Shown here in pieces: positions 1-64,000 of a DNA stretch of 64,000 nucleotides. This stretch comes from Paragordius varius. Lineage: Eukaryota > Animalia > Nematomorpha. The DNA is taken from NCBI GenBank assembly GCA_964247055.1, contig OZ176052.1, positions 11,904,001-11,968,000 on the forward strand, written 5' to 3'. Position numbers and translations under genes: made by a program. Every line of letters begins with the position of its first letter. Position 1 is the stretch's first letter. The notes below the pieces were generated by a model. That model was not told the origin of the DNA. It did no database searches and saw nothing but the letters and a program-made list of their open reading frames with translations.

Positions 1-281
1 TCGTACACTTTTATTTGGTAATTTAATTATGTTAATATTTTATACTCAATTTTTTTGTTTAACGATTTTTTTGGTATCCTTAAGAATGAAAATGGATGGC
101 ATAGAAATGTCATAAATTAGTTAGATATATTTAAGCCATTGCAAGTTTTTTTTCACCATTAAAAAGGATATCAAAGATAAAATCGTTAACATACATAGAT
201 TGTTGCAATATTTAAGCTTTTTTATAATAAATAATTATTATTTGACTTTGAAAATTTTGTGCTTTTTTCTTTTGTGCATTA

Positions 282-1405
282 CACTAGACAACAAATTTTT
301 CTGCCACTCGAGTTTTTTGCATTTTTTGATATTTAATATCATTTTAACAGAAAATCTGAAATAAAAATTATAACTCGTTGGAAGAATTTTGTATAATTTG
401 ATTTTTTAGATTATGCGCCCTCTTTATCAAAATTTTACTAAAAAATTTTTTTCTTAAAAAATATACAAGTAATGCCCATTTGTAATATATCATTCGAAAG
501 AGTATTAAAAACTCTATAAAATATATACTAATATGTATTACATTGACAGATAATATTGGACACAAAGAGCGACAAACGCGCGAAGCGAGAGCATTTTTTT
601 TAATTATTATATTTTTAAAACTAATGGATAAAAATAGCTCAAACTTTGTTTAGATGGAGATGAATGTCCAAAAAAGATAACACAAAAAAGTTTTTTTTGA
701 TTATAACTTTTTTTATTGCTTTTATGTCACTCAAAACAGCCATTTTTAAGTTTTTTGTTTTTTAAAATTACCATTTCACCAATATTAATTTATTTTCTTT
801 ACAAGGCTGATAATTTCGAAAATTTAAAGATAAAAACAAAGTTTAAGGTATTTTTGATCTTTTGTAGCCATTATGTAATAAATTTACAGTTATAACTATG
901 CATTTTAGTATCCACTAGGTAAAATATTTATGATAATAATAATTTTTATTAAAAAAGCAAACCAAAAGCTTTTTCAAACATTTTTTTTAATTTAAATACT
1001 AATATAACCCTAATAATTATATTAAAACAATTTATATGATTTTCAAATTAGTTTGTCTGTGAAAATTCTTGACTTATTTAAGGATTGAAAATTTTGACCA
1101 TTTAAATCCAAATAACTTTTACATCCGATGGATTTAAATGACTTATTACCATTTAAAAAATGCAGTTTTTTGCGCTCTTTCGAATGATATAAAATACATG
1201 GCTTCATATATAAAACTTTAAATTTTTGAAATTTCGAGTTTAATGTTAAATTGGGGCCAAAAATTATCGATAAACTCTAATATAAAAAAATTCTTCCATG
1301 TAAGACCAATTTTCTTTTCAGATATACTAATTATGTACTTTAATGAAATAAATTTTAAATTTACAAGAATGGCAGTTAAAAAAAGTTAAAATTTGTTGTC
1401 TAGTG
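282..1405 (+). mobile_element. Non-autonomous DNA transposon (MITE), CAC...GTG termini, 3-bp TTA TSD; CMC/Chapaev3-like, copy 1
   Basis: Left end CACTAGACAACAAATTTT at 282. Right end AAAATTTGTTGTCTAGTG ends at 1405. TTA flanks both ends. Near-identical to 27509-28603 (reverse orientation) and 60222-60958. Confidence 0.9.
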
Positions 1406-1953
1406 TTATAAAGCAAAGCATTCTTCATTTCATACATTTAAAATTTTACCACTTCTAATAAAACCGTCCTTTTTAAATTGTATTGAAAGAAAGTTTAACT
1501 ATGAATATTTTTGATATTTTGCAAAATATATTCATCTTTATATTTAGACAAAAAAGATTCTGCAATCATGGAAAAAATTAATTTGACCTTGGTATATTTT
1601 ATTTAGTTTATATCACTTTTAAATAAAAAAAATGCTACAAATAATTTTAGGGTAGTTTTTAATAATTAGTTTATTTACTTCAAAGTTTTTTATAATCTGT
1701 TCTTATATGTTTTTCTAATTTTTTAGTGTATTTATAGGCTATAAATTTGAATTTTATTAATGTAATTAATCTATTTAACTTTTTTTAAAAAAAAGTTTTT
1801 TATGAATTTGATATGATATAGGATTGACTAGAATTATTCTTATCTTACACCTTTTTATCTTGATAATTATACAAACAATTTTATCCTAAAATTTTGCAGA
1901 TATATTTGTAATATGGGCAAAAGATTTCATAAAAAATTGAAAATTTTATATAG

Positions 1954-4945
1954 GATCACCTAATAGAATTGATATCAAATCGATTGCATCTATCATCCTC
2001 ACAATTAGATAACAATAATATGAATAATCATGAAATTATGAATAGTAGGAAAAGAGATGATTCATTGTTTAGTATCCCTATTTTTGATGTCATAAAATTG
2101 AATGCAACATTTTTGACGCATTTTTGTCAAGATTTTTACACCCTGGTGTCTTTAACTGCCGAAACCTTAGATGAAACAAAGAGGTATGATTTCTAAAATT
2201 TAAAAGGGTTATGATAAGATTCAATTTCTTCTGTTTAAAATATTTAGTCAGGTAAATTTATTAGCTTTCAAATTTTTTAAAAAATTTATTTTAGTAGAAT
2301 TTTTATTGTTAAAACTTTCCAAAACTTTTTGTCATCTTTAATCTGTTTAGAGATGTTTGGTATGGCAACATAATTATATACTTTGTCACATATTGCTATC
2401 TTAACGATTATCAAGAAAGCATAAATTTCATCATGTCCACACTTTTTATGGATGCTTCAAAAGCAATAAAAGTATTTATAATTATGGAATTATTATAAAA
2501 ATAATCTTTTTAATAGGTATTATAGACATAATATTTGTGGTTCGTAAATATTTAAAAGTTTACCATATGTGTACTCTAAATTTTAGCGGAACTCATTTTA
2601 CAAAATTGTTGAAAGTTGCTTTAATATGGGTGTATCGATATCATCTCTGACCAATTTTTCAAGAGCCTTACCAAATACTCGTATTAATGATGACCAAAGC
2701 CTTACAGTTATATGCAATCGATCGTTGGAACAATTAAAGTTTGTTTTAGATCAGGACAACAATTTCAATCATTCAGTATCAATCCAAAAGTATTTGATAA
2801 TTTTTTTTATGACTATTTATATAACAAATATATTTATTACTTTAATTACTGCAAATTAAAATTTTACTTACTCTATTACTTTAATAATTGCAAAATTAAA
2901 ATTTTTTATTTTTTTAGGTTTAAGATTGTTCTGCAAAGTTTAATTATATCCATATATCCAATCCTATGCAAACTTCAGATCTCAGGTTTTTTTCGTCATA
3001 ATTATAATTAGAATCAGAAAATTTTATTGAAAATGAACAAATTTTCTCATCTTTTCTCACCGTTAGCAATTCATTTTTACATCTCGTGACAGAAAATACT
3101 GATGAAACGCATAGTTTTTTGAATAATCTTACAAATATCCATGATTATATTGCCTACACATATGAAGATATATTATATATGAAAGGTTATTATCTATATA
3201 TCAAATATATATATATATAGAGTGATTATTAAGGTTTACGTAGCTACATAATTTGGTTAACGTGGTTTGAGGATTAAAAAAATATTTTTAAAAATTTTTA
3301 ATATTTTTTAGTATTCAATATTTTCATAAATTATACCTATTATATATTATTAAGATCATTTTTACAAATTTTTACGCTTTATATTTAAAAAGCTAACACT
3401 TTAAAAAAGAATATTATTTGATTTCATTAAACTTAATGAATCTTATTTCGGATATGCCAACTCCTAATAAACCCTCAAATTTTGAGTTTTTGTTATACTA
3501 TAATTATAAAATTAATTTTACCGATTTGTCCAAAACGTAGATTACACGAAAAAATTGGAAACATACCGAATCCTGGAAGAATTTTTAGACCAAATATTCC
3601 ATTATTCATCGTCCATTACAAAACATCAAATAGTTTCAAGTTTAATAGATACAAATTTCGATTATTATGAGGCTATACAGGTTTATATTGATCATTTTTA
3701 AATTTTAATATTGGGTATACATTGTAAATTATCTCAAGTTTACAAATTTTCTCCATAGGATTTCCACAAAATCGAAGAAAAATACGCTGTTTTGAAGCCA
3801 AATTGCCTATATAAATCTAATTTACACGAAACTATTGTGAAATGTTTATCAGCAAAAAAGATACGAAATTTGGATCGTCGTAATATTGTGTTTAAAAAAC
3901 GGTCTGAACCTCTCTGTTCACTTTCACAATCTGATATTCCCCTTCAAGTTAAACACACTTTTGTTTAAAAACTTTTTTTGGATTTCAGTGAAAAATAACT
4001 CCTATTTGGTTCAAAATTTAATAATTCTCTCGTTTATTTTTTTTTCGTATCAAGGCTTAATTCACGTAAAGCTATTTAATCTGAATTTCTCTAATAATTT
4101 ATGTTTTAACCATTTTAAATTTGTATTAACATATTTTATAGAAATACTAATTTTTTTGAAAATGATATATGTCATATTTCAGTGTTGTTTTAGCATTTAA
4201 TATATCTGTAATAATTTTATTAACTTTATATCATCCTTATTTTACCATATTACATTTATCAATTTTAAAATTAATATATGTTTAAGGGACCACATAATTC
4301 AAATCAACCTATCATTCACCAATTATTTAGTTTCTTGAACGAATCTACGTGCACTCTTAGTGATATTGACCTTATAAAAATAATTCTTGAAAAGATATTT
4401 TTCAAATCATACACTTTTCCACATATATTTGGGTATATTGATACATCAATATTGAATACAGAATTATTGAATAAACGAAATGGACTTAATTCACATTTAC
4501 TAACATATACTTAAATCAAATCTTTATATTATTTATAAAAAAATAGAATTTTTTCAATATTTTACCGGAAAAACATGTATAAGCTTCGGTCTCTAAATAT
4601 AGCAAATTTAAGTTTTGAAATTATTTTTTTTTATTTTCCTTGTTCTTTCGTTTTTTTAATGATTTTCTTTAATGACAAATTTTATGATAATAATGTAAAT
4701 TATGTGAAAGCTTTATTAAGATAGAATCAATTATTTATGAAATTAAGTGATAATTTTTGTTTAAAAACACTTTTTATAATCCTATAAATTTTAGTTGCCA
4801 AACATACTTAAATATATAATAGATTTGATAATGGTTTATCTGATCCAATAAGCTTGGATGAAATTTTATTGGCATCTGTACAGTCTGGTCAGGAAAATCA
4901 AATTTTTTGGCCCCCTTTAGAATACTATAAGGAATTTGGATTAAG
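1954..4945 (+). CDS. Unidentified multi-exon protein-coding gene (partial model, about 465 aa recovered)
   Basis: Phase-consistent GT-AG exon chain: 1954-2183, 2351-2471, 2587-2789, 2918-2985, 3012-3185, 3541-3680, 3759-3947, 4287-4432, 4823-4945. It reads DHLIELISNRL...DVWYGNIII...DYTKKLETYRILEEFLDQIF...LDEILLASVQSGQENQIFWPPLEYYKEFGL. No family recognised. Start and stop are not determined and some junctions have alternatives. Confidence 0.55.
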
Positions 4946-5094
4946 GTATTATTTATTATAATATTTGTATAATATTACGGTATATTATTGTTCCGTGTTA
5001 TTATTATGAGAAATTTTCACACTTTTTAATTATCCAAATTTAAACGCGCATATTTTGTTATATTTTATATAATATTGTTTTCTATTAAATAAAT

Positions 5095-5660
5095 TTTGTT
5101 TGCGGCCTTCCCCCTATGCTTTTCTTCAGAATTCATTAGCACTGTATAAGTTATTTCAGTGGGCCATATGCCATAAAAAGGTTGAATATTTAGTAATGGT
5201 ATTTTCTTTTTGCTTTCTTGCTTAACTTAGGAAATAATTCTTCTCCGCTTTTATACCGCCTTATATATAGCCTACCTTTAGTTCTTAGAGTTAGATGCGG
5301 ATTTTATAAATCAGCTTTAATTGATGAATCTTTGCCCATCATTTGTCTCGCTATATGATTTCTTTGTCACATTTGCCATCATTGTTGTCAAGCTAAGATG
5401 GTTTAAATATTTAAAAGTTATTATTTTAATAAGAAGGAGAGTAGGCACTCTGGTCCAAGACTAATGGATGATGACTCAACTCAAGATTTAGTGTTGACCT
5501 GCTTTGTAGTTGCATCTTCATTATTCTACTTTTACATTCTACTTTTTATTAAATTTCCTTTTTATTTTTTATAATCCAAAACTTGTATAGGCCAAATTGT
5601 TCAAATTGATACCAACATTCTTTTCGCAGATATAAAATTGAGATTTTTTGTCCGGTTATC
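5095..5660 (-). pseudogene. Degenerate 3' fragment of an RTE-type LINE ORF
   Basis: Minus-strand translation across stops and frameshifts gives IMITG..., FKYL...NDGKCDKEII*R..WAKIHQLK and GRPQNK. These are colinear with the C-terminus of the intact LINE at 60976 (ILITG, FPYLG..SDG..WAKFNQLK, GRPK). Confidence 0.55.
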
Positions 5661-5807
5661 ATTATTTTTTATTTATATTAATTTTCATAAGGTAGTTTTT
5701 GTTCCATTTTTATATACCTTTTTTCTAATACTAATACTTTTTGCCATTTTGCTGCTAAAATTAAAATATTAGCAAAAAGGGGAAATACTGGTTCTTTTGT
5801 TCATTTA

Positions 5808-6914
5808 CAGTCATGTAGACTTTATATCAAAATTTATTTTTTTTCATTAAATGGGTATTAATATTTGGTAAAGCATATATAACAAGAGCTATATGGTATT
5901 ACCATATCATCTTTAAAAAAGTAAAAGAAGTGTGGGGGAAGGGCGTCGAAAATCTTTGGTAAAAAATGAAAATCTCGAAATATTGTTAAAGGGGAATAGT
6001 AATATTTTTGTTAATTTTTTAGCAAAATTTTATATAATAATTTTTTTGATAAAATTCTTATTTAATACCTAGATTCAAATTGGCGTATCTTAATATACCC
6101 CAGACTAAATTTGAGTTAGGATTTTTAAAAAACTAGTGAAAGAAACGGTCCCACTTTAAATATATGCTTTTTCCTAATAAAAATTATATATGCCAAAATA
6201 TCTAAATAAAATTTTGTTTTGAAAAAAAGTTCCATGTCAAACAACTTCGACGTTATTTTTATTTTACAAAATATTTGCAAAATGTCGTCTTCATTTAGTG
6301 TTAAGGGTAAAATTCAAGCTAATTTTTTATTTAAATCATATCTAACATTGATAGAAATAGAAAAAGCGATTTATTTTGTATTATTTTTCAATTTTACTAT
6401 TGCACACATGTCACGTTGACTAAATTTTTACCTTTTGGTTTAAATAAAAATGAATGTGTTGTATCCAAGTGTTAAACAAAACAAATTAACCACTTAAATA
6501 TAGATTTTTATGTATAGTTAAAAAATATTTATTATAATTTTTTAAATAGGATATCACAATAAACAAACCGGGGTTACATCCAAACGAAATTGGATCAAAT
6601 TGATTATTTAATATAGCATCTATCGTGAAAATCCCTTTTAAAATCGTTCCCTTATCAAAACAAAAAAAAATATAATTGAGATAAAAATTACGTTTTTCCT
6701 AACCCTTTTATACAATAATTTTAAGTGAAGGGTTAGTAGTAAGTGTATTTTCATTTTTTACCAAAGATTTTCGACGCCTTTCCCCACACTTCTTTTACTT
6801 TTTTATATGATATAGTAATACCATATAGCTCTTGTTTTTATATTCTTTACCAAATATTAATACCCATTTAACGAAAAAAAGTAAATTTTTGATAAAATAA
6901 AGTTTACATGACTG
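5808..6914. mobile_element. Tc1/mariner-type non-autonomous element with about 170-bp TIRs and TA TSD
   Basis: TA|CAGTCATGTAGAC at 5806 and GTTTACATGACTG|TA ending at 6916. About 5808-5975 is the reverse complement of about 6745-6914. A piggyBac-like MITE is nested inside. Confidence 0.8.
6066..6471 (+). mobile_element. piggyBac-like MITE, internally deleted copy with a degenerate left end
   Basis: Colinear with 42054-42630. Right end TATCCAAGTG|TTAA at 6471. Confidence 0.75.
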
Positions 6915-7724
6915 TATATTTATTATAAATAGTAAGTAGTAAGTGGATCTTAGGTGTAATCCACTAGCAATCCTTAAGATTTCTATCTCCTTTAAGTATT
7001 TTTATAATTGTATGATGGCAAATGTAATTGGATGGATGGTTGTATTACTATCGAGGTCGACTTTTTAGAAATACCGAAATGTTTAGCATTAATAGTGAAT
7101 CACATAAAGGGTTTTATTAATAAAATTCAACATAATACATAGTTTGATTAGTTCGAGAAAGTCAATAAAATATGCATATTAATTTGTCCCCCGAATTATT
7201 CGCATAGTTTCATATAGAATAAGGACTAATAAAATATGATACTTCTCCCTTGTAAAATAATATTTATTTTATTGTGCCTTTGTAGTCTTATAACATATAA
7301 ATATTAAACAGGGATGGGCGAATAGTCAAAAACATTTTGAAATACCCGTTTGTTTGGGATGTATTGTTGTTAATGCTGCGCACAGATGAAACAAGGATAA
7401 CAATAAAGCAATCACATGCTTATATCCTATTTGCTACAATGAGTTATTGTATGTTACTTTGGGAAAATGGGAGAGAAGGCCTGGCAATTGAAAATGGTCC
7501 TCTTTATAAATTAACTTTGGACCTTTTTGTCACACTCAATAAAGTAAATTTTAAATAATTTATTTTATTTAATTTTTTAAAGCTTGTATTATGACTAATA
7601 AAGCACCTAGATACTTTGACGATATGCTAAAATTTCGAGTCATGACATGCTTTAAAACCAAAAAAAATTACGTTTTCTATTTTTGTTAACATTAACTATT
7701 AAATTATATAAAATGTTTAAAAAA

Positions 7725-7841
7725 AATTGAAAAGGCTTTTGATTTGCTTTTTTAATAAATATTATTATCCATATTACTTTACCTAGTGGATACTAAAATG
7801 CATAGTTAAACTCAAGTGGCAGAAAATTTTGTTGTCTAGTG
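7725..7841 (-). mobile_element. Deleted fragment of the CAC..GTG/TWA MITE family
   Basis: Ends in GGCAGAAAATTTTGTTGTCTAGTG|TTA at 7841, joined directly to sequence matching the reverse complement of about 900-970 of copy 1. Left boundary approximate. Confidence 0.7.
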
Positions 7842-9227
7842 TTATTGAATGAATTTAGTTATATAAGTTTTCAGTATCACATAGGATTATAATGGTGTTT
7901 TTGTATTTTAACATATGTTATGATTCATTTTTAAAAATATTAACATGTAAGAATACCACATTTTATAATGTTAATTGAATATCTCAAAGGAAAGGTGTTA
8001 TATAAAAAGTTTATAAAGATTTACCCAAATATATACAATTTATTCATTTTTTATATAATTTTTTAGTTTAAAATGCTCATGCATCCGTACAACCATATTT
8101 CTATCATAATGCCATATATGCTGACATATGATGTCTATTTAGTATTAACTGCTATATGGAAACAAATTTACCAGGTTATTACCTAATTACCTATAAATAG
8201 CCATATTTTTAGTTTAAAAGTCATGTATGTCATGGAAAAATGTTAGTTTAGACAAGTAAATATTTTTTTTCTTTTAACCAATTAAATAACCGTATTACTT
8301 ATTTGTCTAATCACTTCACTATTTTGTGTTCTAAAATATCTACGGAGGTAATTGATTTATTTAAGTAAATGGATAGGAGTAAATACTTTTTTTAGATTTG
8401 TTTTGTGTAATGTTGCAGTTTTGAATCAATAACTTTCATAATTATTTATTAATTATACTGTTAATGGGAATTAACTAATTCCAAATATTTAAACACCAAT
8501 ATTATTAAAACCTTTAACTGCTTATACAAATGGCCAGTCAAAAACAATCAAATATATGTTGATCAGAAAATAATAATAGAAGTTAAATTAATTCAAAAAT
8601 ATTTTCCATGGAATAATTTTGAATATATTTCCATTTAAAATAATTATAACATTACCTATCGGTAAAAAACTGCCTTTATAAGCACTTACATCGGATCATA
8701 TTTTTTGGCTGGTGAAACAATCCACCCATATATAATTATGATAAAACCAAAACGATGTACTTTAATAGAAGTAATACGCTTTATTCCAATCACATTGTAA
8801 ATATTTATGTTTATATTTTAATAATGCATGACATAACTATATCATAATTATTTTCTAGGCTTATAACGACGACGTAATGATTGAAGATAATAATTTATTG
8901 AGGACAATATTTCACAAACACATTAACAATATCGGGATCCACTATAAGTTGTTCTTTTAATCACTTTTTATCATATCGTGGAAATACTGGAATCAAATGG
9001 TTTCCGAATTGTGAATCTTGTGTAATATAATATGAACTGGATAACGCACTTAATTGCTGATCTAAATTATGAAAAAATACCTGCAAAAATATTTTTTGAC
9101 TTGGATTCCCATTACTGGGATCAACAACTTGTTTATACTATGAAATTAACATAAAAAAACTTGAATTTCGTTTTCAGGTTTTTCGGTATGATCCATCACG
9201 CATTCATCATGTCATAATAAATATTAA

Positions 9228-9779
9228 CACTTGTTGGATACACTTTGATTCAAATTGGGGTAGTTAAATACTCCAGGCCTGTTTAAAATTAAATAATTTT
9301 AAAATTATGGAAGGAATAGGAACCATGGCAAAATTTTGCACTTATTTAACAGTAATAACCGGAATATATAAAAAACTTTTTTCAAAAACACTTGATATTA
9401 CTTATTTTAAGGTAAAACCCAAAGGTAAAAATTTAATCAATGTGACATGTGTGCATTGGCTAAATTGAAAAATAATACAAAAACCACTTTTTCTATTTAT
9501 ATTAATAATAGATGGGATTTAAATAAAAAATTAGCTTTAATTATACCTTAAAAAATAAAGAAACACGATATTTTGCAAAATAAAAATGGCATCCAAGTAG
9601 TTTGACATGGAACTTTTTTCTCAAAACGAAATTTCATTAAGATATTTTAGCTTTTTTATATAATGTTTATTAGGATAGAAGCATATATTTAAATTAGGAC
9701 CGTTTCCTTCAGTAGTTTTTTTAAAATTTAAACTTTAATTTGTCTGGGGTATTTAGATACCCCAAATTGAATCAAAGTG
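9228..9779 (-). mobile_element. piggyBac-like MITE with TTAA TSD
   Basis: TTAA|CACTT...AAGTG|TTAA. Subterminal GGGGTA..TACCCC/TACTCC palindromes at both ends. Reverse-orientation copy of 42054-42630. Confidence 0.88.
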
Positions 9780-10739
9780 TTAAATTATATATTGTGTTGT
9801 TATAGAGCTAAGATCGGTGTCGAATAGTCGCTATTTTGTAAGTGCGGTTTCGCTCTACGGTTAGGTGTGATGGATATCAATTTTTGCATTGTAAGCTGGT
9901 TTCTTTGCTAAAATTATCGAAATAACGCATTTTGCATCTACCACGTTTTCTTTTGCCCGGAGGATGATATTTTGCGGTAGTTTTTTACCACACAGATTTT
10001 AAAGTAAACAAAGTACCTTTAGATATTGTTTTATCTGGCAAAAACTGTTCTCTTGTATATTTAAGAAAGTTTATATTTTTTACAATTCCATAACTAATAA
10101 AGTCCCAAAGTTAGACAGCAAAACTCGATTGAAATAGTGATAACGTTAAAATCATTAAATATCGAAATTATGCTGCTAAAGTACTATTGATTTTATATTT
10201 TTTCACTATAATATCTATATATATATATATATATTTGCCTCTTTGTATAGCAAAAGAATTCAATGATAAAAATAATGGCGAAAAGTTTGAGATGAGCATT
10301 TTTTTTAGAAAAAATCATCATGCCCCTAAAAGGCTTAAGAAAGCATATTTTTTAATTATGCACAAAACTATAGATATTTTTTGAGATATTTGAATATTTA
10401 ATGGGGGTACAAAACTACCCCTAAATGCAAGGAAGTGTAATAAAATGATAATTTTTTGGCAGTTTTTTACGCAAAAGTATAATTAATAATTTTTTATATA
10501 GAGAGTATATTCTGAAATTTTGATACAATAAGTTTTTAGTAAAATAACAGTGGGAAATTGGCAGGTAATATATATATATATTATGTTAGATGGCTGGCGA
10601 CAGATATAAAATTAAAAATTTTGTGATCATAGCTCCTTAAAGAAAAATCGTAAAATTTCGCGCTATTAAATTTTTATGAAATCTATTATAAAAATATTTT
10701 AAAATCTATCATAAACTATATATAAAAGTCAAAACAATA

Positions 10740-11340
10740 TATTATTTTTTAGATATAGGATCTGAAAGTCGCAATTTTTTGCAGGACCTAAGCCTCCAAA
10801 ATCGGGGGGTAAAAAATAACCTGAGGAATATGTAATATGATAGAAATCTATCAAGATTATCGTGTTTGGTTTTGGCCTTATGAGTGATATAAGAAGGTTA
10901 TTACAGTTTTGTCATATCGGAAAATGGCAAAATTTGAGTTCCTTTTTTGTAAATTTTTTTTTGGTGAAAGCTAAATGATTTATTCTAAAAAATATCAATA
11001 AAATATATTCTAAATTACCTATAAAAAGTAAAACAATATTTATAAAATATTTAAATTTTTCTGATCTGGACTCCGAAAATCCCAAATTCTTTTGATCTTC
11101 TAAAATGGACTAGTTCTTTAAAAATAAACATAAAATTGCCGGGACGGGATGAAATTTTCACATCAAAAAAATATTTTTTAAAAAATGCAAACTTTTTACA
11201 AAAATTTAATTTTTATAGCAAAATTTTGTTGAAGCGTACTTATACTTTTTTAGGCATGATGGAAATGGTATTAAACGATTTAAGGTATATTAAAACGCTT
11301 TTACCATATTATTTGATGATGCTTAACATTTCGCTTTAGA
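10740..11340. repeat. Old interspersed repeat, diverged copy of about 29120-29770
   Basis: Shared colinear blocks TTTGGTTTTGGCC, CATATC(G/A)GAAAATGGCAAAATT, GGCATGATG(G/A)AAA and GATGA.(G)CT.AACATTTC. Boundaries approximate and family unassigned. Confidence 0.55.
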
Positions 11341-11964
11341 ACAAAAATTTAACGGTTTGTTTACATTTTGGTGAATTTTTATAAGAAAACACAATATATA
11401 TGACATAAATTTGAAGACGAACTAATATTTAATTGGAAAGGGGGCGATTCAAATATTAATAACGCATCACCTTACGAATAAAAATGCATAACCAATAAAT
11501 AAATCTCAATATATCATTTTTGTTGGAATAAATATTCGATTAATTTAATGTTTTAATCTGTCGTTATATGTAACCTTGCGGCTAAGGCGTGATATTCGTG
11601 GGGTTTTTTTTCTATATACATATATTTATGAAAAACCCTTTGCAAATTTTTTTCACACAAAATTTTTTTTTCAATTTTTACGCCTATCAAAAAAATTGAC
11701 AAAATATCTGAGATATGACTTTTTAGTTAATATTTTGTGCTGTCTCCTGTATTGCAGCAAAAGGGTTTTATTGTACATTTTATGGTTTTAACCTGGATAA
11801 TATTTTAAAAATAAAAATGGAATGATATACCATCTCAAATTCTCCCTTACAATTAATTCCACCCTTGAACACTTCAAATTCACCCTATAAATTAATTATG
11901 GATTTTTGATAATATAACCCATCATTAACATGAAATATTTTTTTATGATATAGTTTATTTTCAT

Positions 11965-12000
11965 TAGATGGCCCTGTCACGCTTCGCTGTGACCTAGTCT
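11965..12000 (-). mobile_element. Candidate Helitron 3' terminus (hairpin followed by CTAA)
   Basis: Minus strand reads GGTCACAGCGAAGCGTGACAGGGCCATCTAAT: a GTCAC/GTGAC stem followed by a CTRR-like end. It interrupts a TACCATT-type MITE that begins at about 11828. Confidence 0.4.
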
Positions 12001-12329
12001 CACCGATAATTATTCTTAAAATTTGCAATAAATAGAGGTAATGGAGATAAAAAAATAATAAAAAACTTATTTAACAAAAAGAATGTCTTTAATTATTCTT
12101 TTACGGGTTTTTGCATAGGCTCAAATATTGTTTATTAGAAATTGACCATATTTAAACTGTCCCTAATTAAAGTTAATAATTAACTATCATTGGAATTATT
12201 TTAAGAAAGGTTTACTAAATTATGGTTTAAGGTTTTATTATGAATTGTTTTCGCACAGCTGGGATCAAGGTATATAAAAGGTGATCATGTGTAGTCCCTT
12301 TTTAAAGGAAATAATGATATTATTCAAAT

Positions 12330-13790
12330 TTCCCAGAAATATGTTCGACTGAACTCGTATGGCTTCTTAAGTTTTTTAAAAATTAGCAAACCATTTTTAT
12401 ATGTCAGTTTTAAACCGGTAGACCCCTAGCCATAGATCTATATGGAAAAAGCGCCGAGTTAAATGCTTTGCCTTTATAGGGCAAAAATATAAAAACGTTT
12501 GACCTTAATTTTTACCTAGTTACGGATAATATTTCAAGCTTTTAATGAGCTCATATGGCTTCATAAATGTTCTGTAAATTAGCTCCAAAACAACGGAATT
12601 TCTATATAGTGGCTCAGTTTTTGGCGTGTAGCTCCTTACCCAGGGGTAGGTATAAAATAGCGTTCGGCAAAATTCTGCCTTTATATGGAGAATACCTGGA
12701 ATTATCATGGATTTCATGTCTTCCTATTAGTCTCATAGGTTTTCTGAAATTTGGCTCCAAAGGCATGCTGTATCGATATGGTGACGCAGTTTTACGTGGG
12801 TAGCCCCCTAACCAGGGGTGAAACAAAAAAACGCTTGATTAAAATTTTTGCCTAATTCGGGTAATACCTGGAATCATGATTCATTTCATATGCTCAGTGG
12901 GATATTCGAAAAATCGCCTCAAAACCAAAAAGTCATTCTATGGTGGCGCATTTTTCAGGGCAAGAGGCTAATTAAGGGGTAATTTAATAAAACCGCTCTA
13001 CTTAAATTTTTGCCTTTTTACGGGTAATTTTTCAGGCCCTTATTAAACTTTGGCCTGATAAGCTTTCTGGAAATTAACTCCTAAACAAAGCAATTTCGAT
13101 GTGGTGGCGCAGTTGTAGGCGGGTAGCTCCCTACCCTTAGGCTGATACAAAAAAGCGCTTGATTAAAATTTTTGCCTTTTTACGGAGAATACCTGGATTC
13201 ATGATTGATTCCATATGCTCTCATTAGTTTTTGGAAAAATTGCCTCAAAACAAAAAAATAATTCTATTGTGGCGCAATTTTCAGGGCGTGAAGGGCCTAA
13301 TTAACGGCTAATTTTAAAGCCACGACCTAAATTTTTGGTTCGTTACGGGTAAAAATTTAAGCAGCTATTGAACTCATATGGCCTGATAGGTTTTCTAAAA
13401 TTTAGCCCCAAAAGCACGCTATTATGATATGAGGGGGCAGTTTTTAGCGGGTATCTCCTTACTCAGCAGCCAATATAAAAAAACGCACGATTTTTGCCTT
13501 TTAACAGGGAATACTTGGAACCTGGGCAAAAAAAGAATCAAAAAATTATTTTTGTGAACCTAGTTTTTTTGAAAAAAATGGCATTTTACGGGGGGAGCGG
13601 GTAAAAAGAAGACCTAAATTAAAAAAGCGAGCCGACTATGTTTGACGCATTCGAAAATAAGTAAAAAAAATCATTTGAAATCGAATGGTCCAACACGTTT
13701 TCCGGAAATCTTAGACACGATTTTTGTGTTGTTTTCAAAAAAGGCGTTTTTTACACCAGGTGAGCCCAACTGGGGGCCTAATTCAAAAAA
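12330..13790 (+). repeat. Element with about 7-8 degenerate tandem units of about 160 bp and a dimeric higher-order pattern
   Basis: The motif AAATTTTTGCC..TTACGG..AATACCTGGA recurs near 12510, 12670, 12845, 13005, 13170, 13330 and 13490. Alternate units (12858 vs 13182, 13021 vs 13345) are most alike. Confidence 0.75.
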
Positions 13791-16514
13791 AGAGCGAAGC
13801 TATTTTCGGGGTCATTAATGATTATATTTTTTCGACATTTGGATTTAAGGGGGTCTACCGGTTTCCCGGAAGCAAATCACAAAGCCAGCGTTTTCCATTT
13901 TTATAAAATATAGATTAGTAATAGTGCACATAATTTTCAGGGTGAATTTAATTGTTGGGTGAATTGAACTGTTTGATGGTGAATTCGAATTGGTCAAGGG
14001 CGATTTTGATTTGATTTTTTTAATGCACAAATTGATAGGAAATTTGAAAACTTATTTTATGTAATTTTAGGATAGTGCCATATTAAGCCAATATTTTTGA
14101 TAGTTTATAAAAATTATTCAAAGTTAACATCAATTTGTATGGAAGGGTTTAGAACAGGAACCTCCAACATAAATGGCTTTGCGGTCGTCAAAAATATCGG
14201 CGGGCCACATATGAATATATACCAATAATTAATTTATTAAATTTTAAATATATAATTACGAACTATTTCAAAATTTTTTAAGAAATATCAATTTTAATTA
14301 GATATGGGCATATTTTTGCAAATTTTGAATTTCCAAATTTTTGGGTCGCACATAGAGTGTCGGAAGGCCGCGTGTTGAAAGCCCTTGGAACTTCTATATA
14401 ATTTTATAAGATAGGTTGAGCCTTATTTAGGATAATTTTCGTAACATTCATAAATTTTAGATGACTATTGGTAGCATGAACAAGTCTTTATTGCCTTGAG
14501 AAATCGTTTATACCTAAATTATTTTTATCCATATTTTTTGGCTTAATTTGTGAATTACTTTTATTTTTAATGCTACCTTGCCAAGAGCTATTTTGAATCA
14601 TAAAAAATTACCACATACAATGTATATCTATTTAAAAACATTTTTAATAATATTTAGATTTTATTTTGAGGAACAAAAACAGTACTAGTGTATATTTATG
14701 TTAGCTTTGCGACAAAAGAGCAAAATTACAAAAGAGGTAGGTAGGAGATGAGCAATTGTCAAAGCACAACATGTGGAAAAAAATATTTTTTTATTTATTC
14801 ATCATTTCATCGGTCAAACACCTTTCACTAAAATTAACAATACTTGAATAATATGGTAATTATATGTAAAATTATTTTCCATTGTTTTCATAAATATATA
14901 TATATATAAAAATACTCATATATGAATATATTTTGTAGTAGATTCATATTTTGTATTAAGTCAAAATAGAGACAATATTGTTTGGTTGGTACATCAATTT
15001 AAAGTATTGTATCCTATTTTATATATAAAAAATTTCAACTTAGTAAGTTTGTATACTAAAAAATAAACACGGATTTAAACCTGTCAAAAAATAGTTAATA
15101 TAACTTTTTTTCAATTTATTTTAACAAAAATGTTATAAGATTATTATATAATAAACATTTTTACTTCGCACCCATCAATAAATTTCAAATAGTAAATTAT
15201 GAATTTTAGAATCAAAACTTAAGCGAGAAATCATTAATTTTGATTAACTAAAAACATTCAAAGAATGGCTTTGGCGTTTCGTTGAATTTTCATATATTAA
15301 ATTTATCGATTTGATTTGGACTAATTAACTTGAAAATGATGCTTTATTTTAGTGGCATGCCGAGTTGGGTTAAAAAACTATAATGCTTGGAATATCAGAA
15401 CTGCGATACCGACAATAAAAGTTAAGAATTTTAAAATACGTATAAAACACCTGTAAATTAAGTGTAGGGTCGTGATAATTAGTATTACCATATATGCAAA
15501 GTTGAGCAAATAACTTTTAAAGGGACTGTATAAATGAAATTTGATATACAATTTAATTTTTATAACACATTATGTAATTTTGGTATAATGTAATAACATG
15601 TGTTTATTTGATTAAATGGTACATTTTAAACGGTCATAGTCACGGCCAGATATTTCAAACTTGCAATTTATAAAGTAGTTTTTGAGCCCTAAGAATTTAA
15701 TGAAACCAAAGATAGTTTAACCCTCTTAGCCTTAACTTTAAGAAGTTTAGAATTTCCCGGTAAAAAATATATATGATACATACATTTATTACAGATATTT
15801 ATTTGGAATGCTAATAGATAAATAGATTTACGCACTATTGTATAAAAATATGAATGTAGTAAATGGTTTATAGTAATGATAAATGCATATTTGTGGATAT
15901 ATAATGCATACGATTTTGAAAAATAATTTATAACAAAACGTCATCTAAAATTACTAATTATGATTTTTATTAGCTATTCGTATTTTGTAAACATTTTATT
16001 ATGTTTAAAGTTGAAAGTATAAATTTACACAAATTACGTAAAGATTATTAACAAAAATGGATAATATTTTATTATGTTAAATGGAATGTGTGTTGGGAAT
16101 TGGAGATTCGAAAATTTGATAATTAGGGATTTTTTTTGAATAACCTTCTTGATAGGCTGTGAGTAAATAAAAATGCAGAGCACAATCGATTTTAATATAT
16201 TGATATTATGACGGATAAAATGATAAAAATATTATAGAATACCTTATAAACAACTTTGGTAAATATATTAATACATCATTACGGAATGTTTAAATGAAAA
16301 ATAATAATAAAATTTACTACAGATTATTTTTCTAACAGGGAATTTGGCTAAAAATATTAATATAAAATATATTATTATGCAAGATTTGGTATAATTTATA
16401 TATTATTATGAATGTGCAAAAAATAATATTAGATAAAATGCATATATAATGTAAAATTGGGCAAAGATTAGTGTAGGGCATTGTATAGGTTTGCATTCGT
16501 GATCCAGTTTGATA

Positions 16515-16778
16515 CAGTCAAATTTAAACGAATTCCTGTATGAGTAAGAAGACATTGCTAGTTTTTTTTATCAATTATTGCCTGATAGGATATTTAACAA
16601 AAAGCAATATTGGCCTATAGTTATTTGATCTCATTTAACTGCTTTTAGTATAATAATGCTCTTTGCTGCATATGCTCTCTGACAGTATTTATAAAAACAG
16701 CAATATATTCCTATTCATACCATATAATTTGTTTGCCTGCAAAGTTTATTTTCATTTTACAATATTTCAACATGACTG
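16515..16778. mobile_element. Short MITE with inverted termini (TA|CAGTCA...TGACTG|TA)
   Basis: GTTTGATACAGTCA at 16507-16520 is the reverse complement of TGACTGTATCAAAC at 16773-16786. An internal block (ATAATA..CTCTTTGCTGCATATGCT) is shared with about 38690-38730. Confidence 0.6.
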
Positions 16779-17248
16779 TATCAAACCTGAAGTTTATATA
16801 AAAAAAACATGTATGTAAAGTAAAAGTTGCATTGTTTGCAATGAAATATAAATATTGTTAATACATTTTATATTTTATTATAGATTGTGATGAGGTATGC
16901 ATAGTGGCTTAAAAGTATATAAATTTGATTAAAATATAATAAATAATATTTTTGTTTAATTTTTAATATAAACAATTTCGATTTCTTTAAGTTTTTTGGA
17001 CTAATAAATGCATTTAACTTTACTGCTTAGAGATGATGGATTTAATAACCAATGAAAAAAATAGCATTATAAATAAATTATTATTATAACCAAAAAATAT
17101 ATAACTGACATTAACTACATTTATACTTTATCTCAGTTGTTATAGTGTATCAATATATGCCGTAGCATATCAGGCGTCCTAAAAAGCATAAAATATAAAC
17201 AAACGCCTTTTTAGTGTCAAATAAAAAATAGTTTTCATAACCATTTGC

Positions 17249-20200
17249 TTAAGAGTGAGTTTCATTGGTGCCATTTTTGGGAATGTCAAACATTTCAGCA
17301 AACAGGGGTGGCACATGTAAGCGTTGCCATCGTTGTCGATACCAAGCCATAGTTTCATCATGTTTTCGGCCCAAATTTTGTAGTTCAGGGATACTACTCA
17401 TCATGTTGGCGAATAAGTGGGATTCTGCGCTATGGTTTCGATTCATTTGAAACTTGAGCGATTCTATCAACCGCTCCCGCATATCCCCAATCTTTTTGTA
17501 GTCATAACACTTACTTTGAACGCCATTCATTGAATGTTTTTGCATTGGTTTATTGGGGTTATTATTACTTGAATCAGCGTGCGTTGCATATCCATTTAAA
17601 GCACAATCCCGTTTACCGGTCGTTGAGGCTAACAACACGATAGCAGTGAATAAACCTATCTCCGTATCATTACAGTGTATAGCGTTAAAAGTGACGGAAA
17701 AACTATGGAATGCATTCACAAGCTCCTGAGTGTAAATAAGGACAAGTTGATCACGGGTTATATATGTACCATCACCCAGATTCAGGGAACAATCAACCGG
17801 ATTTAACATACGCGCTACACGTACCAACCAAACTTGGAAGAAGCTTGCTTTAACCAGTACCAGCTGATCATCTTGGACCAAGTCTCCGAATCCCGGAATC
17901 CTTTTAGCAAATTCGACTACACGTTGTATGGCAGGAGTTATGACTATACTAGCATACTGTTCGCACAAATAAACCTTCCAACTCTCTATCTGTCCAGCTT
18001 CGTCCGAATTTTTGGTGTTTGGATTGAAGTTTAAAACAAGTCCCGGTACAGAAGAAAGTGCTAATTCCGTAGGTTTCCGCAAACATTTCCCTAAACCACC
18101 GCCCTCGCCGTTGCTCATTCTATATAGTTTTTCATCAGTGTAAGCGCAAGTATTGTGATGAGCTTGCGAGATGGTTATGATTATGTCATAAAGGGAAACA
18201 TGTTTCACTAACGAATTATTTTCATCTGTTAGCGAATTGCTACCGACTGAGCCATTTACATTATTATTGTGATTATTTTTACCCATTTTAGGGAGACTTT
18301 GATTCATGCCGGGCAAATTTCCCATTTGCAAAATGTCTGAAGATGACAGAAGAGCTTGATTTGCGCCAAGTGAAAATGAACTATTGGAGTTTTCCTCGAA
18401 AGATAGATTTGGAAGTATGGTGCTATCTACAGAATTGCTTGACGTGGAATAATTAATTAGGGGTAAATTTTGATTGGCTCCCATACGCCTAAATTCTTCT
18501 TCGGCCTTTTCTCGACATCTTTTTGGCACTCTGCCATAACGTACAGCATCACGAGACATACCTACGGCTAAACATTTCTTGAATCTGCAATATTGGCACC
18601 TGTTTCGATTCAAGCGAACGATAGAGCATTTGCCCTCTCGGAGACATCGGTATTCGATTTGTTTTTGAATGCTGCGCCGAAAGAAACCTTTGCAGCCTTC
18701 ACAAGATGTAACTCCATAATGATATCCCGAGGCCCTATCACCACATACCTTACATGGTACAAACGGTTGTTTAGGACTATTGGAATCTGCCGCAGTAACA
18801 AGATGTCGCTCCAACATATTGTTTAAGGGTGCTGAAGTATGAGATCCATCTATACCATTGCCATTCGGATTTTCACTAGATTTGTTGTAATCGAGCATAT
18901 AATTACCATTTATTTCGCTTTCACGGGCATGGGAGGTACTAGTTACTGAATTTGCCGCATAATTTCCTGAATTATATTTGTTGATTTGCAAGGAGGGTGA
19001 AAGATACGAGGAATGCTGTTGACCAACTGTTTGATTGTAAAAATTATTGTTTCCATTATAAAAGTTATTACTGTTGTTGTTTGTTAGTGAAGAGGAATCA
19101 GCCATATTTTGAATACCAACCCCATTTCTATTGGCATATGCATATAAATGATGGGACGGTTTACCATTTTCATGCACAGACAAAGAAGCGCTACCCTTTA
19201 TTTTTGTGTTTGAAATGGCCGTAGTAGAATTGCCAGAATTTGGTCCTGTGTAATTGGTCGAACCATTCTCTAACGCATTTTCATCATGTATATAGAACAT
19301 ATTTTTGTCACCATTTGTCATCCCGTCACTTTTAACACTTAAGGTGTCGGCCCCATTCGTTTGATTTTGCGGCGTTTGAATTTCCTTTATACCGCAATTT
19401 TTTTCATTATTGTTTGTTATGCTAGCACTGGTTTTTGAACACGATAATGTTTCGTCATGATGCCTTTCACTACTTACCCCGTTATGTGTTTGATGATAAA
19501 ATAAAGCAGGATTAGAATTCATGGTGGATATATCGGGGAAAAAAGGATCATTGCTCCCATTTAATAGATGATTCGAATGGGAATTTTCATTTTTATATTG
19601 ATGAGAATTTTGGGTAGTTGGATGAAAAGTAGCTCTATTACCATTTAGACTTGTATCATGAATGTCCCCACCAAGGTGCTGGGGTGAGTTAGTGTTATAT
19701 AAGGAATTAATAGGTATATTGTTGAAGGATAAAAACTCATCCTTCATAACACATTTATCATTTAAGTTGTCTAGGGCATTATCACATTGGGTAGTGGCAT
19801 CAGTATCTTGAATATCGGATTTAATCATGCCAGCAAAAGAATCTATGTATTGTTGAAATATATTGTTGGAGTTAGAACCGTTACAGTTATTCATTGTTTT
19901 GGGATTTTTGGTGGACAATCCAATAGTGTTTAACCCATTGTTTATGTTGCAATCTGTAGCAAGAAAATCGTGATCTTGAAAAGGGTCATTTGCTTCAGTG
20001 TTGGGTACTTCGTTGCCGCACAAAATGTTATTTATGTTAAGCAAATCTTCTTCGGAGTTCATATCACTCAAACCGTTAAAATCTTTTAAACAGTTCCCCG
20101 TATGATAATCTAGCAAATCGGAGGAGGAGTCATTCATAGAATTCAATGCTGCATTACTATTACTGCCTGTATTGTTATTGCTTCTGTAATTATTGGTGGA

Positions 20201-20278
20201 CAAGAAATTGGTTGGCTGAAAATTGGACGATGACTTGTTGGAGTTAAATGAGATAGTAGCTTCCCCACCAACCGACAT
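17249..20278 (-). CDS. E78: Nuclear receptor E78 (ecdysone-induced protein 78C-like, NR1 subfamily), 1009 aa, single coding exon
   Basis: The [82 protein letters not shown] carries the E78-type [12 protein letters not shown] segment (about 18560-18754). The LBD has [20 protein letters not shown] and a C-terminal [11 protein letters not shown]. Long Asn/Ser-rich N-terminus. Confidence 0.92.
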
Positions 20279-23200
20279 TTTTAAGACTATTTTTATAATT
20301 TATTTTGGTTCAAAACCAGGGCATTTTCAGTTTTAGGGATATAGCACAAGTTAGACATAATTGTTTTTCTAGTATTCACGCTAAAGAGTTGAAATAAAAT
20401 ACAAAGTTAGAGGTGTAAGATCTCGAAAACAAATTTCCTCTTTATATGTATGCATAAAAAATTATCCTATAAAAATGATAATTAACGGTATCAACTCGTG
20501 CAATGTATCTCTGATGTTACATAACAGCATCGTCGTTAAAAATCTTTGATACGGTTTGACAATTATACACTTTTTATTAGTGCTGTATTATGCTAAGCTA
20601 TGGTATACTATTTTGGACAATTAAAATTTAAAATAATTCTTATAATTTATGAGATTTTATTTATAAAGAAGATGTAGCCCCCTTAAGGCAACTTTTCCAA
20701 ATTAAAAAGGCTAACAAAAAAATAAAAATTAAATTTTTTATGGTTAAGAAGCAGCAAAATTATCATTATATTTATGGTGTAGCCAAAACATTTTTATCTA
20801 GTAGTATGGTTTTATACAATTAACATTTAAAGCTAATGAAACCTAAAAAATACCAAGATAATTACCTTAGAAATTAGTTAAAATATTTTCTAAACCTTAA
20901 AAATTAGTTAAAATATTTTCAAATGTTAATGTGATTGAAAATTAAAGTAATTTGTTGAAATATTTCAATAATCTTGATTGTATGCTATATTATAATCGCC
21001 TTAAAACTTTGGTTACAACCGTAAACTTGTACGGTTTGTTAATGATTTTTTCGATCAACCTGATTAATTTATTCCATAAAAGTGTTAATACCGTGTGATA
21101 ATTCGGTCATTTAAATGCTATTAAATTGAATATCCCCAAAGCTTAAAATTTATTAAACTGATGTCTTATTTATATTATATATTATTCGTAATCGTTATCA
21201 ATATTTAGGAGTTAATAAATAATATTAACAAAAGCCCTGTTGCCTAAGTAATATACTAAGAAAAGCAAACGGAAAGCCAAAGTTTGAATCTGAAAACTGA
21301 AAGTGTCAGGCGCGAGCAAGCAAGGGTTGAAGCTTTCTTAGTTATTAATTAATTTTAAGTCCTTACCATTTATTTAACAAAGGAGAATGAAACTGTATCA
21401 TAAATCATATCTAATAATGAATAATAACAAATTTTACAATTTATTAATTTAAAAACGGCTTAAGGTTAATCCATCATTATTTACCATAAATTTAATAGTT
21501 GTTTTGTTAAACAAGAAACTAACACAATTAAAAAACGGTTAGGCGGTATCGGTTATATATTGCATGCTTTGACAATCTGTAGAATTTGGATATAGACTGA
21601 AAAGGTTACGTTGAACTATTATCTGAAGTCATCATGATTATTTTATGCTATAAATATATAACCATATTTAAACCATGAATGCAGACTTAAGACAAAATTA
21701 ACTATTGTTGAATGTAAACAAACAATAAAAATGATATTTCGAAATATTTTTTTATTAGAAATTCAGTCCGTTATTTAGGTCATGTTTATCTACTTTCATG
21801 ATAAGCACATCATCCCATCCCGCTTAAGATAAAAGATTTAACCATTTACATTTTTTATATATACATGATAAATATATTTATGTAAAGTTGTTTTCCACAA
21901 TTGCAATACGAAATAGCCAATAGGCAAATATTTTCGTCAAATATAACGGTAATTACTTTCAAGTTTTTGTTATGAAAACAAGGATCATTTATCATAAATG
22001 AAAATATAACCAAACTTTTATTTATTGCTAGATATTTCATAGCACTTTTTTGCTAACCGAGGAAATTTGAAAAACAATAAATAAATTGGAAGATTTTAAA
22101 AATAGAACATAAGCAATCTCTATATCATTTTTTTCAATTTATATAAATGGACAAAATACTCCACTATAGAGTCCTACTTCGACTATATTATATTAAATTA
22201 CGGGTTTTGTATAATTGGTGTTTTTAGTTTTGATGCTTAACCAATTGCCAAAAGAAAACAAAACAGATGTGGGAAGAACATTATGGTTTTACATACGCTA
22301 CCAACAAAACGTTAAATAATAAAACCCTTAAACAAGCCTTATTTTTGATGGGTACTAAATTATAATTCTGTCAGATTATCGTTTGCTACAAATCATAGGT
22401 CAAACAAAACAAATAAAAAATAAACCAAATTAAAAGTTACTAAGGCAGTAATGTCCAACACAAATGGCTTCTCGAACCGCATTTTCATATAGGAAATTAT
22501 TTTTATTAGATTTCAAACATAAGATTGTTAAGACAAACACAATCTAATAGTTTTTTCAAGTTGGGTGCCGATTATATATATTTATCAATTTTTTTAAGGA
22601 AAGATCATTAAGTTTTTATAAGCCTTTTGTAAATTATGGATTTTCAAATTTTGCCGAACATAATGTCTCATAGGGCCGAGTGTTGGACAACCCTGCTTTA
22701 AGAATATTGAATTAATTTCTATAATTACAACAGACATTCTTAATCAAAATAGAACTAACTTAAAGACCTTAATGTTTAAATTTTAAAAGCAATTGGTAAT
22801 TATAAAAAATTTCCAAACATTATAAAAACAGGTTATCGAAAATCAAATTGGAAAAGTTAACTATGAAAATATTTTAAGAGTTAAGTTCATAATAATAATT
22901 TTAAACGATTCTATATGACAACCCTTAAAATAACCCCTCGCGCTACTAATCAACTTACACTGATCATATGCACTTTTTTGATTTAGAATAAGTTTGTTTT
23001 TTATCGTTAATTATGTTCATACAAACTAACTTTATGGGTATTTTCGAGCCATAATAAACTAAAAAAACAAAACGGATAATATAAATTTTAATGTTTTTCC
23101 TTGAATGTTTTTAAGGGAAAAAGCGAATATCGATTCGGGTTATTAAAGTTCAATTTTAATTTTCAAAAAAGGGTCATGATGCGGATATTGAACCATGTAT

Positions 23201-24366
23201 TTTTCCCACCAAAGGGCTCATTATGAGGGATCACTAAAAATTTACTGAGATGTTAGGAGCTAATATCGAAAAGATTATGAATAAAATGGTTTAAAACAGA
23301 ATGAAAAGCATAAAAAATAAAACTAAGATTCTTACATCTAATATTTTTTACCAATAATAATTTTGGGATGCATTAAAAATTAACTAACTTATTTAATTAA
23401 GATACAGCCAAATTATTAAATAATCTATTGTATATATTAGATTTTTATTTATCGGTATAAATGACCCAACGATGAAAACAAAACATATAAAAAATAAAAA
23501 ACCACGTCAAGTAGTTTCCAGAATTATTGCGACTGAAATATATAAGTTTGGGGTTAGGCCTGATCCAGAATAAAATCCGATTTCAAAAGATGTAAATTAG
23601 CTATATCTGACTGCTTTACTTAAATTATAAATTAAGCTAAATAAATAATTGGGAAATATTGTGAATAGGTTTCTTCTATTACGTTATATTATTGGCCATC
23701 ATTTTTTTCGATTGGATTTGGTATAATGAAAATATTTCTCTGCCATATGTAAAATGCTTTTTCATAATCAATCTGAAAAATTACAATTTTTTAAAAATTA
23801 TTATTAAGTACAAAATTTCGGATAATTGTTATGAATAACACATGATTTTGCTCAAAATAAAGGGAAAAAGCTCAACAAACTTTAAAATCTTTTCATTTAT
23901 AAGAGAGATAGAGAGAGAATAATCATATAAAAGAAAACGACATTTTTAATAGTATATGTAAAAAGTATTATATATAAAATATATTTAAACAAGTCATCGT
24001 CATGTAATTATCTATAAAGAAATACCTTATCAAATTTACAAAACTTATAATTATTTTATATATATATGCACACAAAATATGATCAAATACATATATGTGT
24101 ATATATACAGGAGTTGAACACATATATAAATATACAGAGAAAGGTAGTATAAGTACATATATTTCTGATTCAATCTATTATTCCCCTGTTTTCATTATTC
24201 TTCTCATATGTTTTCTCATTCGTACTTTAGGGGAAAACTTATTATACTTACTTTTTGTAGTTAAAAGTTTTTTTGTGAGTTCTAAACAACTATTTTTTCC
24301 CAAAATAACGTGCAAAGGTATGCGACTGCTGCACACAATATGTAATAGTTGAAATATAATTAAACA

Positions 24367-24397
<31 letters not shown>

Positions 24398-24416
24398 TAA
24401 TATATATATATATATA
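24367..24416. repeat. (TA)n microsatellite, interrupted
   Basis: Two TA runs separated by AATTAAATAA. Confidence 0.9.
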
Positions 24417-26239
24417 ATAAATTATTGTTTAAAATGCAAAAATTATTCCCCCTTAACATAATAATAATAACAATAATATGTAAGACATGGGATAATTTTA
24501 TAAATACTCGGCTTTTTTAACACATACACTTAAGTAACTGTTTTATTCACAAAAAAAGGTACAAACATATATTATACATTTGCTGAAAAGAAGTGATAAA
24601 TAAAAAATTTATAATTATGTTTGCGGAATTGATTATTTAAACACGCAATCACTTGTAAAATTATGCTTAAAATATAAAAAAATATTTATTTTTGAAATTT
24701 GTGTCCGATAATTTAAGAATAATTCTTCGATGTTTTTATAAATAATATGGTTATAAATGCTCAAGACATCTATCGTTTCTTTAATATGAAAACCAAATTT
24801 TCTACCGAAATGGTGTATAAAAATATTTAAAGCTATTTGTTTAATATTACACAAAAAAGAAGTTTACGATAAAAAGTTTTAGAAATTAATATACTGATGA
24901 TAAGACAAAAATCCGAAAATTAACTAATATATCTTGTACTATCTCATATTAATTTATAAGGAAGGGGTGGTGTATATTTCATCGAACGTATAAAAAATTG
25001 ATTACTATTTCTACCTTTATAGAAGTTAGTTTTTTAGATATCTACATATATATGCATTATTTCTTTATCAAAACGTTTTTTTATCATCATTTATAGTTTA
25101 TTTGAATGTGATGAGTTATAGTATAAACGATATATATATATAATTTAATTTATATAATATTTGTGAGTATATATATATATATATATATTATGAAAAATGA
25201 TAAAAAACTTTTGTATATATATAAAGAAAAAAAAAAGAAGATTTTTTTGCTGCTGTGACAAAAAATTGACTCAAAAGGTTATCGACCTTTTTATATATAT
25301 ATCTATATATGTATATGTGTATATACTCAAAACACACAGGTAAAAAGATAGGTAGTAAGTAAAAGGTATGATAATCGTAATATAACAATAATTATATATA
25401 TTTATCATCATAATTTTTTTATATTTATTTACATGTTTAAACAATATCTTTCATATTGCAGCATCAAAAGTCGCTCGCTTGGATTATGTGATTTTAGTAA
25501 ATATATAGAGATAGATTATGGAATCAGTCTTTTTTTACAATTATTTATTCAGCAACATGTTAATTTTTTGGTTTTTGCTTAATAGAAACAAGAATGTCAG
25601 AGGACAAAAAGGTCTCCCTTCTCTCTCTATGTCTGTTAAACGATTCAATTTATTTACATAGAGAGAATAATAAAAATGATTTTTTTTAAATTTTGTAAAT
25701 AGAAAGATGATTAAAACGAGATATAATTTAAGCAGCCTCCCTGCATTTGACTTATAATAATTTATGTTAGCACAGAACATATAATTTTACAATATTATCA
25801 AATACTAAATGCAATTAAAAATGATTTCAAAAAATTAACAATTAAGTCAATACTGATTGGCATCACTATTAAGTAGAGGGGGTTTGTAAAAATACTTTTT
25901 GCACCATATTTTATACCATATTTTTTTTTAATTATATAATTATTTTTCATACAAGAGAAAACCCATTTAATTGAATATTAAATATGTTCATTAAGTAAGT
26001 GCGCCGATTATGGGCTAGTCACTGTTTTAATATAGCCCCTATGTTCGACCCCATCCCCTGTAAAAAGAATAAAAATCCGATGTTAATTGGAATTGATGAT
26101 ACATTTTGTTTGCGATAAAAACAATAAAACCTAATATGGGTCAATATATAAAAACCTTAAAGTTTTTCCTTTAAACATGATAATTTAAAATCTATATTAA
26201 ATCCATATGGTCCAAGATTAGCATCAGAACCACGTTGCT

Positions 26240-26600
26240 ATAATATGGTGTCGCATTAACATTGGAACGGCCGTAGTCGGCGATAAAAAAGTGCTGTGTT
26301 AAATTTTTGCCTTACTAATACCTGAAATCTTCCCTAACTCATATGGTCTTTTATGTTTTCTAATTATTTATTCAACGCCATGTTTATGATAAAGCCTTTT
26401 ATAGAGGGGGGGACCTGCCCAGAAACAAATTAAAAAAGTATTGAGCCAAAAACTTTTCCCTTACACCGAAAATAATTAGCACCCTTATCAGATCTACGGT
26501 CTCATTTGGATAAAGAATAGTAGTTAAGTTAGTTATATTTGGCGCATTTTACATACAGCCCAGCCCTGCTGAGTGGCTAAATAAAAAGCCGAAATTACTC
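26240..26600 (+). repeat. Short remnant (about 2 units) of the 160-bp tandem-array family
   Basis: Contains ATATGGTGTCGCA, TTAAATTTTTGCCTTACTAATACCTGAAA and AACTCATATGG, matching the units at 12.3-13.5 kb. Confidence 0.65.
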
Positions 26601-27508
26601 TTATATATGATTTCGAAAAACACTATGAAAGAAAAAATTATCGTTTAGGAAAACATATGAAAACCGTAAATGATTCAGATTTTTTTATCGAGGATAAACT
26701 TAACTTTGTTTTAAAATTTAGGAGATTTAAATATGTCTTTCCAATTTCCAATGGAATCGAAAATTAATATAATTAGTATATATATATCGGGGTCATACCA
26801 TTTAAGTCCCATGGAAAAATAAAAATATTTATTGATGTCCATTAGTTACATATTTTTTAATACCTCTCGATATTTTTTTCAGCTGAAAATGCGATCCGTG
26901 AAGCCATTAGTGTTGGGCACCCCTGGTCTAATTTGGGAGAAACTTCAAATTTTTGGGGATTTATTTTGCTAGCAATATCAATATGCAGGAGTAGCTGCCA
27001 ACGGAGAATCGAAAAAGACCGACTGTTTTCAGTGCATTCGTAAAAAAACTTACAAATCTATTTATGAATTTGAATGGGCCTACATGTTTTTCATTGTTTA
27101 ATTTGCGGACTTTTAAAATCTTGTTTTCTAACGGAATGGACGTCAACTAAGCTAATTCATGCTTCTGCCTTTATGACATTATCCAGTAAAAGGTGTATTT
27201 TAATTGAAATTTCTTTTAAAATTTATTAATGTTTTAAATGAATATTGAATTATTTTAAAATGACTATTTCTGTTCATTGACAATGAGTCCAGTATTACAG
27301 AAACATATATAAGGTATGGCGCCCATATTACCATATTAAAAGCATCTGTTTTTATTTGCGTGCATATGGCGCGCTGCAGTTTTGGGCGTGATCATCATCG
27401 GCGAAGTCCGGCGCGGTTTAAGTGATAACCTCTACTGAATAGCCCACTTACAAAACTAATGTGTGCTAATTTGCTTGATAGGCAGCAATTACCTAGGAAA
27501 ATAAATTA

Positions 27509-28603
27509 CACTAGACAACAAATTTTAACTTTTTTTAACTGCCATTCTTGTAAATTTAAAATTTATTTCATTAAAGTACATAATTAGTATATCTGAAAAG
27601 AAAAATGGTCCAGCATGCAAGAGTTTTTTTATATTAGAGTTTATCGATAATTTTTGGCCCCGATTTAACATTAAACTCGAAATTTCGAAAATTAAAAGTT
27701 TTAGATATGAAGCCATGTATTTTATATCATTCGAAAGAGCTCAAAAAACTGCATCTTTTAAATGGTAGTAAGTCATTTAAATCAATCGGATGTAAAAGTT
27801 ATTTGGATTTAAATGGTCGAAATTTTCAATCCTTAAATAATTCAAGAATTTTCACAGACAAACTAATTTGAAAATCATTTAAATTATTTTTATAATTATT
27901 AGGGTTATATTAGTATTTAATTTAAAAAAAATGTTTGAAAAAGCTTTTGGTTTGCTTTTTTAATAAAAATTATTATTATTATAAATCATAGTTATAACTG
28001 TAAATTTATTACATAATGGCTATAAAAGATCAAAAATTCCCTAAACTTTGTTTTTATCTTTAAAATTTCGAAATTATCAGCCTCGTAAAGAAAATAAATT
28101 AGTATTGATGAGATGGTAATTTTTAAAAAACAAAAAACTTAAAAATGGCTGTTTTGAGTGATATAAAAGCAATAAAAATGTTTTAATCAAAAAAATCTTT
28201 CTTGTGTTATCTTTTTTGAACATTCATCACCATCTAAACAAAGTTTGAGCTATTTTTATCCATTAGTTTTAAAAATATAATAATTAAAAAAATGCTCTCG
28301 CTTCGCGCGTTTGTCGCTCTTTGTGTTCAATATTAACTGTCGATGTAATACATATTAGTATGCATTTTATTGAGTTTTTATTACTCTTTCGAATGATATA
28401 TTACAAATGGGCATTACTTATATATTTTCAAAGAAAACATTTTTTAGTAAAATTTTGATAAAGAGGGCGCATAATCAAAAAAATTAAATTATACGAAATT
28501 CTTCCAACGAGTTATAATTTTTATTTCAGATTTACTGTTAAAATGATAATAAATATCAGAAAATGAAAAAAACTCGAGTGGCAGAAAAATTTGTTGTCCA
28601 GTG
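27509..28603 (-). mobile_element. CAC..GTG/TWA MITE, copy 2 (reverse orientation)
   Basis: TTA|CACTAGACAACAAATTTT ... AAAAATTTGTTGTCCAGTG|TTA. Reverse complement of 282-1405 with a small internal deletion. Confidence 0.9.
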
Positions 28604-29119
28604 TTATATAAATGACTTGTAAGCTTTTAAAGTAAAAGCATTATGATAATCCTGGTACACTTTGCTACCCTAAAAAATGATTAGGATATTATTTAAAAAC
28701 CTCGATTTTTTTAATGCTCATAAAACTAATTAATAATATTATAAATGTTTTAGTAAGTGATTATGTAATAAAAACTTAATATCGATTGGAAATATTTCTA
28801 TGACCTCAGATTTTTAATTTAAAAATATGTTTGACATCTTTTTTAATCATTTTTAAAAAATTAATATCTTAATTTTATAAACAAAGAAATCTTTTAATAT
28901 AAAATCTGAGGGGGTGAAATTTTTTAGCATTTTTAAAGCGTTTTTATTCTGTTTCCACCATGCTTCAAATACGTAAAAAATCGCTTCACCAAATTTTGCT
29001 AAAAATTATATTTTACAGTAAATTATCCATTTTTCGGAAAAATGTTTTTGTTATCAATATATAGGACATATTTGAAATTTTTATAGCAAAGTATCGGCAT
29101 TTTTACGCTTTAAAAATTT

Positions 29120-29770
29120 TTCCATTTTAGACGGATCTAATATTTAAAGATTTTTCAGAGCCCACATCTAAAACTAAAAATTTTATAAAAATATAGTTTT
29201 GTCTATTATATACACCGGGTCCTAAAAAAATTAAAGTGATAAAATATATATAATCTGAAATAAAAATATTCAGGATTATCATGATACTTTTGGTTTTGGC
29301 CCGTCCAAAAAATTTAAGAAAGTTATTTACACCTTTGTGGCAAGTGCTCCATATCAGAAAATGGCAAAATTCTGCTCATATTTTTAAAATATTTTTTTTG
29401 GTGAAAAATTAATTACATTCGAAAGAATATCAATAATCATAAAGTACATATAAAAAGCATATATTTTTAAAAAAATTTAATTTTAAATCAAGGTTCGAAT
29501 CTCAATTTTTTTCGCTCTTCTGAAATGGGCTAGTTCTCTTAATATAAAAGCAAAAATGCTGATATTGCGCTAATTATTTAATTATATGCTAAGGTATTGA
29601 TGTCAACTTAAAATATTAAAATGCATATTTATTTCAAAAATTAAGTTTTTAGGAAAATTTTGTTGAAGCTTGCTTCAAACTGTTATGAGGCATGATGAAA
29701 ACGATGTAAAAACGCTTAAGATCTTATAAAAAACCTTATCTATTCGATGAGCTAAACATTTCTATCCCTC
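29120..29770. repeat. Old interspersed repeat, diverged copy of about 10740-11340
   Basis: Same colinear blocks as 10740-11340. Boundaries approximate. Confidence 0.55.
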
Positions 29771-30129
29771 AGAAATTTGATTAAAATATTCACTCGTCTA
29801 ACAACTTAAGTTAAATATATGTTGTTTTTTTGACAAAAAACTGCCAAAATTTGAAAAATAAACCTTTAAAAGCGATAATATTTAGCATATATGGAAAAGG
29901 CATTTTCATATTTTATAAAACGTTTTTTATACCGTTATCATGCTTTAAAATAGTATAAAGTACGCTCAAAATTTGGTCAAAATTAAATTTTTTGTTATTA
30001 AAATTTAGCATACATTTGTAATCTTTATCGCGCAATCTCGTTTTGTAGCCCATTTTAGGAGAAAAAAAGTTTTTGGAGAAAATGGATAAGCCCACTCCGA
30101 TACCAAAGTAAAAATTATGACGAAGCACT

Positions 30130-31330
30130 TTTTTGAACTAGGCCTTCGATCCTGCACCACCATGTGTAAAATCGATTTTTTTGTTAAAATGGAAGTCCTT
30201 AAAATTTTAAGTTGACGTTTCCGAACAACGTTTGGACCAATCCAGTTTCAATAGTGTACTTTTTATAATGTTTACAAATTCACCGAGGTTAATTAAGTTT
30301 TTTTTAATTATCCACTCAGTTTAGCCCCTGACTTATAAGAAAATGGGGTTTTATCCTAGGTTTTGATACAGGATTCTAAAAACGTTGCAGTCAGTTTCAG
30401 TGGACTTTTTTATTGTTTGACAATTGAGCCAAAGATTGGGCTTTTTTAAAATTGGCCCCTTAATTAGCCTCGCTTAGTGTGAAAATAGAGGCGTTAAATT
30501 AATATTGACGTTGAAAAAATTTTGTGGAAATCGTGTGAGTCCATATAAATTCATAAGTTTTATTTATTTATAAATGTGCCGAGGATCACTAAGCCACTTT
30601 TTACAATTTACCTTACAGTCCAGACTCATCCGTATAAAGGGGTCTCAACAAAGTACCATCCCGAAAAACATCTAGCGCAGTCAGTTTCAATAATATATTT
30701 TTCAAATCGTTTTACATCGCGGACAGTGCCTAAGCCCTTTTTTTTGAATTAGCTTCTCAGTTCCGCTCCGCCCATGTAAAAATAGTTTTTTGAACAATTT
30801 TTAGCTTTGTAACAAGATACCAGAAAACGTGTGAACACATACAGTTATATACTTTTTAATTATTTTCCAATTGCGCCGAAAATGACTAAGCCCTTTCTTA
30901 TATTGGCCCCCCAATTTAGCCGCACTTAGTGTGAATAAGTGGTTCAAATTAATATTGACATTGAAGCAATATTGCGGAAATCGTGAAGACCCATGTATTA
31001 TAATAATTTATTATTTGTGAGTGTGCGTGACTAAGCCATTTTATAAATTGGTTCCGCTGTCCAGCCCCCCTCGCCCCTAAAAATATTTTTTTTAAAAATA
31101 TTGGCTTTGGAGCACGTCCCCAAAATGTGTAGGTGCAGTCAGTTTCAATAATGATTTTTTAAAATTGTTTTTCAATTCGTGGACAGTGTATAAGCCCCCT
31201 TTTTAACAGCCTCAGTCCTCCCCGTGTGAAGGTGGCTTTTTTAAGCAATGGTTGGCTTTGACACACGATTCTAAAAAAATGTGGCAGTTGTAATTAGTTT
31301 CTTTATTGTTGAAGTATAGCACAAAAAATG
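30130..31330 (-). repeat. Element with about 8 degenerate tandem units of about 150 bp and a trimeric (about 450 bp) higher-order pattern; homologous in reverse to the 12.3-13.8 kb array
   Basis: CAGTCAGTTTCAAT and CTAAGCC motifs recur every 145-160 bp. Block 30452-30546 repeats at 30902-30996. CCCCTTAATTAGCCTC (30456-30471) is the exact reverse complement of 12964-12979. Confidence 0.75.
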
Positions 31331-33530
31331 ATTAATCTACCTCAATTCAGCCCCTTTTCACATAAATTTTTGTTAAAACAATTTGCAGGCAACTCAATGA
31401 GTAATCTATTTTTTTTATATTTTCTTATCCTTTCATGTTTAACTAGGAAATATAGGACCAATTTTAATATACATTTTCCCTTCTTACAATATTCACGAAA
31501 CTCTCAACAGTAAGGGCATCCTGGCTGATACAAAGGTGTCGTTTGATTTGCCTTCTCTAAATCTGCCTGGTAAACCTGAAACGCCAAAAAAGTTAAATTA
31601 ATATTGAATTTTTTAAATATACAGTAAAAGAGTAATACTTCTGCGTTAAAATGGGTTATTTTTGCAGCCGCTTGAAACCCATCTAAAATACTTTTGATTT
31701 ATAGTTAAATGAATGCCCCATGTACAGAGTGCAGTTTAAGAGGCTCATTGAATAACGATGTAACTCGAAAATTAATATTTTATAAAAAAAACGGTACCTA
31801 ATTCATTTCATTAAATACATCTTAAGCCTATAAACACATGATATTAAGTCATGTTATATTTGGAGTTGGGTGTTGGTTAAACTTATTATTGTTTTTTGTT
31901 AAATCATATATTTAAAACTATCATTTATCAACTCAATAATTAACAACCCTTCTCTCTATCATGCCATACTATGCACGGTGTTTTTATCCTTTTATGTAAT
32001 AACACCAATTATAAGTTAAAAAATAATTATAGTAATAAATATAATATTTACAAAAAATATCCAATTATAAAAGAATTAATGAAGAAAAAGATTTATACGG
32101 GTTTTCCCTAATACTTATGTAGCTTAATATTCATTGATTTACCAATCGTACGGAGGAATGTACTTCGTGCTGTTGTCATTGTCCGAAAATGATTTTATAG
32201 AGCCAATAACGCATGCAAAGATTAATGAATATTTAAATTTAATACATTCTTGGAAGTGAAGTACTTATTTATTTTTGGATTAAATTTATAAAAATCCGAT
32301 ATTTATAAGGTAGGCAAATATCTTTTATATCTCGATAGTGTTATATATCATATGTCAAATTCAGCCATTTAAAAAAAATAATAATACATTTTTATAACTT
32401 CCATGTTAGTATCTCAAAGTACAAACTTTGCAAACGATTTTAACAAGTATACTTTGTCCGATTGTAGTGTCTAACAAATGTATATAGCACACATGATGCT
32501 AACCATTTAAGACCAAATTTTTATTTGTTTGGTACCATATTCTATCCTATAAAAAAATTGATTTACTTTAAAAAGCTTTCAAGGCTATATACCAGAAACT
32601 TGATATATTATAATTTTAATATCAGTTGTTCATTTCAATTGTGTTTTGGAGCTGTCCCAATTTTAACGCTCTAAAAAATATAAGCTATGACTTATACACG
32701 AGAATAAAGTTTGATGATTTAATTTTAACTAAAATAACTTTCAATACAGTTAATTTACAGATTTAGTTCAAGTGGACAAAAAAGTGAAAAGGTCATGAAG
32801 TGTTAAATTTTAATTTCAAAGCATCTTTGCTGTCAAATCATCTTAATTTATTATTACAAATACTTTATTACCTTATTGGGTAGTTTAATATCCCAGAGCT
32901 ATTTAAAATTAGAATATCTTAATTTAACGTAACAAGCGGAATTTATAAATATATCTTCCATGGCTATTTAAGCGCATTATACAAAAGTTATAAAAAAATG
33001 TTGATAAACCTCATATCAACTTTTTCCCGCCATATTTTTTAAATTATCTAGTGCAATAGGTAAATAAATGTATACTATGATAGAAAGTAAATTAACTTTA
33101 AAAAGCTTTTAGCTACATTTTACAAGCAAAAATTGATCTATTTAGATTATAATATTAGATGTTTGTCCCACTCATGTTTTAGAGCTGTCTCAATTTTAGA
33201 CCTAGAAATCAAAAAGCTAATATCAGCTTTTCCTAACTTATAGAACAGCGTATGATAATTTTTTTAACTAAAATAACTTTCAAAACTGTAATTTATTTAA
33301 GATATTGGGCTCTCGGATTTAGAATTATTCCAATCTGTCTAAGTCATAAAATCAAAAATTTTATTAAGTGGTAATAAAGAAAATCAGAAGTAAAAATAAT
33401 AATTATATTGGTATTTTTTTTTAAAAATACATAGTGTGGGATCCACCCTACATAGCCATGATGTTGTCAATTTTTATAATAGCACATTATCATATGATAT
33501 TTGTATCAACCCTAAAACGTGGTCCAAAAA

Positions 33531-34360
33531 ATGCTAGTTAATTTTTTTGATCCGCTTTTCATTAAGTCCGTTATATTCATAATATTATCTCCTTTGTATT
33601 GGAATATAGTAAATTTTTAATTTCTAATGTTTAGATTGGACGTGTTGAATACAACACTAAATTTTTATCAAAATTTATTGGAAATTCATTAAATGCCGTT
33701 TATTTATTTGGTATATCCATTTTTATTTTGTCTGGATACAGAAATTACATGTATATTCGTATATATTTTTTAGATTTAAATTAGCCATTAAAGCTCAACG
33801 ACAATCTCATTTACTTGATAATCAAATTATTCATGCTATTGGATGGATATTTATTTTGGCTGGATTAATTTTGGTCTTAGGAAGTTTTTATCATTTAGGG
33901 TTCGTTAATACTTTTTTAGGTATACATATAAATATTAATTACAGGTGATTATTTTGGTTTTTTATTGGATCACAAAATCGTTTCTTTTCCATTTTCTTTT
34001 GTGGATAATCCCATGTATTGGGGTTCCTTTTTAAATTTTTTGGGAACAGCTCTTATTCATAATAGCGTTGCTGGTATTATTTTATCCTTATGGGTGTGGA
34101 TTGTATATAGGATAGCGATTATATACGAAGAGTAATTACTATTATTCTTATTTTAACATTGACCTAATTTTAATAACTATAATAACATGGAAAATATACT
34201 ATACCTATTTATATTTGATAGGCCTTTTACGGAATACATCTATAATCAAAGAAATAAATTAGGAAATGGTAAGAATGGTAAAAAATATAAAAATCTTCAA
34301 AACGGTTTTAGTACCCACTCTAGTCGTCCCAAATCTACCATGCAGTCAAAAAATGAATAA
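33531..34360 (+). CDS. PEMT: Phosphatidylethanolamine N-methyltransferase, 221 aa, 5 exons
   Basis: Exons 33531-33608, 33635-33750, 33774-33919, 33945-34131, 34222-34360 (666 nt). Motifs SPLYWNI-IGRVEY, LGSFYHLGFVNTFLGDYFG, FPFSFVDNPMYWGS and IYEEPFTEYIY. Introns of 26, 23, 25 and 90 nt. Confidence 0.93.
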
Positions 34361-34660
34361 TTTTTAAATTTTATTTTTATCATTAAATAATGCACACGAC
34401 ATTTTCCTGCCAATTTCATTTTAATATGCTTTTTTTTACTATCCGGTGTCCATTGCAATATAAATTATGCAATCATGTTTATTCCATTTAATGGCACATT
34501 TAATTAATAAATATCTGATTTGATTATTCCTACTTATTACATATGAAATTATAACAAACCATTCGTTTAGTTGAGTTCCAGAAATTTGGGATGAAACTTT
34601 AAATATCTAAAAAACTAACGATTACGATTCATATCCTTTTTTAACCCTTTATCTGAAATA

Positions 34661-35121
34661 TACCATTTACAATTAAAATTCACCCTAAAATAAATTTTGT
34701 GCTTTTTAAGATTAAAATTAAAATAATATTGAAAGAATAATAAACTAAGCCATAAAGATACTTGATGGCTTTTTGTCTTCATATATGAAGGTGTCCACTT
34801 ACAATCTTATTCCAAAGATCCTTATCTAGACATTTGGTAAATCGAGGTTTAGTATTTTTATGTCATTTTTAATGTTGTCGTTCCAGGAATGTGTTGGGCG
34901 CCCTTTGCGGTTGTTTCCGAAGGGTTGTATGTGCTTAATAGTTTGGAGTCGATGGTCGGGTTGTCTTCTTTCAATGTGACCCAAGTATTTGAGCCTGCTT
35001 CTTTGTATAAACTTTTCTAGATATCTTTCATATTTATGAGTATATTAGCCCGAAAACACATATAATTTATTTTAAGGAGGAATTTAAATTGTTTAAGGGT
35101 GAGTTTGAATTGTAAATGGTA
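34661..35121. mobile_element. MITE with TACCATTTAC termini and 21-bp subterminal repeats, carrying a LINE fragment
   Basis: TACCATTTACAATT ... AATTGTAAATGGTA. Same family as the uninterrupted copy at 37057-37352. Confidence 0.8.
34760..35018 (-). pseudogene. 5'-truncated RTE-type LINE 3' end inserted in the MITE
   Basis: Translates as FIQRSRLKYLGHIERRQPDHRLQTIKHIQPFGNNRKGRPTHSWNDNIKNDI, colinear with FIQRNRLRYYGHIQR...PNRKGRPKLTW of the LINE at 60976. Absent from the empty MITE copy at 37057. Confidence 0.8.
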
Positions 35122-35369
35122 TATTTAATTTATATCTATTTATTTTTAAAATTTTAAATTCTTAAAAACATTTTTTATCGAATGTAATTTAAAAATTGAG
35201 GACAGAAACTAAAACAATAACATTTAACTTAAACGGTGTTGGATTAATAGAAATGCGTGAACAAAAAACATTTATTTAGCTTTGCTATAAAAATGAGTGC
35301 ATATTGTACAAAATTTGGCAGTAGGGAAAAATATTAAGGGTGCTATGCTGTGTTGTATCCATCTATCAT

Positions 35370-38300
35370 TTACAAAAAGAATAACATTTTATGATGTTGT
35401 TTTCCATTGTAATTAATTATAATTTGGGGCCGAACTCCGATAATGTATTGCTCAATTTTACAGCTATTTTTCCCACGGATGATGCGAAAATACCCGTTCT
35501 CACCCCACTCTTCTCCCCATGAGTTTGCCACCAACTTTAAATAATGTAAAATATTTTGTGATTTAGATTTTGATTTTAATAGAGTATGGATATCACGACA
35601 ATTTTTTGAAATAGTATGGTAGTCATTAGTTCGAAAATACGCAGAAGGTATATTTTGATTTATAAATAATACTTTATTAAGATAAGGTATGTAAATAATA
35701 GTTTAAGTTATAGAGAGCCGTAACTAGGGTTGTGCATTTGACTGCTTTTTCAAAAAGTCCGATCAGACCCAGTCAGACCATTAAATTAGCTTTATTTTTT
35801 AAAAATTATATTAAAAAACATTAAAATTTTATTATCTCTATTCCAAAAAAAATTTACCAGCAATTTTTCCAAAAACAGCTGTTTTTTTAAATGACCATGG
35901 TCAAAAAAATAAATAGTCACTGACCTGGTCTTGACCCGGTCAATTGACCGGTGACTTGGTCAGCACAACCCTAGCCGTAACATAAATAGAGATATTCAAT
36001 TATTTTTATATGGTCACCATATTTTAACCTTTAGGATTAAAATTTAATCTTATAACCCAAGGCCTTATTTTTTAGATCATACCTATAATATGATTAGGTT
36101 TTTCCTCTAAATCCTAAAAATCTTTTACTTAAAATGGTGTTCTTTTTAAAAATTTGGACGTTTATACTTATTTACCGCTATCATTCTTCCCGTACAAATT
36201 TATCTAGAAATACATATAAAAATATTAGTATTAAAATTATTTGCCCAAAATTTATATTCTGAAACTACATTAAAAATAGATAAGTTTTTTGAGCACAGAA
36301 ATTATTAGGTATAAAGTTTGCGCTTCAAACCTTTAACACTTCAAGTCGGTCCTTGAACATTCCTAGAGTCTTCTTAAAGCAAGTTGATCCATGAACACTA
36401 GTCTTCTTGAACATTTCAAGTTGACCCTTAAACTTTTACATTTTGCGCATAACCATAATTTTTGCGTGTATTTTTTTATTTGTATCATTTTTAACCTAAT
36501 CTTTATACATTATATATTTTCATTTGAAATACACATTTTTCCAGTTTACAACAACTTTTAAGTTTTGATTGTCCAACAAAATATTAAACTTATTTATGTT
36601 TTTTAAAAATTCAAAAATAATTTTTCAAAAAACAATTGATCTTGTATAAAAAAAAGTTGATGTTGATCTAAAATTTTGAGTTAAATAAGGTAATATGTGT
36701 GATACCTAGTTTGATTTATAAAAGTTATAGGCAAAATCTTTATGGACCAACTTGAAGAGTAGGACACTCTTGAATTAAAAATATTAAAGCCGATTTGGGA
36801 CATGAACGTTATAACAATGATTGTTAGAACGGTATTAATTTTTTAAACAAAATACGAAAAAGTACTTCTATTAAAAACAATGGTTAAAATTTAAATATAA
36901 ATTCCATAATTATTACGGTTTATGCGAATGAATACAAATTGTTCGAGTTTTGATAATGTTCATATACAGTATTAGAAAAGTAATTTCAGTGCCCTTGTAT
37001 GTATATAAAAATTGATAATGACCAACTATTGTATGCAAATTATATTTTATAATATCTACCATTTACACTACAAATTCACCCTTAAACAATTCGAATTCAC
37101 CCTAACATTTATTATGTGTTTTTTAAAATTAAAATTTACTTATATTTTTCTATATTTTTAAAAAATGAGATTTTGTTTAAAATTAAGAAAATATAATAAA
37201 TAAGCCATAAAGATATATTTCATATAAATAATAAATTATTTAGCTCGAAAACACATAATTTATTTTTAGGGTGAAAATTGTTCAAGAGGGAATTGGAATT
37301 TTTCGATGGTGAATTTGAATTGTTCAAGGGTGAATTACAATTGTAAATGGTATATTTGGTGTAAATTTGTTCAAACCTATTATTTCAGGTCATAAGCTTG
37401 ACACTAATAAATTGAGAACATATAATATATTTTAATAAATTACCCAATATTTGATTCCGTTTTCGGTTCCCCATCTAAATCAATAAATTACAAATAAAAT
37501 AGAAAGGCATCATTTAAAATTAAATGATTAATATTAAAAATTATTTACCCGATGATGCGCACAGCGTGATAAAATGGTTCATTCGGTTTGATGACCATCT
37601 TTAAGGGTGCTTTTCTACAATCAAATATACCGCTAAGGTACATGAAGAAGTCCCTTGGAACTTTCATTAATGCTAATTAAATATAATTTAAATTAAACCA
37701 ATTTAATACATTTCGTTAAATTTCATTCATTGTTCATCAGAAATAAAAAAATGAAATAAAAATTTTGCCGGCTCCGAGTTTTACGCTCCTTATTAAGGAT
37801 TAAGTAAGGTGATGAATACGTTTATTTTTTAAAAGAGTGGCTCAAATTAAAAAGAATTGGATTAATGATATGCATATTTGATTGAAAACATTTCGAATTG
37901 GATTATAGTTATGAGCTCCAATCATATTAAATAAAGCGCAAATATGGGAATCTATTTGTTTCTTAAATAGTATAATATTTTATTTATATTTATCATTAAT
38001 ATCTACATTACTCAATCCCTTTTTGATATGCATAAATTTAGCCGATCACAATTACCGCAATTCCGAAACTCAAAAAATTAAGCACCCCTGTAAAAAATGG
38101 TTTCGGATTGAAAGGTCTATGATGTGTCATAGCTTTGTCGTTTCTTTTAGAATCATATATCCAAGGCATAACACGCGCCATAAAGATTACGTTTTAAGAA
38201 ACTTCTGTATTACCCCAAAAAGAATAATAATACAATCAAATATTTTAGTAATTAATACCCAGTACTGGACCATGGGTAAATATTTCATTTTGTATGTCCA

Positions 38301-41300
38301 ATTCTTTTTTGGGAAGTTTATATGCCAAGGTTACAGTTGCTGGCTGTTTGATGGGACAGTTGGATAATATCTTTTTTGGAGGGCACGGAATTTTTAGAGC
38401 TTCATACGGCATACATGATTCAGGGTAAGTTCTTTACACATATTGTAAATAAAGAAGGGTCATAATTTAACATAGTTATATTTTATAAACTATTTTTAGT
38501 TCGCATAGAAACGCTAAACAATTTAATTTGACAAAAATAAAATTGCATAAAAAGGGTCTGGGTAATCATGGAGATGACAATATGAGTAATTATACGTTGC
38601 TAGAAAGTTATTAACTATTGCAAGATAGCATATACAGCAAAGGGCATTATTATTGGCATATAGTTATTTTTTCAATTTTTACTATTATTAGCAAATAATA
38701 ATTCTCTTTGCTGCATATGCTATTTGGCAATAAATAATAACTTTCTGGCAATGTTACTTACTATGTATAAAAATTCTAATTTATCATTTACAACTCAAAT
38801 TCACCCTCGAACAATTTAAATTCACCCACGAACAATTCAAATTAATCCCTTGAATAATTCAAAATCACCTTAAAAATAAATTATGTGTTTTTGGGCTAAT
38901 ATAACTCATCATTAATATGAAATATTTATTTATGGCCTTTATTGTTTTTCTATTAAGTCAATTGAGGAAAATTTTATTATTTATAAATAAAAAAATATAT
39001 GTTATGTAAAAACATATATTTTTTAGGGTGAATTTGAGTTCGAGAGTGAATTTGAATTTTTCAAGGGTTAACTTGAGGTTCAAATGGTATTCTATATCAT
39101 TTTGATGTAATTTTAACCGATCTGAATCGATTAAATTGGAAAAATCGCAAATCGCTCTATATCTAATTATGAGGTTTAAAACAGATATGCATGGATGTTT
39201 ATTTGTATAATAATTTAATAACCCAGTATTTATCAAAAATCTTAAGGCGGAATTGATTTGACCGCCTTGGCAGCCCATTTGTCCTTTCTTTCTATTGCAG
39301 GAGAGCATGTATTGAGGGGAAAGGGATATCGATCCATTTTGAATAATACTTATGCGATCAGCTAATACATCTATTATAAATCAATATAAATAAATAAAAT
39401 GGTTGTAAAAATGACAATTAAATAAATTTTAATTGTCTTGCTAAAACTGTAGTTTTAGCAATTTAAATTGATTTTGGATGTATACATTTTGCAATTTTTT
39501 ATAAAGAATAGTTTGCTTTCATACTATCAATACCCCAGATATAATTATATTGTGCCGAAATCTAATATTATCTCGATTGTCAATATTTTTCATAAGAATT
39601 TCGTTCTGTATAAAAGCAATCATTACATTTAATGCATTAATTGAATTGCCCTGAGATTTTAATACAAATGAAGTCTTTGTGCTCATTTTTATTTATCGAC
39701 GCATATTCCAAAACTTTTGCGATTTTTCGGCATTTTTTAATAACCAATTACCTGTTAATGCTATGGCCCACGAAGATGCACACAATTTTTGATTTCGGAT
39801 CCCATTGATCAAATAATGTCGGCGAATATCATAAGCATGTTCGGGCAAATTGGCGTTACCGGGTGGAGTTAGCAGGGTAAGTTTGACAAAAAACTTGGGA
39901 GGAGGAGGAAAGACCCCCAATTTAGTTGAACCAAGCATGTGAAGTGTCTGACCCCAAAAATTGGAATAGTTTCCAGCTTTCCACCTATTTTTTATGGCCA
40001 AAATATCTTGATTTATTAGGTGAAAATTGAATAAATCCCATGCAAAATACTGTTGTTTTAATATTCTTACATTATAAACTATAAAAGAATTTAAGTATAC
40101 GTATAGTATCTTGGTAAAGAATTGATTTCATTAATTCTTTGAGCGCTAATCCCACAAATATGCTTTACACACTTGATTCCATCAACTTTGCAAGAGCTAA
40201 TTTATGAATAAAAAAATGAAATTTCATCTATCAATATCAAAAAAGAGCTTTAATATGCCAATACCTATCTTCGAATTCATACTTAAACATCAAGCACACG
40301 AAGAGTTAAAACTGATAATTTTATATCTATAAAACTTTTTAACCAAACACTTTCAAAAACGAATTCGAAACTGTTTATAATGCAAAAAATCAAAACTTAT
40401 CTAAAAGTCCCTAATCTTCTAAAAATCCAAAATTCACCTTATATATTCCGAACTCATATATTTCCGCTCTATTATTTGTCGCCAGAAAATTGCATTACCG
40501 CAGAAAATATTAACATAGAACCGTAACTTTGATTAGATAATTTAACCGAATTATAGTTGCATTGTTATGGCGAAAAACAGAAATATGATGTATCGTTAAA
40601 ATAATAAATTATGTATAATTTATGATAAAGCTACACTTAGATCTCTTGGGACCGACTTAAAATCTGAATACTCTAAAACATACATTATTTTAATATTAAT
40701 AAAAACTTAAACTAATTGGCTGTATCTGATTTCTAAATAATCGATTGTGTTATGATAGTATATTTGTTTTGTAATAATTTGTTGTCCATTCTAGAGTAAT
40801 TATAAAGCCAAAATTTTACACCTACCATACACTGAATATGCAATCTGTAAATCCATTTTGATTGATGAATAAATTTATTTTAGATGAGTAAAAATATTAG
40901 ATAATCACTTTTAGCGTAACAAATCACAAATAGCAAACATAATTTTAGTTTTTATCATTATAAAGATAAATATATATATACCAATGATAGCATGATTCTT
41001 TGAAAGAAGCTCCCAAAGGATATACTCGACCATCATATAGACAAGAGTCTTTATTATTAATCTTTATTTGTTCTTTCTCAAATGTTGAGGTTGGCCCCAA
41101 TTGTGTGTCATCTAAAGATAAATTTATATTATTTGCATTTATACAAATATTTCACGAGTCAATTAAGCACATCTTTGGAGTTACGTCAAAATAAAGAGTA
41201 TTTTAAAAATTATGTTTTGATAGCATGTAAAATTTAAATTCGTAAAAATGGAATATCAATAAACGTTTTAAGGGTTTTCTGTCCAGAATTATTTATGTGT

Positions 41301-44300
41301 TTTATAAAAATATTGTCTTTCGGCTTCTACACATTTCGCCCATGTCTAAGGTAATTTATCAACCATGTCAAAAGGCCCTCTTTTGCGGCAAATCATTAGT
41401 TAAGCCTTTTTTAACGTCTCCGAATTTATTTAAGAGCTATAGTAAGTAATAGTCTATGGCGGATGCGAAAAAATTTCCCATCGAAACTAGGGTGCTTTTC
41501 CTTGGTTTGTGTGAGACGGAACATTGTCATGTAGCAAAATTGCATTGCCATATAATCTGACTCATTCAGGTCGTTTTTAGAACAATGCTTGGTTTAAATT
41601 TATTTAATGTCGATTGTGTGATAAAGATTTCGGTCATTCGTTTATAATATAGAATACGGCTGCAATACCAGACATCTTCTTTTTATGTAAATAAATTGGC
41701 TTTGCTCCGTATACTGATTGTTTTTTGTGATACAGTAATGTTTTTGTAGATTGTCTTTGAGTTTGAGTTAAGTCATCATCCAATAATTCTTCTACTTTAT
41801 CGTCTTTACAGTGTGTGATCAACCAGAGCGCCCATTCTTTTTCACAGTCACAACTTTTAAATTTTTTCCAGGTTTCACATGTTTTAAGTGATAGAGCATG
41901 TTCACCATTTTCTACTATTAATGACAAAAGTCCTTTTCATTTTATGGCAAGGCTGCCGTTAATGTTCTTTTCAGATACAAATCATGATGACTGCATGATA
42001 AAAATTAGACGCTAGTTTTTGAAGAACTCAACTTATGTGTGTTTGTTGATTAACACTTCGATTCAAATTGGGGTATCTAAATACCCCAGACTAAATTAAA
42101 ATTAAAATTTAAAAACTACTGAAGGAAACGGTCCCAATTTAAATTTATGCTTCTATCCTGATAAATATTATATAAATATGCCAAAATATCTTAATAAAAT
42201 TTTGTTTTGAAAAAATAGTTCCATCTCAAACTACTTGGACGCCATTTTTATTTTACAAAAATTTTGCAAAATATCGTCTTCATTTAATTTTAAGGGTAAA
42301 ACTAAAGCTTATTTTTTATATAAATTACATCTAACATTGATAGAAATAGAAAAAGCGGTTTATTTTGTATTATTTTTTAGTTTTACAATTTGACACATGT
42401 CATGGTGACTAAATTTTTACCTTTCAGTTTTAGCTCAAAATAAGTAATATCAAGTATTTGTGAATAAATTTTTTTATATATTTAGGTTTATTAATGTTAT
42501 GTATGTGCAAAATTTTGCCATGGTTTCGATTGTTTCCATACTTTTTAAAGTATTTGATTTTAAACAGCCTGGGGTATCCAATACCCCAATTTGAATCAAC
42601 GAACTAAAATGAGTGTGTTGTATCCAAGTGTTAATGACAGAAAACAAAATGGCGCCTGTGTCGAATCAATCGGCTGCGTACATTTTTTAAAATCTTCTTG
42701 TAGTTTCAACCCTAAGATTAATTAATACAGCTGGTATATCAGGGGTAAAGAATTTAACTGTTATAGTTCAGATTTTAAGTTAATTTTGGCTCCTATTCCA
42801 AAGCTTTTTAAAGGCGATTCCTATTCAAAAAGGGGTTTCAAATTTTAAATACGCATTTCCTAATTACTGAATTATAAATGATAATGAACACACACACACA
42901 TTATTATATACCCCACAAAATTTTTTGTATGCTACATTTATCCAAATAATTTAAAGAAATATATTTATTAAAAAATAGAAAACAATATTGATATAGGGAT
43001 AACATTGTGTTAAAAATAAAAAAGGGCAAAAATTTTAAAAATATTAATTTGGAACCGCTAGAAGCTGCGGCTTACTAAACGGTTTAAATGATTTTAAGAA
43101 CATATATTCCCAATCTCACAAAAATGGCTCGGATCTAATTCATTTAAGAAATAAGTAAACCGATTTGCCACTTTCTCCTATCTATCTCATAATACTTAAT
43201 ATTGGCAAAATAACTTTTGTGAAAGAAATCTAATAATAATGTTTTTGCATACAAAAATAATTATTTATGGGAAAAAAAGGCTCTCATACATATATGTTGG
43301 GACAATTTTATATTCGATTCTTAAATAATTACATTAAAACTACTAAAAAAGATAAAATATGACCATTCCATCTATTCCCCAAAGACCAAAAATCGCATTA
43401 ATATTTTATTTTTTGCCACAAAGTTAGTTATGAATTGCTTCCATGATTTTAGACTATTTAAAAGATGCATCGTAAATGAGCTTATCGTTTTTCTGTTAAA
43501 AAGGAAAACTGAGGACAAATTATATATAAAATTATTATTGGTATACATTTGTATTCTTATTTTTGAAAAAAAGTAGAGAAAATCACAATAGAAATTTTTT
43601 TATTATTTACCTAAAATGGGGAAATAAATAATTTGACATATTAAACCAATTTTCATGAAATATAAACCTTGATACCTATTATAACAATAAGATAAATCAA
43701 AATCAGAATAACAAAGCACCATAGAATTTATTAAATATATTTGAATGTATTTCCTCAATATACATTTTATAAAATAAATGCTTTATTTAATTTTAATAAA
43801 TTAGGGTGTTTTTGCATTGTCGTGGCAACATATTGATGTGAAATATTAATGGAAGGTAATTAACAAAAGTCGTAAAGATTTTTCATTTAAACAAGGGGTA
43901 ACATTAGAACAAATATTGAAAATTCTTTTAAGGAATAAAAATCCATAGAGAGCAAGCCAAAAAATTAAAATGCGTATGAGCCCAACATTAGCGGTGGTTA
44001 AGCATCTTCCTCCATCGACATTAATTAATGCAAAAGCACCCCAATAAGAATCGATATGGTTAAATGGTATAATAATAAGTAAAGTCTCATACATGGTAGC
44101 CGTTGGGTGGTCAGCAAAGAAGGCCATGCTAATGGATGACTAGCGGTTGATGTTACTTGGATAGCGGTAGATTTCTGTTGATTTGCTTGTCGCATAATAT
44201 CTTCAATTTTAGCTCTTTCCCTAACAACTTCCGAATCATAATCCATGTCTTCGACATTAAAATCGTTTGGAGCACTTTGGCTATCGTCTGATCTGGCTGG

Positions 44301-45125
44301 TATAAAAACAGATGGTATCACAGGTTGTTTCCTTCTTGTGGTTATTTCATAAATTTGATTTTTTTGTTTGGGGGCTGGAGTTGCTCCACCGTAGTAGTAT
44401 TTAGTTTTAGTAACCGGTTGTTCTTGTTGTAATAGTAATTGATCCCTATATCTTTGATCAGCGTAGGGAGGCATAATATTAGACCCTTTAGTGGTGATAA
44501 CTGTAATTTGAGGCGGAGGAGGAAGGAGAGGGAATACGCTATCGGGTCCACAACTTGAATCAAAATCTGGACAACAGTCATTAGCTTGGGCACAAAAAGT
44601 GTCACAATAGCATAACGTTCCCAATATCGGTCTATTGCAGGAATCATTACGACGTGTGCAACATAAGTTCCGGTGTGACTGATGAAATGGATGATTTACT
44701 CTTTTACGACGAAAAGATGTTTTCCTGTAACGGTGATGTACATTTTTGTTCTGCTGTCTCGAATCAACTCTACAATAATCTCCGCGGAGATCCCAATCGA
44801 CTTCAGCGTGACCCGTTCCGGTTTTAAGGATTGAATTTCCTTGATAAAATATAGGTTGTCCATATGAATTAACATGTTTTTGATGAACAGTGGCCTTTTT
44901 AAACAATCTATTGGTGTTCTCAGAGTCCCGACCATGGTTAAAACTTAGTTTATCATGATCACTATATTTGCTAAGCAAGTTTTTGTTTATTTTGCGAGCC
45001 AATTCTGGATAAGTGTCTTTGTAGGAGGGACGGCTGTATTCCTGCCCAGCCGAAAAATGGGGTGAGTGCAGCAAAATATATAAACCAAAACTATGGATTA
45101 AGCTGTAAATACAAAACTTTTCCAT
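35370..45125 (-). CDS. TINAGL1: Tubulointerstitial nephritis antigen-like (TINAG/TINAGL1/Swim family) secreted cathepsin-B-fold pseudoprotease, about 710 aa, 9 exons
   Basis: Exons 45125-44093, 41111-40982, 40196-40101, 39984-39752, 39370-39223, 38431-38259, 37672-37549, 37474-37444, 35534-35370 (2133 nt, phase consistent). Domain order: signal peptide; SMB ([17 protein letters not shown]...DCCPDF); [15 protein letters not shown]; [11 protein letters not shown]; NQKLCASSW (catalytic Cys replaced by Ser); [14 protein letters not shown]; [13 protein letters not shown]; HAVRIIGWG; [16 protein letters not shown]. The first donor (44092) is the least certain junction. The symbol denotes the family, not proven one-to-one orthology. 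Confidence 0.88.
35725..35973. mobile_element. hAT MITE with a perfect 8-bp TSD
   Basis: TIR TAGGGTTGTGC / GCACAACCCTA, flanked on both sides by GCCGTAAC (35717-35724 and 35974-35981). Confidence 0.92.
36330..36780. repeat. Probable MITE with inverted 21-bp subterminal repeats (ACACTTCAAGTTGGTCCTTGA-like)
   Basis: Repeated units at 36335-36430, a reverse-complement unit at about 36745-36760, and related units at 49285-49330. Termini not resolved. Confidence 0.45.
37057..37352. mobile_element. MITE with TACCATTTAC termini and 21-bp subterminal tandem repeats
   Basis: TACCATTTAC...GTAAATGGTA. The unit TCAAGGGTGAATTTGAATTGT is repeated in inverted orientation at both ends. Confidence 0.8.
38782..39089. 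mobile_element. MITE of the TACCATTTAC family, reverse orientation
   Basis: TATCATTTACAACTCAAATTCACCC ... CAAATGGTA, with the interior inverted relative to 37057-37352. Confidence 0.7.
41220..42736 (-). pseudogene. Decayed mariner (Mos1-like) element with an internal deletion, interrupted by a piggyBac-like MITE
   Basis: ORF 41634-41927 ([20 protein letters not shown]...[18 protein letters not shown]) resembles the mariner HTH region. [10 protein letters not shown] and [14 protein letters not shown] remnants lie downstream. The 5' end reads TACCAGCTGTA at 42736. Left boundary approximate. Confidence 0.75.
42054..42630 (+). mobile_element. piggyBac-like MITE with TTAA TSD
   Basis: TTAA|CACTTCGATTCAAATTGGGGTATCTAAATACCCC ... 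TATCCAAGTG|TTAA. Confidence 0.9.
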
Positions 45126-46514
45126 GAGTTAATAATGCAATATTAAAGATTAAGCAAATAAATCAAAAGTTGTTTCTAAAAATATGGGATAAACGTTTAG
45201 ATCAGATCGTATAATTATTATTGTATAATTATATTATCAAGATTCATTTATAGTATGATAGCTTTTTATCTTTGCGCAATGGCTTTCATAGCACACGATA
45301 ATTGCAAAAGGGAATCACTAGGTATTTGGTACATTTAATCATTTATATATTATTGACTTATGGAATATGATTGCACAGAATCTTCTAATTTTTTTCCAAA
45401 AAAAGTGTGGAGCTTATAAAATACGTGTAATTTTGGCATAAAAAAACAGGATTTTTTTAGCTTAACATTATGACAAAGACATATTTTAATGGCAAAATAG
45501 TAATTTTTTACTACCTTTTAGTATAAGAAGGAATTAAATGATGATATTATTACTAATAAATCAATATGTGATACCTATAAAAATGATAAAATAACGCGCA
45601 CGGCTTAATAGACAATTATTACAATTTAGATTGGAATGAAATAATTATAATAATAATCACACTCTTTCAAGCGATAATATACCATTGGCTGTTTGAAATA
45701 TCTTTCGCCAAAACATTTTAGTAGGGGCTCTAGTTCCGGTATTTTTTTTCGAAAAATTTGGTTATTTTTAAATTTATTCCTACTTTTTAATAGTAATAGA
45801 GTAAATAGCGTCTAAAACATAGTACTCACAAATTTGTATGATATATTTTGTCGAAATCTAAATATTTTTGCGATTCAAATAAAATAAAAATAATATTAAC
45901 AAATGAGATAACTTTGTATTATACTTTAAAAATAATTATATATGGGAGGGTGTGGACCGCGGTTACACCAAACGTGTGGGATCGCATGTTTTAATTTATT
46001 TGATCAAAGCAGTTCTTTAAAAAACCATGTGGTCTGATCTTTCAAAATAGTTTTGTTACTAATTTTTAGTCTTCAATGTCTATCTATCAAAACCACCCTG
46101 GTCAGTTAAAATCTTTATATGGTAATTTGTTGTGCCGTAAATAATGCACAGATTTATCTTTCTTTCACCATACACTAATCTTAACATGCTCGTTCCAGTC
46201 GCTTAAAAATGTTTTCTTTTATTTCATTAGTTACATCCTTGTTGGTTGTAGAATAACACTTAAATCTTATCATCAACCTTAAAACCACTAATTTATTAAA
46301 AATATATTGAGTCATTTGATTTTGATTAATAATTTTCCTTAAGTTTTTTAAAGCATTATGGTATATTTGGAGCTAAATATTTCCCCCAATGTAATTCTGT
46401 CATTACACAACCAATTAATTATTCATTTAAAAAATTGAGTATGTTGAAAACATTCTCGATAAACATTTATTATTTTATAAATATAAAACGTATTGATGAT
46501 TAATTTTATATAAA

Positions 46515-49500
46515 TTAATTTCTTTCTGCAAAAATATAAGTAGCATATGGGAGCGTTTTAAAAGAAAATGGTTCAAAGTCATGTCCCGTCCCTTGATAAA
46601 ATTTTCTTTGAAACTCAACCCAATGTAATCGTAGGGCATGTAAGAAGGCTGATAATCCCTCCATCAAAACTAAGATAGCTATTGTTAATATGGCCCAAAA
46701 CGCGAAAGCTAAATATAATTTAATTGGGCACAAGTATTTTTCTTCTCTGCAATTGAACCCATAAGCCAATACCATGCGCCACAAAACCTAGAAGATTATG
46801 CGTTATATATGAATAATTTGCTTTTAATCAAGTAAATATTTTATATAGATATACTCCAGATAATTCAGAATGAGCAAGGCTCAATGCCCACAACCTAAGG
46901 TACGATGCTGTGTGGGAAAGAGATTCCAAACAGAATTCCACGGCGCCCATTGCTTGTTTGGTCAACATTTTCCCAAAAAATGAGTGAACTTTTTCCTCTA
47001 TTTGATTGTTAGTTTGATTATGTTGTTTAACTCGTATAAGGTGTAACTTTATCAATGGTTTGGCCAATAACATAAGAGGTATGCATAGTAACGCTATAAT
47101 GACTAGTGCAATCTGTAAAATCTTTTGTCCTTTGTACAAATACACGCCACAAGTCTTGTCATCGGAATAGGAAATGAGGAACATACGTATTAAGTTTTGA
47201 AGCAGACTTGGGGCACATGCTGATTGTGTTGGATCGATTGCAATCCATTTTGCAATAATTAGGATTACCAGGTAGCCAAAGGTTGCCCCAAGGAATATCA
47301 TTCTGGGAACAAAAACACACCACAAATCTAACCATTCACCCTTATCGATATCATTGTAGGCCCCAATAGCCAACCCCATATACATATGGGCTATCCCAAA
47401 TACTATGGACAATTTCATTTTGTAGGAGTTACTAAATGATATTTCGTTCTTTGAAAGATGCCAAATTGGATCCATGCCATATGGGTAAGGACTGGCTTGA
47501 AAGAGAGTTTTTTTACTAAAATTGTTACTAAAATCAGGATCTGCAAAATTAAAAGCATCTATCGGATCTAAAGTGACATAGCTATAATCAAATGGATGCA
47601 TACTGTGAGTGTGCGGTTCTTTAAATAAGGCAAAAACTTTTGTAGAATTAGTTTTGTAGTTTAATGGATATTGTCGGGGTCCCATTATCTCTTGACTCTG
47701 ATTACTCAAATATTCATCATAGTCGGGATAATACATTCTCCACCGTGATCCGTAGAAAGCAATAGATTTTGAAAAGAAGTCGTTGTAAATGACTCCTGTG
47801 TATATGGAGAATATGCCCATAGCCAAAATTAAATATCTCCCATCATAAAACATCTTTGTAGTTTCTTCCGATTTTAGGCTTCGGCTCAAATAAGATTTGT
47901 CAAACCAAATGATATATGCCATTATGCATGTGACCAAGAGTCCGTGACCAGCATCGCCAAACATTACAGCAAACAGAAATGGAAATGTTACCATAAGAAA
48001 AGGGGCCGGATTCATCTCCTTGTATTTGGGTGTACCATACGCATTGACTATGGCTTGGAAAGCATGAGTATACTTGTTGGTTTCAATGTATGTTGGTGGT
48101 CTATATTTGGGTTTGTGATGAAGGCTTTCATCAATAATCAGGTGATGGATAACGTTGCAATTTTGAAATTCTTGATTGTTTAGCTGACATATGGTACTTG
48201 TGATTTTATCAATCTTTGAAACTGGGCACCAACCCTCTCCAATCATATATGAACCATGTTGTCCCTTACCCGACTTAAAATAGTTCATTATGGTGTAAAC
48301 GGATTTCGTTTTAAGCAGCCTTACCATATTTGCCCGAAGATCCGGCGCAAATGATTTTAGCAACTCCATTTTGTGCTCTTTCCCTCGATTAATTATCTAA
48401 AATATGTTAATAAATAAGTTGAAATTAAAAACGCGACCGTTTAAGATTTCACTTCCGGCCCCATATCATTTATTTTTGGTTTCGATTTCATCAATACAAT
48501 GTTTTTTGCGAAAAAAGTGTTTTGTTTCCATTAATGATTCTGATTCCGGTTTTATATATAACCAGAAAAATTATTGATTGTAAAGATAAAGTATGCAGGC
48601 GTAAAAAATAGTCATATATAAAAGCCAAAAATTAATTGTATGCTATTTTTCTCTGAAAATTCAAAATATAAGCTTTTATAATTTTGAATAAGATAACGTG
48701 GTATTATTCATTAATATAAAAATTAAAATTTTTAAGCCGTTTTTAACCGGGTTTAGATCAAATGTGGATTATGTTCCGGTTTAACAAAAAAATATTAAAT
48801 TGATTGTTTTTAAATTTATTTACCTCACTTAATTCGTATATCTGGGTCGTCAAATTTTCATACACCACACCCAATTCAGAAGATAGCAAAGGAAATGGAT
48901 ATATGGAAGCTTTAAAACTTTCACACAGTTTAAGCAATCGACTTTTAAATTCTTTACCTTGGAAAAAGATGACAAATACGGTTTTGAAAAGTGTCTCCAT
49001 GGACGTCGGATCTACGATTGCATTTGGATAATTGTAACGTTTAACTAATACATTTCCACGGCACAATCTCCAAACTATCGTTTCAAAAGCATTAAATTTC
49101 GACGTCAAAATGATCCCTGAACAATCATAAATAACAAAAAATTAACTTATTACTTATATGTACCGAATTCTATGTTATTTGCATGCAGTAACGAAAGCTA
49201 TTATAGGCTATTTCGGTATGGTAAATGGCTAAAAGAGGATTTTATACAGGTCTGTTATACCATTTACATTTCAAGAGAGTCCTTAAACACTTAAAGTTGG
49301 TCCTTGAATACTTCAAGTTGGTCCCTAAACTTTTTAAGCATGGTATGATTCATTTTATTAGTTGCATGTTTAATTAAACACTGTATTAATATTTTCAAAT
49401 ATGTTTCAAATAAAAATGATAAATCTCATATATGGCAACAGTGTAATTAAATACCATTTTAGCCATTTAAAAAATGGTATATAATAGCTCTCGCTAAGCA

Positions 49501-50687
49501 AAATCAAAAAATATTTATCCACTAATATGTTCAATAATTTGCTATAGATAAATTAAATATTTATTAAAAATTTTGTAAAAATTATCTCAATTACTAGCAA
49601 ACTATTAAAAGCGATTCATTTTCTAACTAATAAAAATAATTTGTATGTACAATTATAAGAATATTTGAAAATACTGTTAAAAATGCCTAGAGCATATATT
49701 GGTTTGCTAGGACTTAATTTTAATCAATAGTTTTTGTTCTTTACATCAATTTGCCAAAGTGAATATTATAAAAAATTTTTTATTGTCAACACTTCACCAT
49801 ACTCTTATTATTGTATCTTACTGCGTTTTCCAAAAAACACTCTATTTTCAATACATTTATTATATTAATATTAAGGGAATTTTAATTATGACCTTATAAG
49901 AGTGTATCTGTGCTTGAAAGTTTTTTCGCTCATAAATAAATATTTATAGTGATATATCTTAGATTATTTAAATGTACTAATAGAACGAACCTGCCATACA
50001 TTCTATCTTAAGAATGTTCTTAATCTGTCGTTTACCCACGGCACTTATGGTTTTATCCAATTCTTCAACCTGTTCATTGGGTTCAATAAATAAATTAGCC
50101 ATTAAGGGGATATTAGATTTGACTTCTGGACTCTGATAGCCCTGGCGTGATGAGGGACTACTTGAGGATTGACTTTTATTACGGGTCATGGATTCATTAT
50201 CAGCTTTTGGGCTAGTTAAAAAAGTTTCCTTCATCATGTTAGTGTCCCAAATATTTTCATTGATGGTCGTTCGTACAATATCGAGTTCTGTGAGGTACAA
50301 CAAATTCTTTTGCATTGATACTTCTTGTTCATGTATAATTTTGAATTCGGAATGTAGGGCCTCAAATTCTTGTAATTTGGTCCGAAATTCTTTTTCCGTC
50401 AGTGCCGGTAATAAAGCTACCAAATCCTCCAATGTGTGGATATCGGCCTCCCGAAATTGTATCACGTTTTCGTTTTCACAATGCTTGTAGAAATCTTTTA
50501 AGATAGTCTCTAATCGTTGACACATTTTAATGTTTTCCACGTATTTACGTTGAAAATAATTGCAACCGACATTTAGGTCAAGGAATTGCACTAAACCCAA
50601 ATCACCCAACAAGGCTAAAGTAGTATAAATAGATTCTGTTTGAAAGAAAAATTGGTATAGGCCCATATCCTCGCTATAAAAATCCAT
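46515..50687 (-). CDS. ATP6V0A: V-type proton ATPase V0 subunit a (116 kDa family), about 934 aa, 4 exons, divergent
   Basis: Exons 50687-49991, 49116-48824, 48396-46855, 46787-46515 (2805 nt). Motifs [70 protein letters not shown] (essential Arg) and [18 protein letters not shown]. Paralog identity not assignable. Confidence 0.93.
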
Positions 50688-51883
50688 TATCTCGATATAT
50701 AAATTTGGGTGTCAAAAATATATGTTCTAAAAATTTTGGAGTTCTAAATGCTCTAATTTAATCAAAATTAAGATTGGTAATGTAAACAAAAAGGATAATT
50801 AAAAATAATTATTTTAAAATATGGATCAAAATCGGACATTTTTTAATTTTCTACCCCTTTCATGAAGATACGGCTACCTTCTTCAAATAATATTAAAAAT
50901 ACTTTTTATTTTATATTCTTTATATATATTTATTTTGGTATTAGATATTTTTAAATTATTTATTTGCCAAATTTAAACTGCCTATATATGACAAGATATA
51001 TAAAGTATGTGCGGAAAATATGGGGAATTATAAAAAATCAGGGATCCATTTATATCATAACCAGTCATCTCCAACAAAAATCATTCATTGAATCCGTCTA
51101 TGCCCAATAAAATTTGGATAGTTGGACAATTTAAAAATGATGTTACAATGATAAACTGAAACATAATTCATTAGTAGTGTATAATAATAAAAACAATCAA
51201 ATTATTGTTCTAATTGGTCGGAACCCCATTATAATTGAATAAATAACAAACATAGCTAAAATTATAACAGAAAAATTGGGTGTAAAATATAATATAAATG
51301 TTATCCTAAAAATGTATTTTAGATCTAAATAAATTATAAATTTTCCATCAACATAGAATATTCACAGTTAACGGATGTAGTGATTCCTAAATCGTATCAA
51401 AATAATATAATGAATCGTTTTTAAGTTTTCTAAAAATAGATTTAAAAAAACTCAATGCTCTCGTTGTTTGGTATATTTGAATAAGCCTTGCCTTTTATCG
51501 TTAAGTTTGAGCTTATATTATGAAATATAACTCTACAGTTAAAAATTTATTTAATATATTTTATAAACCAAATGTCAGTTTCTTAGTTATTATTTTAATT
51601 TTTATCCAATCCTTACCAAGTGTTTGTAATTTTATAGCTGATTAGTATGAAGCATATGCTTTTCCGCCTATTTTAAAGAAAAAAGTGTTTGCTTTTAATC
51701 CCATCTCAAAAACCTTCGATTTTGAGAAATGTCAATCAATTAGCAATATTTTTGTATATGGTTTTTCCTTTTTAGATATTGACTAATTTATCCCTCTAAT
51801 CCAATCATAAATTCAGCAACATTAAATGCATTATTTCATTAGTGTGGGTTTGGTCCAGAAATTTTTGGTTTAATTGTAAAGAC

Positions 51884-52154
51884 CAGGGGTTTCTAACACC
51901 CGGCCCTCTGAGCCCTTATTTGCGGCCCGCGAAATATTTGGATCCATAATTTTCAAAAAATGATGAAAAATATTAGTGAAATGGATATTTCTTTAACAAA
52001 TTGTGTAAATAATACCATCCAGTTGAGGACGAACTAGTAAAAAATGTTCAATTATGTTTGCATTTTACAGTATTATGTTTGAATTCAATCAAATATTTGA
52101 TGCCCATATATTCTTCAATACAGCCCGCGAAGCCATTTGCGTTGCACACCCCTA
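51884..52154. mobile_element. hAT (Buster/Charlie-like) MITE
   Basis: CAGGGGTTTCTAAC ... GTTGCACACCCCTA with 8-bp flanks GTAAAGAC and GTATAGAC (7/8 match, central TA). Confidence 0.8.
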
Positions 52155-52699
52155 GTATAGACTATGATATATAATTAGTAGAATATTAGCTCTACGCAAT
52201 ATTCTCGAAACCATGCAAGCCTATTTACATACGCTAAAGGTTATTTTCATATTTATGAATAAGCTGCTTGACTAGTTTTTTTTTAAATTAGTCTTCCGGT
52301 TCAGCCACATTCCGTGTTCAGAAAGGGGTTTTAAAACTATATAAGCCTCCAAAAATCGTATTTACTATAAACGATAAGGGACATTCGAATTCAATGGAAA
52401 AATGTGCTGAACATATCCCATTTTTGAATCAAACCGCTATCCATATAACCCAGTGGTACTCACGAAAAAAATTTGACAGGCCAAATAAAATATATATTTT
52501 TTTTGAGGGCCAGAATCTTATAATGGCAAATATTCCATAGCTATTTGATGAACATATTTATACTATAAATCAGCACAATTAATTTTGTGCGGATCGCATG
52601 TAACCTAAAAACTCGTTTTGCACCATTTAGTTTAAAAAATTAAATATTTTGATAACAACCTTTATTTTGATATTAACCAATAATCTTTGACTAATTTGG

Positions 52700-53910
52700 T
52701 TTCGCCTCATGACAGACCAATCTTAATACGTCGTCCATATGATTATCGGTTAAGCGATTTCTGTATCTATTCTTGAGATACCTTATTTTTAAATATGCTG
52801 TCCACGGGTAACTTGAGAAAAAACAGTTAGGATAACTTGAGCACATTTTTTATATTTTCATATTTATTTGGCACATCTTGCCAAAACCATGCATATCTTT
52901 CTTCTCTTTGATTCTCCTTATATATAGCCTCCGAATCGGAATCCTTTTTAAAATCTACGAATTCTTCAATGATATGCGCCTGATCAAAACCGAGATGCTC
53001 AAGTTGCTTAATATATATCCACACTGGATTTTCCACGATTTTTAAGCAATTTTTAATATTTCTTTGTTCTTCAAATCTGAATTTCATTTCATTAGATAAA
53101 AATGCTAAATGATTGTCTATTTTAAATGTTGGAAAATATAGGAGTGTTTTATTTATAAATTCTTGTTTATATATTGTTAATTATTGGGTTATTATTTTAT
53201 TCCCTTGAAAACTTTTATTAAGGCTAAGTCTATAAGTAAATGTCGCAAAGGTAGGCAATAAAACCCACCATTGATCACTATTAATTTCCTCGTCAAACTT
53301 TCTGTTATCTTTTATAAATAATACAATCTCATGTCTTAAAACAAAAAATCTATTTAATACTTTGCTAAGGCTTAGCCATCTCACAGCGGTGTACAAAAGA
53401 ATATTATCAAACTCACTGTGGATATCTTTCAAAAGGTTTAGAATTTACGGCTGTTAAATTCTCTCGGATGTGGTTAACTATATCCACAACCGTGTTAATT
53501 ACTGAATTGAGTGATTCATCTTTTACACGAGAAACCAAATTTTGCTGTTGAGTAAATATTTTTCAAATTATATTTGTTTTTCAAAAGAGGGATAAATCCT
53601 TCGTTTCATAGAGGGACAACCATCTGTGCAGATCGAAACCAATTTTTTACATAGATATACCATTATTATCGAAAAAAGTGCTACCACTTATTAAACATTC
53701 TTTTATTAGTTGGGAATCAGTTAACGGTTTCATATTTTTTCTTAAAATATAACAAATTTCATACGAAGCTAATGTTACAGCTTTTCCTGATAGAAGGCTA
53801 TAAAAATAATAGATTTTCTTTCTGGTATAATTCCTTAATTTTTTATTTATTTCATTTCTTTCCTCATGATTTAATTTTATGAGAATGATGGATTGTAAAA
53901 TGTCTTTCAA
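52700..53910 (-). pseudogene. Fragmented hAT transposase (GTF2IRD2/SPIN/Buster-like)
   Basis: ASYEICYILRKNMKPLTDSQLIKEC; ICTDGCPSM; LLYTAVRWLSLSKVLNRFFVLR; C-terminal YLKNRYRNRLTDNHMDDVLRL. Multiple stops and deletions. Confidence 0.85.
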
Positions 53911-53949
53911 TATTGTATTTTTTTATTGTTGTCCTTGCATATAAGGCAG

Positions 53950-54510
53950 GTATCAACATTTTTAAAAACGACAAAGAAATGGGATCAAGATTATTTTTTA
54001 AATAAGTAATGATAAATATACTTGTTGATATGCAACTCCACCGTGGCTTTGCAAAAAAACAAATCCAAAGACATTACCCTTCACATGAATTATCAGACAT
54101 ACAATTCTGATATTCGCAAATCAAAAATATCAGAAATAATAACAACAACAAATCTTTACAGGACGGCAAGAAGCTTCCATAAAAGCTGAAGCTCTGTTTG
54201 TAAATTATCAAAATATAAGAAATATTATGTAACCAATAAAAAGCTTATATCAATCTAGTAACAGAATTATGCTGAGAGGTCAGGATCTTAAACAGAATCT
54301 TACCAAAGTTTTAATAAAAATTTTAAATCTTAAACGTTTTTTTCGCTTAAAATTAATGAGTTTACCGATTACATAGGAATTTGCGCAATTATGCCTTTTT
54401 ATTCGCATAATCTTCCATGACATGTCAGCTACAGAACAGTTATTGACTGTCATCAGTTTGCAGGAACCCACCTGAGGTCAAAATGTATTCAATTCTTTTA
54501 ACAAATATAG
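53950..54510 (+). pseudogene. Second hAT transposase remnant (N-terminal part), opposite strand
   Basis: KWDQDYF...LICNSTVAL (BED-finger-like) and AQLCLFIRIIFHDMSATEQLLTVISLQEPT*GQNVF, matching the post-DESTD region of this family. Confidence 0.65.
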
Positions 54511-54785
54511 TGAAGTTTCAAAATTACTGATTAATTTTATCTATAAAACTAACTACTCAATAATAATTATTTTTCGTATTATTATTTGACATGTCACCCC
54601 CCGTAAACATTCGCATCATTTATATTGATGTAATAAATAAATCTTTTTATACCTAATATTCATACTTGCTTACACAATATATTTTCCCAAAAAGTAGATC
54701 GCGGGAAAATAAGGTTGGTCACCCCTCTCTTATAAGCAGATACTCTCATCTGATTAACTAATTTAGTGTAAGTAACATCTGTCAA

Positions 54786-57700
54786 ATGGATCAACCCACT
54801 GGTATTCTTTTTCAATTTATGCTAGATCTTGAACTTAAAAATATAATTGATAAATTGGCAAATTTTGTTGCAAGAAACGGACCACAATTTGAAGAAATGA
54901 CCAAATCTAAACAGTTACATAATCCAAAGTTCAGTTTTCTATACGGTGGTCCTTACAATTCATATTATCGGTATAAAGTTCACGAGGAGATACAAAGTTA
55001 TTTTAATTTTTAATGTTAGATATGTCAAAAATGAATACCAACCAATATCAGTTTTCTAATACACAAAATTTACCGATACCATCAAATACTTATGATGGTA
55101 ATCGTGATTATTTAAATGATCAACTTGAAAAACTTAATGCAGAACAACAAGTATTTAAATTTGTAATTTACAGAATCGTATAATGGAAGGGATTCTTAAA
55201 GAATATGATAGGGAAATAATTAATTTACTTCAAGTCTGTCAACTGGATTCCGTTGAAATAGATAAGATTATCCAACCTATAATTGAAACTTGTACCAAAG
55301 ATTCCATATTAGTTAATCAAAGTTATATAATATAGAATGGAAAAACATGGGTTTTACAGCACTTATCTCCCCCATTTTCTAAACTATTTTCAGTGTATTT
55401 ACTGAAAAAGTGAGCAAATTTAAAAAATATATATTTGTTTTAATAAAAAATAGTTTAATTACTATAATAATTAATAAATATTTATTTTATATTGTAGGGT
55501 ACTGTCTGAATCCTTATTTGATTCTCGCCTTCACATTATTTATCTGATAAATGATCTGATGCACCATTGGTATGATATATTTTATATAACATATTTATAC
55601 AAAATATATATAAGCCTTTTGGTTTTTACCATATTGTGATTTAACACTTGGATGCAACACATTGATTTTAGTCCTTCGATTTAAATTGGGGTAGTTAAAT
55701 ACCCCAGGCCTCTTTAAAATCAAATACTTTAAAAAATATGGAAGGAATCGAAACCACGGCAAAATTTTGCACTTATATAACATTAATAAACCTAAATATA
55801 CTAAAAACTTATTCAAAAATATTTGATTTTACATATTTAAAGCTAAAACCGAAAGGTAAAATTTCGTCAACGTGACATGTGTCAAATAGTAAAATTAGAA
55901 AATAATACAAAATAAACCGCTTTTTCCATTTCTATCAATGTTAGATGTAATTTATATTAAAAATTAGCTTTAGTTTTACCCTTAAAATTAAATAAAGACG
56001 ATATTTTGCAAAAATTTTGCAAAATAAAAATGGCGTCGAAGTAGTTTGAGATGGAACTTTTTTTTCAAAACAAAATTTTATCAAGATATTTTGGCATATT
56101 TATATAATTTTTATCAGGATAGAAGCATAAATTTAAATCGGGACCGTTTCCTTCAGTAGTTTTTTAAAAATCCTAACTTAAATTTAGTCTGGGGTATTTA
56201 GATACCCCAATTTGAATCGAAGTGTTAAAGCGTTTGTAAATTGTATTTTGTTTTTCCAAAAATGAACACTTTAGTAAATTTCAAAAATTTATTTGATTAC
56301 GGCTCTTTTTTACTGTTCAGCGGTGTACCTATATAAATTATTAAAAACGGTTTTAAAATGGTTACAACTATCTGTTTTTCAAATTCTCAATTTCCCAATG
56401 CAAATCGCCTTTTAAATAATAATTAAAATAAACCAATTATTTATTGTTGTGATGAAACTAAAAATAATATTTATAATATAGCTGAAATCAATTCGAATAA
56501 AATATTTGTGAGTATTTATATATTGTAATTTTGATGGAGGTACCAAAATATGTATAAGGATGATATGCAACGTAAATATATAAATTTCAATTACACATTT
56601 TTATTAATTCATTGCTTTTTCAGTTTTGTCTGTTAACAATGATATCTCAAAAATGAACTTAAATATAAAAAATTGTTTTGGGATTCAACATTTACAACGG
56701 GCATACATTAATGAGTTTGACTTTCTTATGCAAAAAGATTTACCTAATTTTATTACACAAATTAAATTATTCCTTTTTGATATGAGTAAACATAAAAATT
56801 TACATTTTATGTTTACATTTGCAATAGTTTTAAAATTCTAAACTAAATATAATTATTTTTCTGTTAATTTAGCTCTCGACGAAACGTTCAAGAATTAAAG
56901 GGTGCTCTGACAAACGTTATTAAACCAATTTATTCGCACACTTTTGTTAATGCTCAAAATCAAGAACAAAAAGACAAATTAGAAAAACTGTTAAATTTAT
57001 GGGAAAACAACAATTATTTTGATTCTACAACCATTGCAGTAAATTTATTATTTTTTACTTTATATTTTTTTAAAAAAAGGTGGTAAGTTCGCTATTTTAC
57101 ACAATATCTTTGTAAAGAGTTAAGTTATTTTACTCATACAAGCTTATATTCCGCCATATTAATAAAATTTGATATGATATTCATCTAAGTAATTAATATT
57201 CAAAAACTAGCAAATTATGTTAAATGTCATATGATTAAAATTTATATGCGGAAAACAGTGTTACTTAATTTTCTATGAAATTTCCATAATTACTTTCATT
57301 ATTAGCAATTAAGAGACCCCTATCAAGTCCTCAATAATTATCAGAATGATTTAAAGTACCAATATGAGAACATTGTAAATCCCATCATATCTGAGTTTGA
57401 TGAACGCTACAATACCCTTAAACGTGAATACGATTACAATGAATCGACAAAAACGCCTTACCATAACAGCACTGTTAATGCTATGAATAAAGTTTATCCT
57501 TCGGCACAACCCCCACTTTTGCCCGGTAAGTTAGAAACAAACTTTTTATCTTTTCCCTAATAATTTTTATTTTTGGGCAAGGGATTCTTAAAACTTAGAT
57601 TTAAAAGTTTAGCTATCTTTTCAAGTTGGTTTAAGGTTTGAGGTTTGATATTTATGTTATAAAACCAGACTTTTACGCATAAAGTTTAAGCCAATTTTGT

Positions 57701-60023
57701 GCTAAGAATAAACTTAATATGGAATAAGCCGCTTTAAATGTTAAAGTTTGGTAATATACGGTGGTCCAGTGATTATATTATTATTATTATTTAAATACAA
57801 ATATGCACAAATAAAGTAATTTGCTTGATAATAATTGTTTTTATACATTAAATATAAATTTAATGATGTATATATAGATCCATCATTATCCATAAATAAT
57901 ACGCGTACACCATTAATGGGCGTAGGTCCGATCGGGTCTCAGGCCCAATCTCTCAATGCTAGTAATACTCAAATTCAACAAAATGGTCAGATGGGCCCAG
58001 ACTCAAACAATTTAGCTACCATGTTTGCCAATTTCATGACGGCAAACGCCTCAAATAATATGAATGCTGCTCCACCTTTCCCCCCTCCTTTTATGTCCCA
58101 ATCTACTGGTAACGTATTGATTGCACTTAAATATAACATATATGTATATATGTTCAAAATATTTTTGGTATCCGAAAAAAAAATCTTAACATACGAGAAC
58201 AAATTTATTTATTTCTATATATTTTTTTCATTTGTTTTATAGATAATATCACAGTAAAATTAAAATTTAAGACATACTTAAAACACAATATTTGTTATAA
58301 ATAGATAATTATATTTACAGCTTTCATTTTTCAACGCAAAACGATGATATATATTTAAAATATAGGTTTAATATACATGATTGTCTTTTCGAAATAATAT
58401 ATGTCTCTTAGTTTTTACATTATTTTGTCTATATATGGTAAAGATTTATTTTTAATAACCTTTATATCTTAACCTGCCCCCAAAAAAAGTTGAATAAAAT
58501 TTTATTTCAATATAGATGATCGATTAAAAAACCCAAATATGATGGGTAACCGAGACGCCAACAATAATGAAATGTTCAATTCATTTTTGCAAGCCTTCAA
58601 ACAAAACGAACAGAATAATCAACAACCATTGGGGGCTGGTTTTCGATTACCAGGAGCTTTACCTCCTAATTTTGCAGCTATTTTTAATGCTTTTATGTCA
58701 GCAACACCTGCCGCAAACAATAGTAATCTTAAAAATATATTTTTAATTAATTACAATAATTTTAATTTAAAATAGCAGCATCGAAAGCTAATATTTTTAT
58801 TTGTGCTTATAGAAAAATGCTTAATTTTATCTATCGAAACATGCAATAGTAACATTATTTTTTTTCTTTCTAATGTAAGATTCAGTAGTTCCTCTAAGTA
58901 TGACCAATTTTTTTAGATCAAGAGCGCTTAGATACTAATTATCTTACGACTTTTTAGATTTATTTTAAAATTATATAAGTAACCGCATATTATTAGTTTA
59001 TGTATAAGTTTGAGCGGTTGTATCTTAATCATAGTTTTATCTATATATTATCTCATGCTGAGTATCATGTTTTTTTAATTTAATGATAAGTTCCTAGTTA
59101 AAATATATAGATTATTTAAAAACGTGTCTTCTAAAATTACTATTCGTCGTTCCTCATATACAATTTTTTTGAAAATTTTTATTGTTGTTAACCAATTCCA
59201 GCAAACAATTCAAATTTACAACATAAACATAAGTTGCTAATATTTATGTAAAAAAATATAAAAAAAAATCGAGAGAACTATAACTTTGAGTAAATAAAAG
59301 AGTTTACATGGGATCAATCATCAAGAATGACATTCCATATATCACTCATCTTTTGTCCTTCTTCTCGGTTATAGTTGTTTCTATTGAAAATCTATAATGA
59401 TTCTCGTGTAAGTCTTTGATTATTATCGCAAATCGAATAATGCAACTAACATTGTCAAAAGAAATGTTACTGTTTTTATTCCAAAAAAGTTATTTTTTAT
59501 ATTATACCGCTTAGTATATAATTGCACACTTATTAATAATTTGTAAGAAATTATAACGGTTAATACAAAACCAATCATTTTAATATCCTAAAAGTATATG
59601 ACAATCTGATTTAGCTCCTCTTAGTCTCCAGGTATCTCAAAACGCTTAAATTATGACTACTTGACAATGCTGCTCATTTTTTTAATAAGAGTTCGAATGC
59701 ATTTTCTTTTAATACGTTGCTCCTTAAATATATTATTTTTTATAAATTTTTTAAACTCGGATATATTAGTGATGAAACCAGCACTAATGAATATGTTTGC
59801 TTCCCTTATGGGATCTATGCCTTTCCTACCACCCAATTTGAATGGTGGAGCAGGAGGAGGGGGTCCTCTATTATCTGCCATGAATGACCCACACAATTCT
59901 GAAATGCCAATAAACACATTTAATCCCAATTCGGATGATGGAAATACTGATTCTGCCAAATCTATCGTACCAGTTTTACCCTATTTCGATCTACCTGCCG
60001 GATTAATTGTCGATTTAGTCAAA
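54786..60023 (+). CDS. CHERP: Calcium homeostasis endoplasmic reticulum protein (SURP + CID splicing factor), 5' part; gene continues beyond the window
   Basis: Exons 54786-54801, 54826-54996, 55020-55150, 55174-55311, 55336-55409, 55498-55569, 56873-57038, 57306-57525, 57878-58108, 58516-58722, 59770-60023. SURP (IIDKLANFVARNGPQFE), CID (IIETCTKDSI-NGKTW...RLHIIYLINDLMHHC...LLNLWENNNYF) and LPYFDLPAGL. All phases are consistent. Confidence 0.92.
55645..56224 (-). mobile_element. piggyBac-like MITE with TTAA TSD inside CHERP intron 6
   Basis: TTAA|CACTTGGATGCAAC ... GAATCGAAGTG|TTAA. Reverse complement of 42054-42630. Confidence 0.9.
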
Positions 60024-60221
60024 GTATACAACAACTTAAAAACACATATTGTGCAATTTTTTTAAAGGAAAGTTTAATAAGTGTAGTCCGGTTCAGGATC
60101 CGCTTGATCGTTAAAATTAAATTAAGTTTTAAATTAATTTCAATTAATATACAGTTATATTTATTGTTGCTCCACATGATTAAATAAGCAATGAAATTTT
60201 TATATTTTTATTTTCTCATTA

Positions 60222-60958
60222 CACTGGACAACAAATTTTTCTGCCACTCGAGTTTTTAGTATTTTCTGATATTTAGTATCATTTTAGCAGTAAATCTGAA
60301 ATAAAAATTATAACTCGTTGGAAGAATTTTGTATAATTTGATTTTTTTGATTATGCCCCCTCTTTATCAAAATTTTACTAAAAAATATTTTTCTTTGAAA
60401 ATATACAAGTAATGCCCATTTGTAATATATCATTCGAAAGAGTAATAAAAACTCTATAAAATGCATACTAATATGTATTACATTGACAGTTAATATTGGA
60501 CACAAAGAGCGACAAACGGGCGAAGCGAGAGCATTTTTTTTAATTAATATATTTTTAAAACTAATGGATGAAAATAGCTCAAACTTTGTTTAGATGGTGA
60601 TGAATGTCCAAAAAAGATAACACAAGAAAGTTTTTTTGATTAAAACATTTTATTATTGCTTTTATGTCACTCAAAACAGCCATTTTTAGGTTTTTTGTTT
60701 TATTAAAATTACCATCTCATCAATATTAATTTATTTTCTTTACAGGGCTGATAATTTCGAAATTTTAAAGATAAAAACAAAGTTTAAGGTATTTTTGATC
60801 TTTTATAGCCATTATGTAATAAATTTACAGTTATAACTATGCATTTTAGTATCCACTAGGTAAAATATTTATGATAATAATAATTTTTATTAAAAAAGCA
60901 AACCAAAAGCTTTTTCAAACATTTTTTTTAAATTAAATACTAATATAACCCTAATAAT
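60222..60958 (+). mobile_element. CAC..GTG/TWA MITE, copy 3, cut by the LINE insertion
   Basis: TTA|CACTGGACAACAAATTTT. Colinear with 282-1017 up to CCCTAATAAT, where the LINE tail begins. Confidence 0.9.
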
Positions 60959-63900
60959 CCATCCATCCATTCATTTTAGGTCCCAGGGTATCTGGGGTTT
61001 CCATGCACCAACTTCCTGAACAATGTCCTATCAAAGACTTGTTCGTGTTCAATATTGAAGTGTGATAGATCTTGGGTCAGCTGTTTGGACCATGTGAGCT
61101 TAGGGCGGCCTTTTCTGTTTGGGCCGGGTATATTTAAATGTTGTATTTTTTGGACCCAGTTATCGGAATTCATACGTTGAATATGTCCGTAATATCGCAA
61201 TCGATTGCGCTGGATGAATAGAGCTATGGGTTCATCTTCTTCTATGGTATTATCAAAATTATTGTTGCAGATTTTGAGCATGTGATTTTCAGCTCTAGTA
61301 AGTCTATTTAGGTCTGTTGCTGTAAGGGCCCAGGTTTCTGTAGCGTATGTCATAGCTGGTCTTATTCCCATTTTGTAAATCTTTATCTTGTGATTCGATT
61401 TGATATTTTTATGAGTTAAAATATATTTTAATTGATTGAATTTGGCCCATCCTTGTCTGATTCTATGAGAAATGGCATCCCTCAAAGAACCATCAGATGC
61501 TATATAATCGCCCAGATATGGAAAAGATGTTACAACTTCTAGTTTATCTCCATTAAAGTTTAAAGTACGTGGATTCGATATTGGCAGTGGTATTGATGAA
61601 GCACATGGTGTGCAGATGAAATTATTATTATTAATTAACTTTCCTTTTATGTTGGAACATTTTTTATGGACCCAATTTCTGCATTTTGTACAACAAAGTG
61701 AGTTTAGTTTTACCTCAGTGGTGCACTCTGGGCATGGGAACTTTATAGTTTTATGTTCATCTCCTGTGATTAGAATTTTAGTTTTGGTTGTATTGATTTT
61801 AAGACCGTATTTATGTAATTGTTTTGACCATATAAGATATTTATTTTCGAGTATTGAAATATCTTCTGCAGTGATTATGAGGTCGTCTGCATAAAGAATT
61901 TCATAAGGCAGACCTTCTCTCATATCTTTTGTTATGTAATCAATTATAGCTATAAAAAGAAGTGGGCTAAGGACAGATCCCTGATGCAGCCCAGTATTTA
62001 TACTAAAATACTCTGAATTCCCAACAGGAGTAAGAACACAACTGATTGAGTTAGTGTAGATTAACATAATTAACTTAATGGTATATTCATCTACGTTGTT
62101 GTAGCGCAGTGATTCTATTATTAGTGCTCTAGGTACTGAGTCGTAAGCCTTTTCTAAATCGACAAAAAGGTGGAATAGTTTACGACCTTTTGCTCGGTAT
62201 TTATCTTGTAATTGTCTGAGTAGGAAAATTGGATCGATTGTGCTTTTGCCCGCTGAAAAGGCGAATTGCATTGGATTAATTGATATGAGCTGGACGATAC
62301 GATTTTTGAGGCACATTTCAAAAATTTTTAACCCATGTTCAAGAAGTTTTAAGGGCCTGTATGAGGAACAGGTTAGGATATCTCCTTTATTTTTGAAAAT
62401 GGGAAATATAATGCTTTTTTCCCAGTCTTTGGGTATTTTCATTTCAACTATTATTTTGTTAAATAAATTTGTTAGAAGCATGGTTATATTGGGTATTAAT
62501 TTAATGATATCAAAACATAGTTCACTAGGGCCCGAAGCCTTGTTTGATTTCATTTGGTCTAAAGCAATCTCAATTTCTTGTATTGTGAATGTATTTAATG
62601 GGCCACAACAGGGATCTCGGTCAGAATTTATTATGGGTGTTAAAGGGTTGTTTAGATTTTGCTCCATATATTTTTGCCATATGGATTTAATTAATTCTGG
62701 TTGTATTTGTAAATTATTATTATTATCTTTTATACATTTAATCGTTGGTATATCTTTTTTGTTATTATTGTAAAGTTTCATATGTTTAAAAATTTTATTA
62801 TTTTGGATTTCCTTTTCCAATTTATCGGCAGTATCTTTAGCCTTTTCATTCATTAATTTATTTATTTCCTTTTGAACCTTTTTGTTGTATTTATAATACT
62901 CAGTTTTGTCGTTTTCTGTTTTCGATTTCTTCCATTTTTTATACAAACGCGCCTTTTCTTTAAGTAATGGCTTAATTGCATCGTCCCACCACCATTTCTT
63001 TTGGGCTTTGCTCTTTCTTCTACCACACCATTTTTCTACATTTTCAATCGTATTGCTTCTTAGACTTTGCCAGGAGTCTTCAACGTCAAGATTATCAATA
63101 TTTAAGTTAAGCGACTTTTTGAAATTATTCATTATATCAGGTTTTTTAAACTTGTGTATATTAAGTTTAGGTTTGGTTCTATGATTGAAAGGCCTTGAGT
63201 TAAATTTGAAAATTGATGTTAAAACTTTATGCTGTGTTTCAGAGTTATAAGTGGTTGTATTTACCAGATATTTTCGAATGTGTTGGCTAGTTAGGATGTA
63301 GTCTATTGTTGTATTATTATTGCCAGAAGTGTATGTAATCAGTTTATTTTTGCTTGTGGTGAATAAAGTGTTTGCTAACTGTAGTCGCTGAGCTGCACAG
63401 AATTCTAAGACATTTTCTCCTTCTTTGTCCCGATTATCAAAGTTGTATCCTCCATGTATACCAGAAAAACCTTCGCTGCTTCCAACATGTGCATTTAAAT
63501 CTCCTCCAATCATTATACAGTCTGTTTCGGGTATATTGGAACATATTTGATAGAGCTGATCCCAAAAATCCAGCTTGCATTTATCGGGCAAGCCTTTTTG
63601 GGGTGCATATACGGAAATAACATTGAGGATCAATTTGTTGTATATCATTCTAGCTTGAATAATTCTATCACTGTGCCGGGTCACGGTAATTAGGTTTTGT
63701 CGGTGTGTTTCTTTCATCATTATAGCGACGCCAGATTGTCCTTTGTTCCCACCTTGGTATAGTAATGAATAACCATCAAAGTGTTTTATACCTGCATTTT
63801 TATATCGAGTTTCTTGTAAACAGCATATGTTTAAATCTAAGTTTCGCACCGTATCTATTACCAGCCATTGCTTATTAACCATTGTTCCAACATTCCAAGA

Positions 63901-64000
63901 GCCAATTTTAAATGGTTCCGATATAGATTTGAAGTTTTTATTTAGATTATTGTATCTTATTTTTATTTTTGGTTGTTCATTTGTACCTGGTTTATTTATT
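60959..64000 (-). mobile_element. RTE-clade LINE with an uninterrupted APE + RT ORF (over 1000 aa), PHD-like insertion and (GGAT)n tail; 5' end beyond the window
   Basis: The frame stays open upstream of the annotated Met to the window edge (…FKIGSWNVGTM). APE motifs LQETR, GGDLNAH, IDYIL. RT motifs FVDLEKAYD, GLHQGSVLSPLLF, YADD. Stop at 60976 is followed by AATGAATGGATGGATGG. Confidence 0.93.

What the first reader, a model, noticed from the sequence alone, without database searches (positions are those of the whole stretch)
33609..33944. Ultra-short 23-26 nt spliceosomal introns are required to build PEMT
A full conserved PEMT only forms if three tiny GT-AG introns are removed: 33609-33634 (26 nt, GTAAATTTTTAATTTCTAATGTTTAG), 33751-33773 (23 nt, GTATATTCGTATATATTTTTTAG) and 33920-33944 (25 nt, GTATACATATAAATATTAATTACAG). 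Retaining any one gives a stop within a few codons. The junctions (WNI|IGR, TFLG|DYFG) fall where I recall vertebrate PEMT introns, suggesting ancestral introns that shrank. This is far below the usual minimum in model animals and resembles Paramecium or dicyemid introns. It implies a spliceosome able to work where the 5' site, branch point and 3' site nearly overlap. Standard gene finders would call this a pseudogene or miss it.
Basis: partly seen in the sequence, partly recalled or inferred. Interest (0 to 1): 0.9.

Follow-up and report, generated by a model that had tools for sequence, protein, structure and literature searches.

The report
Tiny introns in a horsehair-worm PEMT gene
A working phospholipid-methyltransferase (PEMT) gene of a horsehair worm (Nematomorpha) is split by three introns of only 23-26 bases at ancient intron positions. 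This points to a third animal lineage with introns under 30 bases, which the papers I could search do not report.

Summary

- **Alignment.** The protein aligns without a gap across every junction to PEMTs of fish, bird, red alga and ciliate, and to Gordionus (67% identity, E 5e-94).
- **Intron positions.** All four introns sit at the positions and phases of introns in bird, leech and Gordionus PEMT. The homologous first three introns measure 19800/7783/4506 nt in bird, 188/208/106 in leech, 39/45/42 in Gordionus and 26/23/25 here.
- **Not a pseudogene.** Seven of eight exonic polymorphisms are synonymous in the spliced frame. A 1-nt length polymorphism lies inside intron 2.
- **Host.** It is a nematomorph but not Gordionus: three proteins have Gordionus as clear best hit, and one tree gives 100/100 support.
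- **Generality.** CHERP in the same window has three more 23-24-nt introns.
- **Missing evidence.** I found no RNA. The four runs laid were all DNA, so splicing is inferred, not observed.

Sub-30-nt animal introns are published for dicyemids and myxobolid myxozoans only. This scan's unchecked first-stage notes report the same intron class elsewhere in this genome.

The parts
33531..33608 (+). PEMT exon 1 (78 nt, ATG to ..YWNI)
   Evidence: First ATG. It ends at a phase-0 junction homologous to bird WNV|VAR, leech WNV|VAR and Gordionus WNI|VGR. All three SNPs here are synonymous.
33609..33634 (+). Tiny intron 1, 26 nt, GT..AG, phase 0
   Evidence: Retention gives a stop after 3 codons. Removal gives a gap-free alignment. 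The homologous intron is 39 nt in Gordionus, 188 nt in leech and 19800 nt in bird. One SNP at 33621.
33635..33750 (+). PEMT exon 2 (116 nt)
   Evidence: Exactly 116 nt, as in bird, leech and Gordionus. The SNP at 33712 is synonymous.
33751..33773 (+). Tiny intron 2, 23 nt, GT..AG, phase 2
   Evidence: Retention shifts the frame, with a stop after 11 codons. A 22-nt allele (1 nt left out at 33766, with 33758 C>T and 33759 G>T) takes about half the depth at that place in X1 and also occurs in X7. The homologous intron is 45 nt in Gordionus.
33774..33919 (+). PEMT exon 3 (146 nt)
   Evidence: Exactly 146 nt, as in bird, leech and Gordionus.
33920..33944 (+). Tiny intron 3, 25 nt, GT..AG, phase 1 (TFL G|DYFG)
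   Evidence: Retention gives a stop after 9 codons. Same position and phase as bird TFL|GDYFG. The homologous intron is 42 nt in Gordionus. One SNP at 33931.
33945..34131 (+). PEMT exon 4 (187 nt = ancestral 112 + 75, one intron lost)
   Evidence: Pfam PF04191 E 8e-18. Bird, leech and Gordionus have an intron after LG(T/W)(A/S)L that is absent here. Three of four SNPs are synonymous.
34132..34221 (+).
   Evidence: It is the only GT..AG removal that reproduces the conserved EEPFTxxIY; the other open alternative (34132-34251, 120 nt) deletes that motif. Same position and phase as bird (774 nt) and Gordionus (156 nt).
34222..34360 (+). PEMT exon 5 and TAA stop
   Evidence: PFTEYIYNQ.. aligns with PFTxxIY of other PEMTs.
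54997..55335 (+). Independent support: CHERP-like gene with tiny introns 54997-55019 (23), 55151-55173 (23) and 55312-55335 (24)
   Evidence: Exon 1 holds a Surp module (PF01805, E 2e-20). Removing the three GT..AG segments keeps one open frame. These junctions were not checked against homologues.

Best explanation
This is an intact, selected PEMT gene (phosphatidylethanolamine N-methyltransferase, 221 aa) of a nematomorph. Its first three introns are ordinary GT-AG spliceosomal introns at ancestral bilaterian positions, and in this lineage they have shrunk to 23-26 nt. A fourth ancestral intron is 90 nt and a fifth has been lost.

The tiny introns are about 85% A+T and start GTA or GTT. They have an A 7-9 nt before the AG and no real polypyrimidine tract. 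I infer that the major (U2-type) spliceosome removes them by intron definition, with the branch point close to the 3' site and about 15-19 nt from the 5' site.

Each tiny intron puts a stop in frame if retained, so unspliced RNA cannot make the enzyme.

Shown: the gene model, its conservation, the intron homology and the purifying selection. Inferred: the act of splicing, the branch point and the type of spliceosome.
For: - **Sequences and frame.** Exact sequences, GT..AG ends and frame restoration.
- **Family.** Pfam PEMT on exon 4, E 8e-18.
- **Colinearity.** Gap-free alignment of the spliced protein over residues 3-188 to PEMTs of distant eukaryotes. 67% identity with 0 gaps over 184 residues to Gordionus PEMT P0412.
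- **Gene structure.** Exon sizes 116 and 146 and intron phases 0/2/1/2 are identical to bird, leech and Gordionus.
- **Selection.** 7 of 8 exonic polymorphisms are synonymous, P about 1e-4 to 3e-3. Listed variants are 5 per 74 nt in the tiny introns against 8 per 666 nt in exons, Fisher p 0.006. A 1-nt length polymorphism lies inside intron 2.
- **Second gene.** The same intron class occurs in CHERP.
- **Host.** Nematomorph.
Against: - No RNA evidence. The four runs laid were DNA and show no joints at these places. The five runs listed as RNA under the same species label held none of the sampled words, and the single read-laying run was already spent.
- The variant table was cut to the best-supported rows, so the polymorphism counts may be incomplete.
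- Sequence-only censuses of the window did not show GT..AG segments of 18-30 nt bridging open frames more often than decoy dinucleotides. Evidence that this is a class therefore rests on two genes here plus unchecked first-stage notes.
- Six introns cannot establish a branch-point rule at this A+T content.
Confidence: 0.9

Rival explanations
1. The locus is a decaying PEMT pseudogene. The three segments would be small insertions that happen to begin GT and end AG.
For: No transcript was seen. No protein of this species' PEMT turned up in either protein collection.
Against: 7 of 8 exonic polymorphisms are synonymous in the spliced frame. The exons have no stop or frameshift. All three segments lie exactly at ancestral intron positions and phases, where Gordionus has 39-45-nt introns. 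The exon sizes 116 and 146 are preserved to the base.
Confidence: 0.03
2. The introns are real but poorly or conditionally spliced, as reported for very short microsporidian introns. Much of the mRNA would then be non-productive, and splicing would act as a throttle on PEMT output.
For: The splice signals are minimal (GTA/GTT .. AG). Every tiny intron gives a premature stop if retained, the arrangement expected if nonsense-mediated decay clears retained forms. PMC13644364 cites a median splicing efficiency of about 25% for microsporidian short introns.
Against: Nothing here measures efficiency. The enzyme is under purifying selection, so productive splicing must occur. The same class sits in a second conserved gene, CHERP.
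Confidence: 0.06
3. The window is not from an animal with tiny introns. It would be from a contaminant such as a ciliate, or the sequence would be mis-assembled.
For: Ciliates have introns of this size, and a ciliate PEMT is among the better matches.
Against: The gene ends at TAA and uses the standard code. Its neighbours are animal genes: an E78-like nuclear receptor, V-ATPase a and an RTE retrotransposon. Their best hits are Gordionus by wide margins, and the V-ATPase tree gives 100/100. Independent contigs from several runs carry the same sequence.
Confidence: 0.01

Closest known systems
Ultra-short introns of the dicyemid Dicyema japonicum (Lu et al. 2019, PMC6736024; cited in PMC13644364)
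   Same: A parasitic animal with GT-AG introns mostly under 30 nt that keep conserved positions. The 5' signal is reduced to GTA, with weak A residues before the AG. The genome is rich in repeats (49%).
   Different: A different phylum (Spiralia, against Ecdysozoa here). The Dicyema genome is small (67.5 Mb) at 36.7% GC, whereas this window is about 27% GC. Here tiny introns stand beside introns of 67 to about 870 nt and transposon-filled ones in the same window.
Ultra-short introns of myxobolid myxozoans (Henneguya, Thelohanellus, Myxobolus; Hadjez et al. 2026, PMC13644364)
   Same: Median intron length 22-27 nt, conserved positions, GTA..AG signals, A residues near the 3' end, A+T-rich parasite genomes, and a conventional U2 snRNA and U2AF reported.
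   Different: They are cnidarians. That survey of 51 animal genomes names only Myxobolidae and Dicyema, and no nematomorph appears in its main text. Here a relative, Gordionus, still has 39-45 nt at the same three positions, so the last step of shrinkage can be followed within one phylum.
Ciliate introns (Paramecium; Stentor 15-16 nt), as cited in PMC13644364; the about 25 nt for Paramecium, chlorarachniophyte nucleomorph introns (18-21 nt) and the NMD argument are from my own knowledge
   Same: The same size range. Retention always yields a premature stop, as in the NMD-based argument made for Paramecium.
   Different: These are protists with uniformly tiny introns. Here the size distribution appears to be two-part, and the tiny ones sit at the 5' end of the gene (PEMT introns 1-3, CHERP first introns).
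PEMT / OPI3 phospholipid N-methyltransferases (Pfam PF04191)
   Same: Full-length colinear match, with conserved WN(I/V).(G/A)R, LGDYFG, NPMYWGS and EEPFT motifs.
   Different: Nothing unusual in the protein. It has a lysine- and asparagine-rich C-terminal tail of about 30 residues with no counterpart in most homologues.

Membership tests
PEMT (Pfam PF04191, phospholipid methyltransferase) | Significant match to the family profile | tested here: met
   Exon 4 alone scores 65.2 bits, E 8e-18, against a cut-off of 25.
PEMT (Pfam PF04191, phospholipid methyltransferase) | Full-length colinearity with characterised or annotated PEMT/OPI3 proteins | tested here: met
   BLASTP E 5e-55 to fish PEMT with 0 gaps over 186 residues. 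E 5e-94 to Gordionus PEMT. Alignment.
PEMT (Pfam PF04191, phospholipid methyltransferase) | AdoMet-binding residues (the GxG and EE motifs of human PEMT, recalled from memory) | tested here: inconclusive
   The EE of ..IIYEE|PFT is present and straddles intron 4. I could not place the GxG motif with certainty without a reference numbering. No solved PEMT structure was found by sequence.
PEMT (Pfam PF04191, phospholipid methyltransferase) | Methylation of phosphatidylethanolamine | not testable with these tools
   Needs an enzyme assay or complementation of a yeast opi3/cho2 mutant.
Ultra-short (<30 nt) U2-type spliceosomal introns | GT..AG ends and length under 30 nt | tested here: met
   26, 23 and 25 nt, all GT..AG.
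Ultra-short (<30 nt) U2-type spliceosomal introns | Removal restores a conserved protein with no gap at the junction | tested here: met
Ultra-short (<30 nt) U2-type spliceosomal introns | Position and phase homologous to accepted introns in other species | tested here: met
   Bird L002, leech L001 and Gordionus L003 were mapped exon by exon.
Ultra-short (<30 nt) U2-type spliceosomal introns | Spliced junctions observed in RNA | not testable with these tools
   No RNA run holds the locus.
Ultra-short (<30 nt) U2-type spliceosomal introns | A recurrent class across many genes of the genome | tested here: inconclusive
   Three more occur in CHERP. The V-ATPase a and cathepsin genes have none. Censuses without homology had no power. 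Many unchecked first-stage notes report the class elsewhere in the genome.
Ultra-short (<30 nt) U2-type spliceosomal introns | Branch-point adenosine at a fixed short distance from the 3' site | tested here: inconclusive
   An A lies within -9..-7 in 6 of 6 and at -8 in 4 of 6. This is not distinguishable from chance in introns that are 85% A+T.
Nematomorpha (host genome) | Proteins closest to a sequenced nematomorph, by a clear margin | tested here: met
   Identity to Gordionus against the next hit: V-ATPase a 49% vs 40% or less, E78-like receptor 60% vs 43% or less, PEMT 67% vs 47% or less. All three Gordionus genes lie on one 34.6-Mb contig. The tree gives 100/100.

The most novel reading that the evidence does not exclude
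Nematomorpha hold a third, independent animal origin of a discrete class of 21-26-nt introns. It would have arisen after this lineage split from the Gordionus lineage, where the same introns are still 39-45 nt. The class is concentrated at the 5' ends of genes in a large, repeat-rich genome, so it would not be a by-product of genome compaction. Gene finders with a minimum intron length near 30-40 nt break such genes, so part of the 'rampant loss of universal metazoan genes' reported for the phylum (BUSCO about 70%) could be an annotation artefact.
Probability: 0.35. Interest if true: 0.85.

Novelty: new member of a known kind. Interest (0 to 1): 0.68.

Why it matters
**A third animal lineage.** Introns under 30 nt were long thought absent from animals. 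A survey published in September 2026 (PMC13644364) accepts only two lineages, dicyemids and myxobolid myxozoans, and predicts that more will be found. A horsehair worm would be the third, and the first in Ecdysozoa.

**A comparative series.** It offers a graded comparison within one phylum: the same three PEMT introns are 39-45 nt in Gordionus and 23-26 nt here. That makes the question of what sets the lower limit of intron length directly testable.

**A practical consequence.** Annotation and completeness tools that refuse tiny introns will call such genes broken or absent. This bears on the published claims of massive gene loss in Nematomorpha.

**The gene itself is ordinary.** PEMT here shows nothing unusual.

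Tried and rejected
1. **RNA evidence.** Two run searches listed five runs marked as RNA under the same species label, all with 0.00 of the words. They were DNA of a diverged haplotype or strain. That gave polymorphism data but no junctions.
2. **Window-wide censuses without homology.** I counted GT..AG segments that bridge open frames, chains of two such segments, and versions weighted by a codon-usage score. None showed more GT..AG segments of 18-30 nt than decoy dinucleotides or other length classes. With about 27% GC and a handful of true cases in 64 kb, the method has no power. This neither supports nor refutes the class.
3. **Rfam.** No family reached its gathering threshold in the window.
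4. **Solved structures.** Exon 4 found no PEMT in the PDB by sequence; only chance matches to bacteriorhodopsin appeared.
5. **This species' own PEMT protein.** None was found in the 1.8-billion representative set or in the profile search.
6. **Look-ups that failed.** The fish PEMT P0013 and the Gordionus V-ATPase P0165 were not on record for locus retrieval.
7. **Papers not held.** Cunha et al. 2023 on nematomorph genomes and the supplements of PMC13644364 are not held. I could not check whether either mentions nematomorph intron sizes.
8. **Rejected readings.** Dicyemid or myxozoan origin was rejected by the best hits and the tree. Ciliate origin was rejected by the TAA stop and the animal neighbours.

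Full report
**What is in the sequence.** Each starts GT and ends AG. Read through, they give stops 3, 11 and 9 codons past the junction.

Removing them joins exons of 78, 116, 146 and 187 nt. The product is 221 residues.

**It is PEMT, and the junctions are exact.** Exon 4 alone matches Pfam PF04191 (PEMT) at E 8e-18. A search of 1.8 billion representative proteins with exon 4 returned 430 PEMT-family proteins. The spliced model aligns to them end to end. Against the fish Myxocyprinus PEMT, residues 3-188 align to 186 residues with no gap (43% identity, E 5e-55). The same holds for a bird, a red alga and an unnamed transcriptome protein (P0036); the ciliate needs one 1-residue gap away from the junctions.

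A profile search found the PEMT of the nematomorph Gordionus (P0412, 215 aa). It is 67% identical with no gap over 184 residues spanning all four junctions, E 5e-94. Only one GT..AG choice at each site gives this result.

**The introns are ancestral ones that shrank.** I mapped three PEMT genes exon by exon with an exact spliced mapper.

| Species | Coding exon sizes (nt) | Introns at the window's positions 1-3 (nt) |
|---|---|---|
| Bird (Vidua) | ..108, 116, 146, 112, 75, 52 | 19800, 7783, 4506 |
| Leech (Helobdella) | 93, 116, 146, 112, 76 | 188, 208, 106 |
| Gordionus | 90, 116, 146, 112, 75, 106 | 39, 45, 42 |
| This window | 78, 116, 146, 187 (= 112 + 75), 139 | 26, 23, 25 |

The window's four introns have the same positions and phases (0, 2, 1, 2) as in the other three. 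One ancestral intron, 2536 nt in Gordionus, has been lost. The last intron is 774 nt in bird, 156 in Gordionus and 90 here.

**It is not a pseudogene or an assembly error.** Contigs of four public runs, from three samples and two studies, carry the locus unspliced. They are DNA. Two of them (X4, X5) are a diverged haplotype or strain.

- Of the eight exonic differences listed in the PEMT exons, seven are synonymous in the spliced frame, spread over exons 1, 2 and 4.
- The chance of seven or more is 1e-4 if all changes are equally likely, and 3e-3 for transitions only.
- The 74 nt of tiny introns carry five listed variants against eight in 666 nt of exons (Fisher p 0.006).
- One variant is a 1-nt deletion in the T run of intron 2. 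It takes about half the depth at that place in X1 and also occurs in X7. A segregating 1-nt length change is harmless in an intron and a frameshift in an exon.
- Caveat: the variant table was cut to its best-supported rows.

**Whose genome.** The neighbours are animal genes: an E78-like nuclear receptor in one 1009-codon exon, V-ATPase subunit a, a CHERP-like gene, a cathepsin-B-like gene and an RTE retrotransposon.

- The best hit of V-ATPase a is Gordionus sp. m RMFG-2023, at 49% identity and E 3.5e-137, against 5.7e-111 for the next hit.
- The best hit of the receptor is Gordionus at 60% and E 1e-183, against 9e-120.
- PEMT is 67% identical to Gordionus, against 47% or less for anything else.
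- All three Gordionus genes lie on the same 34.6-Mb contig.
- A maximum-likelihood tree of V-ATPase a joins the window to Gordionus at 100/100. The window's branch is long.

The Gordionus genome paper reports 26.9% GC, 64% repeats and 71.6% BUSCO completeness, which resembles this window. The host is therefore a nematomorph but not Gordionus. I could not name the species.

**Is it a class?** In the same window the CHERP-like gene (Surp module in exon 1, E 2e-20) needs three further GT..AG segments removed to stay open: 54997-55019 (23 nt), 55151-55173 (23 nt) and 55312-55335 (24 nt). All six tiny introns are 13-17% G+C, start GTA or GTT, and put a stop in frame if retained.

V-ATPase a has introns of about 870, about 400 and 67 nt, and the cathepsin gene has kilobase introns filled with repeats. 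Tiny and long introns therefore coexist. In PEMT and CHERP the tiny ones are the 5'-most, and in Gordionus PEMT the three 5' introns are likewise the short ones.

My attempts at a census without homology failed. Many first-stage notes of this scan report the same class elsewhere in the genome, but they are unchecked.

**How it probably works.** The ends are canonical and the positions are those of ordinary introns. The simplest reading is removal by the major spliceosome through intron definition. An A lies 7-9 nt before the AG in all six introns, and TAAT occurs in five of them. That would put the branch point 15-19 nt from the 5' site and leave almost no polypyrimidine tract. At 85% A+T this pattern is not statistically distinguishable from chance, so the branch point is an inference. 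The published account of myxobolid and Dicyema introns describes the same features: GTA, AG, and a few A residues near the 3' end (PMC13644364).

**Comparison with what is known.** Sub-30-nt introns in animals are published for dicyemids (PMC6736024) and myxobolid myxozoans (PMC13644364). The latter surveyed 51 animal genomes, found no other case, and expects more. Its main text names no nematomorph. The two nematomorph genome papers I read do not contain the word 'intron'. Full-text searches joining nematomorphs or hairworms with introns found nothing relevant. Cunha et al. 2023 and the survey's supplements are not held, so prior mention cannot be excluded.

**Verdict.** The gene is ordinary. 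The introns are a new member of a known kind, probably a third animal lineage with introns under 30 nt. The missing piece is RNA.

Noticed in passing
window 34482-35269, 35664-36057, 37043-37436, 38422-39012: Short stretches next to PEMT have summed word depths of 1e5 to 2e6 in the DNA runs, against about 500 for unique sequence. They are dispersed repeats present in hundreds to thousands of copies, probably MITE- or SINE-like. They fill the introns of the neighbouring cathepsin gene.
   Followed up: no
window 35373-40127, minus strand: A cathepsin-B-like gene (Peptidase_C1) is spread over about 4.7 kb in at least four exons. The active-site motif reads CASSW where papain-family enzymes have CGSCW, so the catalytic cysteine appears replaced by serine. 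It may be an inactive or altered protease.
   Followed up: partly
window 17252-20278, minus strand: An E78-like nuclear receptor is encoded in a single 1009-codon exon. The N-terminal half is long, asparagine- and serine-rich and of low complexity. The DNA- and ligand-binding half is 60% identical to Gordionus.
   Followed up: partly
window 33531-34360, 17252-20278, 46518-50687 versus Gordionus contig OX940786.2: PEMT, the E78-like receptor and V-ATPase a, all within this 64-kb window, have their Gordionus orthologues on one 34.6-Mb chromosome-scale contig. The immediate neighbours of Gordionus PEMT (a Sushi-domain gene and a P450) differ from those here.
   Followed up: no
run X7 (organism D) on window 33659-38722: A run labelled as a different organism holds low-depth (2-14) contigs, several with no differing letters to this window. 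They include the 22-nt allele of PEMT intron 2. This looks like the worm's DNA inside another organism's sample, such as a host or a contaminated library.
   Followed up: no
window 54802-54825, plus strand: A fourth candidate tiny intron in CHERP (GTATTC..GCTAG, 24 nt) is a multiple of three and has no stop. Sequence alone cannot tell whether it is spliced or translated.
   Followed up: partly
window 34826-34984, minus strand, and 60976-63882, minus strand: A short open frame just downstream of PEMT (..GNNRKGRPTHSWNDNIKNDI..) resembles the C-terminal end of the intact 968-codon RTE-type retrotransposon at 60976-63882 (..GPNRKGRPKLTWSKQLTQDL..). It is probably a 5'-truncated copy.
   Followed up: no
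L003 10091-10478 (Gordionus PEMT): In Gordionus the three 5' introns of PEMT are 39, 45 and 42 nt, and the two 3' introns are 2536 and 156 nt. The short-5', long-3' pattern is shared with the window's gene and may be a phylum-wide rule.
   Followed up: partly

What the first reader, a model, noticed from the sequence alone, without database searches (positions are those of the whole stretch)
54802..55335. Four consecutive 23-24 nt introns in CHERP confirm the tiny-intron class in an independent gene
The introns are 54802-54825 (24 nt), 54997-55019 (23), 55151-55173 (23) and 55312-55335 (24). All are GT-AG and extremely AT-rich, and three have a TAAT motif a few bases before the AG as a candidate branch point with no room for a polypyrimidine tract. 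The last three give stops if retained, and splicing restores contiguous SURP and CID motifs (CTKDSIL|NGKTW). With PEMT this makes seven tiny introns in a 4-nt size range, so it looks like a genome-wide system rather than a local oddity.
Basis: partly seen in the sequence, partly recalled or inferred. Interest (0 to 1): 0.85.

Follow-up and report, generated by a model that had tools for sequence, protein, structure and literature searches.

The report
Four tiny introns in hairworm CHERP
The first four introns of the CHERP gene of this AT-rich animal genome (a horsehair-worm relative) are only 23-24 bases long and sit where other animals have introns of 75 to 24,602 bases, so they look like real ancient introns shrunk to near the lower limit; no RNA data could be found to show them being spliced out.

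Summary
Four GT-AG intervals lie at 54802-54825 (24 nt), 54997-55019 (23), 55151-55173 (23) and 55312-55335 (24), with 13-25% GC. Removing them, plus six longer GT-AG introns (88-1303 nt), gives one open 560-residue reading frame. That frame aligns along its length with CHERP/SCAF6 proteins.

The strongest new evidence is position. All four tiny introns fall in the same alignment column and codon phase as introns of 75-24,602 nt in a sea star, a crinoid and a spider. Three of the four also match Trichinella. This supports intron 1 as well, which is in frame and has no stop.

Nine of the eleven exonic differences shown between haplotypes are synonymous in the spliced frame, so the gene is under selection.

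The organism groups with Gordionus (Nematomorpha) with 100/100 support. It is not a myxozoan or, as far as I can tell, a dicyemid.

No RNA evidence could be obtained: all four runs I laid are DNA, so the splicing itself is inferred.

A September 2026 paper reports animal introns under 30 bp only in myxobolid myxozoans and in Dicyema. Nematomorph papers I could search do not mention introns.

This scan has already reported the same intron class at least ten times on other DNA of this genome, so this is one more well-supported instance.

The parts
54786..54801 (+). CHERP exon 1 (ATG plus 16 nt, encodes MDQPT and the first base of D)
   Evidence: M-D-x-P matches the N-termini of orthologs (MDLP...). 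It ends in phase 1, like exon 1 of four orthologs.
54802..54825 (+). Tiny intron 1: 24 nt, GT-AG, phase 1, GC 0.25. In frame and without a stop, so the reading frame alone does not prove it is an intron.
   Evidence: Same column and phase as introns of 506, 272, 1210 and 24602 nt in Acanthaster, Trichinella, Anneissia and Stegodyphus.
54826..54996 (+). CHERP exon 2: a complete Surp module
   Evidence: Pfam PF01805, E 1e-20. It spans 57 codons between introns 1 and 2, as in all four orthologs. All three haplotype differences shown here are synonymous.
54997..55019 (+). Tiny intron 2: 23 nt, GT-AG, phase 1, GC 0.13. TAAT with its second A 6 nt from the 3' end.
   Evidence: Retention shifts the frame into stops. 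Same column and phase as introns of 337, 255, 831 and 4651 nt.
55020..55150 (+). CHERP exon 3 (variable linker and coiled region)
55151..55173 (+). Tiny intron 3: 23 nt, GT-AG, phase 0, GC 0.17. TAAT with its second A 7 nt from the 3' end. One haplotype differs at intron position +4 (55154 T>A).
   Evidence: Same column and phase as introns of 529, 1246 and 4636 nt in Acanthaster, Anneissia and Stegodyphus. In Trichinella the intron is shifted.
55174..55311 (+). CHERP exon 4 (46 codons; ends with the start of the CID domain, ...IIETCTKDSIL)
   Evidence: It spans 46 codons between introns 3 and 4 in Acanthaster, Anneissia and Stegodyphus; in Trichinella 46 codons separate its nearby phase-0 intron from intron 4.
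55312..55335 (+). Tiny intron 4: 24 nt, GT-AG, phase 0, GC 0.17. Its last codon would read as an in-frame TAG. TAAT with its second A 5 nt from the 3' end.
   Evidence: Same column and phase as introns of 142, 75, 833 and 2982 nt in all four orthologs. It lies inside the CID domain.
55336..55409 (+). CHERP exon 5 (CID, NGKTWVLQHL...)
55410..55497 (+). Intron 5: 88 nt, GT-AG, phase 2
   Evidence: Position shared with Trichinella and Stegodyphus.
55498..55569 (+). CHERP exon 6 (CID profile positions 45-63)
55570..56872 (+). Intron 6: 1303 nt, GT-AG, phase 2. It holds a high-copy MITE-like element at about 55640-56229.
   Evidence: Position shared with all four orthologs.
56873..57038 (+). CHERP exon 7 (CID profile positions 67-117)
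   Evidence: Pfam PF04818, E 1.1e-9.
57039..60023 (+). Rest of CHERP as far as modelled. Exons: 57306-57525, 57878-58108, 58516-58722, 59770-60023. Introns: 267, 352, 407 and 1047 nt. The last exon begins the DUF7819 region (VLPYFDLPAGL).
60024..64000 (+). Next CHERP intron, running off the window. It holds an RTE-like non-LTR retrotransposon ORF on the minus strand (60976-63882). The G-patch end of the gene was not seen in the window.
33609..33944 (+). The three PEMT tiny introns used for comparison: 33609-33634 (26 nt), 33751-33773 (23) and 33920-33944 (25). A fourth intron, 34132-34221, is 90 nt.
   Evidence: The spliced product is an open frame ending in a stop and carries GDYFG and DNPMYWGS (my identification of these as typical PEMT motifs is from my own knowledge, not a Pfam run).

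Best explanation
These are four genuine U2-type GT-AG spliceosomal introns of the CHERP/SCAF6 gene of a nematomorph (horsehair-worm) relative. They are ancient bilaterian introns that in this lineage have shrunk to 23-24 nt, close to the smallest size a spliceosome is known to handle. They belong to a discrete size class (23-26 nt in this window). That class coexists in the same genes with ordinary and transposon-filled introns of 67 nt to more than 4 kb.

Likely mechanism (inferred, not shown): each intron is recognised as a unit across its own length. The 5' signal is reduced to GT[A/T]. A branch adenosine lies only 5-7 nt from the 3' AG, often in TAAT. There is no separate polypyrimidine tract. 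The strong AT-richness of the introns against the exons (13-25% versus 35.5% GC) may help to mark them.

Shown: the sequence anatomy, frame restoration, gap-free homology across the junctions, conserved positions and phases, purifying selection on the spliced frame, and presence of the intervals in DNA of several samples. Inferred: the excision itself, the branch point, and intron-definition recognition.
For: (1) Removing the four intervals and six longer GT-AG introns gives one open 560-aa frame. Reading through introns 2-4 gives stops.
(2) Exon 2 is a full Surp module. Exons 6 and 7 match CID profile positions 45-63 and 67-117. Orthologs are named CHERP or SCAF6 by their sources.
(3) The spliced protein aligns without gaps across junctions 4, 5 and 6 to 21 orthologs.
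(4) Exact protein-to-genome maps of four orthologs, aligned with the model, put all four tiny introns in the same column and phase as introns of 75-24,602 nt. Independently of any alignment, the spacing is 57 codons between introns 1 and 2 in all five species, and 46 codons between introns 3 and 4 in the window, Acanthaster, Anneissia and Stegodyphus.
(5) Nine of the eleven exonic haplotype differences shown are synonymous in the spliced frame.
(6) The intervals are present, with unchanged length, in DNA contigs of several runs, so they are not assembly errors.
(7) TAAT has its second A 5-7 nt from the 3' end in 5 of 7 tiny introns, against 1.6 expected.
(8) Organism: the V-ATPase a exon is 49% identical to Gordionus and at most 40% identical to any other listed hit, and the two group at 100/100 support. 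A nuclear-receptor gene shows it is an animal.
Against: There is no RNA evidence. No RNA run holds the locus and all four runs laid are DNA. No transcript-derived protein of this species was found. Intron 1 could be read through, or bypassed by a start at the ATG inside it (54818). The branch-point motif rests on seven introns and a distance window chosen after seeing the data. The nematomorph placement rests on one protein with long branches, and no nematode was in the tree.
Confidence: 0.85

Rival explanations
1. Only three of the four are introns. The first interval (54802-54825) is coding: it is either read through (adding GILFQFML) or the protein starts at the ATG inside it (54818), giving MLDLELKNIID...
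For: The interval is 24 nt, in frame and has no stop. It contains an ATG in the frame of exon 2.
Against: All four mapped orthologs have an intron at exactly this column and phase, 57 codons before the next intron. Splicing gives M-D-x-P...P-x-D-x-E-L, which matches ortholog N-termini. Retention would put a hydrophobic stretch where orthologs have a proline-rich one.
Confidence: 0.12
2. The locus is a dead or untranscribed gene copy, and the short intervals are simply never removed.
For: No RNA evidence exists for this locus.
Against: Eleven exons join into 560 open codons in DNA that is about 27% GC, where stop codons are frequent. Nine of eleven exonic differences between haplotypes are synonymous, and the one indel shown in an exon is 3 nt long. 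The intervals keep GT-AG ends at conserved intron positions.
Confidence: 0.03
3. The DNA is not from a nematomorph but from a lineage where such introns are already published (myxobolid myxozoan, dicyemid or ciliate), for example a contaminant.
For: GC of about 27% resembles Henneguya at 29% (PMC13644364). Intron sizes match those lineages.
Against: The V-ATPase a exon groups with Gordionus at 100/100, and every other listed hit is at most 40% identical. GC matches Gordionus at 26.9%, and so does the repeat-rich character of the genome. Kilobase introns filled with transposons are unlike the compact myxobolid and Dicyema genomes. TAA and TAG act as stops here, unlike in Paramecium-type ciliates (my own knowledge). 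No dicyemid sequence was compared directly.
Confidence: 0.04
4. The intervals are removed by something other than the ordinary spliceosome, such as DNA elimination (as with ciliate IES) or a non-spliceosomal RNA cut.
For: Their size is below what most animal spliceosomes handle. No RNA data exclude it.
Against: GT-AG ends, no TA-type boundaries, and positions and phases identical to ordinary spliceosomal introns of other animals. The intervals are present in all DNA runs laid. Comparable sizes are spliced conventionally in myxobolids and Dicyema (PMC13644364).
Confidence: 0.02

Closest known systems
Ultra-short introns of myxobolid Myxozoa (Henneguya salminicola, Thelohanellus kitauei, Myxobolus; median 22-27 bp; PMC13644364)
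   Same: Animal GT-AG introns under 30 nt at conserved positions. The 5' signal is reduced (about GTa), a few A residues lie just upstream of the AG, there is no polypyrimidine tract, and short introns cluster next to other short introns.
   Different: Myxobolid genomes are compact (about 75 Mb in Henneguya) and the short size is the median for the whole genome. Here the tiny class sits beside introns of 67 nt to more than 4 kb filled with transposons, with an empty size gap between. The host is a bilaterian (an ecdysozoan), not a cnidarian.
Dicyema japonicum introns (Dicyemida; cited in PMC13644364 as the only other animal case)
   Same: A parasitic animal with spliceosomal introns under 30 nt at conserved positions and with reduced splice-site motifs.
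   Different: It is a different phylum. As described there, short introns dominate the genome, whereas here they form one of two classes. I did not compare Dicyema sequences directly.
Ciliate tiny introns (Paramecium about 25 nt, Stentor 15-16 nt; cited in PMC13644364; the Paramecium details are from my own knowledge)
   Same: A narrow length distribution near a physical minimum, AT-richness, and a branch A a few bases from the 3' end.
   Different: These are unicellular organisms, nearly all of whose introns are tiny, and many use altered genetic codes. Here standard stop codons apply and long introns coexist.
Short introns of nematodes (the C. elegans mode of about 47 nt and its UUUUCAG 3' site are from my own knowledge; Trichinella CHERP introns are 57-439 nt)
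   Same: A lineage generally placed as sister to Nematomorpha (my own knowledge). Some 3' ends here (TTTAG, TTACAG) resemble the nematode site.
   Different: Nematode introns do not go below about 40 nt. Here the class is 23-26 nt.

Membership tests
U2-type GT-AG spliceosomal intron | GT at the 5' end and AG at the 3' end | tested here: met
   All four tiny introns, and all six longer CHERP introns modelled.
U2-type GT-AG spliceosomal intron | Removal is needed for, and restores, the reading frame and homology | tested here: met
   Met for introns 2, 3 and 4. Intron 1 is in frame without a stop, so the frame alone does not decide it.
U2-type GT-AG spliceosomal intron | Position and phase shared with introns of orthologous genes | tested here: met
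   Same column and phase in Acanthaster, Anneissia and Stegodyphus for all four introns, and in Trichinella for three.
U2-type GT-AG spliceosomal intron | Branch-point adenosine upstream of the 3' splice site | tested here: inconclusive
   Candidate TAAT with its second A 5-7 nt from the 3' end in 3 of the 4 CHERP introns and 5 of all 7. Shuffles give P about 0.008, with the distance window chosen afterwards. No lariat data.
U2-type GT-AG spliceosomal intron | Excision seen in RNA | not testable with these tools
   No RNA run holds the locus. The four runs laid are DNA. No transcript-derived protein was found.
Ultra-short (<30 nt) intron class, as in Myxobolidae, Dicyemida and ciliates | Length under 30 nt with a narrow distribution | tested here: met
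   The seven sizes are 24, 23, 23, 24, 26, 23 and 25 nt. The next shortest introns in the window are about 67, 88 and 90 nt.
Ultra-short (<30 nt) intron class, as in Myxobolidae, Dicyemida and ciliates | Reduced splice-site motifs | tested here: inconclusive
   At the 5' end the tiny introns share only GT plus A (5 of 7) or T (2 of 7) at +3, and none has G at +5. The six longer CHERP introns have a purine at +3 in 6 of 6 and G at +5 in 3 of 6. Numbers are small.
Ultra-short (<30 nt) intron class, as in Myxobolidae, Dicyemida and ciliates | Short size typical of the whole, compact genome | tested here: not met
   The same genes carry introns of 88-1303 nt and one of more than 4 kb with transposons. 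I saw no tiny intron in the V-ATPase gene.
CHERP / SCAF6 | N-terminal Surp module | tested here: met
   PF01805, E 1e-20, above the Pfam cut-off.
CHERP / SCAF6 | CID domain after the Surp module | tested here: met
   Exon 7 matches PF04818 at E 1.1e-9, above the cut-off. Exon 6 matches profile positions 45-63. The region aligns to the CID of orthologs.
CHERP / SCAF6 | DUF7819 region and C-terminal G-patch | tested here: inconclusive
   Only the first 22 positions of DUF7819 are seen, at the end of the last modelled exon (E 5e-4, below the cut-off). The rest of the gene lies beyond an intron that runs off the window.
Ciliate-type internal eliminated sequence (removed from DNA) | TA-type boundaries and absence from somatic DNA | tested here: not met
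   The boundaries are GT-AG. The intervals are present in all DNA contigs laid. The tissue the DNA came from is unknown.

The most novel reading that the evidence does not exclude
Horsehair worms, or at least this lineage of them, are a third and so far unpublished animal group with spliceosomal introns under 30 nt. Unlike the two published groups, they have them as a discrete class in a large, transposon-rich genome. The tiny introns are clustered at the 5' ends of genes next to kilobase introns. So extreme intron shortening would not require genome compaction. Part of the reported 'loss of universal genes' and the low BUSCO scores of nematomorph genomes might then come from gene finders that cannot model such introns.
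Probability: 0.55. Interest if true: 0.75.

Novelty: new member of a known kind. Interest (0 to 1): 0.6.

Why it matters
A paper of September 2026 (PMC13644364) states that animal introns under 30 bp occur only in myxobolid myxozoans and Dicyema, both with compact genomes, and predicts that more cases will turn up. A nematomorph with a separate 23-26 nt class beside long, transposon-filled introns would be a third, independent origin.

It would also separate intron miniaturisation from genome shrinkage. That makes it possible to ask what sets the lower size limit and why only some introns of a gene shrink: here the first four of at least eleven in CHERP and the first three of four in PEMT.

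There is a practical side too. From my own knowledge, common pipelines treat gaps this short as deletions or set a minimum intron length well above 26 nt. Genes like this one would then be broken or missed. That bears on the 71.6% BUSCO score of Gordionus and on claims of large-scale gene loss in Nematomorpha (Cunha et al. 2023, cited but not read). This last link is an inference and was not tested.

Tried and rejected
(1) RNA evidence. The single run search found no RNA holder. I guessed that the low-share runs X3-X5 might be RNA, but they are DNA contigs that run straight through the tiny introns.

(2) Transcript-derived proteins of the same species. There was no hit above 76% identity for exon 2 among proteins of 31-98 aa, none above 79% among the 50%-identity representatives, and no same-species hit for the V-ATPase exon.

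(3) The CHERP locus of Gordionus. The Gordionus V-ATPase protein is not in the contig index, so I could not test synteny or intron sizes in a second hairworm. A profile made from one ortholog plus the window's exon pieces was misaligned by MAFFT, so I did not search with it.

(4) A window-wide scan, without homology, for GT-AG intervals joining open frames. It gave as many hits with control dinucleotides as with GT-AG, so it does not discriminate. I dropped it in favour of homology-guided models.

(5) Length conservation of the tiny introns between haplotypes. No indel is seen, but only about 0.2 would be expected in 94 nt, so this says nothing.

(6) Rfam found nothing in the window.

(7) I considered a myxozoan origin because of the matching GC content and rejected it on the protein hits and the tree.

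Full report
**What is in the sequence.** All have GT-AG ends and 13-25% GC. Reading through introns 2, 3 and 4 runs into stop codons or shifts the frame. Intron 1 is 24 nt, in frame and has no stop, so the reading frame alone cannot show that it is an intron.

I extended the gene model downstream. Eleven exons from 54786 to 60023 join into one open frame of 560 codons. All ten introns are GT-AG, with sizes 24, 23, 23, 24, 88, 1303, 267, 352, 407 and 1047 nt. After 60023 a further intron runs off the window. It holds an RTE-like retrotransposon ORF on the minus strand. Exons are 35.5% GC and the introns 10-25%.

**What the gene is.**
- Exon 2 alone is a complete Surp module (Pfam E 1e-20).
- Exon 6 matches CID profile positions 45-63 and exon 7 matches positions 67-117 (E 1.1e-9).
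- The last modelled exon begins DUF7819.
- A search of 1.8 billion representative proteins with exon 2 returned proteins whose sources call them 'calcium homeostasis endoplasmic reticulum protein' or 'SR-related CTD associated factor 6'.
- Their domain order is Surp, CID, DUF7819, G-patch.

The spliced model aligns with 21 such proteins along its length. There is no gap at the junctions CTKDSIL|NGKTW (tiny intron 4), LLKK|VLS (intron 5) and LMHH|CSRRN (intron 6). Tiny intron 4 does lie inside the CID domain.

**Are the tiny intervals real introns?** The strongest test I could run was comparative. I fetched the genomic loci of four annotated orthologs:
- Acanthaster planci (sea star, L001)
- Trichinella patagoniensis (nematode, L002)
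- Anneissia japonica (crinoid, L003)
- Stegodyphus dumicola (spider, L004)

I mapped each annotated protein exactly onto its DNA to get every intron's codon and phase.

In a MAFFT alignment with the window's model, each of the four tiny introns falls in the same column and phase as an intron of the other animals:

| Tiny intron | Phase | Intron sizes at the same position in the other animals (nt) |
|---|---|---|
| 1 | 1 | 506, 272, 1210, 24602 |
| 2 | 1 | 337, 255, 831, 4651 |
| 3 | 0 | 529, 1246, 4636 (Trichinella has a shifted intron nearby) |
| 4 | 0 | 142, 75, 833, 2982 |

The spacing supports this without depending on the alignment. There are 57 codons between introns 1 and 2 in all five species. 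There are 46 codons between introns 3 and 4 in the window, Acanthaster, Anneissia and Stegodyphus. So these are ancient bilaterian intron positions that here hold only 23-24 nt.

This also settles intron 1 in favour of being an intron. Splicing it gives an N-terminus M-D-x-P...P-x-D-x-E-L like that of orthologs. An alternative start at the ATG inside it (54818) cannot be fully excluded.

**Is the gene alive?** The DNA runs I laid hold a second, clearly divergent haplotype. Of the eleven exonic differences listed, nine are synonymous third-position changes in the spliced frame. The one exonic indel listed is 3 nt long. That is the pattern of a gene under purifying selection, and the gene can only be read if the tiny intervals are removed.

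The intervals appear with unchanged length in contigs from several runs. X4 and X5 contigs span 54774-55119 and 55172-55403 without gaps. They are therefore not assembly artefacts.

**What is missing.** There is no RNA evidence. The run search found no RNA holder. The four runs I laid are all DNA, since their contigs run through the introns. Protein searches found no transcript-derived fragment of this species. Another note of this scan (s1-305267) says that RNA of the same species shows tiny introns being cut out at a different locus. I could not check that.

**The class.** In the same window the PEMT gene needs three introns of 26, 23 and 25 nt (33609-33634, 33751-33773, 33920-33944), followed by one of 90 nt. 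Its spliced product is open to a stop codon and carries GDYFG and DNPMYWGS. The window thus has seven introns of 23-26 nt. The next shortest are about 67 nt (V-ATPase), 88 nt (CHERP) and 90 nt (PEMT), then 267-1303 nt and one of more than 4 kb.

In both genes the tiny introns are the first ones and lie next to each other: four of at least eleven in CHERP and three of four in PEMT. I saw none in the V-ATPase a gene.

The tiny introns are 54% T, 35% A, 6% C and 4% G. At the 5' end they share only GT followed by A or T, and none has G at +5. The longer CHERP introns have a purine at +3 in six of six and G at +5 in three of six.

TAAT occurs with its second A 5-7 nt from the 3' end in five of the seven, against 1.6 expected from shuffles (P about 0.008). 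I chose the distance window after seeing the data, so this is only suggestive. Just 2-4 nt lie between TAAT and the AG, so there is no room for a polypyrimidine tract.

**How it most likely works (inference).** This is ordinary U2-type splicing in which each intron is recognised as one unit across its own length. The 5' signal is minimal, the branch A lies very close to the AG, and AT-richness sets the intron apart from its exons. This matches what is described for myxobolids and Dicyema: a reduced GTa 5' site, a few A residues just upstream of the AG, and a canonical U2 snRNA and U2AF (PMC13644364).

**Whose genome.** The window holds a nuclear-receptor gene, so it is animal DNA. A 513-aa exon of V-ATPase subunit a is 49% identical to the protein of Gordionus sp. 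(Nematomorpha), with E 3.5e-137. Every other listed hit is at most 40% identical, with E 5.7e-111 or weaker. In a maximum-likelihood tree the two group at 100/100 support. Both have long branches, and no nematode was in the set.

The window's GC of about 27% matches the 26.9% of the 288-Mb, 64%-repeat Gordionus genome. A myxozoan origin is rejected on the protein hits and the tree. No dicyemid sequence was compared directly, but the grouping with Gordionus and the repeat-rich, long-intron character of the DNA argue against one.

**What is known.** PMC13644364 (Mol Biol Evol, September 2026) compared 51 animal genomes. It reports introns under 30 bp only in myxobolid myxozoans and Dicyema japonicum, and expects more cases. 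It does not mention nematomorphs in its main text, and its supplements are not held. No paper in the library contains both 'Nematomorpha' and 'short introns'. The Gordionus genome preprint and a preprint comparing mermithid and nematomorph genomes never use the word 'intron'.

So this appears to be an unpublished third animal lineage. It differs in one respect: the tiny class coexists with long, transposon-filled introns in a genome that is not compact.

Within this scan the same class has already been reported at least ten times on other DNA of this genome. This finding is an additional, well-supported instance, not a first discovery.

**Verdict.** My confidence that these are real spliceosomal introns is 0.85, somewhat lower for intron 1 taken alone. 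I rate it a new member of a known kind, with an unusual two-class setting, and give it an interest of 0.6. The score is held down mainly by the lack of RNA proof.

Noticed in passing
window 55640-56229 (inside CHERP intron 6): A MITE-like element of about 590 nt with imperfect 70-nt terminal inverted repeats (55667-55736 and 56160-56229, 73% complementary). Summed contig depth in the DNA runs is thousands of times that of the flanks, and many contigs end at its edges, so it is very high-copy.
   Followed up: partly
window 60218-60400 and 59228-59424: Two more repeated stretches in CHERP introns. Summed contig depth jumps about a thousand-fold from 60218 onward and about twenty-fold at 59228-59424.
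   Followed up: no
window 60976-63882 (minus strand): A 968-aa open frame with endonuclease and reverse-transcriptase domains (an RTE-like non-LTR retrotransposon), plus a weak PHD-finger match. It sits inside the next CHERP intron.
   Followed up: no
window 54500-60400: A second haplotype or population differs strongly from the assembly: about 8% in intron 6 (26 differences in 334 nt) and 1.5-4% across the exon-rich contigs. X1 looks heterozygous, while X4 and X5 carry only the other form at many sites. X3, labelled as a different organism, holds stretches identical to the window.
   Followed up: partly
window 17249-20278 (minus strand): A nuclear hormone receptor whose DNA-binding and ligand-binding domains both lie in one uninterrupted 1009-aa exon, with a long N-terminal extension of about 500 aa.
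   Followed up: no
window 46518-50681 (minus strand): A V-ATPase subunit a gene with introns of about 67, 430 and 1100 nt and no tiny intron seen. The only nematomorph homolog in the database (Gordionus) is annotated as a 524-aa partial protein, which may be a broken gene model.
   Followed up: partly
CHERP (54802-55335) and PEMT (33609-33944): In both genes the tiny introns are the first introns and lie next to each other, while the longer ones lie downstream. From my own knowledge this is the reverse of the usual animal pattern of long first introns. Other notes of this scan mention the same 5' bias.
   Followed up: partly
window 44025-45125 (minus strand): A 366-aa open frame with a borderline Somatomedin B match (E 1e-4, 23.0 bits against a cut-off of 23.1). 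The gene is unidentified.
   Followed up: no
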